Virus record (IMG/VR): IMGVR_UViG_3300021962_000021
Location: 174,220-238,219 of that record
Strand: one strand, 5' to 3'
DNA length: 64,000 bases
This document shows, piece by piece, positions 1 to 64,000 of the stretch (position 1 is its first letter; every line of letters begins with the position of its first letter). The notes under the pieces are model-generated. The model worked only from the letters and a program-made list of their open reading frames with translations, ran no database searches and was not told the origin of the DNA. The position numbers were made by a program, and so were the translations under genes.

Positions 1-584
1 ATCCAAATATTGAAGATGTAGTTAGATATGTTATTACAAACTACATTCATAAAATTGATAAATTAATAATTACAACCAACGGAACAATTTTACCAAAAGA
101 TAGCATGCTTAATTTATTAAAAGTAAATGATGTTATTTTGAGTGTAAGTGATTATACCGATAAGCTGGAAAATATAAAAAAGAAAGTCACAAAGGTATTA
201 GAAAAATATAAAGAAGTTGGAATCAATCATTATGTTAGAAATGAAATTGAATGGTATGATTTCGGAGATTTAAGAATAAAGGGTGGTAGAACAACGGAAC
301 AATTGATAAATCATTTTGATTCATGTACAGCACCATTTAGAGGATTAAATGATGGTAAGTTTTACTATTGTCACCTAAACACATCGGCAGTTAGAACAAA
401 CTTATTTCCATTAAACGATAATGATTATGTTGATATAAAAATAATTTCAAACGAAGAACTATTAAAGTTTGATTTGGGTTATACTGACTTAGGATATATT
501 ACATTTTGTGATAATTGCAATGGTTGCAACACCGGAATTAAAATACCTGTAAGTTACGAAAAGCAAGGAGTTAGAGATTTATGA
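1..584 (+). CDS. Radical SAM-family protein, 5'-truncated by window edge
   Basis: Frame is open from position 3 (PNIEDVVRYV...IITTNGTILP) into the 105..584 ORF; TTNGT motif typical of radical SAM cores; C-terminal Cys cluster (C..YYC..CDNCNGC) is SPASM/twitch-like. Confidence 0.65.
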   Translation, partial: PNIEDVVRYVITNYIHKIDKLIITTNGTILPKDSMLNLLKVNDVILSVSDYTDKLENIKKKVTKVLEKYKEVGINHYVRNEIEWYDFGDLRIKGGRTTEQLINHFDSCTAPFRGLNDGKFYYCHLNTSAVRTNLFPLNDNDYVDIKIISNEELLKFDLGYTDLGYITFCDNCNGCNTGIKIPVSYEKQGVRDL

Positions 585-1021
585 AAGTAATAATTGATAT
601 AGATAATACACTTTGTATTAGTAATGAAAGATTTAGATTAGCAACAAAACCTGATGGAAAAATAGATTGGGATATTGCACATAGAATAGACCTTATAGAA
701 AAAGATAAACCAAACTGGCCAATGATTGATTTGGCAAAAAAATATAAGAAAGATGGATTCGAAGTTATTGTTTTAACAGGAAGACCAGAATCGGTTGAAA
801 AGGTTACGGAAGAGTGGTTGGAAAAATATGGTGTAGAATATGACCAATTGATTATGAGAAATCGCAGTTCACATTTTTTAAAAGCTCCTGTTTATAAAGA
901 GAAAGCATATAAAACTCTAATAAAATCAGATGTATTTTGTGCATATGATGATGAGGAAGAAATAATACAAATGTGGAATAGTTTGGGAATACCGGCATTT
1001 AAAGTTTATGGAATTGATTGA
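581..1021 (+). CDS. HAD-superfamily phosphatase resembling the phosphatase domain of T4 PseT polynucleotide kinase
   Basis: DIDNT motif I, LTGR motif II, LIMR, K motif III, YDD motif IV. Confidence 0.8.
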   Translation: MKVIIDIDNTLCISNERFRLATKPDGKIDWDIAHRIDLIEKDKPNWPMIDLAKKYKKDGFEVIVLTGRPESVEKVTEEWLEKYGVEYDQLIMRNRSSHFLKAPVYKEKAYKTLIKSDVFCAYDDEEEIIQMWNSLGIPAFKVYGID

Positions 1022-1991
1022 TAAACATATAAAATTATTGTTACAACACAGAGATTTACAAAACCCAAACTCTTTTGAAGATTTGGGTTATAATTTTTTT
1101 GGACCAATCGTTTTTAATTTTTTTGATTGGTTGCGAAAAGAATTAGATGGTTGTGATTTGGTTTTATTTAATTCCAGAGAAGGATATTTTTTTATAAAAA
1201 TATATGAATTGTTTAAAGAAAAGTATAATTTACCAAAATACGAATATTTTAAAACATCAAGAAAATTATCAACTATTGCATCTTTAAAAACGGAACAAGA
1301 TATATACGATACATTTAAACTACACCGATATTCTGGCAATTTAAATGGTTTATTGAAGAATAGATTTGGAATAGATATTGAGGATAATTTTGATATTGAT
1401 ACATCTAAAGAAATTCCAAATTTAAGTAAATATGTTAATGATATTTTGAACAACGCGAAAAGAGTTAGAAGTGAGTATGGAAAGTATGTAAAGGATGTTA
1501 TAGGTAATTCTAAAAATGTAATTATGGTTGATAGTGGATTTCAGGGAACAACACAATACAATATTCAAAACACATTTGCAGTAGAGCTTAAAGGTAGATA
1601 TATAACATACAAAGGAAATTTACCATTAAAAGATACAAAAGGTTTTTGTGAATTTTATAAAGCGAATTTTAAAGATAACATAATATTTTTTGAAAGCGTT
1701 TTTACTGATAAAATTGGCACATATATTGATATTACTGATAATAAATTTGTAAATGAAAATATCGAAGTTTTATTTTTTGATGAAAAAGAAAAAATTGTAA
1801 ATGGAGTATTACAATTTATAAAAGATGTATTTGATTTACAAATGGATTACGAAATATCTTATGAATACCCTGATTATATTTTTGATTTAATGTGTAAGAC
1901 TGGTTATATAAAAAATGATATATTATTTGATATTTTTTTGCACGATAATTATTATGTAAGAGATAGTATTAAAAAAGTTAATAGAATATAA
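1008..1991 (+). CDS. Polysaccharide-locus protein resembling the C-terminal region of HAD-like hydrolases
   Basis: FGP...SREGY, SR and VDSGFQGTTQ motifs as in capsule/LPS-locus HAD-like proteins; glycan gene context. Confidence 0.5.
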   Translation: MELIDKHIKLLLQHRDLQNPNSFEDLGYNFFGPIVFNFFDWLRKELDGCDLVLFNSREGYFFIKIYELFKEKYNLPKYEYFKTSRKLSTIASLKTEQDIYDTFKLHRYSGNLNGLLKNRFGIDIEDNFDIDTSKEIPNLSKYVNDILNNAKRVRSEYGKYVKDVIGNSKNVIMVDSGFQGTTQYNIQNTFAVELKGRYITYKGNLPLKDTKGFCEFYKANFKDNIIFFESVFTDKIGTYIDITDNKFVNENIEVLFFDEKEKIVNGVLQFIKDVFDLQMDYEISYEYPDYIFDLMCKTGYIKNDILFDIFLHDNYYVRDSIKKVNRI

Positions 1992-1992
1992 T

Positions 1993-3420
1993 ATGGAACA
2001 TATGCATGGTTCTAAATTTAAATTAGTTTATACCGATTGGTATATACAGAGTGGTGAAAGAAAACCATTTGGTAATGGAATTCATCCTGCAATAAGACAA
2101 TTTATTCAATATGTTCATAGAAATAATTTGAATATAGATTATTATAGAATGTTACAATATGAACAAGAACAAAAAGGAATTCCATTTGACCATTCGGAAT
2201 TATTAAATTATTTTGCAAGAAATTTTGAAAATAATATTATCAACATTACACAGATAGAAGATGATGAATATACATACATTTATCCTTTAGAAATAAAAGC
2301 GACATTAAGTTATCTAACCGCAGAGAATAAATTTTTTTTAAATGATGTAAATTATGTTTGGAAACTAAAAGATATTATTCCAACGGAAATGATTGAATAT
2401 TTTAAATCGGGAAAAGTAAAAATTTTAGTAAACATAATACACGACCCATTATATGATGATTACAATATAAGGGAGTTTGAATTAGAAATGAACAAATTGG
2501 GTATAAATGGGTCTAATATTATTGTGTTAGGTGGTAGCGAATTTACAGAATATTATCAAAAACATCCACATAGTAAAGTAAAAATTTATAATGGCCATTT
2601 ATTTATAAAGGGATATGCGGATATGATGAAAAAATTTCCAGAAAAGGGAGATTTAGGATATATTTGTGATTTGGCAAGAATAGAAGATTTATCTGAAAAT
2701 GCGATAAGACCTTACAAATTTTTGTGTAATAATAAAACAATGTCTAAACCACATAGAGTTGCAATGGCCTATTTTTCAATAAAATATGATTTACTATCGG
2801 AAGGGTTATTTTCTTTTATACAAAAATTATCAAAGGATGAATTATTGAGAAATGTTACATCTTTAATAGATAATCCAAATAAAGAATATATTGATACGAT
2901 AGAATCAATGATACCATATGAATTGGATACACAAAATTTGGAAGAAAGACAAAAAGCACATTTCGGAGCAAAAAACAATATGAAAGAATGGTATACGGAT
3001 ACATATATAAATTTAGTTACCGAAACTTTTTTTGGTAGAAATGTATTCTTATCGGAAAAAATATTTAAACCATTATCTAATTTACAACCATTTATTGTAT
3101 TAGGTGATTATGGAACATTGGCAGAATTAAAAAGATTAGGATTCAAAACATTTGAACCATTTATTGATGAGAGTTATGATTTAGAAATTGAAAGAAAAAA
3201 GAGAATTAAAAAAATTGAAATTGAAATTGAAAAATTAAAAAATAAATCAATAGAAGAAATACACAATTGGTATTATTCTATAAAAGAAATACTTATACAT
3301 AATCAGAATCATTTGTATACATTTGATAAATACGAATGTTTTGAAGAAATATTTCAAAAAATAAAATTAGATTACGAAAAAGAAAAGTTATGGAATTCTC
3401 AGGAAAAAAAGTTATTGTAA
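1993..3420 (+). CDS. Putative glycosyltransferase-like phage protein
   Basis: C-terminal INLVTET...FLSEKIFKPL...QPFIVLG...LGFKTF...DESYD block; SEK motif is reminiscent of GT10. Confidence 0.5.
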   Translation: MEHMHGSKFKLVYTDWYIQSGERKPFGNGIHPAIRQFIQYVHRNNLNIDYYRMLQYEQEQKGIPFDHSELLNYFARNFENNIINITQIEDDEYTYIYPLEIKATLSYLTAENKFFLNDVNYVWKLKDIIPTEMIEYFKSGKVKILVNIIHDPLYDDYNIREFELEMNKLGINGSNIIVLGGSEFTEYYQKHPHSKVKIYNGHLFIKGYADMMKKFPEKGDLGYICDLARIEDLSENAIRPYKFLCNNKTMSKPHRVAMAYFSIKYDLLSEGLFSFIQKLSKDELLRNVTSLIDNPNKEYIDTIESMIPYELDTQNLEERQKAHFGAKNNMKEWYTDTYINLVTETFFGRNVFLSEKIFKPLSNLQPFIVLGDYGTLAELKRLGFKTFEPFIDESYDLEIERKKRIKKIEIEIEKLKNKSIEEIHNWYYSIKEILIHNQNHLYTFDKYECFEEIFQKIKLDYEKEKLWNSQEKKLL

Positions 3421-4388
3421 CCGGAGCAAACGGATTGGTCGGATTACCAGCAGTTAAAAAATGTTTAGAAGAAGGTGCTGCAAAAGTATACGCAGTTGAC
3501 CTTAGATTTAGTGAAAATTTAAACTTTCTAAAAGGACAGCATCCTGATAGATTGGTATTAATTAAAACGGATTTAACTTATCTTTCTCATTGTGAAGATT
3601 TATTCACTATGGATAAGATTGATATTGTATTACATATCGCGGGTGTAAAAGGTTCACCGGCTCGTTCATCAACGCAACCAGCAGATTACCTATTCCCAAT
3701 GTTGATGTTCAATACTAATATGATTAAAGCATCATTTGATGCAAAGGTAGATTGGTTTGTATATCTTTCATCGGTTGGTGTATATAAGCCGGCAGAAGTA
3801 ATGAATGAAGAAGATACTTGGAATCAGGAAGAAACTTGGGCATCAACTCCATCTCGTTTAGATTGGCATCCAGGTTGGACAAAAAGAATGGGTGAATTAA
3901 CATTGGATTCTTTAAGAGTTCAATATGGTTGGAAAAATTGGACAGTAATTAGACCTTCAAACATATATGGTATTAATGATAACTTTGCACAAGATGCAAC
4001 GGTGATTAGTTCTAATATTTGGAAATTATTTAATGTAGAGGGTGAGGAAATGGTATGTTGGGGTAATGGTTCTTCTCGTAGAGATTTCGTATTTGGTGAT
4101 GATGTTGCACAAGCTACAATTGATGTAGTTAAAAAGGAAGTTAGTGATATTATCAACTTTGGATGTGCAGAAGCAGTAACTATTAAAGAAACAATTGAAA
4201 CTATTGTAGAATGTTATAAAGAATTAACAGGAGAAACCAAAACTATTGTATGGGATGAAACCAAAACAAATGGTGACCCAATTAGATGTTTAGGTTCTAA
4301 AAAACAAAAACAATATAGTATTCTTCCACAAACATCATTAAAGGAAGGTATTATGAAATCTATTAAAGAATATAAGAGTAGATTATAA
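3390..4388 (+). CDS. NAD-dependent epimerase/dehydratase (GDP-L-fucose synthase/WcaG-like extended SDR)
   Basis: VTGANGLVG Rossmann motif, HIAG, LSSVGVY, RPSNIYG, WGNGSSRRDF. Confidence 0.9.
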   Translation: MEFSGKKVIVTGANGLVGLPAVKKCLEEGAAKVYAVDLRFSENLNFLKGQHPDRLVLIKTDLTYLSHCEDLFTMDKIDIVLHIAGVKGSPARSSTQPADYLFPMLMFNTNMIKASFDAKVDWFVYLSSVGVYKPAEVMNEEDTWNQEETWASTPSRLDWHPGWTKRMGELTLDSLRVQYGWKNWTVIRPSNIYGINDNFAQDATVISSNIWKLFNVEGEEMVCWGNGSSRRDFVFGDDVAQATIDVVKKEVSDIINFGCAEAVTIKETIETIVECYKELTGETKTIVWDETKTNGDPIRCLGSKKQKQYSILPQTSLKEGIMKSIKEYKSRL

Positions 4389-5071
4389 TGGAAATGTATG
4401 CATTTGGTTGCTCCTTTACGGATGGCGTTGGGTTGCAAAATAATAAAACAGAAGCATATCCCATATTATTGGGTAAAAAGTTGGGATTAAATGTTTATAA
4501 TATGGGGTCTGCGGGACAATCTAATGATTATATTTTTAGAAATGTTTTTGCACATTTAAAAACTCATATAAAAAAAGATGACATTATTTTAATTCAATGG
4601 ACACATTATATAAGAAAAGAAATTCCAATACAATATAATAATAGAAATTTATATTTAGTTGCACCCAATTGTTTCAATGCATTACAAACCGGAACAGCGG
4701 ATAGTTTATCAAAAAATTGTGTAGGCCAGTATGTTAATCAAAATTTAGAAAGTGATAATGAAGAAATAAAAAAAGAGTATAAGGATTTTTATAATGAATA
4801 TATTCTTAAAGCATTGCATGAGGAATATCAAATAACAACAACTGAAAATTATATAAATTCTTTATACACATATCTTGAACATAATGGATATAAACACATT
4901 CATTTTTTTGGTTGGGATTCTTGTAAAGAACCTTTTAATTTTTATTTTAATAAAATATTAGAAGATACTTTTGGTGGATACACAAATACAAAAAATAATG
5001 ACCATCCTGATAAAATTGGACATGAGAATTGGGCAAATTATTTAGAAGATAAAATAAAAAAAATGTTATGA
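4388..5071 (+). CDS. SGNH/GDSL-like hydrolase or acyltransferase
   Basis: FGCSFTDG block I, NMGSAGQSN block II, C-terminal DHPDKIGH. Confidence 0.7.
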   Translation: MEMYAFGCSFTDGVGLQNNKTEAYPILLGKKLGLNVYNMGSAGQSNDYIFRNVFAHLKTHIKKDDIILIQWTHYIRKEIPIQYNNRNLYLVAPNCFNALQTGTADSLSKNCVGQYVNQNLESDNEEIKKEYKDFYNEYILKALHEEYQITTTENYINSLYTYLEHNGYKHIHFFGWDSCKEPFNFYFNKILEDTFGGYTNTKNNDHPDKIGHENWANYLEDKIKKML

Positions 5072-6105
5072 AACATATAGTAGTATCGGGTTGTTCATTT
5101 ACAAATAATTTTAGAATTAATATAGGAGATGAAAGGAGATGGGAAAATGACCCAATAGAAGATTGGACATGGGCAAATTGGTTACAATATAATTTACAAA
5201 AGACTCATGTTTTACACAACTATGGTGCACTAACACATGATAATAAAAGTATTGTTCGTTCTATAATTTATAAAGTTACGGATTTATTAAAAGAAGGAAT
5301 TAATCCGGAAGATATATCAGTAATTGCACAATGGACAACATTGACAAGAAATTCTTTTTTTATTACTCCCGAAAAATACGATAGTGTAAATCCTGCATTA
5401 AGATATCAAAAGTATAATGAAAGTTGGGCTCACACCACAGATTATCTGATAAACGGTAAAGATAAAGTATCACCGTATCAGCAGGGGTATTTTCACCTAA
5501 CAGGTGGATTTAATCCTACAAATAATCCAATTAATATAGACCCGGTTACATTTGAATGGTTAGATAAAGTAATGACATATAACGAAAGATATTTTGAATG
5601 GTTTGAATATATGAACATGCTTTTAGATTTTCTTCACAATAAAGGAATTACAAAAATTAAGTTTTTTTGTATGAATAATAATTTTAGTAAAAAATATTTA
5701 GGTGAAGGAAGAACACCACCATATTATCATACACCAAAGGAAAAATCCGTATACGAATGTATTATAGAAAATAAAGATATTTGTAATACTTGGGAACAAA
5801 AAGAATTACAATTTGAAAATGCATATGTAAAATCATATGCCGATAAAATAGATTTCAAAAAATATTTTTGGTTTTTTGAAGAAAATTCCTTACATTTGTT
5901 TGGTGGTCTAATTGAATGGTCAATTAGAAATTTTGATTACAATATGGATAGTGATTTACCAAAAGTATTGTGGAGAGAAATGAATGGAATGGATTTAGAC
6001 GAACAAAAAAAATATTTAGAAAGAAGTTGGTATGGGCACACATCATCTATACTAACTAAAAAATTTGTTAATGATGTGGTATTAAATTGGGATATTTTAA
6101 AATAA
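5068..6105 (+). CDS. Divergent SGNH-like protein
   Basis: SGCSFT N-terminal motif, QWT..R, C-terminal GH; paralogous architecture to the upstream gene. Confidence 0.5.
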   Translation: MKHIVVSGCSFTNNFRINIGDERRWENDPIEDWTWANWLQYNLQKTHVLHNYGALTHDNKSIVRSIIYKVTDLLKEGINPEDISVIAQWTTLTRNSFFITPEKYDSVNPALRYQKYNESWAHTTDYLINGKDKVSPYQQGYFHLTGGFNPTNNPINIDPVTFEWLDKVMTYNERYFEWFEYMNMLLDFLHNKGITKIKFFCMNNNFSKKYLGEGRTPPYYHTPKEKSVYECIIENKDICNTWEQKELQFENAYVKSYADKIDFKKYFWFFEENSLHLFGGLIEWSIRNFDYNMDSDLPKVLWREMNGMDLDEQKKYLERSWYGHTSSILTKKFVNDVVLNWDILK

Positions 6106-6109
6106 ATTT

Positions 6110-7102
6110 ATGAATAAAACGGACAAGATTTTAGTTACAGGAGCAAGTGGTTTTATCGGCTCACACCTATTGAGATTATTATGGGAAAAAGGATATAGAA
6201 ACCTAAGAGCAACATCTTATAGTAGAGATTTAAAAAACGATTTCGAAGGAACATCGGAAGTTGAATTTTACAAAGGAAATTTACAAGATGCGGATTTTTG
6301 TAAAGAAGTTTCTAAAGATGTAAATGTAGTATTCCACTGCGCAGCAAACACATCAAACGCATTGGATACGAAAGAAAATCCACTATTACATGTTACTCCA
6401 AATGTGGAAATGAATGTAAATTTAATGGAACAAAGTTGGAGAAATAGTGTAAGTAAATTCTTATTCATTTCATCTAATACTTCTTATCCTGATATGGGTA
6501 GTGATTGGTGCACAGAAGATATAAATGTTCATGCAACACCTACATTTCCAATTTATGGAGCAGTTGGTAATATGAAAAGATATGGTGAATTACTTTGTCA
6601 TTTCTTCTCAAATCAAATTCATAACCCAATGCAATGTTTGATTGTTAGACCTTCAAATGCATTCGGACCAAACGACAAATTTGATTATGAAAAATGTCAT
6701 GTTACTCCTGCAAACATCAGAAAAGTAGCAGATGGCTTAAATCCAATTCCAGTGTGGGGTGATGGAACGGAAGTTAGAGATTTGTTGCATGTAGAAGATA
6801 TGGCAGATGGTTTTATCTTTGTTGCAGAAAATAATGACAAGTATGATATATTTAATGTTTGTTATGGAGAAGGATTTAGTGTAAACGAAGTATTAAGTTG
6901 GATTAAAGAAGCAGATAACAACAATAATCCAGTTGAATATGTGAATAACAAAGCACCTATGATTCCGGTTAGATTAATGTCATCTAAGAAAATAAACGCT
7001 GCAGGTTGGAAACCTAAGAGAGATTTAAAAACTGCTTTAAAAGAAACTATCGAATGGTATAAAGCAAATAAACATTTGTATAATCCAAATTCAAAACCAT
7101 AA
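6110..7102 (+). CDS. NAD-dependent epimerase/dehydratase (GDP-L-fucose synthase-like SDR)
   Basis: VTGASGFIGSHL, HCAA, FISS, RPSNAFGP, VWGDGTEVRDLLHVED. Confidence 0.9.
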   Translation: MNKTDKILVTGASGFIGSHLLRLLWEKGYRNLRATSYSRDLKNDFEGTSEVEFYKGNLQDADFCKEVSKDVNVVFHCAANTSNALDTKENPLLHVTPNVEMNVNLMEQSWRNSVSKFLFISSNTSYPDMGSDWCTEDINVHATPTFPIYGAVGNMKRYGELLCHFFSNQIHNPMQCLIVRPSNAFGPNDKFDYEKCHVTPANIRKVADGLNPIPVWGDGTEVRDLLHVEDMADGFIFVAENNDKYDIFNVCYGEGFSVNEVLSWIKEADNNNNPVEYVNNKAPMIPVRLMSSKKINAAGWKPKRDLKTALKETIEWYKANKHLYNPNSKP

Positions 7103-7644
7103 TGAGTAAGCCAGAATTTTCACCATATAAGGATGAATTGACAAAAGCAATGAATTTTCTTTCTGAAAAAGAGGATACGGTTTTCATTGGACAGCAAATA
7201 GTTTATGCCGGAAATCCAATGTCAACTACATTGAATGATGTTCCAAAGGAAAAAATGATTGAAGTTCCTGTTATGGAAGAAACACAAATGGGAATGAGTT
7301 TAGGACTTGCAATAACAGGTAAAACGGTAATATCATTTTATCCAAGATGGGATTTTTTAGTTTCCGCAGCAAATCAGTTAATTAATCATGCTGATAAATT
7401 TGAACATATGACCGGTAAAAAGGTCAATGTTATTGTTAGAGTCGGTGTTGGTAGTAAAGACCCATTGGATCCAGGTATTCAGCATAGAAACGATTATACC
7501 GATGAATTCCAATCAATTCTTCAATTTACAAAAGTTCATAAATTAAAAAAAATAGAAGATATTTATAAAATATATACTGAAGCATATGAGCAAGGTGGTA
7601 TTCATATAATAGTGGAATGGCCTGAATTATATTATAAAAACTAA
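7102..7644 (+). CDS. TPP-dependent enzyme beta subunit (transketolase/E1-beta pyrimidine-binding domain only)
   Basis: FIGQ, EVPVMEETQMGMSLGLA, AANQLIN, PGIQH motifs; 180 aa, no C-terminal domain. Confidence 0.8.
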   Translation: MSKPEFSPYKDELTKAMNFLSEKEDTVFIGQQIVYAGNPMSTTLNDVPKEKMIEVPVMEETQMGMSLGLAITGKTVISFYPRWDFLVSAANQLINHADKFEHMTGKKVNVIVRVGVGSKDPLDPGIQHRNDYTDEFQSILQFTKVHKLKKIEDIYKIYTEAYEQGGIHIIVEWPELYYKN

Positions 7645-7647
7645 ATT

Positions 7648-7776
7648 ATGTTTAAAAAATTACCTATCATCTCATTTTTCATTAAAAAATATGAAAATTA
7701 TAAGATGAAAAAGAAAATTCAGAAAAAATTAGAGGAACTCAAAAAGAGAGACCCATTCGTTTATAAGAATTTCTAA
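7648..7776 (+). CDS. Small basic hypothetical protein (42 aa), not in ORF track
   Basis: ATG at 7648, MFKKLPIISFFIKKYENYKMKKKIQKKLEELKKRDPFVYKNF, TAA at 7774-7776; fills the gap between neighbouring genes. Confidence 0.55.
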   Translation: MFKKLPIISFFIKKYENYKMKKKIQKKLEELKKRDPFVYKNF

Positions 7777-7786
7777 TATTTTAGGA

Positions 7787-7794
7787 TATTTATA
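7787..7794 (+). promoter_or_regulatory. Putative late promoter motif TATTTATA
   Basis: Exact motif 3 nt before the ATG at 7798; recurs before many structural genes. Confidence 0.55.
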
Positions 7795-7797
7795 TGT

Positions 7798-10700
7798 ATG
7801 AATTTAATAAACGAAGTAGATAAACCGGAAATTAAGAAAACTGTTGTAATATTTTCAGGCAGATTTCAACCCTTTCATAGAGGACATTATGCAACATATG
7901 AGCACTTAGTGTCAAAATTTGGTGCTGCAAATGTTTACATAGGAACATCAAATGACCAATCTGGTCCAAAATCTCCGTTTGGATTTAAAGAAAAAAAGGA
8001 AATTGCAACAAAGATGTTTGGTATTCCTTCAAATAGATTTATACAAATTCGTAATCCATATCAACCGATTGAAATACTTAAAAAATTCGATGGACAAACT
8101 ACGCAATATATTGCAGCAGTAGGAGAGAAAGATGCAACAAGATTGCAAGGTAAATACTTTAAACCATATAAAGGCAAAGCTGGATATGGTTATGATGAAA
8201 TTGGTTATGTTTATCCGGTACCAGCAGAACAAAATCCAATAAGCGGAACGGATGTTAGAAATGCATTAGGTAGTGGGAATGATGAAAAAGCTAAAAAGTT
8301 TTTTCTAAAAGCATATCCAAAATTTGATAAAGAAATATATAAAATGATAACAGGAAAGTTAAATGAGAATTTTATAAAAGGTTATCCATCAAAAGAAGAT
8401 GTTAAAAAAATCCAAAAGAAAAATGATGATATTCGTTCAGTAGCAACTACGGATGATTCATATGTATATGACCCAATTGCAGAATTAATTGGTAGAGTGG
8501 CAGCAGAAGAGATGTTTAATGAATTTATTTTAGAATATTTGGATGAAGCACCTAATAAAGCATTAGACCAAGACATCACTTATACAAATAGTAAAGGCCA
8601 GCAAAAGAAAATTAAAGCCAGGGATGCATTAAGATTACCAAAAGACCATCCAGCTCACGTACAAGCAGCTAAAATAGCAGGACCGGATGATGCACCTGTG
8701 AATGAACCAAAAGCAAAAAAAGAACCAGGAAAAGCAGCTCAAAAAGCAGCAGAACCATCTCAGCCTGGTCAACCAACCAAAAAAGACCAAACCCAACAAG
8801 GAAAAATAGATAAAGAAAAATCATCTACCAGTGCACAATCTGGAAAAGAACAAGGTCCACCACCTGAACAAAAATTAAGTGGAACTGAATTAAAATCTTC
8901 AGCAGAAACTACACCTAAAGACCAAAAAGCCGAAAAAGTAAAACAAGCATTGGATGGTGCAAGAAAAGAGTTATCAAAAGAAGATAACCAAACTATTGAT
9001 AAAGTAAACAACCCACAATCTCCGGAAAGAAAAGGAATGATGGGTAACATTAAAAATGGTTTAAAAAAGATTGGTGATGGATTAGGACATTGGGCAAAGC
9101 ATAAGGCAGAAATGGTCGGTGGAACGGTTGATGCAGTAAAAGCATTAGCAAATGGACAGAAAATTGGTTCTACTAAAAATAAAGAAACAGGCGAATGGGA
9201 ATACTCCGATGAAAAAAGAAAAGAACAGATAAAACATATAAAACACTTTGCATTGGATGCTGGATTGTTAATAGGTTCTATGGCATTGGGTGGAGCTGGA
9301 GTTGCAGGAGTAAAAGCAGTGATGGCAGGTAAAGGAGCGGCCGCAGCGGGTTCTGCAGCATTACACGGCGCCGCTGGTGCATTTACACATGGTGCCGTTG
9401 GATTTGGTGCACATTTGGGTAAAGATATTGCAAAACACGCCGCATTGGAAACATTAGGATTGGGAGGAGTTAGCGCAGCAGGTGGTGGAGCAGCGTTATC
9501 CATAGCAACGGGTGGGATATTGGAAATGATTAATGAAGAAATTGATGATAACAACAAATTTATATCAAACTTTATGAGAAAGGTTGTCGAAAAAATGGAA
9601 ACATATCAACTTTCCGATGAACAACTACTCAAATCTATTGAAAATTATAAGAAAAATAAACCAAAACAAGATGCAGCCGATTTGTTAAGAGAAAACCTTT
9701 CAGAAACAAAACAACAATCAATTCAACATTTTGTAGAGTTTGCAACTAAAAGATTAAAATTACAAGAAACACCAAAAGTTAATTTAGTAGGTGGTGGAGA
9801 ATTTGCAGAAATAAAAACCAGTTTAGGGGGATTTGACCCTGAAACAAAAGAAATATATGTTGCAACCGAAGGAAGATTAACGGCGGATATTTTAAGAACT
9901 CTTGCACATGAAATGGTTCACAGAAAGCAAGATGAAATGGGATTGGTTAGAAATCCTATGAAAGATGGTGCAGATGGTTCTCCAATAGAAAACCAGGCGC
10001 ATGCAGTTGCGGGTATTCTAATGAGGGAATATGGTAGAATTAACAAACAAATATATCAAGAAGGAAAAAACTCACCGGCATATAAAGGACCGGAAGGATA
10101 CGATGATAGTTGCGATTGTTATCCAAATGAAGATATTAACTTAGATGTTGATAAGGGTGATACTTTATTGATGGGAAAGTTTAAAAACAAAAAAGTTACA
10201 GTAAAAGATATTGGTGTAGATGACCACGGAATGCCAACAATCAATGGTAAGCAAGCAACTACATTTCGTAAAGTAGATGAAATGGGCAGTAAGGATATTC
10301 ATTTTAAAAATATTTTAGATAAACTAAAAAACGGAAACTATACAACAAGAAAGAAGATAGCAATGGCAATTGTCGGTAAGTATAATGCAAGTAGAGATAC
10401 CATTGTAAGAGCTTTGCGTAATATGGGATATGATGATATTACAAATGTTGAAAAGCAAGCCGGAATAGAATTAAATGAAAATTTATTATTAGAAGGTGGT
10501 GCATATGGACACATGTCGCATCCATTTGATGATATGGATTTAACATTTGGTGACCTTAAAAATATAATTACAGGAGCACTGAATGGTGATTTGGGTGTAG
10601 TAAGAGAGAAAACCGATGGACAAGCATTAGCTATCAGTTGGAAGAATGGTAGATTGATTGCAGCAAGAAACAAAGGACATTTAGCAAATGCTGGAGCAAA

Positions 10701-11682
10701 TGCTATGGGTATTGAAGATGTTGCATCAAAGTTTGCCGGAAGAGGTGGATTAACCGATGCATACAATTTCGCAATGAGAGATTTATCAGCTGCAATTAGT
10801 TCTCTATCAGAAGCACAAAGGAAAAAAATATTCAACGAAGGACAATGTTTTATGAATTTGGAAGTAATATGGCCAACTTCGGTAAATGTTATTCCTTATG
10901 GACAGGCTTTATTAGTATTCCACAATACAACATGTTATGATGAGAAAGGTGTTGCAATTGGAGCAGACCAAGGAGCATCATCTACATTAGCAGGAATGAT
11001 TAAGCAAGTAAATGCAGATGTTCAATCAAAATATACAATACAAGGCCCGCCTATTACTTCAATTCCAAAAGATGAAAACCTTTCTTCTAAACAAGGAAAG
11101 TATTTATCAAAATTAAGTAAACTACAATCTGAATTTAAATTATCCGATAGTGATACGGTTGCACTTTATCATCAGAGTTGGTGGGAAAATTTTATAGATA
11201 AAAAATCTCCAGTTAAAGTTGATAAATTAACAAAAGAAGCTTTAGTAAGAAGATGGGCATTTGGTGATAAATCGTTTAGATTAAATACAATATCAAATCC
11301 TAAGTTACAAGAGTGGGCAATAGAGAACGATAAAGTAAATGTAGAAAAACAACAAAAAGAAAATATAAAACCATTTGAAGAAATATTTTTAAGTGTTGGA
11401 GCAGATGTATTAGATTTTGTAAGTTCAGTATTGACAGTTCATCCGGAAAAAGCAATAAGAGCAATAAAGAATAAATTTAAATCAGTTGCATCTGAAGTTA
11501 GAGGGAGTGGAGATAAAACAAAAATACAAAAACTTAAATCGGAATTAAAAAGATTAAATGATTTAGGTGGAATTGATAGAATAGTTGCATCTGAAGGTTT
11601 GGTATTTTTCTATAACGGAAAAACATATAAATTGACAGGAACATTCGCACCGTTAAATCAAATATTAGGATTATTTTATTAA
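7798..11682 (+). CDS. Large modular protein: cytidylyltransferase/NMNAT-like N-terminus, Gly/Ala hydrophobic segment, HExxH module, C-terminal ligase-like nucleotidyltransferase domain
   Basis: GRFQPFHRGH and ISGTDVR (HIGH family); LAHEMVH; EKTDG...NLE...EGLVF...YK. Confidence 0.7.
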   Translation: MNLINEVDKPEIKKTVVIFSGRFQPFHRGHYATYEHLVSKFGAANVYIGTSNDQSGPKSPFGFKEKKEIATKMFGIPSNRFIQIRNPYQPIEILKKFDGQTTQYIAAVGEKDATRLQGKYFKPYKGKAGYGYDEIGYVYPVPAEQNPISGTDVRNALGSGNDEKAKKFFLKAYPKFDKEIYKMITGKLNENFIKGYPSKEDVKKIQKKNDDIRSVATTDDSYVYDPIAELIGRVAAEEMFNEFILEYLDEAPNKALDQDITYTNSKGQQKKIKARDALRLPKDHPAHVQAAKIAGPDDAPVNEPKAKKEPGKAAQKAAEPSQPGQPTKKDQTQQGKIDKEKSSTSAQSGKEQGPPPEQKLSGTELKSSAETTPKDQKAEKVKQALDGARKELSKEDNQTIDKVNNPQSPERKGMMGNIKNGLKKIGDGLGHWAKHKAEMVGGTVDAVKALANGQKIGSTKNKETGEWEYSDEKRKEQIKHIKHFALDAGLLIGSMALGGAGVAGVKAVMAGKGAAAAGSAALHGAAGAFTHGAVGFGAHLGKDIAKHAALETLGLGGVSAAGGGAALSIATGGILEMINEEIDDNNKFISNFMRKVVEKMETYQLSDEQLLKSIENYKKNKPKQDAADLLRENLSETKQQSIQHFVEFATKRLKLQETPKVNLVGGGEFAEIKTSLGGFDPETKEIYVATEGRLTADILRTLAHEMVHRKQDEMGLVRNPMKDGADGSPIENQAHAVAGILMREYGRINKQIYQEGKNSPAYKGPEGYDDSCDCYPNEDINLDVDKGDTLLMGKFKNKKVTVKDIGVDDHGMPTINGKQATTFRKVDEMGSKDIHFKNILDKLKNGNYTTRKKIAMAIVGKYNASRDTIVRALRNMGYDDITNVEKQAGIELNENLLLEGGAYGHMSHPFDDMDLTFGDLKNIITGALNGDLGVVREKTDGQALAISWKNGRLIAARNKGHLANAGANAMGIEDVASKFAGRGGLTDAYNFAMRDLSAAISSLSEAQRKKIFNEGQCFMNLEVIWPTSVNVIPYGQALLVFHNTTCYDEKGVAIGADQGASSTLAGMIKQVNADVQSKYTIQGPPITSIPKDENLSSKQGKYLSKLSKLQSEFKLSDSDTVALYHQSWWENFIDKKSPVKVDKLTKEALVRRWAFGDKSFRLNTISNPKLQEWAIENDKVNVEKQQKENIKPFEEIFLSVGADVLDFVSSVLTVHPEKAIRAIKNKFKSVASEVRGSGDKTKIQKLKSELKRLNDLGGIDRIVASEGLVFFYNGKTYKLTGTFAPLNQILGLFY

Positions 11683-11694
11683 AATTAAAAAGTT

Positions 11695-12366
11695 ATGCAA
11701 AAAAGAACCAGTTTTGACCAAAAAAACAAATACATTCACAAATCTCGTAAAAAGATTATTGATACCGTATTTGGTAGAGAAGATAATACACAAAGAGTCT
11801 TTGGTTATGAAAAAGTAGAAGATACTACAAAAAGAGAAGTTGGAGAAAAGTGGACTGATGCCGATGGTAAAGAGTGGGAGCAAAGAGAAGGATACAAAGT
11901 TGCCGTATCTCAAATGGATGATGTTAGAGATTATTTAAAAAAATTAACTACATGTAAAAATTCAGAATGTAAAACAACAACTTATACCAAAGCCGATAAA
12001 AAACTTATAGTAAGAGCCGGTTATTGTATTAATTGTAATATTGAATTTGAAGCAAAATTGAAAAAAGAAGGTGTTTATCCATTTTATGAAGATTACAAAA
12101 TAACTTCTAATAAAATTGGATGGTTAAGAGATTATAAACAAAAAATGGAAGATAGTTTAAAATATATTACAAAAGATTATCAAATGGTTTATGAAAATGG
12201 ACATGTTGAAAATTGGAATTGGGATATAGATATAGATAAGGTAAAAGCAGATTTAAAAAATGATATAGATAGTTCTTATGAAGCATTGGAATTATTAATA
12301 CATAGAAAAAGGTTATTGGAAGATAAGTTACGAGAATTAAATTATGAAGAACTAATAAAAAATTAA
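11695..12366 (+). CDS. Hypothetical phage protein with Zn-finger-like Cys cluster
   Basis: REVGEKWTDADGKEWEQREG module and CKNSEC...CINC. Confidence 0.6.
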   Translation: MQKRTSFDQKNKYIHKSRKKIIDTVFGREDNTQRVFGYEKVEDTTKREVGEKWTDADGKEWEQREGYKVAVSQMDDVRDYLKKLTTCKNSECKTTTYTKADKKLIVRAGYCINCNIEFEAKLKKEGVYPFYEDYKITSNKIGWLRDYKQKMEDSLKYITKDYQMVYENGHVENWNWDIDIDKVKADLKNDIDSSYEALELLIHRKRLLEDKLRELNYEELIKN

Positions 12367-12368
12367 TT

Positions 12369-13025
12369 ATGAAAAAATTATTGAATTTTAAAAACATTGC
12401 TATCGCAGCATTGATTATTTACATTTTATTACAATGGTTTAACCCAGGTGGAGTTATGCCAGGTGGAAGAACTATCAGAATTGATGGTAAAAAATATGAA
12501 GTATTAAAGCACACAATCGACACGGTTGAAGTAGAAAAATTAAAAGTAGTTACTAAAAAAGGAAAAGATATTGTACATGAAGTAATTGATGTGGATACTT
12601 TAGTTTTAAAAGAATTGGTAAATGTAGATTCTGCAGCAATTCTTAAAGATTATTTATCAAAAGTAATTTATAAAGATACATTATTCCTTCCTGATTCATT
12701 AGGAACTGTTTCATTAGTTGATACTATTACTAAAAACAGAATATTAGGTAGAACATTTGACGCAAAAGTAAAACAAAGAGAAATAAAAGAAACTCTTATT
12801 GTTAAAGAACCGGCTAAACACCAACTTTATTATGGTTTAAATGGTGGATTCAACAAAGCAGATGTGGTATCTCATGTAGGAGCAGGTTTAATGTTAAAAA
12901 CCAAAAAAGATAAATTATATCAATTTGGTGTAGGTGTTACAAATAGAACAGTTGATGGAACAAATGGTTCATTATCACCGTTTATAAATTTTGGAACATA
13001 TTGGAAAATTAAATTGAAAAAATAA
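12369..13025 (+). CDS. Membrane-anchored or exported hypothetical protein
   Basis: N-terminal hydrophobic helix IAIAALIIYILLQWF; beta-strand-like C-terminus. Confidence 0.6.
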   Translation: MKKLLNFKNIAIAALIIYILLQWFNPGGVMPGGRTIRIDGKKYEVLKHTIDTVEVEKLKVVTKKGKDIVHEVIDVDTLVLKELVNVDSAAILKDYLSKVIYKDTLFLPDSLGTVSLVDTITKNRILGRTFDAKVKQREIKETLIVKEPAKHQLYYGLNGGFNKADVVSHVGAGLMLKTKKDKLYQFGVGVTNRTVDGTNGSLSPFINFGTYWKIKLKK

Positions 13026-14635
13026 TGAGTGTTCAAGGGCAACCAAAGAAAACACTTAAAGAGATAATTGCTGATGAATATCGTAGATGTGCGGGAGACC
13101 CCATCTACTTTATGAAAAAATATTGTATGATTCAGCACCCGGTGAGAGGTAAAATACCCTTTCACCTTTATCCTTTCCAGGAATCTTGTTTGACAGATTT
13201 TAAAGATAATCGTTTTAACATAATTCTTAAAAGTAGACAATTGGGTTTATCTACACTTTCTGCCGGTTATATTCTTTGGAAAATGATATTCAATCAGGAT
13301 TTTAACGCCTTAGTAATTGCAACCAAAGTGACCGTTGCAAAAAACTTAGTAGAGAAAGTAAGAGTTATGCATGACCTCCTTCCTGTTTGGTTGAGAGATG
13401 GTGGAACAGCGGCAGCTGAAGATAATAAACTTTCTCTTAAATTAAAAAATGGTTCACAAGTAAAAGCAATCGCATCTTCTCCAGATGCCGGACGTTCGGA
13501 AGCCTTATCACTACTTGTTGTGGATGAGGCAGCTTTCATTAGAGATATTGATGAAATTTGGTTATCAGCACAATCAACCTTATCAACGGGTGGTTCTGCT
13601 ATTGTATTATCTACACCAAATGGTGTTGGTAACTGGTTTCATAAAATGTGGGTTGAAGGTGAAAATGGAACGAATGGATTTAATACGATAAAACTTCATT
13701 GGACAGTTCACCCAGAAAGAAATCAGGCTTGGAGAGATGAACAAACTCGTATCTTAGGAGTTAAGGGTGCAGCACAAGAATGTGATTGTGACTTTATTGG
13801 TTCTGGTGATAATGTAATTGACCCACAATTATTGATGTGGTATAAAGACACTTATGTTATGGACCCTGTTGAAAAAAGAGGATTCGATGGAAACTTGTGG
13901 GTATGGGAACATCCAAACTACAATAGGCAATATATGGTAGTAGCCGACGTTGCCAGAGGTGATGGTTCGGATTATTCTACCGCACAAGTCATAGATATTG
14001 AAGATTCATCACAGGTTGCAGAGTATAGAGGTAAAATTGATACAAAAGATTTTGGAAACTTCTTAACAGCATTAGCAACGGAATATAACAATGCATTATT
14101 AGTAATAGAAAACTCAAATGTGGGATGGGCATGTATTCAGCAAGTAATTGACAGAGCATATCCTAATTTATTCTATATGAGTAATGATTTGAAATATGTG
14201 GATGTTGAAAAACAAATGTCTAATAAATATTATAGAGATGAAAGACAAATGGTTGCAGGATTTTCAACTACAACCAAAACAAGACCTCTTATCATATCAG
14301 CATTGGATACCTATATGAATGATAAAGATATTCTCATTCGTTCCCAAAGATTGATAGATGAATTATTTACTTTTATTTGGAATAATGGTAGAGCCGAAGC
14401 AATGAAGGGATATAATGATGACCTTACAATGGCATTGGCAATCGGATTATGGGTTAGAAATACTGCATTAAGATTAAGACAAGAAGGTATAGATTTAACA
14501 AAAGCAATGTTGGGTTCTTCACAAATAAATAAATATGAAAGTGTGTATACCGCGCATTCGCATTTAAAGAAAAATCCATACGAAATGGATATGGGTAGAG
14601 GAGAAAAGGAGAATCTTCATTGGTTATTAGGATAA
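13025..14635 (+). CDS. terL: Terminase large subunit (T4 gp17-like)
   Basis: LYPFQ adenine-binding motif, KSRQLG, LLVVDEAAF Walker B, STPNG coupling motif, RNase H-like DVARG..DYS and DDL. Confidence 0.95.
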   Translation: MSVQGQPKKTLKEIIADEYRRCAGDPIYFMKKYCMIQHPVRGKIPFHLYPFQESCLTDFKDNRFNIILKSRQLGLSTLSAGYILWKMIFNQDFNALVIATKVTVAKNLVEKVRVMHDLLPVWLRDGGTAAAEDNKLSLKLKNGSQVKAIASSPDAGRSEALSLLVVDEAAFIRDIDEIWLSAQSTLSTGGSAIVLSTPNGVGNWFHKMWVEGENGTNGFNTIKLHWTVHPERNQAWRDEQTRILGVKGAAQECDCDFIGSGDNVIDPQLLMWYKDTYVMDPVEKRGFDGNLWVWEHPNYNRQYMVVADVARGDGSDYSTAQVIDIEDSSQVAEYRGKIDTKDFGNFLTALATEYNNALLVIENSNVGWACIQQVIDRAYPNLFYMSNDLKYVDVEKQMSNKYYRDERQMVAGFSTTTKTRPLIISALDTYMNDKDILIRSQRLIDELFTFIWNNGRAEAMKGYNDDLTMALAIGLWVRNTALRLRQEGIDLTKAMLGSSQINKYESVYTAHSHLKKNPYEMDMGRGEKENLHWLLG

Positions 14636-14640
14636 TCTTA

Positions 14641-14648
14641 TATTTATA
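14641..14648 (+). promoter_or_regulatory. Putative late promoter motif TATTTATA
   Basis: Exact motif in the short gap before 14666. Confidence 0.6.
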
Positions 14649-14665
14649 GATTGAAACTATTATAA

Positions 14666-15742
14666 ATGAACGAAGATTTAAATAAGTGGTTTAAAGAAAA
14701 GTGGGTAAACATCGGCAAAAAAGTTGATGGTAAACACCCACCATGTGGAACTTCGGGAGATAAAAGTGGATATGCAAAATGTGTTCCCGCTGCAAAAGCT
14801 GCTGGAATGAGTAAAAAAGAAAAAGAGTCTGCAACTCGTAGAAAAAGAGCTGCACAAAATGATGCAGGTAGAGGTGGTAAACGTAGTAGTGGACAGGGTA
14901 AAACCCCCATATATGTTTCTACTAAACCAAAAAACGAAGATTGGAGCCAAAAATATAAAAATAGTATAGATTGTAATAATCCAAAAGGTTTTTCTCAAAA
15001 AGCACATTGTGCAGGAAAGAAAAAAAATGAAACTATGAAAATAGAAGAAAAAATAAATCTTTTTTTAGAAAAGAATTGCCCGACAGACCCTGGTAAATGG
15101 GCAGCATCTAAAGCAGCAGCAAAATCTAAGTTTGATGTATATCCATCAGCTTACGCAAACGGATGGGCTGCAAAAAACTACAAATCAAAAGGTGGTGGTT
15201 GGAGAACTTGTAATGAAAGTTTAGGAGAATTAAACGCATTGCATGAATGTTGGGATGGATATAGAGAGATTGGTGGTAAAATCAAAAATGGTAAAATGGT
15301 TCCTAATTGTGTACCTGTAAAAGAAAATATTAAAGATATGAGATTAGTAAATTTAATGCCAGTAAATGGTAAAAACATCAATGAACAAATAGATGAGGTA
15401 GAAGAATATGATGTAGATAACGAACAAGATATGAAAGAGTTCGTTCAGTTTATGAGAGAATATGTTACACAATTAAATGAAGCAGGATGTCCATGTGTAT
15501 TTGAGGCAGAATATCAAGGTAGAAAAGTTCAACTTGGTAAACCAATGCAAGGAGATGTTAAGAAATTCAAAGTTTATGTAAAAAATGCAAGTGGTAATGT
15601 TGTTAAGGTAAACTTTGGTGACCCTAATATGAGAATTAAAAAATCAAACCCAGATAGAAGAAGAAGTTTTAGAGCTAGACATAATTGCGATAATCCAGGA
15701 CCAAGATGGAAAGCAAGATATTGGAGTTGTAGAAAATGGTAA
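14666..15742 (+). CDS. Basic modular protein between terminase and portal (DUF5872/DUF6321-like modules)
   Basis: WFKEKWV, SAYANGWAAKNYKSKGGGW and KVNFGDPNMRIK...SFRARHNC...ARYWSC modules known from T4-like phages. Confidence 0.65.
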   Translation: MNEDLNKWFKEKWVNIGKKVDGKHPPCGTSGDKSGYAKCVPAAKAAGMSKKEKESATRRKRAAQNDAGRGGKRSSGQGKTPIYVSTKPKNEDWSQKYKNSIDCNNPKGFSQKAHCAGKKKNETMKIEEKINLFLEKNCPTDPGKWAASKAAAKSKFDVYPSAYANGWAAKNYKSKGGGWRTCNESLGELNALHECWDGYREIGGKIKNGKMVPNCVPVKENIKDMRLVNLMPVNGKNINEQIDEVEEYDVDNEQDMKEFVQFMREYVTQLNEAGCPCVFEAEYQGRKVQLGKPMQGDVKKFKVYVKNASGNVVKVNFGDPNMRIKKSNPDRRRSFRARHNCDNPGPRWKARYWSCRKW

Positions 15743-15774
15743 TTTGGTAAACCCAAAAAAAATTCGTATATTAT
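15743..15774 (+). promoter_or_regulatory. Putative Bacteroidota-type sigma-A promoter (-33 TTTG, -7 TATATTAT)
   Basis: TTTG at 15743, 20-nt spacer, TATATTAT at 15767, upstream of the portal gene. Confidence 0.55.
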
Positions 15775-15791
15775 AAAAAATTATATCATAG

Positions 15792-17528
15792 ATGGCAGAT
15801 AAATCAATATTTGGTAGGTTACAAAAATTATTTTCAACAAATACCATAATTCGTAAAACACCTGATGGGGTGAAAGTTGTTGATACAGATGAGTATCAAT
15901 CAATGACCACTAACCTCGTTGACCGTTTTATGAAATTAAAGGTAAGTAATTATGCAGGTGGAGTAGAATCGGGATTAGCATATCAACAAGTTCGTATTGA
16001 CCTTTTTAGGGATTACGATTCAATGGATATGGACCCAATTATTTCATCAGCATTGAATGTATATGCGGATGAGTGCACTGCCAGAAATGAATTTGGAAAT
16101 GTTCTTAAAATTCATCACGAAGATGATAACATAAAGCAAATATTAGAAAATCTTTTTTATGATATTCTAAATATAGAACATACCTTATGGATGTGGACAA
16201 GAAATTTAGTTAAATATGGTGATTTCTATTTACAATTAGAAATGGCCGAAGGATTGGGTATTGTAAATGCACTTCCAATGTCTACTTACGAAATGAGTAG
16301 AATTGAAGGTTTCGATCCTGAAAATCCTCAAAGAGTTAAATTTGTATACGCCCCATACCAAAATCCATATAATGCGGTAGGACAAACTGCAAAGAAAGAA
16401 TACGAAAACTATGAAATAGCACACTTTAGATTAAATGGTGATGCAAACTTTTTACCTTACGGAAAATCTATGATTGAAGGTGGTAGAAGAGTTTGGAAAC
16501 AATTATCTTTAATGGAAGATGCTATGTTAATTCATAGAGTAATGAGAGCTCCTGAAAAAAGAATTTTTAAAGTTGATGTTGGTAATATTCCACCAAACGA
16601 AGTGGATAACTATATGCAAAAAATTATCAACGCATCTAAAAAAGTTCCATTTTTGGATGAAAGAACAGGAGAATATAACTTAAAATATAATATCCAAAAC
16701 TTAATCGAAGATTATTATATGCCAGTTCGTGGTAGTGATAATGGAACATCAATAGATACTTTGAAAGGGTTGGAATATAATATGACAGACGATATTAATT
16801 ATCTAAAAGGAAAATTATTAGCCGCATTACAAATTCCAAAGGCTTTCTTAGGATACGAAGAAGATACAAATGGTAAAGCAACTTTGGCCGGCATGGATGT
16901 TCGTTTTGCAAAAACAATTGAAAGAATACAAAGAGTTATTGTTTCGGAATTGACAAAGATTGCAATTGTTCACTTATATGCACAGGGTATAGATGATGAG
17001 AGATTGACAAACTTCAGTTTAGAATTAACCATTCCATCTAAAATATATGAACAAGAAAAAGTTGAGTTATACACTTCAAAAGTAGCATTAATTACTCAAA
17101 TGCAACAAACAAAAATGGTTTCTAAAAAGTGGATGTATGAAACTATTTTAGGAATGGCAAAAGATGAACAAGATGAACAAACTTTAGCTGTATTAGAAGA
17201 TACTAAACAGGCATTTCGTTTAACTTCAATTGAATCACAAGGTGTTGACCCTGCTAAAGAAACTGGTACTGATGGACCAACAAATGTAGAAGAAGAATTA
17301 AATAAATTAAAATCAGAATTAGAGGAAGATGGTGTTGGTAGACCAAAAGACCCTGTTAGATATGGACATGATGACCATCCAGAGGGAAGAGACCCGTTGG
17401 GAATAAAAACTTTAAAAACAAAAGAAGGCTCTGTAAAATACAAACCAAGAAATTCATATTTAGAGATATTTAAAGATATGAATGGTAATAAAAAGACTAT
17501 TTTGACAGAGAATTTGGATAAAAAGTAA
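15792..17528 (+). CDS. gp20: Portal protein (T4 gp20-like)
   Basis: LMEDAMLIHRVMRAPEKRIFKVDVGNIP, EDYYMPVRG, IDTLKG motifs. Confidence 0.95.
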   Translation: MADKSIFGRLQKLFSTNTIIRKTPDGVKVVDTDEYQSMTTNLVDRFMKLKVSNYAGGVESGLAYQQVRIDLFRDYDSMDMDPIISSALNVYADECTARNEFGNVLKIHHEDDNIKQILENLFYDILNIEHTLWMWTRNLVKYGDFYLQLEMAEGLGIVNALPMSTYEMSRIEGFDPENPQRVKFVYAPYQNPYNAVGQTAKKEYENYEIAHFRLNGDANFLPYGKSMIEGGRRVWKQLSLMEDAMLIHRVMRAPEKRIFKVDVGNIPPNEVDNYMQKIINASKKVPFLDERTGEYNLKYNIQNLIEDYYMPVRGSDNGTSIDTLKGLEYNMTDDINYLKGKLLAALQIPKAFLGYEEDTNGKATLAGMDVRFAKTIERIQRVIVSELTKIAIVHLYAQGIDDERLTNFSLELTIPSKIYEQEKVELYTSKVALITQMQQTKMVSKKWMYETILGMAKDEQDEQTLAVLEDTKQAFRLTSIESQGVDPAKETGTDGPTNVEEELNKLKSELEEDGVGRPKDPVRYGHDDHPEGRDPLGIKTLKTKEGSVKYKPRNSYLEIFKDMNGNKKTILTENLDKK

Positions 17529-17546
17529 TAAACGAACAGAAAAGTA

Positions 17547-17554
17547 TATTTATA
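17547..17554 (+). promoter_or_regulatory. Putative late promoter motif TATTTATA
   Basis: Exact motif in the gap after the portal gene. Confidence 0.6.
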
Positions 17555-17575
17555 TCTGATAAATAATATCAATTG

Positions 17576-18445
17576 ATGAAAAAAATTAAACATTCGAAAT
17601 TTAAAAATACTGGATTTATTTTTGAATTATTAGTTAGACAAATTACATCAGAAATAATGTCTGCTAATAAATCCGTAGCTGAAAAAATTTTAAAAGAAAA
17701 TTTTAATTCTAAAAAAGAATTATCTAAAGAATTAAAACTATATCAGTATTTAGTTAATGAAAAATATAATTCAGAAACAAAAGCTGAGCAATTTATTAAT
17801 ACAATTTTAGAAGCTAGAAAAAGACTAGATGAAAAAAAGCTTACAAAAGAAAAATACAATTTAATTAAAACAATTAAAGAAACTTATAATTTGGATGAAT
17901 TTATAAAATCACCAATATCAAATTATAAAACATTAGCATCTATATATAAAATTTTTGAAGTAACTATATCAAACGAACAATACGACCCAACTGATATAGT
18001 ATCTGCTAAATTTACAATTGCAGAAAATATCATCAACACTTCAATTCAAAACAAAGATTCTAAAATCAAAGATGCGGTTTTAGAGGAATATAGAAAACAA
18101 GATGAAGATTTAAGAGCAGTATCTTATAAATTATTGGTAGAATCCTTTAATAATAAATACAAAAATCTATCAGCTGACCAAAAGGGTTTATTAAGAGAGT
18201 ATATTAATAACATTAACAATACAGGAAAATTAAATGAATATGTTTCAATTGAAATTTCTAAATTAGTTGATGGTTTAAAAGAGGTAGGTTCTAAAATTTC
18301 AGACAAAGTTACAAAAATTAAATTAGCAGAAACAATTGCAAATGTAAAAAAAGTAAAATCTGTTAAAAAGATAAAAGAACAACATCTATCCGCTTTAATG
18401 ATGACTTACGAACTATTGAATGAATTAAAAGATAAATTAAAATAA
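17576..18445 (+). CDS. Hypothetical head-region protein (helical, Lys/Glu-rich)
   Basis: ATG at 17576 (the track starts at TTG 17573); KHSKFKNTGFIFELL N-terminus; directly follows portal. Confidence 0.7.
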   Translation: MKKIKHSKFKNTGFIFELLVRQITSEIMSANKSVAEKILKENFNSKKELSKELKLYQYLVNEKYNSETKAEQFINTILEARKRLDEKKLTKEKYNLIKTIKETYNLDEFIKSPISNYKTLASIYKIFEVTISNEQYDPTDIVSAKFTIAENIINTSIQNKDSKIKDAVLEEYRKQDEDLRAVSYKLLVESFNNKYKNLSADQKGLLREYINNINNTGKLNEYVSIEISKLVDGLKEVGSKISDKVTKIKLAETIANVKKVKSVKKIKEQHLSALMMTYELLNELKDKLK

Positions 18446-18447
18446 AA

Positions 18448-18708
18448 ATGACAAATTATAGAATATATAAAGTAAGTAATTTTACTTCTTCTAGTGTTTG
18501 GACTAAATTGGGTAACGAAGCATCTGCAAGTTTGCCTGTAGCTACTGCTTGGGGTATTATGACTCCGGTTGGAATGGCAACATCGGGTAGTGTAACAGTT
18601 GAAGGTGGTGGAGATTTGGTTTTACAATCACTTATTCCTGGTCAAATATATCCATGTTACCCAACGGCTATTAGAGTATCTATGGGAACAGGTTCTGTAT
18701 TATCATAA
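18448..18708 (+). CDS. Small hypothetical protein, possibly virion-associated
   Basis: 86-aa ORF tightly packed in the operon; carries TSSS, SAS, SGS and TGS motifs. Confidence 0.6.
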   Translation: MTNYRIYKVSNFTSSSVWTKLGNEASASLPVATAWGIMTPVGMATSGSVTVEGGGDLVLQSLIPGQIYPCYPTAIRVSMGTGSVLS

Positions 18709-18726
18709 ATTTAAACGGAGAATAAA

Positions 18727-19320
18727 ATGCCAGCAGTAAGTAAAGCACAACAAAGATTTATGGGAATGGTTCACGCCGCACAAAAGGGTGAAGAACCTGC
18801 ATCACCTGAAGTTGCAAAAGTAGCAGCAGATATGGATAAAAAATCTGCTAAAGACTTCGCATCAACATCTCATAAAGGATTGCCTGATAAAAAATCAGAA
18901 CAATTAAATAAAATTAAAGAAATCATTCGTAAGATAGTTAGAGAAAGAATGATTGATGAAATGAATGTTACCGGAAATGTTCAAGGATATAATACACCCA
19001 ATGCATTTTCAAAAGGTGATGATAATAAAAAGAAAGCTAAGAAAGCAGCTGATATGGTGGGTTATAGTGTAGTTAATGAAAACCGTTGGTTAGAATTAAA
19101 AAGAGATGAATCAACTGCACAGGCAAAAATTGGTAGAGGCATATCCAACATCAATAGACAATTAAAAGAAATGGAAAGATTTCTTAATTGGTATGGAAAA
19201 ATTAAAAATGAGAGTGGTGTAGATAACAAAAGTTATTGGAAAAGAACTAATAACAATATTTATGCTATAAAGGAAAGATTAATCAAATTAGACCAAAAAA
19301 TCAGACAAATATCAGAATAA
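18727..19320 (+). CDS. Hypothetical head-core protein (DUF3008-like N-terminal module)
   Basis: MPAVSKAQQRFMGMV...AKDFAST.HKGLP; GGAG SD upstream. Confidence 0.65.
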   Translation: MPAVSKAQQRFMGMVHAAQKGEEPASPEVAKVAADMDKKSAKDFASTSHKGLPDKKSEQLNKIKEIIRKIVRERMIDEMNVTGNVQGYNTPNAFSKGDDNKKKAKKAADMVGYSVVNENRWLELKRDESTAQAKIGRGISNINRQLKEMERFLNWYGKIKNESGVDNKSYWKRTNNNIYAIKERLIKLDQKIRQISE

Positions 19321-19321
19321 G

Positions 19322-19627
19322 ATGAATATAAATCAATTAAAAGAACTTATTAAGCAAGTTGTTAAAGAAGAAAGTGATTACCAACAATTGTTCAAACATA
19401 TGTTGGATAAAACTGGTAAATCTATTCCTGATATGAGTGATGCAGAAAAAGTTAAATTTTTCCAAGCTGTTGATAAAGCAGCAAAAGCAAAATCAGAAGG
19501 TAGATTGACAGGTTTGCCTGAAGAATTGAGTGACAAGCAAAAGCAAATTGATGTTGATAAAGATGGAGAAATAGAAGGTTCGGATTTAGCAGCATTAAGA
19601 GCAAAGAACGAAGAAAAAAAAAAGTAA
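19322..19627 (+). CDS. Small head-region protein with EF-hand-like loop, ending at a slippery A10G site
   Basis: DVDKDGEIEGSD matches a DxDxDG Ca-binding loop; ends GAA AAA AAA AAG TAA. Confidence 0.7.
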   Translation: MNINQLKELIKQVVKEESDYQQLFKHMLDKTGKSIPDMSDAEKVKFFQAVDKAAKAKSEGRLTGLPEELSDKQKQIDVDKDGEIEGSDLAALRAKNEEKKK

Positions 19628-19641
19628 ATGAGAACCTTGCT

Positions 19642-20034
19642 TTGGGTATTATAACTACTTTGAGTAGTATAATCATAGGTAAGGTTATATTTTATTATCT
19701 TTATGATTTGACAAAAAAGGGAATAAATTATTTCTCTGGAAAGAAAAATTATAAAGAAGCGGTTAAGAAAATTTTAGATTCAATGTCAAACAACAAAAGT
19801 TTGATATCAGATATATCTAAAATGATAGAAATGAACGGTGAGATTGATAATACAACTGCTAATAAAATTATAAATTTACCATATGTTAGAACACAAATAA
19901 TAAAAATGAGTGATTCTACAAATGGTGAATTAACCGAAACCGAATTAGAAAACGAATTAAAAACAATTCTAATTAAATCGTGGAGTGATTTGGGAAACAA
20001 AGCAGTAGATAAAATAAAAAAAGATTTGAAATAA
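19642..20034 (+). CDS. Hypothetical protein, probably a -1 frameshift extension of 19322..19627
   Basis: TTG start only; the frame is open back through the A-run (K V N E N L A L G I I); hydrophobic N-terminal segment. Confidence 0.55.
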   Translation: MGIITTLSSIIIGKVIFYYLYDLTKKGINYFSGKKNYKEAVKKILDSMSNNKSLISDISKMIEMNGEIDNTTANKIINLPYVRTQIIKMSDSTNGELTETELENELKTILIKSWSDLGNKAVDKIKKDLK

Positions 20035-20625
20035 ATGAATAAGGGATTATTAATAGAAACACACTTATTTGAAGCAAAAATTGTTCAAGAAGAAAATGGA
20101 ACTTATTTAGTTCAAGGTATTCTTCAAAGAGCTGGTGCACCAAATCAAAACCACAGAAGATATCCAAAAGAAATCTTAATGAGAGAGTGTCAAAAATATG
20201 AACAACTCATTAAAGAAAGAAGAGCATTGGGTGAGTTAGACCATCCGGATTCTCCTGTAATCAACCTTAAAAATGTATCACATAACATCAGAGAAATTTG
20301 GTGGGATGGTGATGATGTGATGGGTAAAGTGGAAATTCTTTCAACTCCTTCTGGTAATATTTTAAGAGAATTATTAAAAAACAATATTCGTTTGGGTATA
20401 TCTTCAAGAGGTTTAGGTTCTGTTAAAGAATTGAAAGATGGAACTGTAATGGTTCAGGAAGACTTTGAATTAGTTGGTTGGGATTTTGTTTCTAACCCAT
20501 CTACACATGGAGCATTTATGGCACCAATCAATGAATCCAAACAATGGAAACAAATGGCAGAAGAATGTGGTAAGTGGTGTAAAGCACAAGATTTAATGAG
20601 AGAAATTATAATTGAATTAAATTAA
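20035..20625 (+). CDS. gp21: Prohead core protease (T4 gp21-like)
   Basis: NHRRYP, ALGELDHP, VSHNI, GISSRGLGS, DFVSNPS motifs. Confidence 0.95.
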   Translation: MNKGLLIETHLFEAKIVQEENGTYLVQGILQRAGAPNQNHRRYPKEILMRECQKYEQLIKERRALGELDHPDSPVINLKNVSHNIREIWWDGDDVMGKVEILSTPSGNILRELLKNNIRLGISSRGLGSVKELKDGTVMVQEDFELVGWDFVSNPSTHGAFMAPINESKQWKQMAEECGKWCKAQDLMREIIIELN

Positions 20626-20626
20626 T

Positions 20627-20878
20627 ATGGCAAAGTTAGTAAATTTAATACCTGGTAGAGAAGTAGTAAAAGAAGAATTAGATGATATGGATGTATCACT
20701 ACCGGCTTCTGCAGAAAGATTTTTAGATAGAGCAATTAAAGCATTAAAAGGATATAATCTTAATAGAAGAAAAGAACAATATGTAATTGCAAAATTAATT
20801 GATGCATTAGATATGACACCTTCAGAATTAATGCAAGCGGTTCAAAAATTAAAAAGAAATAAAATTGTAAAGAAATAA
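20627..20878 (+). CDS. Small hypothetical head-region protein
   Basis: Tightly packed ORF; N-terminus MAKLVNLI...VVKEE. Confidence 0.6.
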   Translation: MAKLVNLIPGREVVKEELDDMDVSLPASAERFLDRAIKALKGYNLNRRKEQYVIAKLIDALDMTPSELMQAVQKLKRNKIVKK

Positions 20879-20880
20879 TT

Positions 20881-21315
20881 ATGATAAAGTTAAAAAATAT
20901 ATTAAGAGAAACAGAAGAGTTTCAACAACTTCCATCTGAAATAAAAAAACATTTTTTAGAAATTATTTCTACATTTGGACAGCATAGAGAATCTATGACT
21001 AGAAAATCAGATATCAGACAAGTTGCAGAAACATTGGGTGGTATTGCAGATGCTGCACAAGAATATACTTTGAGAGAAGGTGGTGATTGGTTTGATAGAG
21101 TGACTATTAAGAGAAATATGAACGAACTTAAAAAGTTACAAACTGCATTTGAAAAAGAAGCAGTAGAAGCAAAATCACAAGAACAAAGATTAGAAGCTCT
21201 TTACGAAGATATGGGTCATGTATTGGGTAGATATTTTGAAATTGCAGAAATCACCGAAGAACAAATGAAACAAAGATTAGGATTACAAGAAACTAAAAAA
21301 TCTAAAAAGAAATAA
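20881..21315 (+). CDS. Hypothetical coiled-coil head-region protein
   Basis: N-terminus MIKLKNILRE; DWFD.VTIKRNM...LYEDMGHVLGRYFEI. Confidence 0.65.
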   Translation: MIKLKNILRETEEFQQLPSEIKKHFLEIISTFGQHRESMTRKSDIRQVAETLGGIADAAQEYTLREGGDWFDRVTIKRNMNELKKLQTAFEKEAVEAKSQEQRLEALYEDMGHVLGRYFEIAEITEEQMKQRLGLQETKKSKKK

Positions 21316-21686
21316 TGGAACAATTAGCATCTTTATTATTACATAGTAGAACACAGGCACACGTATTTCATGTAGGACAGAGTGGTGTGGGTTCTGATGC
21401 AAGACATAGAGCATTGGGTGATTATTATGATGCAATTGGTGGAATCGTTGATGGTTTGGTTGAAGTATATCAAGGACAATATGGTTTGATTAAATTACAA
21501 CCTGTTAGTGGTTTGGATACAAATAGTGAAATGAAAAATGTAATTGCATATTTTGTTAAATTAATTGCAGCGGTAGAAAAGTTGAGAAAAGATGATAAAT
21601 TACAAATGAGTTGGTTACAAAATGATATTGATACGGTTGTATCGTTATTATATAAAACAAAATATAGATTAGAAAATCTACAATAA
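21315..21686 (+). CDS. Ferritin/Dps-like four-helix protein (DUF5856-like)
   Basis: QAHVFH...HRALGDYYD...DGLVEVYQGQYG...LQNDID...YRL. Confidence 0.7.
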   Translation: MEQLASLLLHSRTQAHVFHVGQSGVGSDARHRALGDYYDAIGGIVDGLVEVYQGQYGLIKLQPVSGLDTNSEMKNVIAYFVKLIAAVEKLRKDDKLQMSWLQNDIDTVVSLLYKTKYRLENLQ

Positions 21687-21689
21687 GTT

Positions 21690-21869
21690 ATGTTGATTGT
21701 AAGTGTAAAAGGTGGTAACATAGAAGGTGCATTAAAAGAATATAAAAAGAAAGTTCAATCCGTAAAACAAATTGAACAATTAAGAGAAAGAAAAAATTAC
21801 ACCAAACCATCTGTAAAAAATAGGTTACAAAAAGAAGAAGCTAAAAGGAAAAATAAATTATTTTTTTAA
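21690..21869 (+). CDS. rpsU: Ribosomal protein bS21 (phage-encoded), 59 aa, not in ORF track
   Basis: MLIVSVKGGNIEGALKEYKKKVQSVKQIEQLRERKNYTKPSVKNRLQKEEAKRKNKLFF: NI..ALK.YK.K, LR.R and KPS motifs; MLI start as in Bacteroidota bS21. Confidence 0.9.
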   Translation: MLIVSVKGGNIEGALKEYKKKVQSVKQIEQLRERKNYTKPSVKNRLQKEEAKRKNKLFF

Positions 21870-21891
21870 TTTTCTTTAGTTTTCTATAAAA

Positions 21892-21899
21892 TATTTATA
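21892..21899 (+). promoter_or_regulatory. Putative late promoter motif TATTTATA
   Basis: Exact motif about 160 nt upstream of the scaffold gene. Confidence 0.6.
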
Positions 21900-22058
21900 T
21901 ATATTATCAAATATCCCATTATTATATGGGATTTATTATTACGACATAGTTGGTTAATGAATACCCTTCTCTTATAAGGTGTGACCGAACAACCAACATT
22001 ATTCTATTGGAGTTTCCTTTCGAAATAACTTCACGAACAAATTTAAGGAGAAAAACAA

Positions 22059-23288
22059 ATGGCAAATTCAAAATTATTGAAAGAAGCAATTGCTGATGCT
22101 AAGGCTGTTAAAGAAACTGCTCTTGCAAACGCAAAACTCGCTCTTGAAGAAGCATTTACTCCAAGACTTCAATCTATCTTATCTCAAAAGTTAAGAGCAG
22201 AAGCTGAAGCAGAAGAGAAAGATGCAGAAAAAGTAGACGAGGAATTGGATTCTACAGGCATTGGTTCTTCTACCTCTAATCCTAAATTAGACGCGCATAC
22301 TGAATTCGAAGCGGGTTCTACTAAAACAACATCAGGTGAGCCAGGTGCTCAAGTTGATGATTACAAAAAAGTAGCAGATATCAACGAAGAAGAAGGTATG
22401 GAAATGGGTGATGATGAAGCTGAAAAGCAAAATGAAATCGCTCAATTAAAAGCTAGATTAGCAGAATTAGAAGCAGGTGATGACCAAATGGCTGATGAAG
22501 AACCAAAAATGGAAGCTGATGATGAAATGGGTTCAGATGATGAATTCAATTTTGATTCAGAAGAAGGTGATGGTGAAGAATACGATGTTACCGGTAACGA
22601 AGAAGAAGATACCGAAGATGACATGGATTTAGAAGCTATCATCAGAGAATTAGAAGCACAATTAGGTGAAGAAGAAGATTCAGAAGAAGAAATGCCTGCA
22701 GATGATTCAGCAATGGCTGAAAATTTAGCAGACGGTTCAGAAGCTGGAACTGACAAAGGTGAAGACCCTAAAGTGGTTGTAACTAACGAAGAAGAAGAAA
22801 AAGAAGATGAAAAAGATGAAAAGAATGAAGTAATCGACTTAGAAGAAATTCTTCGTGAAATGGAAGCTGATATGAAAGGTGATGAAGATGAGAAAAAAGA
22901 CGAATCTTTAAAATCTGAATTAAACGAAGCTTACAAGACTATCAAATCTTTACAAAAAACTATTAACGAAGTAAACTTATTAAACGCTAAGTTATTATTC
23001 GCTAATAAATTATTCAGAGCACACAACATGACTAACGAACAAAAAGTTAAAGTGATTGAAACTTTGGATAGAACAAAATCAGTTAGAGAAGTTAAATTGG
23101 TTTACTCTACATTAGTAGAAAACTTCAAATATTCTTCAACTAACAAAGTTGCTAAAAAAGCAATCTCAGAAGGAATCGCTTCTAAAGCAGTTAAATCAAC
23201 TGCACCAAAAGCAGCAGCTAAGCAAGTAATTGCAGAATCTGCAGATTTCGCTGATAGATTTAAAAAATTAGCAGGAATTATTAAGTAA
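22059..23288 (+). CDS. Prohead scaffolding protein (gp22-like)
   Basis: Very acidic coiled-coil protein directly before the major capsid gene; C-terminal RFKKLAGI; strong AAGGAG SD. Confidence 0.85.
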   Translation: MANSKLLKEAIADAKAVKETALANAKLALEEAFTPRLQSILSQKLRAEAEAEEKDAEKVDEELDSTGIGSSTSNPKLDAHTEFEAGSTKTTSGEPGAQVDDYKKVADINEEEGMEMGDDEAEKQNEIAQLKARLAELEAGDDQMADEEPKMEADDEMGSDDEFNFDSEEGDGEEYDVTGNEEEDTEDDMDLEAIIRELEAQLGEEEDSEEEMPADDSAMAENLADGSEAGTDKGEDPKVVVTNEEEEKEDEKDEKNEVIDLEEILREMEADMKGDEDEKKDESLKSELNEAYKTIKSLQKTINEVNLLNAKLLFANKLFRAHNMTNEQKVKVIETLDRTKSVREVKLVYSTLVENFKYSSTNKVAKKAISEGIASKAVKSTAPKAAAKQVIAESADFADRFKKLAGIIK

Positions 23289-23318
23289 TTAACAAAAAAT
23301 AATTAAAAATTAATTAAA

Positions 23319-24935
23319 ATGGATTTAAAACAAATTATGTCAGGCAAAAACCCACAAAACGTAATGCTTGAGCAAACTAGAGGTTTGAAAGCAAAGTGGG
23401 AAAAAACCGGCTTATTAGAAGGAGTAGGTTCTGAAACTTCTAAGCACGGTATGGCTGTAATGCTTGAAAACCAAGCAAAGCAATTACTTGATGAAGCTAC
23501 TAGAACTGGTACTTCAGCAGGTTCAGAAGAGTGGGCAGGTGTAGCTCTTCCATTGGTAAGAAGAATCTTCGGTAGCATCGCTGCAAAAGAATTCGTTTCT
23601 GTTCAACCAATGAACTTACCTTCAGGTCTTATTTTCTATATGGATTTCAAATACGGTACAGCTACATCGGTAGGTAGACCAGCTTCTGGTTCTTCTATGT
23701 TCGGTAACGGTGGTACATTCGGTAAAGATTCTTTATCTCCAGCAGGTAACAAATTGGGTTCTACTCAAACTACTGAAGGCGGTCTTTACGGAGCAGGTAG
23801 ATTTGGATATACAATCAACGATGTAACTTCTGACGCTTTAACAGCAACAGTAACTACAGCTTCTTGGGCTGATGTTAATTTCGATGCTGATTACTCAGCT
23901 TCAGCAGCTGCAGGTGTTATCAGAAAAGTAAAAATTGGTTTACCATCTGATGCTGATTTCAACGCAGTAAGAGCTTTCTCTTTAACTGGTTCAGTTGACC
24001 AATTACCACAATTTACTTCAATTGATTCTTTAGGTTCTGCATCTTTCTTCGTATCAGCTTCTGTAGCAACAGTAGTACATGGTGCAGGTGGATACGGTAA
24101 TCCAAAAGTAAACTATTCTAAGCAACCAACTGATATCACAAGAGGTGATTTCGAAGATAGAGGTTCTGATTTAGCGATTCCTGAAATCGAATTAGAATTG
24201 AAGTCTGAACCAATCGTTGCTAAGACTAGAAAGTTAAAAGCAATCTGGACTCCAGAATTGGCACAAGACTTAAACGCTTACCATTCAGTAGATGCTGAAG
24301 CTGAATTAACTCAAATGTTATCTGAGTATATTTCTTTGGAAATCGACTTAGAAATCTTAGAGATGTTACAGCAAAACGCATTCACAACTGATTATTGGTC
24401 AGCAAGAGTTGGATACGATTACAATGCAGCAGCAGGTGCATTCCAAATCGACTCTAACGCAGCAGCAGCTTCTGCTTACACAAAGAGCACTTGGTATCAA
24501 ACTTTAGGTATTAAATTACAAAAAGTTTCTAACAAGATTCACCAATTAACTATGAGAGGTGGTGCAAACTTCTTAGTTGTATCTCCAAACGTAGCTACAA
24601 TTTTAGAATCTATGAACGGATTCTCTGCAAACCCAGGTAAAGATGCTTTACAATTTGCAGCAGGTGTTACTAATATCGGTTCAATCTCTAACAGATATGA
24701 TGTTTACAAAAACCCATACATGACTGAGAATGTAATCTTATTAGGTTTCAAAGGTTCTAACTTCTTCGAAACAGGTGCTGTATACGCTCCATATGTTCCG
24801 TTGATTATGACTCCATTGGTTTATGACCCAACTAACTTCACTCCAAGAAGAGGTGTTATGACTAGATACGCTAAGAAAATCGTAAGACCAGAGTTCTACG
24901 GTAAGATTGTCGTTGATGGTTTAAACACTTTATAA
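23319..24935 (+). CDS. gp23: Major capsid protein (T4 gp23-like)
   Basis: MLENQ, SVQPMNLPSGLIF, AKTRKLKA.WT.ELAQDL.A.H..DAEAEL, YAPYVPL, GVMTRY. Confidence 0.97.
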   Translation: MDLKQIMSGKNPQNVMLEQTRGLKAKWEKTGLLEGVGSETSKHGMAVMLENQAKQLLDEATRTGTSAGSEEWAGVALPLVRRIFGSIAAKEFVSVQPMNLPSGLIFYMDFKYGTATSVGRPASGSSMFGNGGTFGKDSLSPAGNKLGSTQTTEGGLYGAGRFGYTINDVTSDALTATVTTASWADVNFDADYSASAAAGVIRKVKIGLPSDADFNAVRAFSLTGSVDQLPQFTSIDSLGSASFFVSASVATVVHGAGGYGNPKVNYSKQPTDITRGDFEDRGSDLAIPEIELELKSEPIVAKTRKLKAIWTPELAQDLNAYHSVDAEAELTQMLSEYISLEIDLEILEMLQQNAFTTDYWSARVGYDYNAAAGAFQIDSNAAAASAYTKSTWYQTLGIKLQKVSNKIHQLTMRGGANFLVVSPNVATILESMNGFSANPGKDALQFAAGVTNIGSISNRYDVYKNPYMTENVILLGFKGSNFFETGAVYAPYVPLIMTPLVYDPTNFTPRRGVMTRYAKKIVRPEFYGKIVVDGLNTL

Positions 24936-24976
24936 TCTTTGAGTAGATTAGATAAGTAATAAACTTAACATAAAAG

Positions 24977-25010
24977 AAAAAGGGGAAGTAGAAATACTTT
25001 CCCTTTTTTT
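24977..25010 (+). terminator. Rho-independent terminator after the major capsid gene
   Basis: Stem AAGGGGAAGTA, GAAA loop, TACTTTCCCTT, then a T-tract. Confidence 0.85.
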
Positions 25011-25044
25011 ATTTAATATGGTAAATTCTCCATATATATGTGTA

Positions 25045-25917
25045 ATGGAAAAGCAAATTATATTTAAAGCGTATGAACTATACGAACATTCTATTGATGA
25101 ATCAAATCGTAGGTCAGATTCATATGTAATGGCAAAACAACCAGATGGTGAATTTGGTTATTTTAATATAAATCAATTTGCTTTAACTGGTTCAAATGTT
25201 TTTGTTGGAAACCAAACTATTACTGGTTCATTTTTAGTAAGTGGTTCAACAACCCAAATTGGTAACAATAGTTTATTAGGTAATACATTTTTAAGTGGTA
25301 ATATTGATGTAAGTGGTTCAACAAATTTCCATAATCATACAATTACAATGACAGGTTCGATGTATACGAGTGGTTCACAAACTATCACTGGTTCATTGGA
25401 TATTAAAGGAAATGTAAATGTAGCAAGTGGCTCTGAATTTTATTTAGCAGGAAACAAATTATTTAATTACGGGCAATTTAGTGATACAACTACACAAAGT
25501 GGTTCGGCAAATACTGCATATGCAAAAAAATTAAATACAATTGATTTTTCACACAATGTTGTAATAGAAAATGGTACAAGAATTAAAGTATTAAATACCG
25601 GAATATATAATTTACAATTTTCATCTCAATTATCAAATACGGCAAACACAAACATTACATTTGATATATGGTTAGCATATACTGGAAGTAATGTTGCAAA
25701 CTCAAATACACAAGTTGATGTAAATAAATCAGCAGGACAATTGGGTCGTTCAGTTGCAGCTTGGAATTTTATGTTACCAATTCAAGCAAATGATTATTTA
25801 GAGTTAATGTGGAGTTGTAATGCAGATACAGGTCAATTGGCATCGATGGGAACTCAAACAAATCCAATAAGACCGGCAATTCCATCGGTTATTGCAACAT
25901 TAACTCAAATAGGCTAA
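25045..25917 (+). CDS. Putative virion structural or decoration protein with TGS/SGS repeats
   Basis: Likely ATG at 25045 (the track starts at 25018); repeated xTGS/xSGS beta units; C-terminal TGIYNLQFSSQL...AAWNF...DYLELMW domain. Confidence 0.6.
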   Translation: MEKQIIFKAYELYEHSIDESNRRSDSYVMAKQPDGEFGYFNINQFALTGSNVFVGNQTITGSFLVSGSTTQIGNNSLLGNTFLSGNIDVSGSTNFHNHTITMTGSMYTSGSQTITGSLDIKGNVNVASGSEFYLAGNKLFNYGQFSDTTTQSGSANTAYAKKLNTIDFSHNVVIENGTRIKVLNTGIYNLQFSSQLSNTANTNITFDIWLAYTGSNVANSNTQVDVNKSAGQLGRSVAAWNFMLPIQANDYLELMWSCNADTGQLASMGTQTNPIRPAIPSVIATLTQIG

Positions 25918-25936
25918 CATTCTTTTTTTATTTGTA

Positions 25937-25944
25937 TATTTATA
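25937..25944 (+). promoter_or_regulatory. Putative late promoter motif TATTTATA
   Basis: Exact motif before 25974. Confidence 0.6.
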
Positions 25945-25973
25945 GTAGTAAAACTCTATAAATTTAATAAATA

Positions 25974-27170
25974 ATGTCATATAACAATTATTGGTCACCA
26001 TCCGTTTCAAGTTCATTTATATCTGGTAGTTCAACTCCATTTGGAATTTATGATGGTGATGCTCAATTTAGAAGTGATGCACCAAAAACAGCAACTTGGG
26101 TAGCAAAAAGATTGGGATATCCTATTGTTAATATAGAATTGGATAATGAGCAAATTTGGGCATGTTTTGAAGAAGCAACATCGGAATATTCTGCACAAGT
26201 AAATCAATTCAATTTAAGAAATAACTTAGATATCTTAAAAGGACAACCGAAGACGGCAAGAGATAATTATTCACAAACTCTTGTTGATGGTTCTTTCTTA
26301 CCTACTGTGGTTAGAATGTCACAACAATACGGAACATTAGCAGGTGTAGGCGGAAATACTTCAATCAAAAAAGCATATATAAATTTAACATCATCCGTTC
26401 AAATATACGATTTGATGACAACCGCATTTGATGCATCCACATCACAATCGTTTTCGACATTATTTACAGGAAGTTCTACAATTGATGTAACAAAAGTATT
26501 TCATGAAGCAGTTCCTGCGATTACTCGTTTTTTTGACCCATATTCGGTTGGTGCACAAGGAACTTTAAATTTAATTTCTGAATTAGGATTTGGTAATTAT
26601 TCACCTGCAGCACAATTCTTAATGATGCCTCTTTACGAAGATGTATTGAGAATGCAGCATATTGAATTCAATGACCATATAAGAAAATCGGCACATACAT
26701 TTAATATAGTTGATAATAAATTAGAAATATTTCCTGTTCCAACACAAGATTCTCCTGGAAAAATCTATTTTGAATATATGAGTAGAGATGAGTTTGAACA
26801 TAATTCGCAAACTGTTCAAGCGGATTCACTTTCTGATTATTCGGATGTTCCATATGATTTTATTCAATATTCAAATATAAATGATGTTGGTAAGCAATGG
26901 ATTAGAAAATATACACTAGCGTTATCTAAGGAATTATTAGGAGCAATTAGAGAAAAATATAATTCAGTTCCAATTCCAGATGGTGAAGTTAGTTTAGATG
27001 GTGCAGCATTGAGGTCAGAAGCACAGGTTGAAAAAGATGCGTTAATCACACAATTGAGAGAAAACTTAGAAGAATTGAGTAGAAAGAATGTGATGGAAAA
27101 CAAAGCACATGAAGCAGACCATCAGCAAGAAATGTTAAGAAAAGTTCCATTAAAATTATATGTAGGATAA
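25974..27170 (+). CDS. Neck protein (gp13-like head-tail adaptor)
   Basis: RLGYPIVNIELDNEQI, WIRKYTLALSKELLG.IR.KY, V.LDG..L..EA. Confidence 0.8.
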   Translation: MSYNNYWSPSVSSSFISGSSTPFGIYDGDAQFRSDAPKTATWVAKRLGYPIVNIELDNEQIWACFEEATSEYSAQVNQFNLRNNLDILKGQPKTARDNYSQTLVDGSFLPTVVRMSQQYGTLAGVGGNTSIKKAYINLTSSVQIYDLMTTAFDASTSQSFSTLFTGSSTIDVTKVFHEAVPAITRFFDPYSVGAQGTLNLISELGFGNYSPAAQFLMMPLYEDVLRMQHIEFNDHIRKSAHTFNIVDNKLEIFPVPTQDSPGKIYFEYMSRDEFEHNSQTVQADSLSDYSDVPYDFIQYSNINDVGKQWIRKYTLALSKELLGAIREKYNSVPIPDGEVSLDGAALRSEAQVEKDALITQLRENLEELSRKNVMENKAHEADHQQEMLRKVPLKLYVG

Positions 27171-27171
27171 T

Positions 27172-27642
27172 ATGCCAAAATTTTTAGTAGGTAGAGATAT
27201 AGATTTTTTTAGAAATGTAGCTAGGGAATTAGTAGAAACCGTAGTTCAAAACACTTGCGTTTTATATAAAATAAATTTAAATGAAACAAAAGTAAACATA
27301 TATGGAGAAGCTATGAACAAAACTTGGCACAGAGGTATTGAATTATATTGTTTAATCAATAAAGAACCAGAAACTGTATCATACGAAGGTTTTGGTCCTG
27401 AAACAAATCAAAATATAGAATTTCGTTTTGATAGAGAACAATGTAGAGATGCAAATGCATATCCTGAAATTGGTGATGTTATTTACTTTAATGATTCTTA
27501 TTTTGAAATAGATAATACAAATGAAATTCAATTTGTGGGTGGATTACCAGGAACAGATAACGAAAGAAGAAACTGGAGTATTATTTGTTCTACATTTATG
27601 GTATCTAAATCTAATCTTAATATAGAAGAAAGAATAAATTAA
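27172..27642 (+). CDS. Neck/head-closure protein (gp14-like)
   Basis: Follows the gp13-like gene; NIYGEA, PEIGDVI, FEI motifs. Confidence 0.65.
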   Translation: MPKFLVGRDIDFFRNVARELVETVVQNTCVLYKINLNETKVNIYGEAMNKTWHRGIELYCLINKEPETVSYEGFGPETNQNIEFRFDREQCRDANAYPEIGDVIYFNDSYFEIDNTNEIQFVGGLPGTDNERRNWSIICSTFMVSKSNLNIEERIN

Positions 27643-27647
27643 AAGAA

Positions 27648-28769
27648 ATGTCAGTAAATCCATTAAGACCCGATTTTAATAGAGGCAAAGAAATAAAATC
27701 TACAAAAAGCGACCTTAAACAAAGTGTTACTCTTTTTGATATAGATTATGCCATGATGTCTTATTTAGAGGATACGGTTTTACCAACTCTAAAAGATGGA
27801 CAAGGAACTTTAGTAAAAATTCCAGTTATATATGGTAATTCGGAAAGATGGAATGGTTCTCGTAGACAAGGTGTTTATAGAGATAATAAAGGTAAAATAC
27901 AATTACCATTATTAATGATTAGAAGAACATCAATTGCAAAAGATGATACAATGCCTATGCTAAATAGACATGTTTCATATGCCGGAATTACAAAATATTC
28001 AAAAGATAACAGATATGATAGATTTACAGCATTGGGCGGTGGAGTTCAACCTAAAAAAGAAATTTATAGAATTACAATGCCAGATTATGTGGAAGTGAAC
28101 TATGATTGTATGTGTTGGACATCTTATACGGAACAATTAAACGAAGTAATTGAACATCTTAATTTTACATCAACATATTGGGGAGATAAAGATAAATTTA
28201 AATTTAGAACATCGGTTTCTGATTTTAATGTTGTAAATGAAGTTGGAGAAGGAACGGAAAGAATTAATAGAGTTGAATTTTCTTTAAATGTAAAGGCTTA
28301 TTTATTACCAGAAAAATTTGATGGTGAATTGACTACTAAAAAATCAATGTCAATTAAAAAATTAGTTGTTGCAACCGAAGTAGATTTAACTAGTGGTAAT
28401 GGTAGATTGGAAGGATTATTAACAACACCATCTCCATATTATGATAATAAAGATTTGATTGATTTTCTTTCATTAAATAATAGTAAAGCACAAAATCCAA
28501 TAGCAAATAATACAATAACATTTTCTAATATTAAATGTATAAAAACACCAGCTACATTATCATCATATGTTACGGGTGGAATTGTCATAGGAAGTGATAC
28601 ATATGATATAAAAGTTTACATAAACAGTACAAGATATTATGTGGGAACGCATTTTTCGGTTACTTTATCATCCAACGCATTAACTTTAAATTTTAATTCT
28701 ACAAACTTAGGATTTACAGTTACATCTACGGATGAAATTATTATAACAGGAAAATTTATTGATGTTTAA
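27648..28769 (+). CDS. Tail completion/sheath terminator protein (gp15-like) with C-terminal extension
   Basis: KIPVIYGNSERW, LPLLMIRRTSI, Q.NEVIE motifs; position after the neck genes. Confidence 0.65.
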   Translation: MSVNPLRPDFNRGKEIKSTKSDLKQSVTLFDIDYAMMSYLEDTVLPTLKDGQGTLVKIPVIYGNSERWNGSRRQGVYRDNKGKIQLPLLMIRRTSIAKDDTMPMLNRHVSYAGITKYSKDNRYDRFTALGGGVQPKKEIYRITMPDYVEVNYDCMCWTSYTEQLNEVIEHLNFTSTYWGDKDKFKFRTSVSDFNVVNEVGEGTERINRVEFSLNVKAYLLPEKFDGELTTKKSMSIKKLVVATEVDLTSGNGRLEGLLTTPSPYYDNKDLIDFLSLNNSKAQNPIANNTITFSNIKCIKTPATLSSYVTGGIVIGSDTYDIKVYINSTRYYVGTHFSVTLSSNALTLNFNSTNLGFTVTSTDEIIITGKFIDV

Positions 28770-29098
28770 TGAAACGAAGTTTATTAGATATTACTCAAAA
28801 ATTAAGTAGAAAACCTGGAAAAACTGTATTAACCCCATATAATTTAACAGATTCTACTTATTACATTTATGAAGCCAAAGGTTGGAGATTTGTTTCTTTA
28901 TTAAGAGAGATTGAATATAGAAGCACGCAAGATAGCGTGACAGTTTATATAAATACGCTTTCTATAAGTAATGTGGATTTTGTTATAGAACAAACGGCAT
29001 CTGGATTATTATTTAAATTTATAAAAAATAATTTTGAATATCAACTAGATGATGATGATTATATTGAAGTAAAAGGAGATATAGAAAGATATGCTTAA
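28769..29098 (+). CDS. Hypothetical structural-region protein
   Basis: Overlapping start/stop coupling; C-terminal LDDDDYIEVKG resembles the VTSTDEIIITGK end of the upstream gene. Confidence 0.55.
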   Translation: MKRSLLDITQKLSRKPGKTVLTPYNLTDSTYYIYEAKGWRFVSLLREIEYRSTQDSVTVYINTLSISNVDFVIEQTASGLLFKFIKNNFEYQLDDDDYIEVKGDIERYA

Positions 29099-29603
29099 TC
29101 AATTTAATTCAAATACTAGAAAGTTAAATAGAGTAATCAAAAAAATAAATTTAAATAATTTATCTGGTTCTCTAAACGATATTAATCTAAATTTGGATTT
29201 ATCGGGTAGTTTATTGAATATTAAATTACCCACAACTTCATCATATCAATCCAATACAAAATCTAATCCAAATCCAACAAAATTAGTAAATAATAAAAAT
29301 ACTATATCTAATTTTCATAATGAAATTTTAATTCATAGTGCAAGATATGTTAGAATGGGTGTTGATACATTTGATAATACGGCAAACACTTTAACAATAT
29401 ATAATGCACAGACAGATTACGGAACGGAAGGAGCATCGCCTGATAATTTTGAAATAATGGTATATGGTTTACATATTCCTGGAAATTTTAAAGTTGAAGA
29501 TATTGGAAATAATGTTGTGATAACATTGGGAGATAGATATATTGATTTTGATAATGTTACCCTAAGTGATATTTATGTTTTTGGAAAATTAATAAGTATC
29601 TAA
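29091..29603 (+). CDS. Hypothetical structural-region protein
   Basis: Coupled ORF; LSGSL repeats; ends DIYVFGK, similar to its neighbours. Confidence 0.55.
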   Translation: MLNQFNSNTRKLNRVIKKINLNNLSGSLNDINLNLDLSGSLLNIKLPTTSSYQSNTKSNPNPTKLVNNKNTISNFHNEILIHSARYVRMGVDTFDNTANTLTIYNAQTDYGTEGASPDNFEIMVYGLHIPGNFKVEDIGNNVVITLGDRYIDFDNVTLSDIYVFGKLISI

Positions 29604-29619
29604 ATGTTAGATAAAAAGA

Positions 29620-29627
29620 TATTTATA
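29620..29627 (+). promoter_or_regulatory. Putative late promoter motif TATTTATA
   Basis: Exact motif 4 nt before the ATG at 29632. Confidence 0.55.
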
Positions 29628-29631
29628 AAAT

Positions 29632-29955
29632 ATGGCAAACTTAATTAGATTAAAACAAATAGAAAGTGGTTCGCAATTAAATACGGCAGCAAGTGTTGGA
29701 GCAGATTTTAGTGCATCTGTAAATAATATCGTATCACAATCAATTGAAACAACTTTTTCCGCATCAATTGTTCAAATAATTACAAATAATGTAGGAGCAG
29801 TTTTACCTGACGGTGTGGTAAGTGGTTCACAACAAGTAATTGATATATTAATACCTTTAAATCAATTCACAGCATCATTAAACGATACCTACGCAACCGA
29901 TGCAGAATTGGCAACATCACAATCCAATTTGAATGTAGATATGGGTGAATGGTAA
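29632..29955 (+). CDS. Small fibre-associated protein
   Basis: LPDGVVSGSQQV motif shared with the fibre genes; ends DMGEW. Confidence 0.6.
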   Translation: MANLIRLKQIESGSQLNTAASVGADFSASVNNIVSQSIETTFSASIVQIITNNVGAVLPDGVVSGSQQVIDILIPLNQFTASLNDTYATDAELATSQSNLNVDMGEW

Positions 29956-29993
29956 TATATTTTAATTTTTAATATTGTTAGTTAAAAAAATGA

Positions 29994-30001
29994 TATTTAT
30001 A
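29994..30001 (+). promoter_or_regulatory. Putative late promoter motif TATTTATA
   Basis: Exact motif before 30039. Confidence 0.6.
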
Positions 30002-30038
30002 GATTGAATAACTATACTTAAACGGAGAATAAGAAAAT

Positions 30039-32072
30039 ATGGCACAAATTATTAAACATAGACGTGGTTCGTTAGAAAACCTTAGTCAAGTAACATCATC
30101 AATACAAAAAGGTGAATTAGTAATAGCATCGGGTTCATCAAATCTGAGTGTAACAAACGGTTCATCAATTGTATTTGCAGCTGCTGCAGATGGACAACTA
30201 CAAGCAGTAAACAGAATACTTGTAGGAGCATCGGCACCGGCATCATTCCCAAATGTAACATACAATGGATTAGTAGCAGGTGTTCCATATTATGAAAGCA
30301 CTAGTGGTTCTTTGTGGATTTTAGGAACTGATTCAAATACCAAACTTAATTTAATTGGTAACATAAATTCATTCTCTCAATCCGTAGATAGTAGATTGGA
30401 TTCAGTTGAAGCATCTTTAGGTGGTGGTGGTGATATCGGTAGTTCGGTAACATTCTTAAACCAATTTACAGCAAGTGCAACAATTAGATTAAATAACTTA
30501 GAATCTACATCAGCAAGTGTAAATGGGCACATAGCAGATATAAACTCATATACATCATCTGCAAATACTTTAAATAGTTTACAAACTACTAGAATTGACC
30601 AATTAGCAGCAGCAACTTCATCTGTTAATAACTTTACATCATCTGCAACAAATAGATTAAATAATTTAGAATCTACATCTGCAAGTGTAAACGGCCATAT
30701 AGTAGATATAAATTCGTATACATCATCTTTAAAAGCAGCATTAACTGCAAGTGGTGCAAATGTAATATTTAGTGGTAATGTAACAATTCCTGGTAATTTA
30801 ACAGTTGCTGGAACACAAACCATTGTTAATTCTACAACTGTCCAAATCGGTGATAATATCATTGAATTGAATGGTAGTGGTGCAGCAAATGGTGGTATTA
30901 TGGTAAAGGATGCAACCAATCCTAATACTGCAACTGGTTCTTTATTGTGGGATACTACAAACGATTATTGGAAAGCAGGTATAAGTGGTTCAGAAGTTAA
31001 AATATTAAGAGCAGGTGGTGATGATGTTGTAAGTGGTTCATCTCAAATTACAATCTCATCAACAACAGGATATTCTGCATTTAGTTCTTCTATCTCAACA
31101 AATATAGTAGAATTATTTGGAACGGCATCAAATCACGAAGGAAGATTAGATACAATTGAAGCATCTATTGCAGGTGGAGCAGTTTCTACAAGAATTGACC
31201 AATTAGCAGCAGCAACTGCATCGGTTAATAGTTTTACTCAATCTACATTAGGACATATTGCTGATATAAATTCATATACGGCATCAAATGATACCCTAAA
31301 TACTTTACAATCTACAAGAATTAACCAATTAGCAGCATTGACTGCATCGGTTAGCAGTAGATTAGACCAACTTTCTACCGATAGTGGTTCTCAAAATACA
31401 AGAATTACTACATTAGAAAGTAAAGCAACTACATTACAAACTTATACGGCAAGTGTTGATGGACACATTGCAGATATAAATGCATATACTTCTTCTAACA
31501 ATACTACAAATACTGCACAAAATAATAGATTATCAAATATTGAAGCATTTACTTCATCATTTGGAACATCTTTCTCAACATCAGTAGATAGTAGATTAGA
31601 TACTTTAGAAGGGACAGGAACGATACAAGGTGTTGGAACTGGAAATCAAGTAACATTTGCAAAAGTAACAACTTCCGGAGATGTAGTGGTGGGTGGTGAT
31701 TTGGTGGTGCAAGGTAATACTGTAACATTAAATACAGCAACATTAGTAGTTGAAGATAAAACAATTCAATTAGCTAGTGGTTCTACAAACGCAGCTACAG
31801 CAAACGGAGCAGGTATTGAAGTAATCGGTGCAAGTGCAACATTTACTTATGATTCTACACCAAATGCATGGACTGCTAATATTCCAATTTCAGCATCAGC
31901 AGTGACAGCATCTGTTAATGTTCCTGGTTTTGGTTCTTCAAAAAGATTAGCATTTAGAGCAGCAACTGGTAATTTGGATTTCATTGCAGCAGCAACGACT
32001 ACAGGAGATATTGCTCAATGGGATGGAACAAATTTTGTGATGAGTAATGTTATAGATGGTGGAACATTCTAA
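30039..32072 (+). CDS. Fibre-like virion protein (Ser/Thr-rich coiled coil with beta repeats)
   Basis: IIKHRRG...GEL N-terminal anchor, SVDSRL heptads, GNLTVAGTQT...IGDNIIELN modules, ends IDGGTF. Confidence 0.75.
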   Translation: MAQIIKHRRGSLENLSQVTSSIQKGELVIASGSSNLSVTNGSSIVFAAAADGQLQAVNRILVGASAPASFPNVTYNGLVAGVPYYESTSGSLWILGTDSNTKLNLIGNINSFSQSVDSRLDSVEASLGGGGDIGSSVTFLNQFTASATIRLNNLESTSASVNGHIADINSYTSSANTLNSLQTTRIDQLAAATSSVNNFTSSATNRLNNLESTSASVNGHIVDINSYTSSLKAALTASGANVIFSGNVTIPGNLTVAGTQTIVNSTTVQIGDNIIELNGSGAANGGIMVKDATNPNTATGSLLWDTTNDYWKAGISGSEVKILRAGGDDVVSGSSQITISSTTGYSAFSSSISTNIVELFGTASNHEGRLDTIEASIAGGAVSTRIDQLAAATASVNSFTQSTLGHIADINSYTASNDTLNTLQSTRINQLAALTASVSSRLDQLSTDSGSQNTRITTLESKATTLQTYTASVDGHIADINAYTSSNNTTNTAQNNRLSNIEAFTSSFGTSFSTSVDSRLDTLEGTGTIQGVGTGNQVTFAKVTTSGDVVVGGDLVVQGNTVTLNTATLVVEDKTIQLASGSTNAATANGAGIEVIGASATFTYDSTPNAWTANIPISASAVTASVNVPGFGSSKRLAFRAATGNLDFIAAATTTGDIAQWDGTNFVMSNVIDGGTF

Positions 32073-32093
32073 AATTTTTAATTATATTTAAAG

Positions 32094-32117
32094 ACCCTTC
32101 TTCGGAAGGGTTTTTTA
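32094..32117 (+). terminator. Rho-independent terminator with C(UUCG)G tetraloop
   Basis: ACCCTTC-TTCG-GAAGGGT followed by a T-tract. Confidence 0.9.
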
Positions 32118-32188
32118 TTTTCAAAAAGTATATTTATTGAAGTAGTATATACTACCTTTTTGTTATATAACCACAGAATAGACTATAT

Positions 32189-32707
32189 ATGTCACAATCA
32201 ATTATACTGAAGCGCTCTGCGCTACCCGGTAAAGTGCCTGATACGGGTTCTCTTAACTTAGGTGAAATTGCAATAAACACCTATGATGGCAAAGTATTCC
32301 TAAAACGTTCAGGAAGTATTGAGTCTATTCAAAGTATTATAACCACCGATTCAATAACCACAGGTTCAATTACACTTACTCAAACCGGTTCATTTGGTGA
32401 ATTGGTTATTACACAAGATGTAAACATCAGTAGAGATTTGTATGTATCTAGAGATATTGTTACAAACGGTGATATTGATGCTATTGGTGATATAACAGGA
32501 TCAAATTTATTAATTAACGGAACTATTACCGGAAATTCCTTTATTGGTGATGGTAGTGGTTTAACAAATTTACCACAACAACAGGCTGATTTATCTTCTG
32601 CAACACTAGAAACGGTGGATGGTAATAACATACCCAATCGTTCAATTGCGGATGTATTTACACAATTAGCAGTTGCGGGTATTATAGATTTGGATTTTAA
32701 TGATTAA
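32189..32707 (+). CDS. Short fibre-related protein
   Basis: IILKRS...P....L.LGEIAINTYDGKVF anchor domain; F.GDGSGLTNL motif. Confidence 0.7.
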   Translation: MSQSIILKRSALPGKVPDTGSLNLGEIAINTYDGKVFLKRSGSIESIQSIITTDSITTGSITLTQTGSFGELVITQDVNISRDLYVSRDIVTNGDIDAIGDITGSNLLINGTITGNSFIGDGSGLTNLPQQQADLSSATLETVDGNNIPNRSIADVFTQLAVAGIIDLDFND

Positions 32708-32710
32708 CGA

Positions 32711-32718
32711 TATTTATA
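32711..32718 (+). promoter_or_regulatory. Putative late promoter motif TATTTATA
   Basis: Exact motif before 32739. Confidence 0.6.
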
Positions 32719-32738
32719 CAAAACAGAAATAATATTAG

Positions 32739-35700
32739 ATGGCAGCTATATTTACATTAAGAAAAGGTTCTACAAACGCAAGTCCTTCACTAACAGAAGC
32801 AGAATTATATTTACATTTAGGTAGTGGTTCTATTCAATTTGGTAGTGGTTCTACAAAATATAACCTATTACCATTGGATGCACCTGTTAAGGGAGATGTG
32901 ATTCTTACAGGAAATATAACAGCATCTAATGCATATTTTTCAGGAGATGTTGCAATTTCTGGAAACTTATTTTTGGGTAATAATACATCTGATAATATAA
33001 GTGCACTGGGTGTATTTACATCGGATTTAAAACCAGGAACTTCAAATACATATAATATAGGAAGCACAACCGCAGTTTGGGCAAATGTATATGCAAATAA
33101 CATTTCGGCATCTTCATTCACAGGTTCATTTAGTGGTTCAATTGGTGGAATAGATTTCAATCAATTCAGTTCTTCAGTAGATAGTAGATTAGACCAATTA
33201 GAAACCGATTCGGGTTCACAAAACACAAGAATAACAAGTTTAGAATCTAAAGCAACTACTTTACAAACATATACTGCAAGTATCAATACAAGAATTGACC
33301 AACTTGCAACGGATACAGGTTCTCAAAATACAAGAATAACAAATTTAGAAACAAAAGCAACTACACTTCAAACATATACTGCAAGTGTGGATAATAGATT
33401 GAGTAGTTTAGAAACAGATACTGGTTCTCAAAATACAAGAATAACAACTTTAGAAACAAAAGCTACAACTTTACAAACTTATACTGCAAGTGTTGATTCT
33501 AAATTCAATACAATTCAAAGTTTAACCGCATCTTTAAATTTACAAACAGCATCGTTTAATACATGGACGGGTTCGGTTTATAATAATTTTTCAGAATCAG
33601 TTGATAGTAGATTGGATAATGTTGAAAGTTATACATCATCATTAAAAAATGCAATATCTGCAAGTGGACAAGATTTGATTGTATATGGTAACTTAACTGT
33701 GCAAGGAACACAAACAACTCTTAACACTTCGGAAGTAACTATTGAAGATAAAACATTAACATTAGCAAGTGGTTCAACAAATGGTGCAGATGCGGATAAA
33801 GCTGGATTATATATAGCAGGTGCAGATGTTAGTATGAGTTGGAATAACTCAAACCAAAGAGTAGAATTAAATAAAGATTTTGCAGTAATTGGTAGTATAA
33901 GCGCATCGAGTTTCATTGGATTAAATGGTGTAAGTTTATCAAACTATTCTACATCCGTTGATAGTAGACTTGTAAGTATACAAACTAATTTACTTGCAAC
34001 TTCTGCAAGTGTAAATGGGCATATAGTAGATATTAACTCTAAAACGGGTTCATATGCAACAACCGGCTCTAATACATTCAATGGTACACAAAGAATAGTT
34101 GGTAATACATCCATAACGGGTGGATTGGATATATACTCTGCAAGTTGGGCAGAAATTCGTTTAAGAAATGGTGATATTGGAATTGATTATCATATCCAAA
34201 ATACCGCAGGTGGTAATTTTTCAATTCATAATAAAGATTTAAACGCATCAACATTCAGAATTGATTCTGGATCAACATTAAATGAAGCACATGTTCATAT
34301 TTTTGCAGATTTGTATGTAACGACGGGTAGTGTTTATGCTCAAAAATTAGTGTCAGCGGCAACTGCTTCTTTTGGAAAAATATACGCAATAGGGCCAGCA
34401 GGTGAAATTAGTGGTAGTATTAGTGGTATAGGAAATGTTTCACAATACTCTCAATCGGTAGATAGTAGATTAGATAGTTTAGAACTTTCAACTTCTTCTT
34501 TATACCAATACACTTCTTCAAATGATACAACTAATACAAATCAAAATAATAGATTAAGTATATTAGAAGAATCAACAGCAAGTTTAAATACTTTTAGTGC
34601 ATCTATAAATGGACATGTTTCGGATATTAATACCTATACGGCATCTATAAATGTACATGTTTCTGATATTAATGCATGGACTGGTTCTCAAAAACAAAAA
34701 GATACAACTTTAGAATCGGTAACCGCATCTTTAAATTTACAAACAGCATCGTTTAATATATGGACGGGTTCTATATTCCAACCATTCTCAACTTCAGTAG
34801 ATACTAGATTGGATTCTTTAGAATATACGGTAACTATATTAAGCCCTGGTGGATTGGAAGCATCTTTGTTATCCATAAACTCAGCAACACAATCATTACA
34901 ATGGTTTAGTCAATCTATTCATTTATATACCGCTAGTTTAAATGATACAATTGCAAGATTAAAAGAATCAACTGCAAGTATAAATTTAACAACTGCATCT
35001 ATAAATGGACACATTTCCGATATAAATGTTTGGAGTGGTTCTGCAAAAACTTCTATTACTAATTTAGAAACCAAAGCAACTACTCTTGAAACTTATACCG
35101 CATCTGTTAATGGACATATTGCAGATATAAATGCATATACTTCTTCCAATAATACTACTAACACAAATCAAAATAATAGATTAAGTAGATTAGAAGAATC
35201 AACTGCATCATTAAATTCTTATACGGCATCATTAAAAACTGCAATTGCTCTAAATGGAACAAATGTAACAATCAATGGTGACCTTTCAGTTTTAGGAACA
35301 ACTACACAAATTAATTCAACACAAGTTAATATTGGTGAAAATATATTAGAATTAAACTTTGGTGGTTCAGCAACAACAGCTGGTATTTACACGAGAGATG
35401 TAACAGGTGGTTCAACAACTTCGGGTTCATTACTTTGGAACGCAACTGATGATATTTGGATTGCGGGTAAAAAAGGTAGTGAAGCTAAAGTATTGACAGA
35501 TGGAATGGGAGTAATATCCGGTTCGGGTCAATTGGGAAGTTATGAAACAACGGGTAGAGGAATTATTTCATCTTCTGCTCAAATTGATACATTATTTAAT
35601 TTAGATGGAATTGTATCAAGTTCAGCACAAATAACACCATTATTACCTAATGGAGTTGTTAGTGGTTCATCGCAAGTTTCTTATTTGGGATTAACCAACA

Positions 35701-36653
35701 TACCTGCAGGAATTATTTCATCATCTGCTCAAATAGATACATTATTCAATATTGATGGTTTAGTTTCGGGTTCATCTCAAATTGATGCAACCTTAACTAC
35801 AAATTGGACAACTGGTGTTAAAACTCAATTAGACAATAATACAGTTGTATCGGGTTCATCACAAGTTTCTTATTTGGGATTAAGTAATATACCATCTGGA
35901 ATTATTTCATCATCTGCTCAAATTGATAGTATATTTAATATTGATGGATTAGTTTCAGGTTCATCTCAAATTAACTTTACAGGATTAAGTGGAATATCCG
36001 CAAATATAATTTCGGCATCTTCTGATACGGCACAAGTTGATATGATTATAACCGGGGGTTCAATATCCGCTAACTTAAAAGGTGGTGTTGTATCGGGTTC
36101 GGGTCAAATAGATGTATCTTCAACAACCGGTGATATTACATTGGGAACTAGAACATCTGGTAATTATGTTGCAACTATAACAGGAACAGCAAATCAAATA
36201 ACAGTCGCTGGTTCCGGTGTTGAAACTGCAGCAATTACACTTTCGACTCCACAAGATATCGCAACAACATCAAATGTTCAATTCGGTTCAATCGGTGTGG
36301 GAACTACTGCAAGTGGGGTAAGTGGTGAGATTAGAGCAACAGGAGATATTGTGGCATTCTATTCTTCGGATGAAAGATTAAAAGAAAACATACAACCAAT
36401 CCAAAACGCTTTATCAAAAGTTGAATCAATTAGTGGTAATACATACGATTGGAAAGAAGGATTTGAAACAATACATTCTCACACAGGAAATGACTTAGGA
36501 GTAATTGCACAAGAAGTTCAATCAGTATTACCTGAAGTAGTAACTGAAAGAGAAAGTGGATATTTAGCAGTTGATTATGTGAAATTAGTTCCTGTATTAA
36601 TTGAAGCAATTAAAGAATTATCTGCAAGAGTTAAAGAATTGGAAAATAAATAA
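32739..36653 (+). CDS. Long fibre protein with C-terminal intramolecular chaperone (peptidase S74)
   Basis: YSSDERLKENI...W...GVIAQEVQSVLPEVV...VDYVKLVPVLIEAIKEL; coiled-coil repeats. Confidence 0.85.
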   Translation: MAAIFTLRKGSTNASPSLTEAELYLHLGSGSIQFGSGSTKYNLLPLDAPVKGDVILTGNITASNAYFSGDVAISGNLFLGNNTSDNISALGVFTSDLKPGTSNTYNIGSTTAVWANVYANNISASSFTGSFSGSIGGIDFNQFSSSVDSRLDQLETDSGSQNTRITSLESKATTLQTYTASINTRIDQLATDTGSQNTRITNLETKATTLQTYTASVDNRLSSLETDTGSQNTRITTLETKATTLQTYTASVDSKFNTIQSLTASLNLQTASFNTWTGSVYNNFSESVDSRLDNVESYTSSLKNAISASGQDLIVYGNLTVQGTQTTLNTSEVTIEDKTLTLASGSTNGADADKAGLYIAGADVSMSWNNSNQRVELNKDFAVIGSISASSFIGLNGVSLSNYSTSVDSRLVSIQTNLLATSASVNGHIVDINSKTGSYATTGSNTFNGTQRIVGNTSITGGLDIYSASWAEIRLRNGDIGIDYHIQNTAGGNFSIHNKDLNASTFRIDSGSTLNEAHVHIFADLYVTTGSVYAQKLVSAATASFGKIYAIGPAGEISGSISGIGNVSQYSQSVDSRLDSLELSTSSLYQYTSSNDTTNTNQNNRLSILEESTASLNTFSASINGHVSDINTYTASINVHVSDINAWTGSQKQKDTTLESVTASLNLQTASFNIWTGSIFQPFSTSVDTRLDSLEYTVTILSPGGLEASLLSINSATQSLQWFSQSIHLYTASLNDTIARLKESTASINLTTASINGHISDINVWSGSAKTSITNLETKATTLETYTASVNGHIADINAYTSSNNTTNTNQNNRLSRLEESTASLNSYTASLKTAIALNGTNVTINGDLSVLGTTTQINSTQVNIGENILELNFGGSATTAGIYTRDVTGGSTTSGSLLWNATDDIWIAGKKGSEAKVLTDGMGVISGSGQLGSYETTGRGIISSSAQIDTLFNLDGIVSSSAQITPLLPNGVVSGSSQVSYLGLTNIPAGIISSSAQIDTLFNIDGLVSGSSQIDATLTTNWTTGVKTQLDNNTVVSGSSQVSYLGLSNIPSGIISSSAQIDSIFNIDGLVSGSSQINFTGLSGISANIISASSDTAQVDMIITGGSISANLKGGVVSGSGQIDVSSTTGDITLGTRTSGNYVATITGTANQITVAGSGVETAAITLSTPQDIATTSNVQFGSIGVGTTASGVSGEIRATGDIVAFYSSDERLKENIQPIQNALSKVESISGNTYDWKEGFETIHSHTGNDLGVIAQEVQSVLPEVVTERESGYLAVDYVKLVPVLIEAIKELSARVKELENK
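33180..33500 (+). repeat. Three tandem 105-nt (35-aa) coding repeats
   Basis: Unit L(E/A)TD(S/T)GSQNTRITxLE(S/T)KATTLQTYTAS occurs three times. Confidence 0.85.
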
Positions 36654-36654
36654 A

Positions 36655-36662
36655 TATTTATA
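36655..36662 (+). promoter_or_regulatory. Putative late promoter motif TATTTATA
   Basis: Exact motif before 36710. Confidence 0.6.
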
Positions 36663-36709
36663 GATTAACAACAATATATTAATAACGGACTAAAAAGAAG
36701 GTAAACTAA

Positions 36710-39700
36710 ATGGCACTTAAATTTAGACGTGGGACAACCGCACAAAAATCAGGTTCACTAGCATACGGAGAACCATATGTAAATACTACATTAGGGACTC
36801 TACAAATTGGAGGAGAAGCAGGTGATATAACACTTTTAATAAACTCATCCTCAGCTGGAATTTCTGGTTCATCATTGGATATTACAGGAAATGCAAAAAT
36901 AGATGGTAACCTAAGATTGGGTGGTAATATTACAATTGGTGACCAAACAACCGATACTGTTAATGTTGTAGCAAATTTAAGTTCATCTCTTATACCATCT
37001 GTAAATAACGCATTTGATTTAGGTAGTTCTACGAAAATTTGGAGAGACCTTTATTTATCAACAGGTTCAATAAAATTGGTTGATGGAAGTGGTGTGGTTG
37101 TTAATACTATTACAAACGCAAATATTGTAACAACCGATACTATTGCAAGTGGTAGTGTTACTTTAACAAATTCATTACCAACTGGAGTTGTATCAAGTTC
37201 GGCACAAGTTGTAAATATACTGAATTCTCTTAATTCATATACTGCAAGTAATGATACAACCAACTCTACTCAAAATAGTAGATTAGACCAACTTTCTACC
37301 GATAGTGGTTCTCAAAATACAAGAATAACAAATTTAGAAACAAAAGCAACTACACTTCAAACATATACTGCAAGTGTAAATGGGCATATAACCGATATAA
37401 ACACTTATACTTCTTCAAACGATACTACAAATACAACACAAAATACAAGATTAACGGCATTAGAAGCATCAGCATCTACGGCGTTATCTACAAATAATTT
37501 ACAAAGCACAAGAGTTGACCAATTGGCAGCAGCAACTGCATCGGTTAATTCATTTACATCTTCAATCAACACAACTATTAAGAGTAAATTAGATACAGAT
37601 GGTGTTGTGAGTGGTTCATCTCAAATAACTTTATCATCAACAACTGGATTTACTTCTTATAGTTCATCCGTTGATAGTAGAATATTAACTGAAAAAGGTA
37701 GAGTGGATGCAATTTTATTAGCAGCAGATGCGGATAAAGATTCATTTGCAGAAATTGTAACTTTAATCAATTCGGTAGATACTACAAATGATAACACTTT
37801 TGCATCATTTTATACAGCAAGTAATGGTAGATTAAATAATTTAGAATCTACATCAGCAAGTGTAAATGGACATGTTTCTGATATTAATACAAAAACAGGT
37901 TCTTTTGAAACTAAATTTTCAACATTACAAACCTACACTGCAAGTGTAAATGGTCACATCGCAGATATAAATGCATACACTGCATCAAACAATACAACTA
38001 ATAGTTCTCAAACTACAAGAATTGACCAATTAGCAGCAGCAACTGCATCTGTTAATTCATTTACATCTTCAATTGATACAACAATTAAAACTAAATTGAA
38101 TGTAGAAGGTGTAATTAGTGGTTCTTCACAATTAAGTGGAACTACGATATCAAATTTATCAGGTTCATTTACCGGTTCATTCAAAGGAAATGTTGCAGGT
38201 GTTGCTGATTACGCACAAACAACTGCAGTTGTAACAACAGGAGCAACAACGGATAACACCTTATATCCTATATTTTCTTCCAATCCATCACCAAATTCAT
38301 ATATAACACCTATAACTCACCCATCGGGTTCGTTTTATTATAATGGTGCGAGTAGAAAAGTTTATGCTGATACATTTGTAGGTGGAATTGAAGCGACAAA
38401 TGGTATAGTAAGTGGTTCTGCACAAATAGTGGATGTATTATCATCATTGAATTCATATACAAGTTCAAACGATACAACTAATACTTTACAATCTACAAGA
38501 ATTGACCAATTAGCAGCAGCAACTGCATCGGTTAATAGTTTCACATCATCGGAAAATACAAAAGCAGCAACATTAGCTTTATATACCGCATCCGTTGAAA
38601 CTAAATTTTCAACATTGCAAACCTATACTGCAAGTGTAAATGGTCATATTGTGGATATAAATGCATACACTGCATCAAACAATACAACCAACACAACGCA
38701 AAATGGTAGATTAAATAATTTAGAATCTACATCTGCAAGTGTAAATAGTTCAATAAATAATATTAACTCATTCACAGCTAGTAATGGTAATACTTCATTA
38801 AATTCATATACGGGTTCATTAAACGCAGCATTATCAGTAACGGGTTCTAAAATTAACTTTTTAGGAGATATAGTAGTTTGGGGAACACAATCGGTAATCA
38901 GTTCGCAAAATTTGGCAGTAGCTGATAATATGATTTATCTAAATGATGGTTCAACCGTAACTGATCCTGATTTGGGTATAGCAGGTAACTACAATGATGG
39001 TGTATATAGACATACTGGTATATTTAGTGATGCAAGTGATGGACATGCATGGAAAGTGTTTAAGGCATATACTCCTGAACCATCTGGAACAATAGATACT
39101 ACACATGGTTCATTCGCATTGGCAGATTTTAAAGCAGGAGCATTTACAGGTACATCATTTAGTGGACAAATATTGGCAACCAATGGTGTAGTGAGTGGTT
39201 CATCTCAAGTAGATGCAACAGCAACTACTAACTGGTCTACTGGTATTAAAACCCAATTAAATACTAATACCGTTGTATCGGGTTCATCTCAAATAAATTT
39301 AGGTTCCGCAGCAGGAAACATCGCATTATCAACCCAAACAACAGGTGATTATGTTGCAAGTTTAGTTGCAGGAACAAATATTACTCTTTCCAATAATAGT
39401 GGAGAGGGAGCAACCCCAACAATTGGTTTAACAAATAATTCCATTACAATTGCAGGACAATCTACCGCTTTAGGTAGTTCAGTAACGGCAGAAACTATTA
39501 GAACTGCAATAGGAACAGTTGTAACGGGTTCAGGACAAATATCAATTACTGGAGTAAGTGGATATGATGCAAATAAATATGTTGACCACACAACGGTAAC
39601 AATGACTGCCGGAAGTGGTTTAATTGGTGGTGGAACAATCGCAGAAACTAGAACATTCTCAGTTGATTCTGGCTCAATGTTACCATATTACTCTTCTTCT

Positions 39701-40645
39701 GTATTTAGCAGAATTAGTGGTGATTTAGCAATAAACTCAGTTGGTTTTGCAACAATACAACCAAATTCAGTTGCATTGGGTTCGGATACAACGGGTGATT
39801 ATGTTGCAAGTTTAGTTGCAGGAACAAACATTACATTATCAAATAATGCCGGTGAAGGAGCAACTCCTACAATTGGATTGACTAATAACGCAATTACGAT
39901 TGCAGGACAATCTACTTCATTAGGAGGAACTATAACTGCTGAAACTATTAGAACCGCAATTGGCACTGTTGTAACAGGTTCATCACAAATTAATTTCACA
40001 CAATTAAGTGGAATTAGTAATGGTATAATTTCATCTTCTGCACAAATTGATGCATTATTTAATTTGGATGGTATTGTTTCGGGTTCATCTCAAATTGATG
40101 TATCATCTACTACGGGTGATATTGCATTAGGAACTAGAACATCTGGTAACTATGTAGCAACAATAACTGCAGGAACGGGCGTATCAACAACGGGCGCAAC
40201 AACAGGTGAAGGAATTGCACATACAATTTCTATCGGACAATCGGTAGCAACATCGGCATCTCCAACTTTCGCAGGTTTAACAATCAACGGTGCTATCACA
40301 GCAACGGGCGATATTACAGCATATTACTCTTCGGATAAAAGATATAAGAACAATATTCAACCAATTACAGATGCGTTAGCAAAAGTAAGAACATTGAATG
40401 GTGTAACTTGGGAATGGAATGATGATGTGAGTGATGTAACCAAAGCAGCACCTCAAACGGGTTTAATAGCACAAGAAGTTCAAGCGATATTACCTGAAGT
40501 TGTTAAAGAGAAAGAAGATGGATACTTAGGTTTGGATTACGCTAAGATGATGGGTCTAATGGTAGAGGCAATCAAAGAACAACAATTACAAATAGAAAAA
40601 CTACAATTAGAAGTAGTAGATTTAAAAAGACAAAAAGGGTTATAA
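36710..40645 (+). CDS. Second long fibre protein with S74 intramolecular chaperone
   Basis: MALKFRRG...LAYGEP anchor; YSSDKRYKNNI...GLIAQEVQAILPEVV...LDYAKMMGLMVEAIKEQQ. Confidence 0.85.
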   Translation: MALKFRRGTTAQKSGSLAYGEPYVNTTLGTLQIGGEAGDITLLINSSSAGISGSSLDITGNAKIDGNLRLGGNITIGDQTTDTVNVVANLSSSLIPSVNNAFDLGSSTKIWRDLYLSTGSIKLVDGSGVVVNTITNANIVTTDTIASGSVTLTNSLPTGVVSSSAQVVNILNSLNSYTASNDTTNSTQNSRLDQLSTDSGSQNTRITNLETKATTLQTYTASVNGHITDINTYTSSNDTTNTTQNTRLTALEASASTALSTNNLQSTRVDQLAAATASVNSFTSSINTTIKSKLDTDGVVSGSSQITLSSTTGFTSYSSSVDSRILTEKGRVDAILLAADADKDSFAEIVTLINSVDTTNDNTFASFYTASNGRLNNLESTSASVNGHVSDINTKTGSFETKFSTLQTYTASVNGHIADINAYTASNNTTNSSQTTRIDQLAAATASVNSFTSSIDTTIKTKLNVEGVISGSSQLSGTTISNLSGSFTGSFKGNVAGVADYAQTTAVVTTGATTDNTLYPIFSSNPSPNSYITPITHPSGSFYYNGASRKVYADTFVGGIEATNGIVSGSAQIVDVLSSLNSYTSSNDTTNTLQSTRIDQLAAATASVNSFTSSENTKAATLALYTASVETKFSTLQTYTASVNGHIVDINAYTASNNTTNTTQNGRLNNLESTSASVNSSINNINSFTASNGNTSLNSYTGSLNAALSVTGSKINFLGDIVVWGTQSVISSQNLAVADNMIYLNDGSTVTDPDLGIAGNYNDGVYRHTGIFSDASDGHAWKVFKAYTPEPSGTIDTTHGSFALADFKAGAFTGTSFSGQILATNGVVSGSSQVDATATTNWSTGIKTQLNTNTVVSGSSQINLGSAAGNIALSTQTTGDYVASLVAGTNITLSNNSGEGATPTIGLTNNSITIAGQSTALGSSVTAETIRTAIGTVVTGSGQISITGVSGYDANKYVDHTTVTMTAGSGLIGGGTIAETRTFSVDSGSMLPYYSSSVFSRISGDLAINSVGFATIQPNSVALGSDTTGDYVASLVAGTNITLSNNAGEGATPTIGLTNNAITIAGQSTSLGGTITAETIRTAIGTVVTGSSQINFTQLSGISNGIISSSAQIDALFNLDGIVSGSSQIDVSSTTGDIALGTRTSGNYVATITAGTGVSTTGATTGEGIAHTISIGQSVATSASPTFAGLTINGAITATGDITAYYSSDKRYKNNIQPITDALAKVRTLNGVTWEWNDDVSDVTKAAPQTGLIAQEVQAILPEVVKEKEDGYLGLDYAKMMGLMVEAIKEQQLQIEKLQLEVVDLKRQKGL
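39342..39990 (+). repeat. Internal duplication of a ~65-aa module, copies starting near 39342 and 39792
   Basis: TTGDYVASLVAGTNITLSNN.GEGATPTIGLTNN.ITIAGQST.LG...TAETIRTAIGTVVTGS occurs twice. Confidence 0.85.
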
Positions 40646-40649
40646 TTTA

Positions 40650-41648
40650 ATGTATGATGTTTATTACACCACCGCTGGAGGCCCTTGGTTCAACAGCGGT
40701 GCTGATATATGGGTAACGAAATGGATAGAAGAAGTGGCACCACATTTAGAGGTTAAACCACTTCTACTTTTCCATAGAAAGAAACCTGATAATTACGAAG
40801 AATTTCCAATCAACATTGACCATATTTGGGAAACAAATGAATTGGAAATTGATAAAATATTAAAGAGTGCAAGAAAAATTCACATACTGCACGGACATTA
40901 TACACCAACTACCGCAATTCATAATAATTTAGATAAAATAGATTCAATTGTTTTCCATAATTTGACAAAAGTATCAATGGTGGGTCAAATGAATAAAGAT
41001 GAATATTTGCATTGGTATGGTAATTGGGAATGGGAAACGGAATTAATAAATAAAATAAAAAATAAAATTTGGGTAGGATTATATAATTTTCCATATAAAA
41101 CGGATAATTTACATCAAATACCAAATTATTATGAATTTATTGAAAACAAAGAACTATTAAATTCTAACAAAATAGGATTTGCAGCAAGAGCAGAAGGTAG
41201 AAAAAATGTAGAATATTTGGATGAATTAGAATCTATTATTTTTACAAATTCAGAAACCTTTAACAAATATTATAGAAAAAAATATGGATACGGATTCGGA
41301 AAATCAAAAATTTATAAATTTGATTACAAACATAAGGAAAGGTTCTACGGACTTGATTGGGGAATATCTCATTCTTGCTTTGAATTTGAACCATTTGGAT
41401 ACGGAATTTTTGAAGCAGTGGATTGGGGAAAGCTTCCGATATTACATGAAAAGTGGCACGTTCCACTTGATTATAAATACAAAGCGACTGACAAGGAATC
41501 ATTTAAGCAGACCTACCAAACGATTTGTGAGGATGATTACGAAACCCGTAAAAAAGAATTTGAAAAACTTAAAAGTTGGATGATACAACACTTTTCAAAT
41601 AAAGAAGTGTGGAAAGAAAAACTTTTAGATATTTATAATGGATTATAA
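40650..41648 (+). CDS. Glycosyltransferase (GT-B fold, GT4-like)
   Basis: SGADIW N-terminal loop, FAARAEGRKN, EPFGYGIFEAVDWGKLPI (E-x7-E signature). Confidence 0.75.
   Translation: MYDVYYTTAGGPWFNSGADIWVTKWIEEVAPHLEVKPLLLFHRKKPDNYEEFPINIDHIWETNELEIDKILKSARKIHILHGHYTPTTAIHNNLDKIDSIVFHNLTKVSMVGQMNKDEYLHWYGNWEWETELINKIKNKIWVGLYNFPYKTDNLHQIPNYYEFIENKELLNSNKIGFAARAEGRKNVEYLDELESIIFTNSETFNKYYRKKYGYGFGKSKIYKFDYKHKERFYGLDWGISHSCFEFEPFGYGIFEAVDWGKLPILHEKWHVPLDYKYKATDKESFKQTYQTICEDDYETRKKEFEKLKSWMIQHFSNKEVWKEKLLDIYNGL
41630..41637 (+). promoter_or_regulatory. Putative late promoter motif TATTTATA
   Basis: Exact motif in the 3' end of the glycosyltransferase gene, before 41659. Confidence 0.5.
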
Positions 41649-41658
41649 TCATTAATAG

Positions 41659-43419
41659 ATGGCAAGAACAAACTTATCATTAGGTAACTTATATAGAGCA
41701 GTGAGTGGTTCGGCTAGACCGGGAGCAGTTTCATTAGGTGGACTTGCTGGTGGTAGTGCGGGTAGTAATGTAAATTTACTATCTTTTGCAACAAATGAAA
41801 TAACGGTGACTCCACCAACTTATACTTATATAGTAGAAAGTACAACGGAAAATGCACAATTTTCATTTACACAAACCGGTTCTTATTTTTACAATAAAGT
41901 TCAACAACAATTAGCAAACTTTACTTGTTCATTTAATAACGCAAATTTCTCAACAGGTTCAAATACATTCGGAACAGGTCCAACGATAGTTCCAATTACT
42001 CCTGCAGGTATAAATCAATCATCATACTCGGAGGCTTCAGCTGTTTTAACAATGAAGTATCAAGATGGTTATAATATAAATGCAGCTAATTATGGAACTG
42101 TAACAACCAAAACTTTATATGCGGTTGATGTCTATAATACGATTAACCAACCTGATTTCTGTTTGTTATTTGGAACCAAAGTAACAAAAGCAAACGGAAC
42201 GGAAGTTAATGTTGAAGATTTATCTGTTGGTGATACAATTAAAGCATGGGTTCCTATGGGATTACCTGATGAATCATTACCAACGGAAACGGAAGAAGTT
42301 GAATGGAGATTTCATATGTTAGAAACAGCAACGGGTTCATATGAAGAAGTGGTGATATCTGATATTGTATTTAACTTTGCAAGTGGATATTATCAAATTA
42401 ACGATGGATTAATAAAAGCAACAGGAACTCACCCAATTTATGTTTGGGATGCTGAAATTGAAAAATATAGATTTAAAAATATGGAAGATGTTCTACCTGG
42501 AGATTTGGTAGTAACATTTGATGAGATATCAGGATTGACAGAGGTGGAAGTTTATGATATTGATACTATAATAGAAGATGTTGAAATTGTAACAATTAAT
42601 GTTGAAAACGCCGATGTTTATTTGGCAAATAAAACAATTTCTCATAATAAAGGAACAATTACTCAACCATTTATTCCATCATCTGGATTAAGAATGTATA
42701 TGGACCCATCAAAAGCATATTCATTCCCATCACAAACACTTCCATCAACAGGCACACCAACAACGGATTGGTTAGATTTGAGTGGATATAATACCGGTGT
42801 AAGACCTTCTGGAGTTGCAAACTCGGCAGGATATAGTGGAACTTCACCAGCATATAATGCCGGAGCAACTAGAATTGATAAATATTTTACATTGGATGGT
42901 AGTGGAACTTTTTGGTTTAAAGATAGAAACTCAAATATCAATGGTGGTATTACTCAATTTGATGTTACGGCGATGACATTTGTTGCATGGGTTAGACAAA
43001 CTGCAAACCAAGGTGCAACTTATGGTGGATTGTTCTCAAAAGAAGGTGCGGATAGAGATTACAATTTTTATTTATATAGTAGTGGTGCATCTGCATGGGA
43101 TGGTTTCCATTTTGCAACTGCAAGAGGAACGGTTTCAAATTCAGTTCAAACATTTTCTGCACCAGCATTGAATACATGGCATATGGTGGCAGTTACAATA
43201 TCAGCAGCAGCTGGTATAACATATTATTTAAATGGTAGTAGTGTAGGAACGGGCACAGTTTCGGCATTTAACGCAACATCTACTTATGATATTAAATTGG
43301 GTAGAGCTGATAATTATGCAAAATGTCAATTAGGACCTACTTTATTTTATAATAGAGTATTATCCGCAAGTGAGATTTCACAAGTATACAATTATTTCCA
43401 ACCAACATATAGACCGTAA
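41659..43419 (+). CDS. Virion-associated protein with central Hint (intein-like) domain and C-terminal LamG/ConA-like domain
   Basis: CLLFGTKV...VEDLSVGD...ATGTHP...ISHN Hint motifs; T..AWV...WHMVAVT...YLNG...YNRVLSASEI LamG motifs. Confidence 0.8.
   Translation: MARTNLSLGNLYRAVSGSARPGAVSLGGLAGGSAGSNVNLLSFATNEITVTPPTYTYIVESTTENAQFSFTQTGSYFYNKVQQQLANFTCSFNNANFSTGSNTFGTGPTIVPITPAGINQSSYSEASAVLTMKYQDGYNINAANYGTVTTKTLYAVDVYNTINQPDFCLLFGTKVTKANGTEVNVEDLSVGDTIKAWVPMGLPDESLPTETEEVEWRFHMLETATGSYEEVVISDIVFNFASGYYQINDGLIKATGTHPIYVWDAEIEKYRFKNMEDVLPGDLVVTFDEISGLTEVEVYDIDTIIEDVEIVTINVENADVYLANKTISHNKGTITQPFIPSSGLRMYMDPSKAYSFPSQTLPSTGTPTTDWLDLSGYNTGVRPSGVANSAGYSGTSPAYNAGATRIDKYFTLDGSGTFWFKDRNSNINGGITQFDVTAMTFVAWVRQTANQGATYGGLFSKEGADRDYNFYLYSSGASAWDGFHFATARGTVSNSVQTFSAPALNTWHMVAVTISAAAGITYYLNGSSVGTGTVSAFNATSTYDIKLGRADNYAKCQLGPTLFYNRVLSASEISQVYNYFQPTYRP
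42160..42648 (+). other. Hint domain (163 aa, no endonuclease), BIL-like
   Basis: Cys1 at 42160, block B TGTH, terminal His-Asn at 42643-42648 followed by Lys. Confidence 0.8.
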
Positions 43420-43443
43420 TTGTTGTTTTGAAATAAAAAATTA

Positions 43444-43451
43444 TATTTATA
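43444..43451 (+). promoter_or_regulatory. Putative late promoter motif TATTTATA
   Basis: Exact motif before the sheath gene. Confidence 0.65.
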
Positions 43452-43488
43452 TTGAGAATTATAAATTTTTAAAAATTAATTATATAAA

Positions 43489-45732
43489 ATGGCAGAGAAA
43501 TTAGTATCACCAGGCGTATTTACTAAAGAAAACGACCTTTCGTTCTTACAACAAGGTATTGCTGATATTGGTGCAGCATTCATCGGACCTTTCAAAGAAG
43601 GACCATTAGTTCCGACAATTGTAAACTCACAAGCTGAATTCCAAACTCTTTTTGGAGCAGCTGATGACACATATTATACACCATTAGCGGTTCAAAACTA
43701 TTTAAGAGAAGCGGGGGTTGCAACTATTTGTAGAACTGCAGGAGTTGATGGATATACAGGATATAATCCATTATTGATAACTATTACATCTGGTTCATCT
43801 GGACAAACTACAGGTTTAGTATCATCATCAGTAGCGATACTTTTCCCAACTGATAAAAATACTTTAACAAGTGGTTTAAGTGGTTCGGCAGCAACAACAG
43901 CTGGAAATAATAATTTAGGAAGTGGTAATATCATTATGTTTGTAACGGGTTCGAGTAATTTTACAGGAACTGCATCAGTTGATTATAGCAACACAAACGA
44001 TGTTGAATCTGTATTTGGAACAAATCCATTGGGTGCAAAGGGTGGATATGTATACGGATTTTTTAAAAACCACGGAATTGCATTTGGTGCAACTGTATCA
44101 TCTTCGGTTTCTGTTTTAGATGACCAAGATTTTACATTTGAAGCACAAGAAGCTTTAACACCAATGATTGTATCACAATTAATAAGTGGTGAAAGACATA
44201 ACCTTTTCCAATTTGAAACAATCGGTGCAGGTAATGCAGCAAATACAAAAATAAAAGTAGGTATTTCAAATATAAAAGCAGCTGGTTCGGTAAACGGAAC
44301 AGATTACGGAACATTCACAGTAACTATTAGAGATTTCGCAGATACTAATAAGAAAAAGACAGTATTAGAAACATTTGCAAATGTAAATTTAGACCCTAAC
44401 TCTCCAAATTTTATTAGTAGAGTAATCGGTGATAGAAAAAGAACAATTGCATCAAGTGGAAAAGTAACAGAAACAGGTGATTGGGTAAACAATTCAAAAT
44501 ATGTTAGAATTGCAAATCTAAATACAGTATCTCCTATTCAAGCAGTTCCATTCGGACATGCTAAATACAAATTACCAGTTGTAGCAGGAGCATATAATAA
44601 TTTAATACCAACTGCATCATTTGTAACATCATCAGCAACACAGTTTGGTGGTATTGATTTGGATAACAATACTGATAATAAAATTTATTTAAAACCAATT
44701 CCAGCAGGAGCAGGTAATGGTTCAAACGCAATCTTTGGTTTGGATTCAGCTGCAACAAACGGAGTAGCATTGGCAGTAGGTTCAACTTCAGCACAATATA
44801 TCGTAGCATTCCAAGAAGGATTTGATGGATATTCACCAGCAACTGCAGCAGCGGATGTTGTTGACCCAGCATCTACTGAAGGTATTGCATCTTATGGTAA
44901 GCATATCGCAGCATTATCTAACGCTGACGAATATGATATCAATATGGTAGTAGCACCACACGTAAACAGAAGATTACATTCATCTGTATTTACTTCAATA
45001 CTTGATATGGTTGAAGGAAGAGCAGACGCATTCTTCATCGCAGAAGCAGGTGATTCAGCAACAACTTTAGCACAAACTGTAACACAAGCAGGTGAAGTAG
45101 ATACTAACTACGCAGCATTCTACTATCCATATATCAAAACAATTGATACAAACACAAACAAACTTATCACAGTTCCACCATCAGTATTATTACCAGGTGT
45201 ATTCGCAGCAAACGATAGAGTAGCAGCTGAATGGTTCGCACCAGCAGGTTTAAATAGAGGTGGTTTAGTAGGAGCAGTAAGTGTATTAGATAAAGTAACT
45301 CAATCAGAAAGAGATACATTATATGAAGGTAAAGTAAACCCAATCTGCCAGTTCCCTGGACAAGGTATCGTAGTATGGGGTCAAAAAACTTTACAAGATA
45401 AACCATCAGCATTAGATAGAATCAATGTAAGAAGATTATTATTGACTGTTAGAAAGTATATCGCTTCAACTTCAAAATATTTAGTATTCGAACAAAACTC
45501 TTCTGAAACAAGAAATAGATTCTTAAATATTGTTAATCCTTATTTAGAATCAATCCAACAAAGACAAGGTCTTTACGCTTTCAGAGTGGTAATGGATGAA
45601 ACAAACAACACACCGGATGTAATTGATAGAAACATTTTAAAAGGAGCTATCTACTTACAACCAACTAAGACAGCTGAATTCATTCAAATTGATTTCAATA
45701 TCTTACCAACTGGTGCAAGTTTTAACGGATAA
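43489..45732 (+). CDS. gp18: Tail sheath protein (gp18-like)
   Basis: SPGVFTKEND, WFAPAGLNRG, WGQKTL...ALDRINVRRL, FEQN, PTKTAEFI. Confidence 0.95.
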   Translation: MAEKLVSPGVFTKENDLSFLQQGIADIGAAFIGPFKEGPLVPTIVNSQAEFQTLFGAADDTYYTPLAVQNYLREAGVATICRTAGVDGYTGYNPLLITITSGSSGQTTGLVSSSVAILFPTDKNTLTSGLSGSAATTAGNNNLGSGNIIMFVTGSSNFTGTASVDYSNTNDVESVFGTNPLGAKGGYVYGFFKNHGIAFGATVSSSVSVLDDQDFTFEAQEALTPMIVSQLISGERHNLFQFETIGAGNAANTKIKVGISNIKAAGSVNGTDYGTFTVTIRDFADTNKKKTVLETFANVNLDPNSPNFISRVIGDRKRTIASSGKVTETGDWVNNSKYVRIANLNTVSPIQAVPFGHAKYKLPVVAGAYNNLIPTASFVTSSATQFGGIDLDNNTDNKIYLKPIPAGAGNGSNAIFGLDSAATNGVALAVGSTSAQYIVAFQEGFDGYSPATAAADVVDPASTEGIASYGKHIAALSNADEYDINMVVAPHVNRRLHSSVFTSILDMVEGRADAFFIAEAGDSATTLAQTVTQAGEVDTNYAAFYYPYIKTIDTNTNKLITVPPSVLLPGVFAANDRVAAEWFAPAGLNRGGLVGAVSVLDKVTQSERDTLYEGKVNPICQFPGQGIVVWGQKTLQDKPSALDRINVRRLLLTVRKYIASTSKYLVFEQNSSETRNRFLNIVNPYLESIQQRQGLYAFRVVMDETNNTPDVIDRNILKGAIYLQPTKTAEFIQIDFNILPTGASFNG

Positions 45733-45745
45733 TTTGAAAAGTAAA

Positions 45746-45753
45746 TATTTATA
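45746..45753 (+). promoter_or_regulatory. Putative late promoter motif TATTTATA
   Basis: Exact motif before the tube gene. Confidence 0.65.
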
Positions 45754-45779
45754 TAAGAATAACATAAAAATAAAGTAAA

Positions 45780-46268
45780 ATGCCAGAAATATTAGAGTTT
45801 GATAAAATGTTCTATAAGAATTTTGAACCAAAGTTAGGTAACAGATTCATTATGGAAATCAATGGTATCGAATCATACATCATCAAAACTGCAAGTAGAC
45901 CAACTTTCACTTCAGAGGTAGTAGAATTAGACCACATCAATGTAAAGAGAAAGATTAAAGGTAAATCAACATGGGATGATGTGAATATTACCCTTTATGA
46001 CCCAATTGTTCCTTCTGGAGCACAGCAAGTTATGGAGTGGATTAGAACTTCACATGAGTCATTAACAGGTAGAGATGGATACGCAGCTTTCTATAAGAAA
46101 GATATTACATTCTATCTATTAGGACCAGTTGGTGATAAAGTTGAACAATGGACTTTAAAAGGTGCATTCATCACTTCAGCAAACTTCGGTGAGTTGGATT
46201 GGGCATCAAATGATCCTGTTTCAATTGAATTAACATTGGCATACGATTACGCAGTATTAGAATACTAA
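45780..46268 (+). CDS. gp19: Tail tube protein (gp19-like)
   Basis: Follows the sheath gene; GKSTWDDVNITLYD, YKKDI, WTLKGAF...GELDW, LTLAYDY. Confidence 0.9.
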   Translation: MPEILEFDKMFYKNFEPKLGNRFIMEINGIESYIIKTASRPTFTSEVVELDHINVKRKIKGKSTWDDVNITLYDPIVPSGAQQVMEWIRTSHESLTGRDGYAAFYKKDITFYLLGPVGDKVEQWTLKGAFITSANFGELDWASNDPVSIELTLAYDYAVLEY

Positions 46269-46290
46269 TCTATAAAAAACAAATAAAAAG

Positions 46291-46324
46291 AAGGGAGAAT
46301 CAAAAGTTCTCCCTTTTATTTTTT
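46291..46324 (+). terminator. Rho-independent terminator after the tube gene
   Basis: AAGGGAGAA-TCAAAAG-TTCTCCCTT followed by a T-rich tail. Confidence 0.85.
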
Positions 46325-46365
46325 CAAAAAGAGAATATATATAATAAACAAAGTTATATATTAAT

Positions 46366-47181
46366 ATGGAACAAAACATTGAACAACAAGTTACAAGAGG
46401 ATTGGGACAACCGGTTACAACACAAACTAAAACTTACGATTTCCCAACAGAAATTATAGCATTACCATCAAAAGGACTTTGCTACCCTGAAAATTCACCA
46501 TTAGCAAAAGGTGAAGTAACAATTAAGTTATTAACTGCAAAAGAAGAAGATATTCTTACTTCTCCAAATTTAATTAAAAGAAACCAAGTAATTGAAAAAT
46601 TATTAGAATCTGTTTTAATTGAGCCAGGAGTAAGAGTTGATGACCTTTTATTGGGAGATAAGAATGCAATTCTTATTGCAACTAGATTGTTGGCATATGG
46701 TCCAGAATATAAAATTAAAGTAACGGATAAAGAATACGGAGAAGAAGTAGAGTGGTCAGTAGACCTTTCAAAAATTCAAATTAAAGAAGTTGATTATTCT
46801 TTATTGAATAGAAGAAATGAATTTACTTATACATTACCACATAGTAAAACTCAAATAAAATTTAGGTTATTAACACATGGTGATGAAGCAGCAATTACTA
46901 AAGATGTAGAAGCAGCTGAAAAAATTACTAAGCAAAGTAATGAAATCACAGCAAGATATAGACGAGTTATCACCGAAGTAGATGGTAACAGAGATATGGG
47001 ATATATTAGTAATTTTGTAACTAATAAATTGCAAGCTAGAGATTCAAAAGAATTAAGAAAATATATCGCATCTGTAACACCTGATTTGGATTTTAAATTT
47101 GAATACACATCACCTTACACGGGCGAAACGGAGGCGCTTCCTATACCATTTGGGAGTGACTTTTTTTATCCTACCGAGTAA
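46366..47181 (+). CDS. Tail/baseplate-hub assembly chaperone (gp26-like)
   Basis: LPSKG..Y, TAKEEDIL, L..GD.NAIL...R...YG, ends FF; lies between tube and tape measure. Confidence 0.75.
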   Translation: MEQNIEQQVTRGLGQPVTTQTKTYDFPTEIIALPSKGLCYPENSPLAKGEVTIKLLTAKEEDILTSPNLIKRNQVIEKLLESVLIEPGVRVDDLLLGDKNAILIATRLLAYGPEYKIKVTDKEYGEEVEWSVDLSKIQIKEVDYSLLNRRNEFTYTLPHSKTQIKFRLLTHGDEAAITKDVEAAEKITKQSNEITARYRRVITEVDGNRDMGYISNFVTNKLQARDSKELRKYIASVTPDLDFKFEYTSPYTGETEALPIPFGSDFFYPTE

Positions 47182-47392
47182 TTATTCTATAATTTTACAT
47201 GATAAGATTTTTCAAATGCTATACTACTCCAATGGTAGTTTTACATGGCATGATGTTTACTTTATGCCAATTCGTTTGAGAGAATTTTATTGGAATAAAT
47301 TAATAGAAGCAAAAGAAAAAGAAAAAGAGGCCAACGATAAAGTATTGGCTAAATCAAAAACAACAACATCTTCTAGAACAAGGAGAAGATAA
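47162..47392 (+). CDS. Probable frameshift-expressed C-terminal extension of the tail chaperone (GT-like)
   Basis: The +1 frame from the T7 run reads FFILPSNYSIILHDKIFQMLYYSNGSFTWHDVYFMPIRLREFY; first in-frame ATG only at 47216. Confidence 0.6.
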   Translation, partial: FFILPSNYSIILHDKIFQMLYYSNGSFTWHDVYFMPIRLREFYWNKLIEAKEKEKEANDKVLAKSKTTTSSRTRRR

Positions 47393-47415
47393 TTTCCATT
47401 TTATATTATAAGTTA

Positions 47416-47423
47416 TATTTATA
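47416..47423 (+). promoter_or_regulatory. Putative late promoter motif TATTTATA
   Basis: Exact motif before 47439. Confidence 0.6.
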
Positions 47424-47438
47424 GTAAACAACCTAGCT

Positions 47439-47738
47439 ATGTCTAATAGAAAATATTTGTATGAAGTATCATTTGTTAAAAGATTAATAAATGGATTCTT
47501 AGGAGCAAAATCACAAGAAAAAGAAGATAGTTTTTTAGATGTTCTAAAAAAGCATGATGATGAATTGGCGGCAGTATTTGGTGACTTTAATGATAGATTA
47601 GACAGATATAATAAAGATGTTAGTTCTAGACTTGGGAAGAATGTAAAAGCTATGGATGTAAAAGATACACAAATATACAAAGCTTTAAATCGTTACATGG
47701 AAGAATCTATTAATAGAAGAATTAATAAGAAGAAATAA
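47439..47738 (+). CDS. Hypothetical protein
   Basis: 99-aa ORF after a late motif, directly before the tape measure gene. Confidence 0.6.
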   Translation: MSNRKYLYEVSFVKRLINGFLGAKSQEKEDSFLDVLKKHDDELAAVFGDFNDRLDRYNKDVSSRLGKNVKAMDVKDTQIYKALNRYMEESINRRINKKK

Positions 47739-47751
47739 TTTTTCCTAAATA

Positions 47752-50700
47752 ATGGCATCAGCAGAAGAAAAAAAACTACAAGCATTACAGAAGTCCAGAC
47801 AGTTAATGTTGGATAATTTATCTTTAATGAAGCAGACACAAGCTGCTCATAAAGCTGAATATGATGCTGCTGTCGAATATACAAAACAATGGGAATCATA
47901 TTACTCTATAATGAGTGATAATGAAAAGAAAGCATTTGATGCTAGAAAGAAAATGATAGCGGATTATGATAAAGCCGCAAAAGGTATTCAATCAGTAAAT
48001 AAAGGACTTGAAGAAAACGCAAAACAATCCAAAAGAGCAACTCAAGAAGTTCAAAAACAAAAGAAAGCAATTGAGGAATTAAGAAAAGAAACCAAAGCAA
48101 TGGTTAGTGACCAATCTCAGTTAGTTAAGGGATTGGAAAAAATGAACGACGCTTTTAAGGGTACTAGTAAAACGCAGCGTGTAATAAATACCGGATTTGC
48201 TCAACTTGAAGTTTCATTATCAAATGTAAATAAAGCAATTGGTGATGGAAAAAAATTACATCAAGATGAATTAAAAGAAATTCAAAAATACAAACAAGCT
48301 TATAATGATTATTCTACATCAATAGCAGATGTGCAAAGACAAGTTGCAGAAAAAAACATATCAGAAGAACAAGCTATTGAATTGATAAAAAAGCAAAGAG
48401 AAGCATTCAATGATGTATCTAAGGGATTAAAATTAACAACTGAAGAAGGTAAAAAAGTTGCAGCAGAAATTCAGGGAATGGTTTCACATGCCGATGAATT
48501 TGGAAAAAAATTAGAAGGGGTAAATAAAAAGGCTGCAAACATAAAATCAGGTTTTGAAGAAATAAAAGGACAAATTGGAGGAATGCTACCAATGGGTAAG
48601 GAACTATTGGATGTATTTAGTAAATTTGGTAAAGTTGGATTTGCAGGAGCACTTGCAGCATTAGGCGCAGCAGCTGGTAAATTTTTAAACGAAAGTGGTT
48701 TACTTAAAAAAGCATTACCTGGTATTAAAGACCGTTTGGATATTGAACAAGAGGGTAAGAGAGCAACATTTAATGAAGTTACTCAACCTTTACAAAGACT
48801 AGAATTTCAAACTGATGAAAAGTTTAAGAAAAAGTCATTTGCATTAGACCAACAATATGAAGCCAAAAGACATGGCATAACAATGGCTAATAAACAAAAA
48901 GAGTCAGCAATGACCTTTAAGAGTGAGGCTAGTATGGCATATTTTGGTAAAGCACTTCCTAATCTTGGATTTGCAGCAAATGAATTACAAAATGCAGGAA
49001 TTAGTGCGGATAATATTGCAGGAGCATCGGTGACCATTGCATCTCAAATGGGTGTGGGTGGAAAACAATCAGCAATATTGGGTGCTGAAATGGCAACATT
49101 TGCTAAATTTGCAGGAATAGGTGCAGAAGAAGCAACCGGTATATCCGAATCATTCAAATTAATGGATGGTGTGACTGCAGATACGGCAGCAAATATGATG
49201 CAAGGTGTTAAGGCAATGGCAGAACAATTAGACCTTAACCCAGGAGCAGTAATGAAAGAAATGGCTAATGCAAGTGAAATTGCATTAGAAATGAATATAA
49301 ATAGTGGAAAGGCATTAGCAAAGCAGGTATCATACGCATCTTCATTGGGCGTATCGTTCTCAAAGATAGCTAAAGCAGGACAAAGTATGGTATTGAACTA
49401 TAAGGATAGTATCAAAAAAGAAATGCAACTATCCGCTTTATTGGGTAAGCAAGTTGACCTTTCCGAAGTAAGAGCTAAATTTGCAGAAGGTGATACAACC
49501 GGTGCAATGCAGGCATTACAAGCACAAGGTTTAGACCCGGCTCAAATGGATATGTTCCAAAAGCAAGCATTGCAAGAGGCAACGGGTATGGATTTAGGTG
49601 AACTAACAAAGATTGGTAAAGGAGGTGGAAAATCAGCCGAAGCTTTGGATTCTGCTGCAAATAAAATAGATAAAGCAAGTATACATGCTGCAAATAAACA
49701 CCTTTTAGCAGCAGAAACTGCAAGACAGATATCTTTGGAAAATCAACAATTTGCATTACAACAGGCGGCAGCAGCAGCAAATTTCCAATTGCAATTAGAA
49801 CAAGATAAAGAACAATTTGAATTAGACCAGCAAAAAGCAAAGGAACAATTTGAAAACGATTTATCATTCGATAGAAAAAGACAAGAAATCGAATTACAAC
49901 AAGAGTTAGCCACTTTAGGAAATACTATACTTACACAACTTATCCCTGCATTATTAGCATTTGGTGCCGGTGGTGGATTTAGTGCATTGGGAGATTTGGT
50001 TGATATGATACCAGGCAAAAAAGGTAAAAAAGGTGGAAGAAGTAGGAGTAGAACAAATACAAATAAACAAAGTTCGGCTCAAAGAAGAAACACTGCAATG
50101 CAATCAAGACCGGCGCCTGCAACAGGTGGACCTGCATCAGCAACACCTGCGGCACCACCAACAAGAGCACAACAAGTTGCACAGATGAAGGCTCAGAATC
50201 CTGGTATGACATCGCAGCAAGCATTACAACAAGTTAAAGCTGCACCCGCAGGTGGTGCACCAAGCGGACCTGCGGCAGCTGCACCAAAACCAACCGGTGG
50301 AGGTGGAGGAGGGGCAGTTCCAAAACCAGCTGCAGCACCTGCGCCAAAATTAGCAGCACCTGCGGCACCATCTGTTCCACCTGCACCAAAAATCCCTGCA
50401 GCCGCACCTATTTCAACTCCTAAAATGAGTTTTTGGGATAAATTAAATCCTAAAAAATTCTTAGGTAATGTTATAGGTAAATCTGGTGGTGTATTAAAAG
50501 TATTGGGTTCGGTGGCCGGAAAAGTAGCAGGACCATTAGGAACTGCATTGGCAGGATTTAGTATGTATAAAGACCTTTCAGCATTGGTAACAATGAATGA
50601 AGGACCTTTGCCAGATTTATATAAAAATGTGGGTGGTAGTGTTATGGGATTGGTTGGTTCAATATTGGGTGGTGCACTTGGCGGAACATTTTTAGGACCT

Positions 50701-51438
50701 ATTGGAGCAATGTTAGGTAGTACACTTGGTTCGACCGTTTTTGGTTGGTTGGGTGATTTATTTCCGGGAGTTCCAACATTTTTAGGAGAATTTTTAGTTG
50801 ATACTTTGGGGTTATTTGGTAAACCGGGTTCAGCAGTTCCACAAACTACAGCCGGTGGCGGTGGCGGAGCTGCATCTGCACCATCAGCAGCAGGAACAAC
50901 ATCAAAAGCAACGGCAATTGTGGGAACTAGTCAAGCAGTTAAAGCAGCTGCAGCACCAACCGCAGCACCTGCAGGCGGTGGTACACCTGCATCTACACCG
51001 GCGCCAGCTGGCGGCGGAGCAAAAGTAGCTAGTCCTGGAGCAACAGGTACATCAACAAAGGGTTCTGCATTAGCAGGGGGAATGACCGGTATGTTAATGG
51101 GTGTTCAACTTCAAAAAATATTCGGACCAACAAATACTAAGACAGAAGGATTTATAGACCAAGCAAAAGTTGATTCTGCAAAACAAACTGCAGCAATTAT
51201 GCTACAGACGAAAACTATTACAAATTCTAAAGGATTACCAACGCAAAATACGGCAATGCAAGAACAACTCAATGATTTGATAAAAATAATGGCTACAGCA
51301 TATGGTAATCAAAGTGGAGAAGTAACAATTATGTTAGATGGTAGAAAAGTATCTAGAACGATAAATAAAGTAAATTCGAACAATAATCTAACGGGTGGTG
51401 ATAAGGGTGATAATGGTGGTAAAGGTGGTCCTGTATAA
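47752..51438 (+). CDS. Tape measure protein
   Basis: Long Ala/Gln/Lys helical protein after tube and chaperone; Gly-rich hydrophobic segments; C-terminal IMLDGRKV. Confidence 0.85.
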   Translation: MASAEEKKLQALQKSRQLMLDNLSLMKQTQAAHKAEYDAAVEYTKQWESYYSIMSDNEKKAFDARKKMIADYDKAAKGIQSVNKGLEENAKQSKRATQEVQKQKKAIEELRKETKAMVSDQSQLVKGLEKMNDAFKGTSKTQRVINTGFAQLEVSLSNVNKAIGDGKKLHQDELKEIQKYKQAYNDYSTSIADVQRQVAEKNISEEQAIELIKKQREAFNDVSKGLKLTTEEGKKVAAEIQGMVSHADEFGKKLEGVNKKAANIKSGFEEIKGQIGGMLPMGKELLDVFSKFGKVGFAGALAALGAAAGKFLNESGLLKKALPGIKDRLDIEQEGKRATFNEVTQPLQRLEFQTDEKFKKKSFALDQQYEAKRHGITMANKQKESAMTFKSEASMAYFGKALPNLGFAANELQNAGISADNIAGASVTIASQMGVGGKQSAILGAEMATFAKFAGIGAEEATGISESFKLMDGVTADTAANMMQGVKAMAEQLDLNPGAVMKEMANASEIALEMNINSGKALAKQVSYASSLGVSFSKIAKAGQSMVLNYKDSIKKEMQLSALLGKQVDLSEVRAKFAEGDTTGAMQALQAQGLDPAQMDMFQKQALQEATGMDLGELTKIGKGGGKSAEALDSAANKIDKASIHAANKHLLAAETARQISLENQQFALQQAAAAANFQLQLEQDKEQFELDQQKAKEQFENDLSFDRKRQEIELQQELATLGNTILTQLIPALLAFGAGGGFSALGDLVDMIPGKKGKKGGRSRSRTNTNKQSSAQRRNTAMQSRPAPATGGPASATPAAPPTRAQQVAQMKAQNPGMTSQQALQQVKAAPAGGAPSGPAAAAPKPTGGGGGGAVPKPAAAPAPKLAAPAAPSVPPAPKIPAAAPISTPKMSFWDKLNPKKFLGNVIGKSGGVLKVLGSVAGKVAGPLGTALAGFSMYKDLSALVTMNEGPLPDLYKNVGGSVMGLVGSILGGALGGTFLGPIGAMLGSTLGSTVFGWLGDLFPGVPTFLGEFLVDTLGLFGKPGSAVPQTTAGGGGGAASAPSAAGTTSKATAIVGTSQAVKAAAAPTAAPAGGGTPASTPAPAGGGAKVASPGATGTSTKGSALAGGMTGMLMGVQLQKIFGPTNTKTEGFIDQAKVDSAKQTAAIMLQTKTITNSKGLPTQNTAMQEQLNDLIKIMATAYGNQSGEVTIMLDGRKVSRTINKVNSNNNLTGGDKGDNGGKGGPV

Positions 51439-51463
51439 TATTATCACAATTTTTCTATTAGAA

Positions 51464-51471
51464 TATTTATA
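51464..51471 (+). promoter_or_regulatory. Putative late promoter motif TATTTATA inside an inverted repeat
   Basis: Exact motif flanked by TTTTCTATT (51451) and AATAGAAAA (51475). Confidence 0.6.
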
Positions 51472-51488
51472 GTAAATAGAAAACAATA

Positions 51489-52877
51489 ATGGCCACAATC
51501 CAAGACTTATTTAAAGAGCAAAAAAAAGACTTATACGGTTTAGCCGGAACGGTTTTGATTGAAAGTAGAGGTATAATCAATGCACCAAGAGGTGCTGCTT
51601 TACTTACTTCTTCACCGGATGCGTTGGCCGACCTTATCGGTAATCAAATAGGTGGAGCATTTGGTGGAAATCCTAATAGAGTTTCTGATACTATTTTTAG
51701 AAAACCAAAAGGTGTAAGAACAAAACCAGTAACCTTACCCGCAGTAACACAGGCATTGTTAAGGGATTCCGTTGAAGCAAATACCAAATATTATATAAAA
51801 CAATCTCCTGCACCCGATTCTATAATTGGAAAAATAAAACAAGGAGGTAGTAACCCATTAGGAGCAGCTGCAGCATTGGCAGCGGGGGCATTAAATACAT
51901 TTGGTAGTAAAAAAGGAATTAACAGATTAAAAGAAAAATTAAAATTTAAAAAAGCGGATGCAGGTAAATCTTATGGTCCACAATGGACTGCAGAAGATTT
52001 AGGAAGTTCTAAATTAAGAAACGAAGATTATATTTTTAGTAAATATGAACCCGTATATGGAACAGATTCGGTACCCAATACAGGTAAAACCAGACCAGAA
52101 GAATTAGCACAGGTAGGAATAACGGAAAGAGATATAACTAGAACATATGATACAGCAAATGATGCCATAAATTCAACTGTTATTGTTTATGATGATAAGT
52201 TGGATAATTGGAAAAAAGATAATAATAAAGCTGGAATCGTAAGTGTTACCATCAAACCATATGGTAAAGATTATAATATACTTTTACCAGGAAGTATTAG
52301 TGGGATATCAGAAGATTTTGCTAACGAAGTAAATAGTTTTAAATATGTGGGGTCACCATTCAATACATACAGATATTCGGGAATAGAAAGAAATATAAAA
52401 TTTGAATTAAAATTATATTACACAAACGAAACGGAAAAAATAACAATGATTACAAAAATTAATTCTTTAAAAGAATTAATGTTTCCATATGATGAACTTT
52501 CAACAATGACTTATGCGGATAGCAAAACTTCTCAAATTGCATTTAGTCCAAACCTTATTTATTTAACAATAGATGGTTATTATAAAAATGTATTTGGTAT
52601 TATGGATACTTTATCCGTTAATATAGATGATAATGCATCTTGGGCATTGAATGATTTCGAAGAAGATTCTAAAGACAAAGCATATCCTACGGTCGTTAAT
52701 ATTAGTTTTGGTATGAAAGTTATCGAAAATCCAACGGTTGAAACAAAAGGAAAGATAAGTAGATTTAAATATAATTTTGACGGTAACGAAATAAAAACAG
52801 CTTCAACTCTTGATTTTGAAAAAAAGAAAGAAGCAGCAAAACAATTATTGGATAATTTAAAATTATTTTATACATAA
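51489..52877 (+). CDS. Baseplate/tail-tube initiator-like protein
   Basis: Tube-fold-like C-terminal half (ISEDF...YVG....YRYSGIERNIKFEL...PNLIYLTID...W); follows the tape measure gene. Confidence 0.6.
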   Translation: MATIQDLFKEQKKDLYGLAGTVLIESRGIINAPRGAALLTSSPDALADLIGNQIGGAFGGNPNRVSDTIFRKPKGVRTKPVTLPAVTQALLRDSVEANTKYYIKQSPAPDSIIGKIKQGGSNPLGAAAALAAGALNTFGSKKGINRLKEKLKFKKADAGKSYGPQWTAEDLGSSKLRNEDYIFSKYEPVYGTDSVPNTGKTRPEELAQVGITERDITRTYDTANDAINSTVIVYDDKLDNWKKDNNKAGIVSVTIKPYGKDYNILLPGSISGISEDFANEVNSFKYVGSPFNTYRYSGIERNIKFELKLYYTNETEKITMITKINSLKELMFPYDELSTMTYADSKTSQIAFSPNLIYLTIDGYYKNVFGIMDTLSVNIDDNASWALNDFEEDSKDKAYPTVVNISFGMKVIENPTVETKGKISRFKYNFDGNEIKTASTLDFEKKKEAAKQLLDNLKLFYT

Positions 52878-52886
52878 TAAAATTAA

Positions 52887-53186
52887 ATGGCAAATAGATA
52901 CATTTATACAAATATAAAAGAAACTAAAGGTAAAAAAAGATATATGGAATCTACTATATATCCAAAAGTTTTTCCTGATGATAACGATATATACATAATT
53001 ACCGAACAAGGTGATAGATTGGATTTATTGGCGGACAAATATTATAAAAACCCATCTATGTGGTGGATTATAGCAACTGCTAATAATATAAATGATGCAA
53101 ATTTTTATGTTGAGGCCGGCATACAATTGAGAATACCGTCAAATGTTGCAAAGATTTTAAACGATTTACAAAAAATAAATAAATAA
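52887..53186 (+). CDS. LysM-like baseplate protein (gp53/tail X-like)
   Basis: GDRLDLLADKYYKNPSMWWIIATANN...GIQLRIP. Confidence 0.85.
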   Translation: MANRYIYTNIKETKGKKRYMESTIYPKVFPDDNDIYIITEQGDRLDLLADKYYKNPSMWWIIATANNINDANFYVEAGIQLRIPSNVAKILNDLQKINK

Positions 53187-53191
53187 GTTAT

Positions 53192-55546
53192 ATGGGATTT
53201 CCGTATTTAGCACCACTAAAACCTTGGATAAAGGATATTTTAGAAGAAAGAGAATTAAATAAAAATTTAAAACATATTTCTTCACCGTTTATTGTTTTAA
53301 CAAGTGGTGCAAAAGTAGTAAAATCAAAACCCTATAAAAGTGCCGAAGAAAAAGAGAATGCACTTAAAGAAATACTACAAACCGATACGGCAGCAATGTA
53401 TCATGGGTGTATTATAACAAACCAATCTGACCCAAAAATGTTATATGAAACGAATGAAACATCAATAGGATATGATTTTAAAGGTAAAAAAATTATCGTA
53501 GAAGGTGAAACAAATAGAAGAGTTTCACCACCAATTATAGAGGGATTGGATATAGATACCGATGGTTCGAATAATACTTTAAAATCGGCAAAACTTACTA
53601 TCAAATGTTTTACTTTGAAACAACTTGAAATGTTTGAAGTATTTTTTCTAAAAGCAGGAATGAATTTATTGGTAGAATATGGTGATAATTCGTTAGATAG
53701 AAGAACGGATATAAAACAAAAAAATGAATCTGAAAAAATTCCTGTGTTTGATAGAATACAAAGAAGTGGAAAAATTTCAGATGGAGATTATTTTAATAGA
53801 ATCCAAGATGCATTAATTGATAAAAAAGATTATAAGAGTTTTACAGAAGGATTTTCTGATTATTTTAGAGCAACAACGGATTCTTTATCTGTATATTTAG
53901 GTAAACTTCGTAGAACTTTGGGAACATATGATTTGGTGGCGGGGAAAGTTACGGATTTTAACTTTGAAGTAGATGAATCCGGAATATACACCGTTAATTT
54001 AACCATATCACAGGGAAATCAAATGACATTGGCAATACCGCTTAACCAAAAAAGTGGACAAAATTCAAATACATATTCACCACCACCGCCTGGTACAACG
54101 GTATATGAACAATATTTGGAAACCATATCAGTTGATTTAAACTTACCAGAATTAAAACCAACAATGGCGCCAGAAGCTAAATGGAAAAATCATCTTTTTA
54201 ATTTTGGTAAACTTAATGAAAAACAATCTGACACGGCAACATCAAATAAACCATATATTTCATTGCATTTTATAATTGAAATATTGATGAATTATATTAT
54301 CAATACCAATGGAAATATTGATACAAAAACATTTAGATTTGATATACCCGAGTATTACAAAGATGAAACTCTAAAACAACCAATACAATGTATTCCTATA
54401 TTTTATCACAAAAATATAATTTCTTCGAATGAAGATGTTGTATTTCCGAACAAAACAATGGCTAGCATTTCCGTTGTTAAATCGGATAAAACGCAAATTT
54501 CATTTATTACAGATACTACAATAGATGGAAGTATTGGTAGTGGCAACAGTAAAATAGAATTGAGGTTAATGGATGGAACAACTCCTGTAAATGATTTATG
54601 GACACCTGATGGAATAAAAATACCAAAAGTGGATAAAAATAATACGGATATGGTTTTTGGTAATGCTGCAAATATTTTTCTAAACTATATTAGAGTTGTA
54701 GAAATGTGGCAAAAATCAGGAACAAGAAAAGAATTTTTGTTTAAGGTATTAAATATGATAAATGATGCGGGATATGGATTTTATACTTTAATTTATGGAA
54801 ATATAAAAGATGGTTCATTGGGAGATAATGCAACTATATTAGATGCAAGGGGTGGAACATTTGGTGCAGTTGCAAAGAGCGATATTTATAGATTTAAACC
54901 GGGTACAATTAAATCAAATGTAAGAAACTTTTCTTTTAATTTTGAATTAAGTGATTTGGTGGCAGGAAGGACGGTTTTTAATGCACAAACAACTCTGATG
55001 GCCGCAGCAAAGAAAAAAACAAAAGAAGAAGTTAAAAAATTAGAACTTCCCGTAGAAGCTTATAAAAGTATAGATTTTTCTTTATATACAAACGCAGATG
55101 GATATTATTCTATAAATCAAATTGATTATTTATCTATTAATAAAACTTGGAAAGAGATAACGGCAAAACCAACAGGCCAAGTAGACCCTAACGCTGAAAA
55201 GCAAGATAATGAGGCTCAAAACTTATCTGAAATTATAAAATCAAAATCAACAAAATTCAAAAAAGAAAATGGTAATATAACTTTGGTATATAAGGATAAT
55301 GATTTTTTAAGAGCTAAAATGAATGCTAGTATTAAACCAAAAAGCACATTGGCACCAATTGATATTACATTGGAAATAGATGGGTTATCTGGATTAAGTT
55401 GTGGTGAATATTTTGAAGTAGATGGTGTTCCAGAAATTTATAATCAAACGGGGGTATTTCAAATAACAAATACAAAACACAATATTTCATCTGAAGGTTG
55501 GAAAACAACAATAGAAGCTGGATATAGAATTGTAAAAAAAGAGTAA
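53192..55546 (+). CDS. Putative baseplate hub protein
   Basis: C-terminal LEIDGLSGL..GEYF.VDGVP..Y...GVFQITN.KHNI...GWKTTIEA typical of hub proteins; baseplate context. Confidence 0.6.
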   Translation: MGFPYLAPLKPWIKDILEERELNKNLKHISSPFIVLTSGAKVVKSKPYKSAEEKENALKEILQTDTAAMYHGCIITNQSDPKMLYETNETSIGYDFKGKKIIVEGETNRRVSPPIIEGLDIDTDGSNNTLKSAKLTIKCFTLKQLEMFEVFFLKAGMNLLVEYGDNSLDRRTDIKQKNESEKIPVFDRIQRSGKISDGDYFNRIQDALIDKKDYKSFTEGFSDYFRATTDSLSVYLGKLRRTLGTYDLVAGKVTDFNFEVDESGIYTVNLTISQGNQMTLAIPLNQKSGQNSNTYSPPPPGTTVYEQYLETISVDLNLPELKPTMAPEAKWKNHLFNFGKLNEKQSDTATSNKPYISLHFIIEILMNYIINTNGNIDTKTFRFDIPEYYKDETLKQPIQCIPIFYHKNIISSNEDVVFPNKTMASISVVKSDKTQISFITDTTIDGSIGSGNSKIELRLMDGTTPVNDLWTPDGIKIPKVDKNNTDMVFGNAANIFLNYIRVVEMWQKSGTRKEFLFKVLNMINDAGYGFYTLIYGNIKDGSLGDNATILDARGGTFGAVAKSDIYRFKPGTIKSNVRNFSFNFELSDLVAGRTVFNAQTTLMAAAKKKTKEEVKKLELPVEAYKSIDFSLYTNADGYYSINQIDYLSINKTWKEITAKPTGQVDPNAEKQDNEAQNLSEIIKSKSTKFKKENGNITLVYKDNDFLRAKMNASIKPKSTLAPIDITLEIDGLSGLSCGEYFEVDGVPEIYNQTGVFQITNTKHNISSEGWKTTIEAGYRIVKKE

Positions 55547-55547
55547 T

Positions 55548-55922
55548 ATGTATTCTAAATTAAAAGACATAGAAAAATTTAATATTAAGAATCCTAAAAA
55601 CTTCATACCAACTCCATCGGATGCCGATTATCAAATAGGATTCATAAGGAGATATTTTGTCACAAAAACATCCGATATGGCTGGATTTGTATACGAAGTA
55701 AACTTTAATGATTATGAGAATTATTTAGAAAGTCCACATTTCATATGTGTTGATTTAAAATGGAGAATTAGAGGACCACTAACTATTACATATAAACCAA
55801 ATGGTGAAATTAATGATAGGGGTGTATCAAATTCAAATAAAGCAGCAATATCGTTGGCATCGCAAAAATTAAAAAACATTGGTTTGTATTTACCAAATCT
55901 TTTACAATTTTACAAAGGGTGA
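55548..55922 (+). CDS. Hypothetical phage protein
   Basis: PTPSDADYQIGFIRRYF...LKWRIRGP...L.QFY; ends the baseplate operon. Confidence 0.6.
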   Translation: MYSKLKDIEKFNIKNPKNFIPTPSDADYQIGFIRRYFVTKTSDMAGFVYEVNFNDYENYLESPHFICVDLKWRIRGPLTITYKPNGEINDRGVSNSNKAAISLASQKLKNIGLYLPNLLQFYKG

Positions 55923-55938
55923 TAAAAATCATATAGAA

Positions 55939-55970
55939 TTTGGAAAAATAAAAATAAAATCGTATATTTA
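55939..55970 (+). promoter_or_regulatory. Putative Bacteroidota-type sigma-A promoter
   Basis: TTTG at 55939, 20-nt spacer, TATATTTA at 55963. Confidence 0.65.
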
Positions 55971-55986
55971 ATTATAAACAGTTATT

Positions 55987-56763
55987 ATGAGCAAATACAA
56001 ACATCTTACGGATTTAGAAATCCAACAAATGACATTTGATTGGAGATACAGAGGATTTACAACTTTAGAATTACTTACCGAAGCAGAATGTGATGAACTT
56101 AATGCAGAATTGGACAGAATCAGACGTGAAAGAAATGAAGCTGAGGCTGGAAAATGGCAAGAGTTCGAACCATTGATGCACCCACATAAAGTATCGGATT
56201 TATGTGAAAAAGTTTGGGCACATCCAAAATTGATTGAAGCATGTGAGTTTTTAATGGAAGGTGATATTGTGGGTATGCAAACATGGGCATATTTTAAACC
56301 AAAAGGCGAATTGGGTAGAGACCAGCACCAAAATGGATTCTACACAGGTTGTGGACATAATGAAATTATTAATACAGCATTGGCATTGGATAATCACGAC
56401 CCTGAAAATGGTTCGGTATGGAACTATGAAGGTTCGCATAGATTACCAGTTTTACCAATTGAAGATAATGAAGAAAGAAAAGCAACTAACACATTAAATT
56501 GGAGAAGTGAGAGAGGTAAGAGTTGTGTAATGCCAGAAGGACATGATTTCCGTAAAATTCCTGGTGTTTTAAAGAAAGGACAAGTTGCATTATTGCATTC
56601 ACATGTTGTGCATGGTTCCGACCCTAATAAAGATACAACTAGAATGAGAAGAAATTTCTTAGGTGGGTATTTAAAGAAGGGTGCATATTTTAATCCAGGT
56701 AATCAAATGAAAAGAGAACCGGTTGACCTTTATGAAATGAGAAAAAAACATTGGGGAGAATAA
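55987..56763 (+). CDS. PhyH-family Fe(II)/2-oxoglutarate dioxygenase
   Basis: YFKPKG, HQN (HxD variant), ALD...ENG....GSH, VHGS..N...R. Confidence 0.85.
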   Translation: MSKYKHLTDLEIQQMTFDWRYRGFTTLELLTEAECDELNAELDRIRRERNEAEAGKWQEFEPLMHPHKVSDLCEKVWAHPKLIEACEFLMEGDIVGMQTWAYFKPKGELGRDQHQNGFYTGCGHNEIINTALALDNHDPENGSVWNYEGSHRLPVLPIEDNEERKATNTLNWRSERGKSCVMPEGHDFRKIPGVLKKGQVALLHSHVVHGSDPNKDTTRMRRNFLGGYLKKGAYFNPGNQMKREPVDLYEMRKKHWGE

Positions 56764-56764
56764 T

Positions 56765-56795
56765 TTTGTAATCCCAAATATTTTTAGTATATTGG
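56765..56795 (+). promoter_or_regulatory. Putative Bacteroidota-type sigma-A promoter
   Basis: TTTG at 56765, 19-nt spacer, TATATTGG at 56788. Confidence 0.55.
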
Positions 56796-56801
56796 TAGGG
56801 T

Positions 56802-58079
56802 ATGATGAATCTGATAGAAGATAAATCTACCCTACTTTCTTTTTTAAAGGGTGGAACAAAATTAAAATTATTTATACCCGTATGGAGTTCTCACAAAGCA
56901 CATCCAATGGGTACTCGTATATCGTTTGTATATTACCGAACTGAAGAAGGTGATGGTATTATTAATTTTAATCATATAGATGCAAATAAAGTTAAAAACT
57001 TTTTTATTCCAGAATTGATTAGTGCTGATACTGTTGTTTTGGATAGTAGGTATGTAAGCAAATGTGGATACGATTTTGAGTGGTTATATTTTGAGGAATA
57101 CGGAAAACCATTCCTATTCAATGAGTTCGCACAATCGCTTTATAAGGGGTATAGAAATGATTTTAAAGAGTTAAATGATTGTATACCCTTAATGAAGTGG
57201 TATGAGTTGTTAAAAACCTTACCAAATCTGACACTTAAAACGGAAGTTAATAAAAGATATTCATCAGCAATCCAAACATTGGGAAGGTTGGAAGGGGCTG
57301 GGGTAAAAGTCGATAGAGAAAAATTTATTGATAGTTTTAATTATCCCGAGCAATACCTCCACAAAAACGATAGGGTATACACACAATACAATCCATACAC
57401 AATAACGGGTAGACCTTCCAATAGACATATGGGTATAAACTACTCTGCCCTTAACAAATCCGATGGTAGTAGAGAGTGTTTCACAAGTAGACATCCCGAA
57501 GGAACTTTATTACAATTCGATTACGAATCATATCACATTAGATTGATTGCCGGATTGATTGGATATAAGTTTCCGGAGGATATCACCGCTCACCAACACC
57601 TTGCAAACCTTTACGGTCTACCATATGAGGAAGCAAAGTTATTGACTTTCCGATATCTTTATGGGGGATTAGATGATGAAGCAAGAAAGATTGATTTCTT
57701 TCAAAAAGTAGATGAATACATCAAATCGGTTTACCAAAAGTTCATAATCACCGGCCGGCTAACGACACCTCTCTATAAGAGGGAAATTCATTTCGGAAGA
57801 ATCGAAGGTGCAACTGAACAAAAGGTATTTTCTTACCTATTACAAGCGTTGGAAACTGAAGTGAATTACATCAAAATTAAAGAGGTATTAGATTATTTAG
57901 ACCAAACAGGTAAAATGAGTAAGATGGTTTTATACACTTATGATGCGTTTTTAATTGATACTCACCCCGTCGAAAGAGAAAAAGTAATGGAGAATGTGAA
58001 AAATATAATGGAGAAGGGTGGGTTCCCTGTCCGAAGTTACGAAGGAACTAATTACAACAATTTAGAGGTTATTAGTTAA
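56802..58079 (+). CDS. Small family A DNA polymerase-like protein
   Basis: TGRPS, motif A FDYESYHIRL, motif B AKLLTFRYLYG, LQ, motif C YTYDAFL. Confidence 0.85.
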   Translation: MMNLIEDKSTLLSFLKGGTKLKLFIPVWSSHKAHPMGTRISFVYYRTEEGDGIINFNHIDANKVKNFFIPELISADTVVLDSRYVSKCGYDFEWLYFEEYGKPFLFNEFAQSLYKGYRNDFKELNDCIPLMKWYELLKTLPNLTLKTEVNKRYSSAIQTLGRLEGAGVKVDREKFIDSFNYPEQYLHKNDRVYTQYNPYTITGRPSNRHMGINYSALNKSDGSRECFTSRHPEGTLLQFDYESYHIRLIAGLIGYKFPEDITAHQHLANLYGLPYEEAKLLTFRYLYGGLDDEARKIDFFQKVDEYIKSVYQKFIITGRLTTPLYKREIHFGRIEGATEQKVFSYLLQALETEVNYIKIKEVLDYLDQTGKMSKMVLYTYDAFLIDTHPVEREKVMENVKNIMEKGGFPVRSYEGTNYNNLEVIS

Positions 58080-58086
58080 AAAATTA

Positions 58087-58094
58087 TATTTATA
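58087..58094 (+). promoter_or_regulatory. Putative late promoter motif TATTTATA
   Basis: Exact motif before 58130. Confidence 0.55.
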
Positions 58095-58129
58095 TCATAT
58101 AATTATACTTAAGTTAATATAGAATAGAT

Positions 58130-60265
58130 ATGTCAATAAATTTCCAAGAAATCCTAAAAGAGTTAGAATATCGTGTAGATAAAGGTATTATCGACTTAAC
58201 AAATGAGGAACAAGTTACAAAATTAGCACAAATTTTAAAAGAAAATGGAGTTTCTAATCCAATTAAACTTGCAAATGAAGCAAGAGTATATTTCTCATAT
58301 TTAAAAGAAATTGAGGAAGCAAAACCAAAAAAGAAATCTGTAAAAGTTCCTATTGAAAAAATAATGAACCAAACAGTTACAAATACGGATACAAAAAAGA
58401 AAATTAAAGTTAGTTCAGCACTACAATATAAAAATTCAGATAGTGCTGGCCAACAAGCCGCTTATCAACAAGCACAAGCTATGTTTCAACAAGCCGGCTA
58501 TAATGATAATGAGATTGATAAATTAAGCACATCAACAAAACCAGAACCACAACCTGCAACAAAACCAAACGAACCAAACGCATTTGGCGTAAGTGGTGGC
58601 GGACAGCAAGTGTTTGCCGGTGGTAAAGGTAGAAAACCAGAAGAAATTAAACCTGAAATAGATAGAATTAGTATTGAAGCAGGACAGAGTAGACAAGGAT
58701 TTTATAAAAAAGGATATCACAAAGCCGAAGGAGATGATGATTCAGGAGCAGCTCCAGGTAATGCCGGTTCAATGTTAAATGAAAATGGTTCATGTGATGT
58801 GTGTGAATGGGCATTGGAAAATGATAATCAGAATTTAGTAGATGCGGTTGCACATTTATATGGAAATTTAAAAGGTGGGGCATTATTAGAAGCAAGTGAT
58901 AAAACAGGTATAGCTGGACAAGAAAACGCTGTTCCAAGTGTAAACGCTAAACAATTAAGAGAATTTAGAGCGGCGGGCAAAGGTAAGTTTGATAAATTAT
59001 CAGATGGTCAATTATCTAGATTGATGATGGCAGCAAATGGTGGATTGATTAAAGCTAGAAAAATAAAAGAAGGAATAAAGGCAAATAAGTGGAAAGAAGA
59101 AGATTGTGTTGTTAATGGATTTTTTGGTGATGCCGGCGGAAAGGCACAGCAAATGGATATGGTTAGACAATCTAATAGAATATTTGCACCCGATGGTAGA
59201 GAAATACCAAAAGAAATAGCACTTAAATTAGTAGCTGCAGGTGGTGGTGGAGCAAATCCATCGGATACATCTCAATTTGTATATAATCAAAAGACGGGTG
59301 ATTTGATGATTAAATTCACATCCGATAAAGATTCATTTGATGCAATCGTTGCACAATCATCATTTCAAAAAGAAGGTTCTATTAAAAAAGAACAAATAGA
59401 TGAATTGGTGAAAAACGGTAAAATGAAACAAAAAGATGGTGAGGCTTTAAAATCTTTAATAGATAAACAAACTCAAAAATTAAATGCCATCGAATCGGAA
59501 TTGAAAACCGTTGTTGCAGAACCTGCTAAAAAAATGATGACAAAAAATCCTAAAGAATTATATAAACTTGCATTGGAATTTAATACATCATCAAGTGGTA
59601 AAGGTAGATTGGCAGCGATAGCAAAAAAATACGGACAAGGTGGTGACGGAATTAAAAATTTATTAAAAGTTGCCGCAACCGATCCAGAATCATTATCATC
59701 GGGAGATAGAAGAGTTGTTGATGATTTGAAAAAACATTATGGTTTAGATTATTTAGTTGCTGAAAAAATAGATAATATAAGAAAACGTTCAGTTGCGGTA
59801 GAAAGAAAAATGTTGGATGAAATGAATAAAATCAAAATTCCAATATCAGGAGGAAAAGTTGGATTGGGTGATTATATGGATGCTACAAACTTTATTGAAA
59901 AATTCCATATGGCAGGTGCGATGGGTGATAAACATGGTGTATTTGCATATGGTGGTTTATTTGAAGTAGTTTGTGGTGTTGGTGTAATTAATAATGATAT
60001 TATAGCTAGTTGTATGAATACAAACAATATGGATGATTTTATTAGAAAGTTTGGTTCTACAAAAGAAGAATTTCAATTATCAAAAGAAAATCAAATTACA
60101 GGTTCGGTTAGAATTGCATACTTCTTAAACGATAAGGGTGAAAAGATTCGTATTGGAGAAAAAAGACAAAGAAGTAAAACAGGTGCAACTGGAAGATTCA
60201 ATACAGTTTATAAGTGGGATAAAGATACCATAAACTGTTTCAAAAGAAAAAATGGAGTAGCTTAA
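58130..60265 (+). CDS. Large hypothetical protein, possibly capsid-internal
   Basis: 711-aa ORF with a late motif upstream; shares a KKIK...AL module with the 7798 ORF. Confidence 0.6.
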   Translation: MSINFQEILKELEYRVDKGIIDLTNEEQVTKLAQILKENGVSNPIKLANEARVYFSYLKEIEEAKPKKKSVKVPIEKIMNQTVTNTDTKKKIKVSSALQYKNSDSAGQQAAYQQAQAMFQQAGYNDNEIDKLSTSTKPEPQPATKPNEPNAFGVSGGGQQVFAGGKGRKPEEIKPEIDRISIEAGQSRQGFYKKGYHKAEGDDDSGAAPGNAGSMLNENGSCDVCEWALENDNQNLVDAVAHLYGNLKGGALLEASDKTGIAGQENAVPSVNAKQLREFRAAGKGKFDKLSDGQLSRLMMAANGGLIKARKIKEGIKANKWKEEDCVVNGFFGDAGGKAQQMDMVRQSNRIFAPDGREIPKEIALKLVAAGGGGANPSDTSQFVYNQKTGDLMIKFTSDKDSFDAIVAQSSFQKEGSIKKEQIDELVKNGKMKQKDGEALKSLIDKQTQKLNAIESELKTVVAEPAKKMMTKNPKELYKLALEFNTSSSGKGRLAAIAKKYGQGGDGIKNLLKVAATDPESLSSGDRRVVDDLKKHYGLDYLVAEKIDNIRKRSVAVERKMLDEMNKIKIPISGGKVGLGDYMDATNFIEKFHMAGAMGDKHGVFAYGGLFEVVCGVGVINNDIIASCMNTNNMDDFIRKFGSTKEEFQLSKENQITGSVRIAYFLNDKGEKIRIGEKRQRSKTGATGRFNTVYKWDKDTINCFKRKNGVA

Positions 60266-60266
60266 G

Positions 60267-60686
60267 ATGAACACACAATTACTTTGCCTATTTACAACAA
60301 AGGAAGAGTTAGATAAATCATATAATTTTATAATAACTAACTATACTTTTACTAATCCAAATGTTTTTGTTTTACAAAGTAAACTAAAACCTGAAGAGGT
60401 CTTTATTACATTCAATGTAGAAAAAGGGTCTGCGGCAATTCCTTCTGAATGGAAAACTATTTTAGTTCATAGAAAGAAGCAATCAAATACAATATATACA
60501 ATTAACGCTTTAAATGAGGTAGTTAAATCCAAAACAGGTGGGCAATTGGATAATTCTTATATGATTGATTGGGAAGAATTTAGAAATTGTATATTGACAA
60601 CATCCAATGTAGGATATAAAAAAATCCCAACTAAAGTTTTTAAATCTATCCAAATACATACAACAGAAGAAAATTTGGAATATTAA
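60267..60686 (+). CDS. Hypothetical phage protein
   Basis: MNTQLLCLFT...TILVHRKKQSNTIYTINALN...W. Confidence 0.65.
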   Translation: MNTQLLCLFTTKEELDKSYNFIITNYTFTNPNVFVLQSKLKPEEVFITFNVEKGSAAIPSEWKTILVHRKKQSNTIYTINALNEVVKSKTGGQLDNSYMIDWEEFRNCILTTSNVGYKKIPTKVFKSIQIHTTEENLEY

Positions 60687-60705
60687 AATATTTTTCCTAT
60701 ATTAG
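60674..60705 (+). promoter_or_regulatory. Putative Bacteroidota-type sigma-A promoter
   Basis: TTTG at 60674, 20-nt spacer, TATATTAG at 60698. Confidence 0.55.
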
Positions 60706-60709
60706 ACAT

Positions 60710-61018
60710 ATGGGAAAAAGAAAAAAGTTTGAACCAATAGAAATACACGCAGAAGAACCTTCTGATATATTCCAAACACATCGCAGGGAAATATCAAAGG
60801 CCATAGTTGAAGGAATTGATTATGGTATAAAATATAAAAAGAAGCGTGTTGATTTTGCACAGGTTATTATAAAAAACATATTGGTTATTACACTTTCAAT
60901 TGATAGCAGAGAATTTACTGATTTATTAGATGAAAATCTTCAAACCCTCATTGATTTTGAAGAGTATGAAACATGCTCTTTGGTTATGAAATTAAAAGAT
61001 AAATTGAATGAAAAATAA
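60710..61018 (+). CDS. Hypothetical protein with UVR-like C-terminal motif
   Basis: L...EEYE.C..V.KLKD. Confidence 0.55.
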   Translation: MGKRKKFEPIEIHAEEPSDIFQTHRREISKAIVEGIDYGIKYKKKRVDFAQVIIKNILVITLSIDSREFTDLLDENLQTLIDFEEYETCSLVMKLKDKLNEK

Positions 61019-61628
61019 AGTAGAATTACTAGGTTACTATGGTAGTGATTTAACTCATGCACAATCGGCGTGGACATCTACCAGTAGAGATTTAACGGAA
61101 GAAAAGATAAATAGAGTTCCAAAGTTATTAAATATGTTGGCAAGTGAAGGACATGAAACGCCCTTTGAAAAAAGTTCGTTTCATTTTTTAGTGACAGTTG
61201 ACCAAGCCACTCACATACATTTGTTGAAACATAGAATAGGAGTTAGTATCAATGGTGAAAGTGCAAGATACAAAGAGTTAAAGGAAGATAAGATGTATAG
61301 ACCTACTGATTGGCCAGAGGAATGGAGAGGACGTTTGGATGTTTATGCCGAAATGGGAAATGCTTTATATCATAAAGCTTTAGAAGATTTAACTCCGATA
61401 TTGGGTAGAAAGAGAGCAAAAGAAAGTGCTCGTTTCTTCAAATCATTTAATTCTCAAATAGATATGGATGTTATGTTTAATTTCAGGTCTTTTGTTCATT
61501 TTCAAAGATTAAGAAATTCCGAACATGCACAATTAGAAGTTAGAGAGTTAGCACAAATGATGTTAGATTTGGTAAAAGGAATCGAAGGTAATCCATTTGA
61601 ACACACATTAAAAGCATTTAATTTATAG
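61008..61628 (+). CDS. thyX: Flavin-dependent thymidylate synthase
   Basis: GHETPFE, KHR-x7-SARY, KESAR, NFRS..HF..LR...HAQLEVR. Confidence 0.92.
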   Translation: MKNKVELLGYYGSDLTHAQSAWTSTSRDLTEEKINRVPKLLNMLASEGHETPFEKSSFHFLVTVDQATHIHLLKHRIGVSINGESARYKELKEDKMYRPTDWPEEWRGRLDVYAEMGNALYHKALEDLTPILGRKRAKESARFFKSFNSQIDMDVMFNFRSFVHFQRLRNSEHAQLEVRELAQMMLDLVKGIEGNPFEHTLKAFNL

Positions 61629-61631
61629 GTT

Positions 61632-61940
61632 ATGGCACCAAAAGTAAAAACAAAACCAGGAGAGTTTCACATTGGTGATGGGAGTCACTTAATGATAAAA
61701 AGTTCTACAATTGTAGAAATGCATGATTATTTAAAATTAATGACAGGTGATACTAAGAGTTTAGTATTAGATGTTGAAATAAAAGCAGATTTTGAAAAAA
61801 TACCACCTGAATATCATCAGTTATTTTGTCAGATGATGCAAGTAAGATATGGTGGTATTGTAAATATTTGGGATAGTAGACAACCATTTGCAAAGCCTGA
61901 AGTGAAGAAAAAGAAATGGTATCAATTCTGGAAAAAATAA
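61632..61940 (+). CDS. Hypothetical protein
   Basis: 102-aa ORF ending KKKWYQFWK. Confidence 0.6.
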   Translation: MAPKVKTKPGEFHIGDGSHLMIKSSTIVEMHDYLKLMTGDTKSLVLDVEIKADFEKIPPEYHQLFCQMMQVRYGGIVNIWDSRQPFAKPEVKKKKWYQFWKK

Positions 61941-61951
61941 AATTATAAATT

Positions 61952-62326
61952 ATGTTATACGCACCAAGAATACCAACTCCACCACCTATATCAGATATAA
62001 GAAAAGTAAAAAAAGAAAATATGCCAGCAAAACCAAAAATAAGTAAAGACCAATTATTTCCAGAAAAAGTAGAAAGAGCAAAACAAATAGTAGAAAATTC
62101 TAATATAAAAGAAATGGTAAATGGGCCTCAACACTATGGGGGTGCGGATAATCCATATGAGGTTATTAAGGTATGTGAAGCATGGGGATTAGACAAAGAT
62201 GCGTATTTATTCAATGTGGTGAAATATGTTGCCAGAGCAGGTAAAAAAGACCCCCAAAAGGAGCTTGAGGACCTCAAAAAAGCGGTATTTTACCTCGAAA
62301 GAAAGGTAAAAAACCTTCAAAAATAA
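61952..62326 (+). CDS. DUF3310 (SaV-like) protein
   Basis: VNGPQHYG, NVVKYVARAGKK...EDLKKAVFYL. Confidence 0.85.
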   Translation: MLYAPRIPTPPPISDIRKVKKENMPAKPKISKDQLFPEKVERAKQIVENSNIKEMVNGPQHYGGADNPYEVIKVCEAWGLDKDAYLFNVVKYVARAGKKDPQKELEDLKKAVFYLERKVKNLQK

Positions 62327-62327
62327 G

Positions 62328-62359
62328 TTTGGTAATTCGGGAAATTTTCCTTATATTTA
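62328..62359 (+). promoter_or_regulatory. Putative Bacteroidota-type sigma-A promoter
   Basis: TTTG at 62328, 20-nt spacer, TATATTTA at 62352. Confidence 0.65.
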
Positions 62360-62457
62360 CATAGTAAAAGTTACAAAAGGTTATATATATCTATATAGGA
62401 TATAGCTATAAAACCTTAAACTTAAAACAAATTTTTAAACTTTAAAACTTAACAAAA

Positions 62458-63306
62458 ATGGACATTAAATTGGCCTTGTCGAGATTTAATTCTCTACAAA
62501 ACAACACAAAGAAGTCTGACTCAATTTGGAAGCCAGCAAACGGAAAATCTCAAATCAGAATCGTTCCGTATAAGTTCAACAAAGATTTACCTTTCATTGA
62601 ACTTTATTTTCACTACAACATTAACAACAAAACTTACTTATCTCCGATGTCATTCGGTAGACCTGACCCTATCGTAGAGTTTGCAGAAAAACTTAAAAGA
62701 ACAGGCGATACCGATGATTGGAAAGCAGGTAAGAAAATGGAACCAAAATTAAGAACATTCGTTCCAGTTATCGTAAGAGGTAAAGAAAACGAAGGTGTTA
62801 AATTCTGGGGATTTGGTAAGACAGTTTACCAAGACATCTTGGGTTATATTGCTGATCCTGATTACGGAGATATTACAGACCCAATGCAAGGTAGAGATAT
62901 CGTATTGGATGTAACTTCTGCAGAAGAATCAAACGCAGCATATCCAACAACAGCAATCAGAATCAAACCAGCAACATCTAAATTACACGATGACCCTGCA
63001 ACGGTTCAATCTCTTTTGGAAAATCAAAAGAACATTACCGAATTATATTCTGAATTATCTTACGCTGAACTAAAGACAGTGTTGGAAAATTGGTTGAATC
63101 CAGGTTCAGCGATAGCAGATGATGAGATTGTTGAAGAATTAGAAGCACCAAAACCAAAGGCACAACCTGCTGCACAAAAACAATCTTCAGTTTCGACTGA
63201 TATGGGTGGAACGCAGGAATATGGTGACCTTCCTTGGGAAAAAGAAGCACCTGCTAAAAAAGCAGATGATGTAGCATCAGCATTTGATGATTTATTTAAC
63301 AATTAA
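62458..63306 (+). CDS. Single-stranded DNA-binding protein (gp32-like)
   Basis: WKP....IRIVP, FHY, WGFGKTVY, DITD...GRD; acidic tail AFDDLFN; next to the recombinase. Confidence 0.85.
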   Translation: MDIKLALSRFNSLQNNTKKSDSIWKPANGKSQIRIVPYKFNKDLPFIELYFHYNINNKTYLSPMSFGRPDPIVEFAEKLKRTGDTDDWKAGKKMEPKLRTFVPVIVRGKENEGVKFWGFGKTVYQDILGYIADPDYGDITDPMQGRDIVLDVTSAEESNAAYPTTAIRIKPATSKLHDDPATVQSLLENQKNITELYSELSYAELKTVLENWLNPGSAIADDEIVEELEAPKPKAQPAAQKQSSVSTDMGGTQEYGDLPWEKEAPAKKADDVASAFDDLFNN

Positions 63307-63318
63307 TAGGTTACAATT

Positions 63319-64000
63319 ATGGCCAAAGTACAAGAGGATTTAGCAAGTATTCTTGCAGATTCATTAAACAAACAAAATAAGGATGGTAGAATTGCATACT
63401 TCCTGACAGATGGTGGTGGTGATGCCCCTACTAATGTAAAAGATTGGTTATCTACGGGTAACGCTCTTTTGGATGTAGCAGTTTCAAACAGACCTTATGG
63501 TGGTTTGCCTGTTGGCCGTATAGCAGAGATTACGGGTTTAGAGCAAAGTGGAAAATCTTTGCTCTCCGCCCATCTCCTTGCTGAAACACAAAAGAAAGGT
63601 GGAGTAGCCGTATTGATTGATACCGAAACTGCTGTTAATAGGGAGTTTTTGGAAGCAATCGGTGTTGATATTTCTAAATTATTATATGTTTCAGTAGATA
63701 CGGTTGAAGGTATTTTTGAGGCTTGTGAAACTATCATTGAGAAAATCAGAACTTCCGATAAGAATAGATTAGTTACGATTGTAGTTGACTCAGTTGCAGC
63801 TGCATCTACTAAGAAAGAATTGGAAGCTGATTACGATAAAGATGGTTATGCTACTGATAAAGCAATCATCATTTCCAAAGCGATGAGAAAGATTACGAAT
63901 ATGATTGGTAGACAAAACATTTGTTTAGTGTTTACTAACCAACTTCGTCAAAAGATGAACGCAATGGCATTTAGTGACCCTTGGACAACATCAGGCGGTA
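63319..64000 (+). CDS. uvsX: UvsX/RecA recombinase, 3'-truncated by window edge, not in ORF track
   Basis: ATG at 63319; STGNALLDVA, GGLPVGRIAEITGLEQSGKS Walker A, IDTE, VVDSVAA, FTNQLR. Confidence 0.93.
   Translation, partial: MAKVQEDLASILADSLNKQNKDGRIAYFLTDGGGDAPTNVKDWLSTGNALLDVAVSNRPYGGLPVGRIAEITGLEQSGKSLLSAHLLAETQKKGGVAVLIDTETAVNREFLEAIGVDISKLLYVSVDTVEGIFEACETIIEKIRTSDKNRLVTIVVDSVAAASTKKELEADYDKDGYATDKAIIISKAMRKITNMIGRQNICLVFTNQLRQKMNAMAFSDPWTTSGG

What the first reader, a model, noticed from the sequence alone, without database searches (positions are those of the whole stretch)
21690..21869. Hidden phage bS21 that may unmask the anti-Shine-Dalgarno of host ribosomes
Seen: a 59-aa bS21 between the protease and scaffold genes. 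Known: bS21 occurs among the head genes of large freshwater phages, and in Flavobacterium johnsoniae bS21 (Tyr54) with bS18 and bS6 sequesters the anti-SD. Aligning from memory on KPS, the phage has Arg at the Tyr54 position and a shorter, divergent tail (KEEAKRKNKLFF). The next gene has the strongest SD in the window. Inference: a late translational switch in which phage bS21 enables SD-dependent initiation and possibly SD-stimulated frameshifting.
Basis: partly seen in the sequence, partly recalled or inferred. Interest (0 to 1): 0.85.

Follow-up and report, generated by a model that had tools for sequence, protein, structure and literature searches.

The report
Phage bS21 without the Tyr54 clamp
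An uncultured T4-like freshwater phage carries a real ribosomal-protein bS21 gene from a large phage family that has lost the tyrosine Bacteroidota use to hide the ribosome's Shine-Dalgarno-reading tail, but comparing about 140 related phage loci does not support a general switch to Shine-Dalgarno-dependent translation.

Summary
ORF 21690-21869 (+) is a true bS21 (Pfam 50 bits against a cut-off of 27). It is the last gene of the head operon of a T4-like phage (32% GC, SD-less genes; IMG/VR contig of 238 kb). It belongs to a family of more than 200 clusters at 90% identity. Residues 1-51 resemble Bacteroidota bS21. The tail does not: the F. johnsoniae Tyr54 column holds Arg in 119 of 120 members, against Tyr in 79 of 80 Bacteroidota genomes. 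Ile55 is replaced by Lys, and the tail is shorter, more basic and Firmicutes-like. The next gene (scaffold) has the strongest start-proximal SD in the window, and it is the only conserved one among 16 head-gene orthologue sets.

All other late genes lack an SD. Close relatives keep the SD-like element without bS21 at that site, or carry Arg-type bS21 without it, and a tree test shows no co-variation. No evidence for frameshifting was found.

The SD-like element sits in a conserved leader of about 150 nt that follows a late-promoter-like motif. Three of its helices are supported by covariation, and it matches no Rfam family. This is a new variant of a known kind. ASD unmasking remains plausible but untested.

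The parts
21690..21869 (+). Phage bS21 gene (59 aa). The N-terminal 51 residues are Bacteroidota-like. The tail is short and basic, with R53/K54 in place of Y54/I55 and F58-F59 at the end.
   Evidence: The AF2 model has helices 11-24, 27-34 and 40-58 at pLDDT 79.
21315..21686 (+). DUF5856 gene. Its stop lies 3 nt before the bS21 ATG (TAAGTTATG), and the bS21 start has no SD, so bS21 is probably translationally coupled to it.
   Evidence: The coupling is inferred.
20035..20625 (+). Prohead protease (Peptidase_S77, T4 gp21-like), in the same operon.
21872..21886 (+). Invariant T-rich element TTCTTTAGTTTTCTA just after the bS21 stop. In bS21-less relatives it follows a terminator hairpin. Its first 7 nt can pair with the SD-like element, but that pairing is not established.
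21891..21899 (+). Late-promoter-like motif ATATTTATA. It lies 168 nt before the scaffold ATG, whereas at other genes the same motif lies 12-56 nt upstream.
   Evidence: 14 of 17 + strand copies lie in the 4.7% of the window that is intergenic. Promoter function is inferred.
21913..21932 (+). Hairpin H1, probably at the 5' end of the scaffold-MCP late mRNA. The scan also called it terminator-like.
   Evidence: three pairs show compensatory changes (CCCA/TGGG, CTCA/TGAG, CTTA/TAAG, TCCA/TGGA).
21949..21997 (+). Leader helix H2: outer stem GTTGGTT/AACCAAC, inner hairpin ACCCTT/AAGGTGT, and the invariant motif GTGACCGAACAA.
   Evidence: five pairs have changes on both sides. The same architecture appears in the distant L166.
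22008..22033 (+). Leader hairpin H3 (TGGAGTT/AACTTCA). It is invariant within the family. G-U changes to A-U in L229/L266, and the stem is replaced by TTGGAC/GTCCAA in L166.
22044..22050 (+). SD-like element TAAGGAG, 8 nt before the scaffold ATG. TAAGGA is invariant and the last base is G or A in relatives.
22059..23288 (+). Putative scaffold protein (acidic, gp22-like by position). It is the only head gene with a conserved SD-like element.
   Evidence: The function is inferred from position and composition; no Pfam or PHROG hit.
23319..24935 (+). Major capsid protein (Gp23 family) with an SD-less, A-rich start region. It is followed by a strong terminator at 24975-25010.

Best explanation
The ORF is a phage-encoded bS21, made late as the last gene of the head-protease operon of a T4-like phage whose host is most likely a Bacteroidota (Flavobacteriia-like) bacterium. 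Its start has no SD and abuts the stop of the upstream gene, so its synthesis would escape the SD-based autoregulation of host rpsU.

Inferred: the Bacteroidota-like body (residues 1-51) docks it on the host 30S platform in place of host bS21. The tail lacks Tyr54 and Ile55, is shorter and more basic, and looks like the tails of SD-using Firmicutes. Ribosomes carrying it would therefore hold the 16S 3' tail less tightly, as the Y54A and deltaC mutants do, and gain some ability to read SD sequences.

In this lineage the one plausible beneficiary is the scaffold-MCP late mRNA. Its long structured leader ends in a conserved UAAGGAG placed 8 nt before the AUG. This benefit would be accessory, not obligatory, because relatives separate the two features.

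Shown: the identity of the protein, the residue replacement, family-wide conservation, the SD-less gene set, and the conserved SD-like element and leader structure. Inferred: incorporation into ribosomes, ASD release, and use of the SD.
For: bS21 identity. A large conserved family with R53-K54-N55 invariant. Arg at the Y54 column in 119/120 members against Tyr in 79/80 Bacteroidota and in 40/64 of the nearest representatives. Homology to Bacteroidota bS21 mostly stops at residues 45-52 (a few matches reach 56-58), while Firmicutes bS21 align to the end of the tail. Tail charge +5.2 against +2.4. Y54A and deltaC raise SD reporters 3-5 fold: PMC9976891. Tyr54 and Ile55 contact the 3' tail: PMC7797042. 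Short Firmicutes bS21 permits extended SD-aSD pairing: PMC13009471. Phage genes are SD-less and internal SD-like motifs are not avoided, which fits an SD-blind host. The scaffold SD-like element is the only conserved one. It is absent from the bS21-less Flavobacterium phage immuto. Pelagibacter phage bS21 enters E. coli ribosomes, as cited in PMC9976891.
Against: The SD-like element persists in at least 4 lineages with no bS21 at the syntenic site, and it is absent from at least 5 Arg-type bS21 lineages. There is no co-variation on the tree. Only one gene has an SD. Half of the relatives have the weaker TAAGGAA. Arg can stack on adenine, and an aromatic residue is conserved 4-5 residues later on the same predicted helix. 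The host is unknown. No expression or incorporation data exist. The closest cultured MCP relative (Mel-JY01) is reported from Microcystis.
Confidence: 0.35

Rival explanations
1. The phage bS21 replaces or tops up host bS21 without changing the state of the anti-SD. Arg53, by cation-pi stacking on A1534, or the conserved terminal Phe/Tyr does the job of Tyr54. The gain to the phage is ribosome supply or preference for phage mRNAs through differences in the N-terminal helices, as Chen et al. 2022 proposed.
For: Chen et al. argue this for their clades. R53 is invariant, as expected for an RNA contact. An aromatic residue occupies the last 1-3 residues in nearly all members and lies on the same predicted helix, 40-58. 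The late genes are SD-less, so freeing the ASD has no obvious target. bS21 and the SD-like element do not co-vary.
Against: Both reported tail-contacting residues are changed (Y54 to R, I55 to K). The tail is a derived state that is shorter, more basic and converges on the tails of SD-using bacteria. The nearest relatives keep Tyr, so the change looks like a functional shift rather than drift.
Confidence: 0.3
2. The SD-like UAAGGAG does not depend on the phage bS21. It is part of a cis-regulatory leader of the scaffold-MCP mRNA. It could be a standby or landing site, a partner for alternative pairing with pyrimidine tracts in the leader, or, on read-through transcripts, a partner of UUCUUUA just after the bS21 stop. 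In that last case a ribosome terminating on bS21 would open the scaffold start site.
For: The leader is conserved above synonymous-site level (0.83-0.92 against 0.69-0.77). Helices H1 and H2 (outer stem and inner hairpin) show compensatory changes: 8 pairs, 0 of 500 shuffles reach this, and the slid controls are low. The leader and the SD-like element occur in relatives without bS21. The variable G/A faces a U (U-A or U-G). L206 changes C to U and G to A together, and L264 and L267 lose both elements.
Against: Helix 1 is otherwise invariant, so it is unproven. Four lineages keep the 5' element without the SD-like element. The late-promoter-like motif lies between the two strands, so the main transcript probably lacks the 5' strand. 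The leader exists without any SD in L166 and others.
Confidence: 0.4
3. The protein works off the ribosome, for example as an RNA-binding regulator of the adjacent leader or as a decoy that disturbs host rpsU autoregulation.
For: bS21 is a small basic RNA-binding protein next to a structured leader. Extraribosomal roles of ribosomal proteins are known: bS21 is reported in the OLE ribonucleoprotein complex (title of PMC12054373).
Against: The leader is kept unchanged in relatives without bS21. Conservation covers the whole bS21 fold, including the ribosome-docking N-terminal part.
Confidence: 0.07

Closest known systems
Bacteroidia bS21 (F. johnsoniae RpsU, PDB 7JIL chain z)
   Same: It is the best solved-structure match (33 bits). 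Residues 1-51 align to 1-52, with the MLI..K.G.NI..ALK.YK.K and KPSV motifs and the same three-helix layout.
   Different: Y54 becomes R53 and I55 becomes K54. The tail is about 5 residues shorter and more basic. The gene has no extended SD, so it is not under the rpsU-type autoregulation.
Phage bS21 of freshwater Bacteroidetes jumbo phages (Chen et al. 2022, PMC9723584)
   Same: bS21 sits among the terminase, portal, protease and MCP genes of low-GC (31-34%) freshwater myophages, is inferred to be expressed late, and has Bacteroidota-like sequence.
   Different: Their gene is on the opposite strand, and all 61 proteins keep an aromatic residue at position 54. Here the gene is on the same strand as the head genes and the family has Arg. 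The contig is 238 kb, against 293-331 kb for theirs.
Short bS21 of Firmicutes (L. lactis 5MYJ, S. aureus 5ND8, B. subtilis 7QV1)
   Same: The length is 57-58 aa, and the basic tail K.EA.RK.K aligns to within 1-2 residues of the chain end. These hosts use SD sequences, and the short tail is said to permit extended SD-aSD pairing (PMC13009471).
   Different: The N-terminal part is closer to the Bacteroidota type. Overall scores are lower (27-30 bits against 33).
RpsU of Microcystis phage Mel-JY01 (PP395634)
   Same: It is a cultured T4-like relative (MCP 55% identical) with bS21 at the same place, after the protease and before the scaffold and MCP.
   Different: The protein is 75 aa with an N-terminal extension and a different basic tail. 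Many genes of that phage carry GGAG-type SDs. It did not reach E 1e-3 in tblastn with the window protein.
Pelagibacter phage HTVC008M bS21 (Mizuno et al. 2019)
   Same: It is a T4-like phage bS21, shown to enter E. coli ribosomes (as cited in PMC9976891).
   Different: The host phylum differs. No link to ASD sequestration was made. I did not compare it here.
Francisella bS21 paralogues (PMC9578407)
   Same: It is a precedent that swapping bS21 homologues changes which mRNAs are translated (abstract).
   Different: These are cellular paralogues, not viral genes. I did not read the mechanism here.

Membership tests
Ribosomal protein bS21 (Pfam PF01165 / TIGR00030) | Profile score above the curated cut-off | tested here: met
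   Pfam 50 bits against 27. TIGR00030 41.5 bits against 28.95.
Ribosomal protein bS21 (Pfam PF01165 / TIGR00030) | Small (about 55-70 aa) basic protein with three helices and the ALK/R..K and KPS motifs | tested here: met
   59 aa, motifs present. AF2 helices 11-24, 27-34, 40-58. The Foldseek hits are all bS21 chains, but all have E above 0.1.
Ribosomal protein bS21 (Pfam PF01165 / TIGR00030) | Binds the 30S platform next to the 16S 3' end | not testable with these tools
   This needs ribosome purification with mass spectrometry, or cryo-EM.
ASD-sequestering bS21 of Bacteroidia (Jha et al. 2021) | Signature Tyr54 that stacks on A1534 | tested here: not met
   Arg in 119/120 family members. Tyr in 79/80 Bacteroidota genomes.
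ASD-sequestering bS21 of Bacteroidia (Jha et al. 2021) | Ile55 contact and a C-terminal part that is less basic than in other phyla | tested here: not met
   Lys54 replaces Ile55. Tail net charge is +5.2 against +2.4.
ASD-sequestering bS21 of Bacteroidia (Jha et al. 2021) | Strong or extended SD on its own gene (Flavobacteriales autoregulation) | tested here: not met
   The phage bS21 start scores -0.3 kcal/mol. Many Flavobacteriaceae rpsU starts score -16 to -17.
bS21 phage clades a-e of Chen et al. 2022 | bS21 on the reverse strand within the head-gene block | tested here: not met
   The gene is on the same strand as all the head genes. The paper's arrangement is described.
bS21 phage clades a-e of Chen et al. 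2022 | Aromatic residue at position 54 | tested here: not met
   for this family, for theirs.
bS21 phage clades a-e of Chen et al. 2022 | TerL at least about 70% similar to theirs | not tested
T4-like (Straboviridae-like) myophage head module | Gp20 portal, Gp21-type protease and Gp23 MCP in order | tested here: met
   Portal_T4 231 bits, Peptidase_S77 112 bits, Gp23 258 bits. TerL lies at 13025-14635.
Any Rfam RNA family (for the scaffold leader) | Covariance-model match | tested here: not met
   There is no hit in 21870-22058 at E up to 1. blastn finds no match in GenBank phages.

The most novel reading that the evidence does not exclude
A widespread family of phage bS21 proteins (more than 200 clusters at 90% identity) converts the SD-blind ribosomes of Bacteroidota into SD-reading ribosomes late in infection. 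It would do so by replacing the Tyr54/Ile55 clamp with a short basic Firmicutes-like tail. The scaffold-MCP mRNA, with its structured leader and lone SD, would be a dedicated client. That would be a virus rewiring the host's mode of start-site selection.
Probability: 0.2. Interest if true: 0.85.

Novelty: new variant of a known kind. Interest (0 to 1): 0.5.

Why it matters
Phage bS21 is the commonest virus-encoded ribosomal protein, and its function is unknown. In Bacteroidota, bS21 is one of three proteins that hide the anti-SD, and point mutants show that touching Tyr54 is enough to change which mRNAs are read. Every published Bacteroidota-phage bS21 kept an aromatic residue at that position. 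This family does not, so it offers a natural, abundant and strongly conserved variant. It can be dropped into the existing F. johnsoniae reporter and cryo-EM systems to ask whether phages use bS21 to change the ribosome's initiation mode. The comparative data here also narrow the hypothesis: if ASD release occurs, it is not needed for, and did not co-evolve with, the one SD-like element in the head module. Separately, the conserved structured leader of the scaffold-MCP mRNA is an undescribed viral cis-element in phages likely to infect SD-blind hosts.

Tried and rejected
1. Chance ORF: rejected by profile scores and codon-position conservation.
2. Placing F58/F59 under Tyr54: MAFFT and HMMER both put Arg there with no gap in the tail. 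The aromatic residue lies 4-5 residues later.
3. Structural superposition on 7JIL: the Foldseek hits were all bS21 chains but all had E above 0.1 and rmsd of 7-10 A, so they say nothing about residue equivalence.
4. Host from bacterial genomes: the first genome scan, with family-specific patterns, found nothing. The second scan used a pattern biased towards Bacteroidota, so it shows similarity but is not an unbiased host call.
5. H1 as a plain intrinsic terminator: most relatives lack the T-run after it.
6. T-rich element as a repeated promoter: it is not repeated in the window.
7. Long-range helix between UUCUUUA and UAAGGAG: it is consistent but unproven, and it is contradicted by relatives that keep only the 5' element and by the position of the promoter-like motif.
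8. Co-evolution of bS21 with the SD-like element: tested on a tree and not found. The tree rests on only 458 columns and many branches are weak.
9. SD-stimulated frameshifting: internal SD-like motifs are common, and none lies at an obvious overlapping-ORF junction other than normal ATG/stop overlaps. I did not pursue this further.
10. Known RNA family or leader in cultured phages: none found.
11. A covariance model of the leader was not built, because of the time cost. I compared the distant L166 leader by folding instead.

Full report
**What is there.** The window is the structural module of a T4-like myophage. All 57 credible genes lie on the + strand at 32% GC. They include TerL (13025-14635), a Gp20 portal (15792-17528), a Gp21-type prohead protease (20035-20625) and a Gp23 capsid protein (23319-24935). 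The window matches IMG/VR contig UViG_3300021962_000021 (238 kb). The nearest cultured relatives by MCP are Microcystis phage Mel-JY01 (55%), Flavobacterium phage immuto (51%) and Rhodothermus phage RM378 (40%).

ORF 21690-21869 encodes 59 aa and is a bona fide bS21. It scores 50 bits on Pfam PF01165 (cut-off 27), 41.5 bits on TIGR00030 (cut-off 28.95), and also matches PHROG 21469. Its ATG lies 3 nt after the stop of a DUF5856 gene, and it has no SD. Three small genes separate it from the protease.

**A large, constrained family.** The word-indexed search returned 208 clusters (at 90% identity) of 58-62 aa proteins. The 120 listed are 73-100% identical to the query, and some sit on contigs of up to 239 kb. 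IMG/VR holds at least 161 loci. Among relatives, codon positions 1 and 2 are 0.905/0.906 identical and position 3 is 0.686. R53, K54 and N55 are invariant in a 23-member alignment.

**The Tyr54 question.** The best solved-structure match is F. johnsoniae bS21 (7JIL chain z). The alignment covers residues 1-51 of the phage protein and then stops. The F. johnsoniae tail reads ...KPSVVKRAQIQKAAY54I55QTLKD. The phage tail reads ...KPSVKNRLQKEEAKR53K54NKLFF.

- In a MAFFT alignment of 120 family members with the 64 nearest 50%-identity representatives, the Tyr54 column holds Arg in 119 of 120 family members and Lys in the other one. It holds Tyr in 40 of the 64 neighbours.
- In 80 Bacteroidota genomic rpsU genes it holds Tyr 79 times and His once. 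tblastn homology to the phage protein mostly ends at residues 45-52, and a few matches reach 56-58.
- The phage tail is shorter and more basic, with net charge +5.2 against +2.4.
- The phage tail aligns to within 1-2 residues of the chain end with the short tails of L. lactis, S. aureus and B. subtilis bS21.

It is also sharper than stated, because both residues reported to touch the 16S tail (Tyr54 and Ile55; PMC7797042) are replaced.

Two cautions apply. First, nearly every member has Phe or Tyr within its last three residues. These lie 4-5 positions after R53 on a predicted continuous helix, 40-58. Second, Arg side chains commonly stack on bases (general knowledge). Chen et al. 2022 reported that all 61 of their Bacteroidetes-phage bS21 keep an aromatic residue at position 54 and that the gene lies on the opposite strand. 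This family differs on both counts.

**SD usage.** I used duplex energies against the 16S tail ACCUCCUUA. The 57 gene starts average -1.4 kcal/mol against -1.9 for random positions, so the phage is SD-less. Internal SD-like motifs are frequent: AAGGAG occurs 18 times on the + strand, and AAAGGAGGTG occurs inside a gene at 49619. This fits a host that ignores SDs.

The scaffold gene is the exception. TAAGGAG at 22044-22050 lies 8 nt before the ATG and scores -9.2, the strongest of all starts. One such start is not significant on its own, since 0.25 are expected by chance.

Across 16 orthologous head genes in up to 78 related loci, the picture is clear. Every scaffold start scores at or below -6, and half score at or below -9. 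No other gene has a conserved SD, apart from 17% of one set. TAAGGA is invariant amid variable flanks, and the seventh base is G or A in roughly equal numbers. Flavobacterium phage immuto has no bS21 and no SD at its scaffold gene. Mel-JY01 has a 75-aa RpsU at the syntenic place and GGAG-type SDs on many genes.

**The spacer is a structured leader.** The 189 nt between bS21 and the scaffold gene are 0.81-0.93 identical between relatives. That exceeds third codon positions of the flanking genes, which are 0.69-0.77.

RNAalifold and a pair count on 52 sequences give 99.9% paired cells. Eight pairs have changes on both sides, against 3.5 in shuffles (0 of 500 shuffles reach 8), and the slid controls are low.

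- Hairpin H1 (21913-21932) and the two stems of H2 (21949-21997) are supported by covariation.
- H3 (22008-22033) is invariant within the family. It shows G-U changing to A-U in two lineages.
- H3 is replaced by a different stem in the same place in the distant locus L166.

No Rfam family matches the leader, and neither does any GenBank phage.

The motif ATATTTATA occurs 17 times on the + strand. Fourteen of these lie in the 4.7% of the window that is intergenic, 12-56 nt before gene starts. This makes it a likely late promoter, analogous to T4's TATAAATA (my inference). Before the scaffold gene it lies 168 nt upstream. The scaffold-MCP mRNA therefore has a uniquely long leader that probably begins at H1, and it ends at the strong terminator at 24975-25010.

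RNAalifold also pairs UUCUUUA, just after the bS21 stop, with UAAGGA(G/A). That helix is invariant and unproven. One relative changes both sides together, and two lose both elements. However, four relatives keep only the 5' element, and the promoter-like motif lies between the two strands.

**Natural experiments.** I searched IMG/VR for the invariant loop motif and found relatives with every combination of features.

- **No bS21 at the syntenic site, SD-like element present.** A terminator hairpin takes the place of bS21: L205, L231, L234, L251, L245.
- **No bS21, no SD-like element:** L206, L229, L253/L262/L275, L264, L267/L278.
- **Arg-type bS21 with other tails and no SD:** L170 type, L173/L230 type, L212, L226, and the more distant L166.
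- **Tyr-type bS21 without SD:** L222.

On a tree of 137 loci (458 columns, many weak branches), bS21 presence changes at least 8 times and the SD-like element at least 6 times. Independent-pair tests show no co-variation. One caveat remains: bS21 could lie elsewhere in those genomes, because I saw only fragments.

**Mechanism.** I commit, at modest confidence (0.35), to the following. The phage makes bS21 late and free of the host's SD-based rpsU feedback. The protein docks through its Bacteroidota-like body. Its Tyr54/Ile55-less, Firmicutes-like tail loosens the grip on the 16S 3' end, as the Y54A and deltaC mutants do (3-5 fold on SD reporters; PMC9976891). Short Firmicutes bS21 is said to permit extended SD-aSD helices (PMC13009471).

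The scaffold-MCP mRNA may profit in this lineage, but the comparative data show that this link is neither necessary nor co-evolved. The main rival (0.3) is substitution without any change in the ASD, with Arg53 or the terminal aromatic residue doing the job of Tyr54. Separately, the SD-like element may act as part of the leader irrespective of bS21 (0.4). I found no support for frameshifting.

**Novelty.** Phage bS21 in head modules of freshwater Bacteroidota phages is known (PMC9723584; Mizuno et al. 2019). This is a new variant: same-strand orientation, an Arg54-type short basic tail, and a position next to an undescribed structured leader carrying the only SD-like element. The papers I could search hold no test of phage bS21 in Flavobacterium.

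Noticed in passing
window 21905-22058: The leader of the scaffold-MCP genes is a conserved structured RNA of about 150 nt (H1, H2 with the invariant loop GTGACCGAACAA, H3). H1 and H2 are supported by covariation. It has no Rfam match and no match in GenBank phages. It also occurs in relatives that lack bS21.
   Followed up: yes
window, e.g. 14640, 17546, 21891, 25936, 29993, 36654, 43443, 51463, 58086: The motif ATATTTATA is strongly concentrated in intergenic DNA: 14 of 17 + strand copies lie in 4.7% of the window, usually 12-56 nt before a start codon. It is probably this phage's late promoter.
   Followed up: partly
L205, L231, L245, L253 and others (IMG/VR relatives): Close relatives have a GC-containing terminator hairpin (e.g. 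AAACCTCAAAGAAATTTGAGGTTTTT) exactly where bS21 sits here. The bS21 gene therefore behaves as a cassette that was gained or lost at least 8 times on the local tree.
   Followed up: partly
window 18705-18726 and 30012-30038: The string TTAAACGGAGAATAA occurs before two gene starts (18727 and 30039). The GGAG is kept in only 17% of relatives at the first gene. Its meaning is unknown.
   Followed up: partly
window 24975-25010: A strong intrinsic-terminator-like hairpin (16 pairs plus a T-run) lies right after the major capsid gene and closes the scaffold-MCP unit.
   Followed up: no
L016, L021, L024, L040, L043: In some relatives an ATG inside H1 opens a reading frame that runs through the whole leader, in frame, into the scaffold gene (444-463 aa). 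In the window a TAG interrupts it. This is probably accidental, but I did not test it.
   Followed up: no
window 49619-49628: A perfect extended SD-like string, AAAGGAGGTG, lies inside the 1228-aa gene 47752-51438. Such strings are not avoided in this phage, which fits an SD-blind host.
   Followed up: no
L082 (Microcystis phage Mel-JY01, PP395634): This cultured relative, reported on a cyanobacterium, has a 75-aa RpsU at the syntenic position and GGAG-type SDs before many genes, including the scaffold and MCP. It is a useful contrast for experiments.
   Followed up: partly
L048, and L194/L218/L219/L236: A few relatives have altered bS21 3' ends. In L048 the frame runs on into the leader. Others have two adjacent stop codons after ...KNKLF. 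These could be assembly errors or real variants.
   Followed up: no
L086-L165 (Bacteroidota rpsU loci): The published pattern is reproduced. Many Flavobacteriaceae rpsU genes carry an extended SD (GAAAGGAGGTG, about -16 to -17 kcal/mol), while Prevotella and Bacteroidaceae rpsU genes do not.
   Followed up: partly

Follow-up and report, generated by a model that had tools for sequence, protein, structure and literature searches.

A phage-encoded BIL-type Hint domain followed by a conserved lysine in a tail-module protein

BIL domains were recognized in 2003 and, to our knowledge, their biological purpose is still largely unexplained. A-type BIL domains were reportedly described by Amitai (2003) and Dassa (2004), and that of C. 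thermocellum is PDB entry 2lwy. In the Hedgehog protein, the Hint thioester is used for transferring the N-terminal part, and the Pretoxin HINT (PF07591) of polymorphic toxins is thought to free its C-terminal module. A-type BIL domains occur in variable regions of non-conserved proteins of the surface or secreted type (PMC7765530). Their flanks can be ligated by attack of an amine on the thioester, without a nucleophile at the +1 position (PMC4031507); cleaved products predominate and ligated product is less abundant (PMC4031507, PMC7664689), and one review considers these domains unable to ligate (PMC7765530). BIL2 resolves its thioester with the ε-amine of a lysine, which yields an isopeptide bond (PMC8616854, section 2.4). 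Our literature search found no paper describing the phage-borne Hint clade reported here.

We analysed a window of 64,000 nucleotides from IMG/VR record IMGVR_UViG_3300021962_000021 (positions 174,220 to 238,219), which belongs to a 238-kb uncultured phage genome. The gene under study is located in the tail region and is organized as follows:

40650..41648, + strand: upstream partner gene, 332 aa, with a homologue directly upstream in 62 of the 63 related IMG/VR loci
41659..43419, + strand: whole gene, an open frame of 586 aa comprising an N-peptide and Ig-like domain, a Hint domain, a Lys-Gly linker and a LamG domain
41659..41790, + strand: N-terminal peptide, residues 1-44, partly helical, MARTNLSLGNLYRAV..., with many invariant columns in the homologue alignment
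41791..42159, + strand: Ig-like β-sandwich, residues 45-167 (model m5e66aadb64b3, pLDDT 87)
42160..42648, + strand: BIL-type Hint autoprocessing domain, residues 168-330, 163 aa, assigned from fold, profile and motif conservation
42676..43416, + strand: LamG or concanavalin-A-like lectin-fold domain, residues ~340-586, of which the Pfam match spans residues 432-574

The standard reading sufficed for this gene, with no need for an alternative genetic code. The 586-aa product matched the PHROG virion structural families phrog_38766 and phrog_8510, has more than 918 full-length homologues, and is a virion protein of the tail module. No match was found when the whole protein and the 12-kb region were searched against 50,697 phage records (tblastn, megablast). 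The gene is held in a fixed place, with the conserved 332-aa gene on one side and the tail sheath gene on the other, and a homologue of the 332-aa gene was also present upstream in the deep relatives L084, L087, L088, and L090 (36-48% identity). Searches with Pfam, PDB sequences, PDB profiles and PHROGs assigned no family to the 332-aa protein, in which the block 'EPFGY.IF.AVD.GK.PI' may resemble GT-B glycosyltransferase motifs. Both adjoining 1300-aa tail fibres carry Peptidase_S74 domains at their C-terminal ends.

The first-pass annotation had placed the Hint between an anchor region and a lectin-like domain, and this layout was recovered, with an Ig-like N-part on one side and LamG on the other. 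Helices at residues 8-16, 26-30, and 40-43 of the N-peptide were present in both structure models and the peptide was kept even in orthologues with 25% identity; residues 1-44 are a candidate docking or anchor segment. The Ig-like domain stops at F167, the residue predicted to bear the thioester. When this domain was compared with VIA-align, the best match was invasin (Z 7.9), followed by other Big/filamin-type domains; with Z below 8, these modelled-fold matches are generic, and a protein-atlas feature search with the N-domain returned nothing informative. Pfam gave no match on the whole 586-aa protein, LamG included; residues 331-586 searched alone matched Laminin_G_3 (PF13385, E 3.2e-14, 53.8 bits versus a cut-off of 27.6). 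In the AlphaFold model this part exhibited a pLDDT >90, and its Foldseek matches were trans-sialidase lectin domains, pentraxins, and phage LamG proteins.

The Hint domain, which contains no endonuclease insert, carries the following sites:

42160..42162, + strand: codon of Cys168, Hint residue 1, the predicted thioester nucleophile, invariant in 121 of 121 homologues
42421..42432, + strand: T255-G-T-H258, the block-B TxxH, with T255, T257, and H258 invariant in the 121 homologues
42613..42615, + strand: Asp319 in the 'VENADVY' strand, block-F-like, invariant in the 121 homologues
42643..42648, + strand: His329-Asn330, the block-G terminal pair and predicted Asn cyclisation site, invariant in the 121 homologues
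42649..42654, + strand: Lys331-Gly332, directly after the Hint, both invariant in the 121 homologues, a clade-wide signature

Asp319 is the putative block-F Asp of intein motifs. Searches of Pfam, NCBIfam and PDB sequences with the lone Hint gave sub-threshold matches only (in Pfam, Hint_2 0.027, Hint 0.04, and Intein_splicing 0.084), so structure and a clade profile were required to establish the fold. The AlphaFold2 model of the protein had a pLDDT of 86.5. In Foldseek, the Hint model matched the C. thermocellum BIL 2lwy (TM by target 0.85, rmsd 2.2), the NpuDnaB intein 4o1r (0.78), the Tetrahymena BIL2 6y75 (0.76), and Hedgehog 1at0 (0.72), as well as 6mwy, with a TM by target of 0.72-0.85 across all five structures. 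Moreover, a profile built from 92 diverse relatives matched 49 solved Hint chains, the best being BIL2 (E 7e-18) and 2lwy (E 9e-17), with inteins at 4e-11 or weaker. Among these 92 relatives, 70 matched Pfam Intein_splicing and 46 matched Pretoxin HINT PF07591, each at E ≤ 0.01. On the basis of the model and the profile, the domain belongs to the HINT superfamily, with a horseshoe-like Hint fold. The 163-aa Hint with Cys1, TxxH and terminal His-Asn (HN) noticed in the first-pass annotation was thus confirmed by structure, by profile and by invariance in 121 homologues, and its resemblance to bacterial intein-like domains is consistent with the solved BIL domains scoring ahead of inteins.

To describe the constraint on the domain, we aligned 121 full-length homologues (60-99% identity), in which C168, T255, H258, S328, H329, N330, K331, and G332 were all invariant; the invariance of the catalytic residues and of the Lys-Gly pair greatly exceeds chance. 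The absence of a nucleophile at +1, where the first-pass annotation had read a Lys, therefore holds in 121 of 121 homologues. Invariant columns made up 23% of the Hint and 23% of the N-domain, and the dN/dS of the Hint (0.29) was close to that of the N-domain (0.25) and below that of the C-part (0.46). The Hint is under purifying selection, with a constraint like that of the N-domain. In the 92 relatives (~29% identity), Cys1 and both His, including the block-B His, were invariant and the Asn was at least 90% conserved; across the wider clade, Cys was the first residue at all 125 domain starts. The clade comprises 294 cluster representatives at E ≤ 1e-3 and more than 900 near homologues. A Hint serving as a catalytically silent structural spacer, in a protein incorporated unprocessed, would fit the Pfam models falling below threshold on this sequence; it is very improbable in our view, given that invariance or near-invariance of Cys1, the block-B His and the terminal HN at ~29% identity is typical of catalytic constraint.

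Hint-less homologues, the search for which had been proposed as a check, were not found. All 121 word-search matches had both Hint ends, every complete ORF from 80 IMG/VR loci contained the Hint, and none of 150 cluster representatives was a Hint-less allele. A further 31 short N-domain matches were fragments, mostly from contigs shorter than 2 kb; four of these were read, and each enters 'DFCLLFGT' and stops just inside the Hint. These results bear on whether the domain might be a canonical selfish mini-intein capable of class-1 splicing, for which Cys1, TxxH and HN are present and 70 of the 92 relatives weakly match Intein_splicing. We regard this as extremely improbable, because +1 is Lys in 121 of 121 homologues and Cys at none of 122 clade ends, no intein-less allele was found (121 matches, 80 loci, 150 representatives and 31 short matches), the endonuclease is absent, the flanking sequence varies and is not a conserved enzyme site, and solved BIL domains score far above inteins against the clade profile. 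The domain thus has the Cys1, TxxH and HN of a class-1 intein and lacks the +1 nucleophile and the sporadic distribution. The view that canonical splicing is unlikely is supported by the invariant +1 Lys and by the lack of Hint-less alleles. Precise splicing had been named as an outcome that would refute the first-pass interpretation, which is too strict, since A-type BIL domains can ligate without a +1 nucleophile (PMC4031507).

Compared with described systems, the domain most resembles A-type BIL domains: it shares their Hint fold (TM 0.85 to 2lwy, profile E 9e-17), has Cys1, the block-B TxxH and a C-terminal His-Asn without a +1 Cys, Ser, or Thr, and is set in a surface-type, non-enzymatic protein whose modules on either side vary, with a distribution that is not sporadic. 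As to location, the C-parts vary among orthologues and the N-domain is conserved. The present Hint differs in being phage-encoded, in a conserved tail-module gene; probably in the Lys, usually Lys-Gly, that follows HN as a signature of its clade; and in that about half of the clade domains are at the extreme C-terminal end (tails of 0-10 residues) and that tandem arrays occur. Our best reading is that the middle domain is a BIL-type (A-type-like) Hint with complete catalytic motifs, vertically inherited.

BIL2 of the BUBL type (6tmm/6y75) is the best solved-structure profile match (E 7e-18, TM 0.76). However, in BIL2 the flanking domains are ubiquitin-like and the nucleophilic Lys is supplied by the downstream domain or by another protein, whereas the present protein has Ig-like and LamG flanks, not ubiquitin-like ones, and its conserved Lys is at +1. 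A B-type BIL was ruled out by the terminal HN, which is present and invariant. Hedgehog 1at0 shares the fold (TM 0.72), and many clade Hints are C-terminal after a Gly (G/CF site); unlike the present domain, Hedgehog has no terminal His-Asn and possesses a sterol-recognition region. With HN present and LamG following in place of that region, a Hedgehog/Hog Hint was rejected. The Pretoxin HINT likewise stands ahead of an exchangeable C-terminal module, but PF07591 matched neither the present protein nor its genome, and in place of a toxin there is a lectin-fold (here LamG) or FN3 module, or often none; this system was also rejected. The Peptidase_S74 chaperone of tail fibres and endosialidases is a functional analogue, as a self-removing domain in tail proteins, although it is unrelated in fold and chemistry (Ser-Lys dyad) and always terminal.

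Among phages, the lone Hint gave only weak tblastn matches, to Erwinia and Dickeya jumbo phages. One of these, gp110 of the Erwinia jumbo phage vB_EamM_Y3, is a phage virion or tail protein with the same Hint type (phrog_38766), annotated as 'putative phage tail protein, contains intein domain'; in the ~260-kb genome of this phage, its gene is surrounded by tail-fibre genes. Its sequence reads 'TTG/CIVFGS...VLVHN/TDIVAKAEKL' up to the stop (slashes mark the Hint ends). It differs from the present protein in its collagen-like fibre N-part, terminal Hint and 10-residue tail, and in having Thr at +1 with Lys at +6 and +9; identity is only ~25-27% (tblastn best E 2e-3).

We then considered the residues that follow the Hint. 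K occupied +1 in 66 of 122 clade domain ends and occurred within +1..+5 in 98 of them, versus a background of 3.6%, leaving 24 ends without Lys in that interval; because the clade was gathered with a query containing 'HNKG' and its members are related, these Lys counts are non-independent and slightly biased. The +1 residue was non-nucleophilic in 117 of the 122 ends (Ser or Thr in 5, Cys in 0), and the terminal HN was present in 118. The tail past the Asn was only 0-10 residues long in 58 ends, and in these short-tail forms Lys was the commonest +1 residue (25 out of 58). The Lys, previously treated as an incidental extein residue, is on this sequence evidence a hallmark of the phage-borne Hint clade and not peculiar to one protein. 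In the present protein, Lys331 is a candidate amine acceptor.

The C-parts themselves are exchangeable. Syntenic orthologues kept the N-domain and the Hint and carried an FN3-like domain, LamG, LamG with Gly_rich_2, or only 3-8 residues. The tail-less forms rest on complete ORFs in L083, L084, L087, and L088/L089; one of them, P0149, was indexed in 157 blocks of the collection, and no IMG/VR relatives were found for the tail-less P0147, P0139, and P0159. Release of LamG, suggested in the first-pass annotation, can therefore not be the conserved purpose, since syntenic orthologues retain HN-K with 3-8 residues, FN3-like or other C-parts. About half of the clade Hints were at the extreme C-terminal end of the protein, often after poly-Gly linkers, and many members were fibrous, with poly-Gly or collagen-like N-parts. 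The N-domain is conserved in orthologues of this gene, and unrelated N-parts occurred elsewhere in the clade. The best reading is that the conserved family step is a reaction at the N-terminal junction, with the lectin, FN3 or other C-module as an exchangeable add-on.

Building on the observed domain identities, motif conservation, purifying selection, lack of Hint-less alleles, variable or missing C-parts and Lys enrichment, we infer the whole of the chemistry and what becomes of its products. The reading that we favour, tentatively and at somewhat less than even chances, is an active A-type-like BIL with a thioester at F167-C168 and a cut at N330-K331, in which the Lys amine probably captures the acyl group. 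After folding, Cys168, aided by T255 and H258, would replace the peptide bond between F167 and C168 by a thioester. Asn330, aided by H329, would cyclise, so that the N330-K331 bond is broken and the Hint leaves the protein. The Lys331 amine would capture the acyl group of the Ig-like N-part, in the same chain or in a neighbouring subunit, either through its ε-amine before Asn cyclisation or through its α-amine after it. The mature product would be the N-part covalently joined to K331-LamG, with separate cleaved parts as a side reaction.

Plain cleavage, taken by itself rather unlikely, is nearly as likely as this Lys-capture reading. The F167-C168 thioester would be hydrolysed and Asn330 cyclisation would free K331-LamG, giving three pieces; the Ig-like N-part would have a free C-terminus, and LamG, with or without the Hint, would be released or remain non-covalently bound. 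It is consistent with the statements that BIL domains 'produce predominantly cleaved products' (PMC7664689) and that cleavage is dominant in type A (PMC4031507), with the dispensable C-part of orthologues, with the roughly half of clade Hints that are C-terminal, often after poly-Gly, as at the Hedgehog G/C site, and with the self-cleaving S74 domains already used in the same tail module. However, it leaves unexplained why HN (118/122) and the flanking Lys are kept where the tails are 0-10 residues (58/122); HN in these short forms is deduced from the overall counts, which leave no more than 4 of the 122 ends without it. Retention of HN where almost nothing follows would be sensible if the N-part first moves onto the tail. 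Moreover, Hedgehog and B-type BIL domains, which cut at the N-terminal end only, lack HN (PMC7765530), and cleavage alone would discard the LamG, FN3, and Gly-rich modules, whose repeated acquisition would then be hard to explain. Conversely, the Lys-capture reading is weakened by the predominance of cleaved products in published A-type BIL domains and by the 24 ends that lack a Lys within +1..+5, and HN might be kept for structural reasons, which would also count against it.

By analogy with Hedgehog or BUBL, and as the first-pass annotation had also suggested, the F167 thioester could instead be attacked by a nucleophile of a second molecule, so that the Ig-like part would be attached or cross-linked covalently during assembly. 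Proposed acceptors are a Lys of the sheath, of a fibre or of the 332-aa neighbour, or the tail Lys of an adjoining subunit, and the post-Hint domain might choose the acceptor, like the Hedgehog sterol-recognition region. In its favour, BIL2, the closest relative with a solved structure, attaches its own N-flank to lysines on other proteins (PMC8616854), the gene has its fixed place between those of the conserved 332-aa protein and the tail sheath, and inter-chain cross-links would be useful in the fibrous, poly-Gly or collagen-like clade members such as Y3 gp110. Since a foreign acceptor would not require the conserved Asn330 and K331, we consider this route improbable. A more specific form of the Lys-capture reading, which we term 'isopeptide splicing' and hold to be doubtful, would have the N-part pass from the Cys thioester to the Lys ε-amine of the same or a neighbouring chain, with Asn cyclisation discarding the Hint. 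The 332-aa partner might have a role in it; the complex prediction of the N-part and Hint with this protein scored 0.32, versus 0.41 for the control, which speaks neither for nor against an interaction.

The BIL-type Hint was known; what appears new is the phage-borne clade variant with Lys after HN, whose chemistry is predicted. In this clade, a great number of conserved BIL-like domains encoded by phages, at a fixed position in the tail module, are open to study, with HN-Lys as a simple, testable signature and with natural 'experiments' in the form of tandem arrays and of orthologues with a lectin domain, FN3 or no C-part. If the domain only cleaves, it would be a second self-removing maturation device in phage tails, unrelated to the S74 chaperone. 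If isopeptide splicing is true, it would give virion fibres and decorations a self-contained means, needing no ATP, of forming covalent links that branch or that join subunits. Should the Lys prove to be the acceptor, the reaction would be a self-catalysed protein ligation of a new sort, with a bearing on virion assembly and on tag-free isopeptide engineering.

The source IMG/VR record (238,219 bp) is rated 100% complete, and the window, which forms its final 64 kb, had a G+C content of about 26-41% (2-kb windows), with most values near 30-35%. Nearly all genes in the window are carried by the + strand, and the standard bacterial code was adequate for their translation. This part of the record is the structural module of a large, T4-like myovirus.

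Genes of the structural module (window coordinates)
23319-24935, major head protein
32739-36653, + strand, tail fibre 1, about 1300 aa, C-terminal Peptidase_S74 self-cleaving chaperone (E 1e-17)
36710-40645, + strand, tail fibre 2, about 1300 aa, C-terminal Peptidase_S74 self-cleaving chaperone (E 5e-19)
40650-41648, + strand, 332-aa gene without assigned family
41659-43419, + strand, target gene (N-part, Hint, LamG)
43489-45732, tail sheath
45780-46268, gp19-type tube
46366-47181, baseplate hub

The two tail fibres are paralogues, with S74 at both C-ends; the tail module thus has two unrelated kinds of self-processing domain, S74 and Hint (Hedgehog/intein). Three large ORFs on the + strand, 3' of the baseplate hub (47752-51438, 51489-52877, and 53192-55546; 1228, 462, and 784 aa, respectively), matched no PHROG family at E ≤ 1e-5.

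The target gene is an open reading frame of 586 residues, in which a Hint domain of 163 residues begins at C168 (nt 42160-42648), contains T255-G-T-H258, and terminates in S-H329-N330, followed by K331-G332. The whole protein had no match in Pfam; searched alone, the C-part matched Laminin_G_3 (E 3.2e-14) and the middle part gave sub-threshold matches only, to four different Hint families. In an AlphaFold2 model (pLDDT 86.5; 73 homologues used), the best listed Foldseek match of the middle domain was the C. thermocellum bacterial intein-like domain (BIL) 2lwy (TM by target 0.85, rmsd 2.2), and TM values were 0.78 for the NpuDnaB intein, 0.76 for Tetrahymena BIL2, and 0.72 for a Hedgehog autoprocessing domain; the C-part matched lectin-fold domains. 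Residues 1-44 form a partly helical, strongly conserved peptide, residues 45-160 a generic Ig-like sandwich (top Z 7.9), and a hinge with low model confidence (residues 333-336) precedes LamG, which starts near residue 340. The N-part is a plausible candidate anchor and LamG a plausible carbohydrate- or surface-binder. Motifs and fold together bear out, in every detail, the first-pass annotation's description of a Hint domain with Cys1, TxxH, and His-Asn, a Lys at +1 (the first residue after the terminal Asn), and LamG behind it.

A word search returned >918 homologues, the best 120 of which (60-99% identity; nearly all full length, 568-592 aa, with five N-terminally truncated, 444-548 aa) were compared together with the query. 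C168, T255, T257, H258, D319, S328, H329, N330, K331, and G332 were invariant across all 121 sequences, and invariant columns made up 23% of the Hint domain, 23% of the N-domain, and 6% of LamG. In related IMG/VR loci, 69 coding sequences gave dN/dS values of 0.29 (Hint), 0.25 (N-part), and 0.46 (C-part), which are rough given a dS near 0.9. All complete ORFs recovered from 80 related viral loci retained a Hint of 159-163 residues with an SHNKG end. At one locus (L059:4001-5800, IMGVR_UViG_3300016467_000557), TGA replaces codon 323, inside Hint block G, and the frame past it stays intact through SHNKG and LamG; candidate explanations for this TGA are a nonsense variant, a sequencing error, and a site of read-through.

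The search for Hint-less homologues that the first-pass annotation had proposed found none among the 121 word-search sequences, the complete ORFs of the 80 viral loci, or 150 listed of the 294 cluster representatives from an exhaustive phmmer search with residues 1-340 (E ≤ 1e-3; Hint HMM run on these 150). An N-domain-only word search of proteins of 92-292 residues likewise gave no Hint-less form; it returned 31 short proteins, mostly from contigs <2 kb, and the four that were read each end a few residues into Hint. The domain is thus fixed, not sporadic as in a selfish intein. That it is retained as a silent domain seems to us quite improbable.

Among the 150 listed representatives, the orthologues with a common N-domain and Hint differed in their C-parts.

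C-part types among orthologues
LamG, about 240-250 residues
FN3/Ig-like domain, about 100 residues, behind HNKGGNSHTD
FN3-like, LamG, and Gly_rich_2, in a 933-aa protein
Other domains
Almost absent (representatives P0136, P0139, P0147, P0149, P0159, P0178), tails of 3-8 residues

The tail-less orthologues are genuine, since P0147 is a complete ORF (ending in LVHNKGTF and a stop, on a contig of 76.8 kb) in the gene order of the window (336-aa homologue, N+Hint, 97-aa ORF, sheath, tube, hub), and the collection's index lists P0149 in 157 blocks. The conserved unit is therefore N-domain, Hint, and Lys, with an optional C-module, which rules out release of LamG, as first suggested, as a general purpose and implies that the conserved reaction must be at the N-junction.

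A homologue of the 332-aa gene was found directly upstream of the N+Hint gene in 62 of 63 related loci. Four deep relatives share this arrangement, with 36-48% identity for the homologue of the 332-aa gene and only about 30% for the N+Hint protein; the two form a deeply conserved gene pair.

Homologues of the 332-aa gene in relatives' contigs
L084:237-1247
L087:1-1119
L088:3886-4989
L090:1747-2748 and 5971-6927

The family has an invariant block, EPFGY.IF..VD.GK.PI, and the 332-aa protein matched no family in Pfam, PHROG, or PDB. After the N+Hint gene, deep relatives (L088/L089:6053-11047, L090:6965-10555) carry Methyltransf_24, Glyco_transf_7N/7C-Laminin_G_3 fusion, and radical-SAM genes, which suggests glycan-related chemistry close to the tail module.

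In the wider clade of related Hint domains, the inspected contexts were phage-like in appearance. The Hint often lies at the extreme C-end of proteins with unrelated N-parts, frequently preceded by poly-Gly, and ≤10 residues followed the Asn at 58 of 122 scored domain ends. Tandem arrays of up to eight units (LVHNK-GG-CFLAGT) also occur; metagenomic polyproteins with the joint HNK-GG-C included P0169, P0170, P0175, P0197, P0215, P0220, P0244, P0249, and P0256, as well as locus L085:5335-9192. In P0249, units abut as HN directly followed by C, one unit's Cys1 being the preceding unit's +1 residue, and P0169, in an operon of phage-like appearance, has a 1309-aa LamG protein and a GT9/GT2 fusion as neighbours.

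A profile of 92 diverse clade members, compared with all solved structures, matched Tetrahymena BIL2 best (E 7e-18), followed by the C. thermocellum BIL (9e-17), inteins (4e-11 and weaker), and Hedgehog (about 7e-3); 70 members matched Pfam Intein_splicing and 46 PT-HINT (E ≤ 0.01). As in A-type BILs (PMC4031507, PMC7765530, PMC7664689), the clade has Cys1, TxxH, and HN, no +1 nucleophile, and variable flanks, and is fixed rather than sporadic, features that fit the published A-type description. The B-type was excluded, HN being present, and the clade is of neither Hog (Hedgehog-type) nor canonical intein type.

Domains started with Cys in 125/125 cases and ended in His-Asn in 118/122. The +1 residue was Ser/Thr at five of 122 ends and Cys at none, and canonical splicing is accordingly given hardly any credence. 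Lys occupied +1 at 66/122 ends (the other 56 had mainly Ala, 14, or Val, 10) and lay within +1 to +5 at 98/122, versus a 3.6% background, counts that come from interrelated members and a query that itself had HNKG. The +1 Lys goes with Hint whatever follows, including in proteins ending at HNK, and is thus no quirk of the target's extein.

A-type BILs form a thioester at the N-junction and are cut at the C-terminal Asn, with cleaved products predominating, and can also ligate their flanks through attack on the thioester by the amino group that has been freed (PMC4031507, PMC7664689); BIL2 transfers its N-flank to a lysine epsilon-amine, giving an isopeptide (PMC8616854). The reading we tentatively favour is that Hint would excise itself, with the Lys amine of the same chain or of another subunit capturing the acyl group. 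Plain double cleavage ranks next, as a somewhat unlikely outcome, and transfer of the N-part to another molecule, as in the thioester attachment first proposed, is a distinctly less probable one. N-cleavage alone hardly accounts for the retention of HN, the Asn-cyclisation pair, and of a Lys close by when about half of the clade's domain ends are nearly tail-less, since Hedgehog and B-type BILs, which do just that, lack HN. Under acyl capture by Lys, this retention would be explained if the N-part were first shifted onto the tail and then freed from Hint.

The same Hint type ends a collagen-like tail protein, gp110, of Erwinia jumbo phage vB_EamM_Y3 (NC_047880.1; L002:5083-6519), whose record reads "contains intein domain". 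Its end, VLVHN followed by TDIVAKAEKL and the stop, is Hint plus a 10-residue tail, and the next gene begins one base past that stop; gp110 represents phrog_38766, which the target protein also matches. BIL domains, and the intein domain annotated in this one phage tail protein record, were already known; in the literature we found no description of the clade, the HN-Lys signature, the terminal and tandem architectures, or the partner gene. Y3 gp110, from a cultivated phage, is a practical experimental model, and the system would be of high interest if Lys is the acyl acceptor.

What the first reader, a model, noticed from the sequence alone, without database searches (positions are those of the whole stretch)
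47121..47392. Tail-chaperone frameshift in the +1 (or -2) direction with an upstream SD-like element
The chaperone ends GAC TTT TTT TAT CCT ACC GAG TAA (T7 at 47161-47167). The overlapping ORF is in the +1 frame and sits where lambda G/GT-type extensions occur, which are usually -1 (Mu uses -2). GGGAG lies 4 nt before the T-run and GGAGG at 47130, within a GC-rich patch, recalling the SD-stimulated +1 shift of prfB. If real, it needs a free anti-SD, which links it to the phage bS21.
Basis: partly seen in the sequence, partly recalled or inferred. Interest (0 to 1): 0.72.

Follow-up and report, generated by a model that had tools for sequence, protein, structure and literature searches.

The report
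Conserved +1 frameshift in tail chaperone
A tail-assembly gene of this large freshwater phage very probably makes a short and a long protein from one gene by a programmed +1 ribosome slip on a run of seven T's, and comparison suggests that T4's long-puzzling gp26 and gp51 are the two-gene version of the same system.

Summary
ORF1 (46366-47181) is a T4 gp26-family protein lying between the tail tube and tape-measure genes. The +1-frame ORF (to 47392) encodes a conserved 74-residue helical domain.

In 235 of 244 related loci this domain lies in the +1 frame of the adjacent gp26-like gene. Its homology starts exactly at the Phe-Phe codons. In 61 of 159 distinct junctions no ATG/GTG/TTG start codon precedes it.

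The slip motif is TTT TTT T in 149 of 159 junctions and TTC TTT T or TTT CTT T in the other ten. The common denominator is YUU_U, which favours a +1 P-site slip over a -2 shift or RNA polymerase slippage.

Other phages carry two paralogs instead, one short and one fused in frame at the same junction. T4 itself looks like that, with gp26 the short form and gp51 the long form. T4-like cyanophages reach the same domain by a -1 slip on T_TTT_TTC.

GGAGG at 47130 is invariant and specific to shifting genes, but it lies 26-29 nt upstream, so the prfB analogy fails. The GGGAG 4 nt upstream is not conserved. The link to phage bS21 is not supported.

No junction peptide or RNA evidence was obtained; the case is comparative.

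The parts
46366..47181 (+). ORF1, 271 aa: T4 gp26-family protein, the short (zero-frame) product, in the position of a tail assembly chaperone
   Evidence: Pfam PF12322 T4_baseplate, 39.5 bits against a cut-off of 24.5. phrog_150, residues 24-267 on profile positions 10-232 of 282. Lies between the tube and tape-measure genes. AF2 model with pLDDT 88; the best PDB match is the HK97 tail assembly chaperone 2ob9, and it is weak (Z 4.7).
47130..47134 (+). Distal Shine-Dalgarno-like word GGAGG, 26 nt 5' of the T-run
   Evidence: Invariant in 77 diverse relatives, including two third-codon positions. An SD-core 5-mer is present at this distance in 150 of 159 shifting junctions, against 11% of background windows. 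Absent from 10 of 10 non-shifting paralogs. GGAGG is depleted in the window.
47152..47156 (+). Proximal GGGAG; its Gly codon GGG is at 47152-47154
   Evidence: GGGAG occurs in only 7 of 159 junctions. The Gly codon is GGG in 104 of 159, although GGG makes up 3% of Gly codons in this genome. Its role is unknown.
47161..47167 (+). Slip site TTT TTT T; the proposed P-site codon is 47164-47166, re-pairing on 47165-47167
   Evidence: T7 in 149 of 159 distinct junctions; TTC TTT T or TTT CTT T in the other ten. The 5' neighbour is never T (C 110, G 36, A 13). The +1 frame opens only 5 nt upstream of the P codon in 31 junctions.
47168..47392 (+). +1-frame extension: 74 codons plus stop, a helical domain. 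The predicted trans-frame product is 267 + 74 = 341 aa.
   Evidence: Codon-position entropy of the 'spacer' after the ORF1 stop is periodic in the +1 frame, 0.78/0.33/1.02. The domain profile finds 914 proteins, including in-frame fusions to gp26-like proteins. AF2 model with pLDDT 82.7, three helices.
45780..46268 (+). Tail tube protein (T4 gp19-like)
   Evidence: PF06841 and phrog_4542.
43489..45732 (+). Tail sheath protein
   Evidence: phrog_23, PF04984 and PF17482.
47439..47738 (+). 99-aa ORF between the chaperone and the tape measure, function unknown
   Evidence: ORF list. Only a faint PHROG match. A small ORF sits at the same place in Mel-JY01.
47752..51438 (+). Probable tape measure protein, 1228 aa
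   Evidence: Position and size. 39% identity over 89 aa, E 2e-10, to the annotated tape measure of Flavobacterium phage immuto.
21690..21869 (+). Phage-encoded ribosomal protein bS21, 59 aa (context only; not shown to belong to the system)
   Evidence: PF01165, 48.8 bits. ORF listed.

Best explanation
ORF1 encodes the short form of a gp26-type tail/hub assembly chaperone. A minority of ribosomes slip +1 on the Phe-Phe codons: tRNA-Phe on UUU 47164-47166 re-pairs with 47165-47167. On the full U7 run both Phe tRNAs may move in tandem. These ribosomes then read ATC at 47168 and continue to 47389.

The result is a 341-aa long form with a 74-residue helical C-terminal domain. The two forms correspond to lambda G and GT. 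I infer that they also correspond to T4 gp26 (short) and gp51 (long, essential, absent from virions).

Shown by comparison: the shared frame offset, the site, the lack of an own start, and the existence of hard-wired fusions and of two-gene systems.

Inferred: that the shift is ribosomal, how efficient it is, and what the long form does.

The invariant GGAGG 26-29 nt upstream is tied to shifting genes and probably modulates the event, but how it does so is unknown.
For: 1. Frame and site. The domain lies in the +1 frame of the adjacent gp26-like gene in 235 of 244 loci, at 25-100% protein identity. Homology begins at the FF codons.

2. No own start. The ATG at 47216 is TTA, ATT or another codon in relatives. 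In 61 of 159 junctions the +1 frame has no ATG/GTG/TTG before the slip codon, and 145 of 159 have no ATG there. In 31 junctions a +1-frame stop lies directly 5' of ACT TTT TTT. In phage immuto the first ATG comes after the conserved domain.

3. The stretch after the ORF1 stop has codon periodicity in the +1 frame.

4. Slip motif. TTT TTT TAC 98, TTT TTT TGG 42, TTT TTT TAT 9, TTC TTT TGG 6, TTT CTT TGG 3, TTC TTT TAC 1. The common denominator is YUU_U. Runs of 3-4 T are short for polymerase slippage (from what is known of it, not tested here), and in these variants a -2 shift would lose re-pairing.

5. The 5' neighbour of the run is never T: GAC 74 against GAT 1, although GAT makes up 88% of Asp codons here. 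This avoids the -1 heptamer U_UUU_UUU.

6. Natural in-frame fusions of 288-318 aa carry the domain C-terminally. Their junction is ..DFF|G.., with two aromatic residues as in a +1 product.

7. Six independent contigs carry two gp26-like paralogs, one ending FFWPDA* and one fused. Every diverged in-frame case is such a two-gene system.

8. T4. gp26 and gp51 are collinear paralogs (BLASTP E 2e-6). Both fall in phrog_150, with gp26 ending at profile position 235 and gp51 at 280. Window ORF1 and the short paralogs end at 232-233, and the fusions at 273-280.

9. T4-like cyanophages reach a gp51-like ORF by T_TTT_TTC in the -1 frame in 55 of 55 junctions. This is a mirror image at the same Phe-Phe codons.

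10. gp26 and gp51 are described as hub assembly chaperones, and gp51 is not in the particle (PMC3004832).
Against: There is no direct evidence for the trans-frame protein. The RNA contigs found do not cover the junction, and no proteomics is available.

Polymerase slippage on T7, deleting one U, would give the same protein and cannot be excluded for the T7 clades.

No slow A-site codon and no known stimulator at a known spacing is present, so the mechanism of stimulation is open.

Homology of the extension to the T4 gp51 C-terminus rests on PHROG profiles and weak direct scores (E 0.0085 for 2 of 59 members; hhalign E 0.044). Direct hhalign against T4 gp51 was negative.

The tail-chaperone fold match is weak (Z 4.7). 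The test of binding to the tube protein gave no answer.

One relative, LR756508, has no YUU_U site but has its own ATG.
Confidence: 0.8

Rival explanations
1. Transcriptional slippage. RNA polymerase deletes one U (or adds two) on the T7 run, and ordinary translation of the edited mRNA gives the long form.
For: T7 is kept at exactly seven in 149 of 159 junctions, including synonymous positions. The product of a one-U deletion is identical to the +1 product. A G+C-rich patch precedes the run in the window's own clade.
Against: Ten junctions work with only TTC TTT T or TTT CTT T, runs that from general knowledge are too short for polymerase slippage. The cyanophage relatives use a textbook ribosomal heptamer in a fixed phase. 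No conserved upstream hairpin and no terminator-like site at the run. The phase of the run is fixed and T8 is strictly avoided, as expected if a ribosomal -1 slip must be prevented.
Confidence: 0.12
2. A -2 ribosomal frameshift on the T-run, as in phage Mu, giving ..DFFF-ILPS...
For: On T7 a P-site tRNA-Phe can re-pair perfectly two bases back. -2 is documented for Mu (PMC5009743).
Against: In the TTC TTT T and TTT CTT T variants a -2 shift loses re-pairing. Natural in-frame fusions have two, not three, aromatic residues at the junction.
Confidence: 0.04
3. ORF2 is an independent small gene translated from its own start: the ATG at 47216, or the TTG/GTG at 47150/47156 downstream of GGAGG.
For: The window has an ATG at 47216, and TTG/GTG codons 15-21 nt after GGAGG. 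Gene callers annotate such ORFs. LR756508 has an ATG in the overlap.
Against: The ATG is not conserved, and conserved residues lie upstream of it. 61 of 159 junctions have no start codon at all before the domain. The spacer is coding in the +1 frame from the run onward. The domain is fused in frame to gp26-like proteins elsewhere. The phage does not use SD sequences at its gene starts.
Confidence: 0.03
4. Artefact: a sequencing error or a recent frameshift mutation in an originally continuous gene.
For: Homopolymers are error-prone. One relative (L173) has a run one T shorter and reads in frame.
Against: The same offset and the same run occur in more than 150 distinct junctions from independent assemblies, including four near-identical contigs and three GenBank genomes. 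L173 also has another frame break in the gene.
Confidence: 0.01

Closest known systems
Lambda G/GT-type programmed frameshift of tail assembly chaperones (Xu, Hendrix & Duda 2004; review PMC5009743)
   Same: The gene lies between the tube (major tail) gene and the tape-measure gene. [quoted passage not shown] The second ORF has no start of its own. The arrangement is conserved despite low sequence similarity.
   Different: The direction is +1, not -1. The slip motif is UUU_UUU_U / YUU_U. The protein is a 271-aa T4 gp26-family protein, not a ~100-140-aa G-like protein, and the fold match to a solved chaperone (HK97 gp10) is only weak. An SD-like word lies 26-29 nt upstream. The ratio of products and the binding partners are untested.
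E. coli prfB (RF2) +1 frameshift
   Same: +1 P-site slip onto UUU from YUU_U (CUU_U in three relatives, as in prfB). A Shine-Dalgarno-like word lies upstream.
   Different: There is no stop codon in the A site (UAY or UGG instead). The conserved SD-like word is 29 nt, not 3 nt, from the P codon. There is no RF2 autoregulation.
Phage Mu tail chaperone -2 frameshift; haloarchaeal myovirus HSTV-2 (probable +1) (PMC5009743)
   Same: Tail-assembly frameshifts that reach the +1 frame in myoviruses.
   Different: Variant sites and fusion junctions here argue for +1, not -2. No sequence relation to Mu or HSTV-2 chaperones was detected.
T4 gp26 and gp51 (baseplate hub assembly chaperone / catalyst)
   Same: ORF1 is in the gp26 family (PF12322, phrog_150). 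The long form matches the gp51 type, which is a gp26 paralog with a C-terminal extension. gp51 is essential and absent from virions, like GT.
   Different: T4 encodes the two forms as separate, divergently transcribed genes and has no frameshift. T4 gene 26 also has an internal in-frame start, 26'. Sequence identity to the window protein is very low.
gp26-like / 'gp51-like' gene pair of T4-like cyanophages (e.g. Syn9 gp12/gp13)
   Same: Same gene pair. The extension is read from the Phe-Phe codons at the end of the gp26-like gene, and there is no start of its own before the conserved residues.
   Different: The direction is -1 on T_TTT_TTC, with an SD-like word 10 nt upstream (the dnaX-type spacing) and the stop one codon later. 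The records annotate it as a separate 47-aa gene.

Membership tests
PF12322 T4_baseplate / phrog_150 (T4 gp26 family) | Profile match above the curated cut-off over most of the domain | tested here: met
   39.5 bits against a cut-off of 24.5, residues 47-256 on profile positions 12-207 of 219. phrog_150 E 1.5e-14.
G/GT-type tail assembly chaperone with programmed frameshift | Located between the tail tube/major tail gene and the tape-measure gene | tested here: met
   Order is sheath, tube, ORF1/ORF2, 99-aa ORF, 1228-aa tape-measure-like gene. The order is the same in immuto and Mel-JY01.
G/GT-type tail assembly chaperone with programmed frameshift | Second ORF overlaps the 3' end of the first, lacks its own conserved start, and is conserved as protein from the slip site on | tested here: met
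   61 of 159 junctions without any start codon.
G/GT-type tail assembly chaperone with programmed frameshift | Conserved slippery sequence in the overlap | tested here: met
   A YTT_T site in 159 of 160 distinct junctions; T7 in 149.
G/GT-type tail assembly chaperone with programmed frameshift | Shift direction -1 on an X_XXY_YYZ heptamer (the usual case) | tested here: not met
   The offset is +1 in 235 of 244 loci. The -1 heptamer is actively avoided, since the 5' neighbour is never T.
G/GT-type tail assembly chaperone with programmed frameshift | Both products made, in a fixed ratio, and both needed | not testable with these tools
   Indirect only: two-gene systems with one short and one fused paralog. 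RNA contigs do not cover the junction.
G/GT-type tail assembly chaperone with programmed frameshift | Chaperone fold, and binding of the extension to the tube protein | tested here: inconclusive
   The best PDB match is the HK97 chaperone 2ob9, but at Z 4.7 and Foldseek E 0.39. Complex prediction of the extension with the tube protein gave 'no answer'.
prfB-type SD-stimulated +1 frameshift | P-site codon YUU followed by U | tested here: met
   UUU_U or CUU_U in 159 of 160 junctions.
prfB-type SD-stimulated +1 frameshift | In-frame stop codon in the A site at the shift | tested here: not met
   The next zero-frame codon is TAC, TAT or TGG. The stop comes 4-7 codons after the P codon.
prfB-type SD-stimulated +1 frameshift | SD-like sequence about 3 nt 5' of the P-site codon | tested here: not met
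   GGGAG near the run in 7 of 159 junctions. The conserved SD-like word ends 26-29 nt before the P codon.
Programmed transcriptional slippage | Homopolymer run long enough for polymerase realignment, in all members | tested here: not met
   Ten of 159 junctions have runs of only 3-4 T.
Programmed transcriptional slippage | Length heterogeneity of the run in RNA but not in DNA | not testable with these tools
   The metatranscriptome contigs found do not reach the junction, and contigs drop rare variants.

The most novel reading that the evidence does not exclude
The invariant SD-like word 26-29 nt upstream may be a new, long-range kind of frameshift modulator that works through the anti-SD of the translating or trailing ribosome. 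In SD-poor hosts such as Bacteroidota, where the anti-SD is normally sequestered, the ratio of long to short chaperone would then report the fraction of ribosomes with a free anti-SD. Separately, gp26/gp51 would be the long-missing G/GT system of T4-type phages, with the direction of recoding flipped between clades at the same Phe-Phe codons.
Probability: 0.2. Interest if true: 0.88.

Novelty: new variant of a known kind. Interest (0 to 1): 0.76.

Why it matters
Programmed frameshifting in tail-chaperone genes is a textbook case of recoding. It is described as conserved in long-tailed phages "except T4" (PMC5009743).

The evidence here suggests that the T4 gp26 family is that chaperone. A very large group of aquatic myoviruses makes a short and a long form by an unusual +1 slip on U7. 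The group has thousands of proteins in metagenomes and includes cultured Flavobacterium and Microcystis phages. T4-like cyanophages do the same by a classical -1 slip at the same codons. T4 and some others encode the two forms as paralogs.

This has three consequences:
- It corrects the annotation of hundreds of 'orphan' 50-100-aa ORFs.
- It offers a natural series for studying what sets the direction of a frameshift: +1, -1, hard-wired fusion and two genes.

The distant SD-like element is an unexplained signal in phages whose genes otherwise lack SD sequences.

Tried and rejected
- **RNA evidence.** 24 runs hold the locus, all as contigs. The four RNA runs laid cover parts of ORF1 and the downstream ORF but not 47010-47330, so they say nothing about U6/U8 transcripts.
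- **Conserved RNA structure.** RNAalifold on 77 sequences (-50..+45) gave -2 kcal/mol and only trivial pairs. Local hairpins in single clades are not conserved. I considered pairing of GGAGG with the CCUNCC after the run and dropped it, because there is no covariation and that stretch is inside the ribosome at the shift.
- **Terminator or known RNA family.** There is no terminator-like site at the run and no Rfam match.
- **Fold of the extension.** No significant match in BFVD and no PDB sequence match.
- **Binding of the extension to the tube protein.** The prediction gave 'no answer', which is evidence neither way.
- **Direct profile comparison with T4 gp51.** The extension against T4 gp51 was negative. 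Against cyanophage gp51-like proteins it was weak but in the same register. The natural-fusion profile against gp51 aligned only around the first CxxC. The link rests on the PHROG profiles.
- **More diverse gp51-like sequences.** A word-indexed search from Syn9 returned only close relatives.
- **Literature.** No paper in the held library describes a frameshift in gp26-family genes, or gp26/gp51 as G/GT.
- **bS21 link.** Rejected on co-occurrence.
Full report
**1. The observation**

The window (32% G+C) is the last 64 kb of a 238,219-bp virus record. Around the finding the + strand carries, in order:
- a tail sheath gene (43489-45732);
- a T4 gp19-like tube gene (45780-46268);
- ORF1 (46366-47181, 271 aa);
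- an overlapping ORF in the +1 frame, open from 47078 to 47392;
- a 99-aa ORF;
- a 1228-aa tape-measure-like gene.

- ORF1 ends GAC TTT TTT TAT CCT ACC GAG TAA;
- T7 is at 47161-47167;
- GGGAG lies 4 nt upstream of the run;
- GGAGG is at 47130;
- the second ORF is in the +1 frame.

The patch is built from codons that are rare in this genome. GGAGG is three-fold depleted in the window (16 against 46 expected). This is the only T7 on the coding strand in the 34 kb of late genes.

**2. What ORF1 is**

ORF1 is not a lambda-G-like protein by sequence. It belongs to the T4 gp26 family:
- PF12322 scores 39.5 bits against a cut-off of 24.5;
- phrog_150 'baseplate hub' matches as well.

T4 gp26 is listed as a hub assembly chaperone (PMC3004832). 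An AlphaFold model built on 50 homologs is confident (pLDDT 88). Its best solved neighbour, among 350,542 chains, is the HK97 tail assembly chaperone 2ob9. The match is weak (Foldseek E 0.39; Z 4.7 over residues 151-239), so I treat it as a hint only.

The family is very large, with 5114 proteins at E<=1e-3.

**3. The shift is conserved**

I fetched 80 + 80 + 80 viral contigs with relatives of ORF1, or of fused forms, plus three GenBank phages. I located the gp26-like part and the ORF2 domain with profiles. In 235 of 244 loci the domain lies in the +1 frame of the adjacent gp26-like gene.

There are 159-160 distinct junctions, and the following holds for them.
- Homology of the second ORF starts exactly at the Phe-Phe codons (..FF[T/I/G]LP.NYS..LH..IF..), not at an ATG.
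- The ATG at 47216 is TTA, ATT or another codon in relatives.
- In phage immuto the first ATG comes after the conserved domain.
- 61 of 159 junctions have no ATG/GTG/TTG in the +1 frame upstream of the slip codon, and 145 of 159 have no ATG.
- In 31 junctions a +1-frame stop sits immediately before ACT TTT TTT.
- The 34 nt between the ORF1 stop and the 'ATG' have the entropy periodicity of coding sequence in the +1 frame (0.78/0.33/1.02 bits for codon positions 1/2/3).

Independent initiation is therefore excluded as the general mechanism. The shift window is narrowed to the run and the four codons after it.

**4. Which kind of shift**

The motif, written as previous codon | P codon | next codon, has this distribution:

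| Motif | Junctions |
|---|---|
| TTT TTT TAC | 98 |
| TTT TTT TGG | 42 |
| TTT TTT TAT | 9 |
| TTC TTT TGG | 6 |
| TTT CTT TGG | 3 |
| TTC TTT TAC | 1 |

What all of them share is YUU_U. A P-site tRNA on UUU or CUU can re-pair one base forward on UUU, as CUU_U does in prfB.

In the ten variants a -2 shift would lose re-pairing. From general knowledge, a run of 3-4 T is also too short for polymerase slippage.

The 5' neighbour of the run is never T (C 110, G 36, A 13). The codon before it is GAC 74 times and GAT once, and AAC 21 times and AAT never, in a genome with 88% GAT and 74% AAT. This avoids U_UUU_UUU, a -1 slippery heptamer.

Natural in-frame fusions (section 5) have two aromatic residues at the junction, as the +1 product has, not three. 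For these reasons I rank the mechanisms as follows: ribosomal +1 slip first, polymerase slippage second (possible only in the T7 clades), and -2 last.

The predicted long form is residues 1-267 of ORF1 followed by 74 residues read from 47168, 341 aa in all.

**5. Both forms are needed: hard-wired relatives**

A profile of the extension, searched against 1.84 billion representatives, found 914 proteins. Most are 50-120-aa 'orphans'. At least ten are 288-318 aa with the domain at the C-terminus. Their N-terminal parts are gp26-like, and the junction reads ..DFF|G(M/I/L)...

The contigs encoding them carry two PF12322 genes:
- a short paralog ending ..FFWPDA* or ..FFWPDAGV*, the same C-terminus as ORF1 and the immuto protein;
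- the fused paralog.

Every diverged in-frame case (six independent loci) is such a two-gene system, and every +1 case has a single gene.

**6. T4 and the cyanophages**

T4 gp26 ends ..KEFFELL* with no +1 extension. Several results connect gp26, gp51 and the window's proteins.
- T4 gp51 is a collinear paralog of gp26 (BLASTP E 2e-6 over 161 residues).
- Both fall in phrog_150. gp26 ends at profile position 235 and gp51 at position 280 of 282.
- Window ORF1 and the short paralogs end at 232-233.
- The natural fusions run to 273-280, over the very residues that the extension profile matches.
- The C-terminal part of gp51 also matches phrog_634. So does the 'gp51-like' ORF of cyanophage Syn9, and so, weakly (E 0.003-0.0085), do two members of the extension alignment.

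In Syn9 and in 55 distinct T4-like cyanophage junctions:
- the gp26-like gene ends ..SFF(G/A/E)* with an invariant T_TTT_TTC;
- the gp51-like ORF is in the -1 frame;
- its homology starts at FF;
- the -1 frame is closed 0-30 nt upstream in 54 of 55 junctions (48 nt in the last);
- the first ATG is 20-21 codons inside the conserved region.

This is a classical -1 frameshift, and the record I inspected (Syn9) annotates the ORF as a separate 47-aa gene.

Direct profile comparisons between the two extensions are weak but in register. I take the homology as probable, not proven.

The picture is one ancestral short/long chaperone pair expressed in three ways:
- +1 slip (this clade);
- -1 slip (cyanophage T4-likes);
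- two genes (T4 and others).

gp51 is essential and absent from virions (PMC3004832), as GT is in lambda (PMC5009743). That review states that G-T frameshifting is conserved among long-tailed phages except T4.

**7. The SD-like elements**

GGAGG at 47130 is invariant in 77 diverse sequences. Two third-codon positions are fixed (NNG GAG GCN), while other third positions average 1.24 bits.

In wider relatives an SD-core 5-mer (AAGGA, AGGAG, GGAGG or GAGGT) starts 31-36 nt before the P codon in most junctions. It falls within -45..-20 in 150 of 159, against 11% of background windows in the same genes. It appears in different codon phases and encodes different amino acids, so it is an RNA-level element. 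It is absent from 10 of 10 non-shifting paralogs. The association with shifting is therefore good.

Its 3' end is 26 nt from the run and 29 nt from the P codon. That is far from the 3 nt of prfB or the 10-14 nt of dnaX, and no conserved RNA structure explains it.

The -1 cyanophage clade, in contrast, has an SD-like word 10 nt before its heptamer in 55 of 55 junctions, which is the classical spacing.

Even so, the Gly codon there is GGG in 104 of 159, against 3% genomic use. I cannot explain either element mechanistically.

**8. bS21**

The phage does encode bS21 (21690-21869), and its genes lack SD sequences. This fits a host that makes little use of SD sequences. For related bS21 phages the predicted host is Bacteroidota (PMC9723584).

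Co-occurrence does not support a functional link:
- immuto (complete genome) and a 92%-complete relative have GGAGG and the shift site but no bS21;
- two relatives with bS21 have the T7 site without the SD-like word.

Published phage bS21 proteins are thought to sequester the anti-SD as the host protein does. This one ends ..KRKNKLFF, and what that means for anti-SD binding cannot be decided here.

**9. Limits**

There is no direct evidence for the long form, its amount or its function. RNA contigs miss the junction. The complex prediction with the tube protein gave no answer. The extension is a small three-helix domain without informative structural neighbours. One relative (LR756508) lacks a YUU_U site and has an ATG in the overlap, so some lineages may have moved to independent initiation.

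I found no paper in the held library that describes this frameshift. Literature outside that library was not searched.

**10. Verdict**

It is a conserved programmed +1 shift in a gp26-family tail/hub chaperone gene, with mirror-image (-1) and hard-wired relatives that include T4 gp26/gp51. The prfB-like mechanism and the bS21 link are not supported. The distant SD-like word is a real, unexplained signal.

Noticed in passing
L251:2186-2392 (Synechococcus phage Syn9, record 7185-7391); L252-L331: In T4-like cyanophages the 'gp51-like' ORF is reached from the gp26-like gene by an invariant -1 heptamer T_TTT_TTC one codon before the stop (55 of 55 distinct junctions). An SD-like word lies 10 nt upstream. 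The Syn9 record annotates only a 47-aa ORF from an internal ATG.
   Followed up: partly
L165:10803-12229 (T4 genes 26, 26' and 51): T4 gp26 and gp51 are collinear paralogs (BLASTP E 2e-6; both in phrog_150). gp51 carries a C-terminal extension that gp26 lacks. Gene 26 also has an annotated internal in-frame product, 26'.
   Followed up: partly
window 21690-21869: Phage-encoded ribosomal protein bS21 (59 aa) ends ..EEAKRKNKLFF. It has a basic tail and two terminal Phe, and no Tyr at the position of F. johnsoniae Tyr54. bS21 is found in 6 of 11 related large records checked.
   Followed up: partly
window 1-64000: Gene starts are preceded by A/T-rich sequence without SD words (9 of 55 have a weak AGGA/GGAG). 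GGAGG is three-fold depleted. T7 runs are strongly strand-biased: many A7 but almost no T7 on the coding strand of the late region.
   Followed up: partly
window 47246-47269: A terminator-like hairpin, TGGCAT..ATGCCA, lies inside the +1 extension about 80 nt after the slip site. It is formed by the conserved W-H ... M-P codons and may be a by-product of coding.
   Followed up: no
L081:3755-3991, L082:3836-3946 (GenBank PP395634.1, MW353176.1): The extension is annotated as a separate 'hypothetical protein' in both cultured phages. In Mel-JY01 it starts at a TTG in the overlap. In immuto it is a 36-aa remnant starting after the conserved domain. Both look like mis-annotated trans-frame products.
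   Followed up: yes
L173:2402-3468: One relative of the TTC TTT T clade has one T fewer (TTC TTT GGC), so the extension reads in frame. The same gene has another frame break upstream, so this is probably an assembly error rather than a natural fusion.
   Followed up: partly
window 41659-43419: A 586-aa protein upstream of the sheath gene matches two 'virion structural protein' PHROGs in separate halves. It was not examined further.
   Followed up: no
window 49900-51000: The tape-measure-like protein has long Ala/Pro/Gly-rich low-complexity stretches. Three overlapping GGAGG words at 50299-50312 come from Gly codons there.
   Followed up: no
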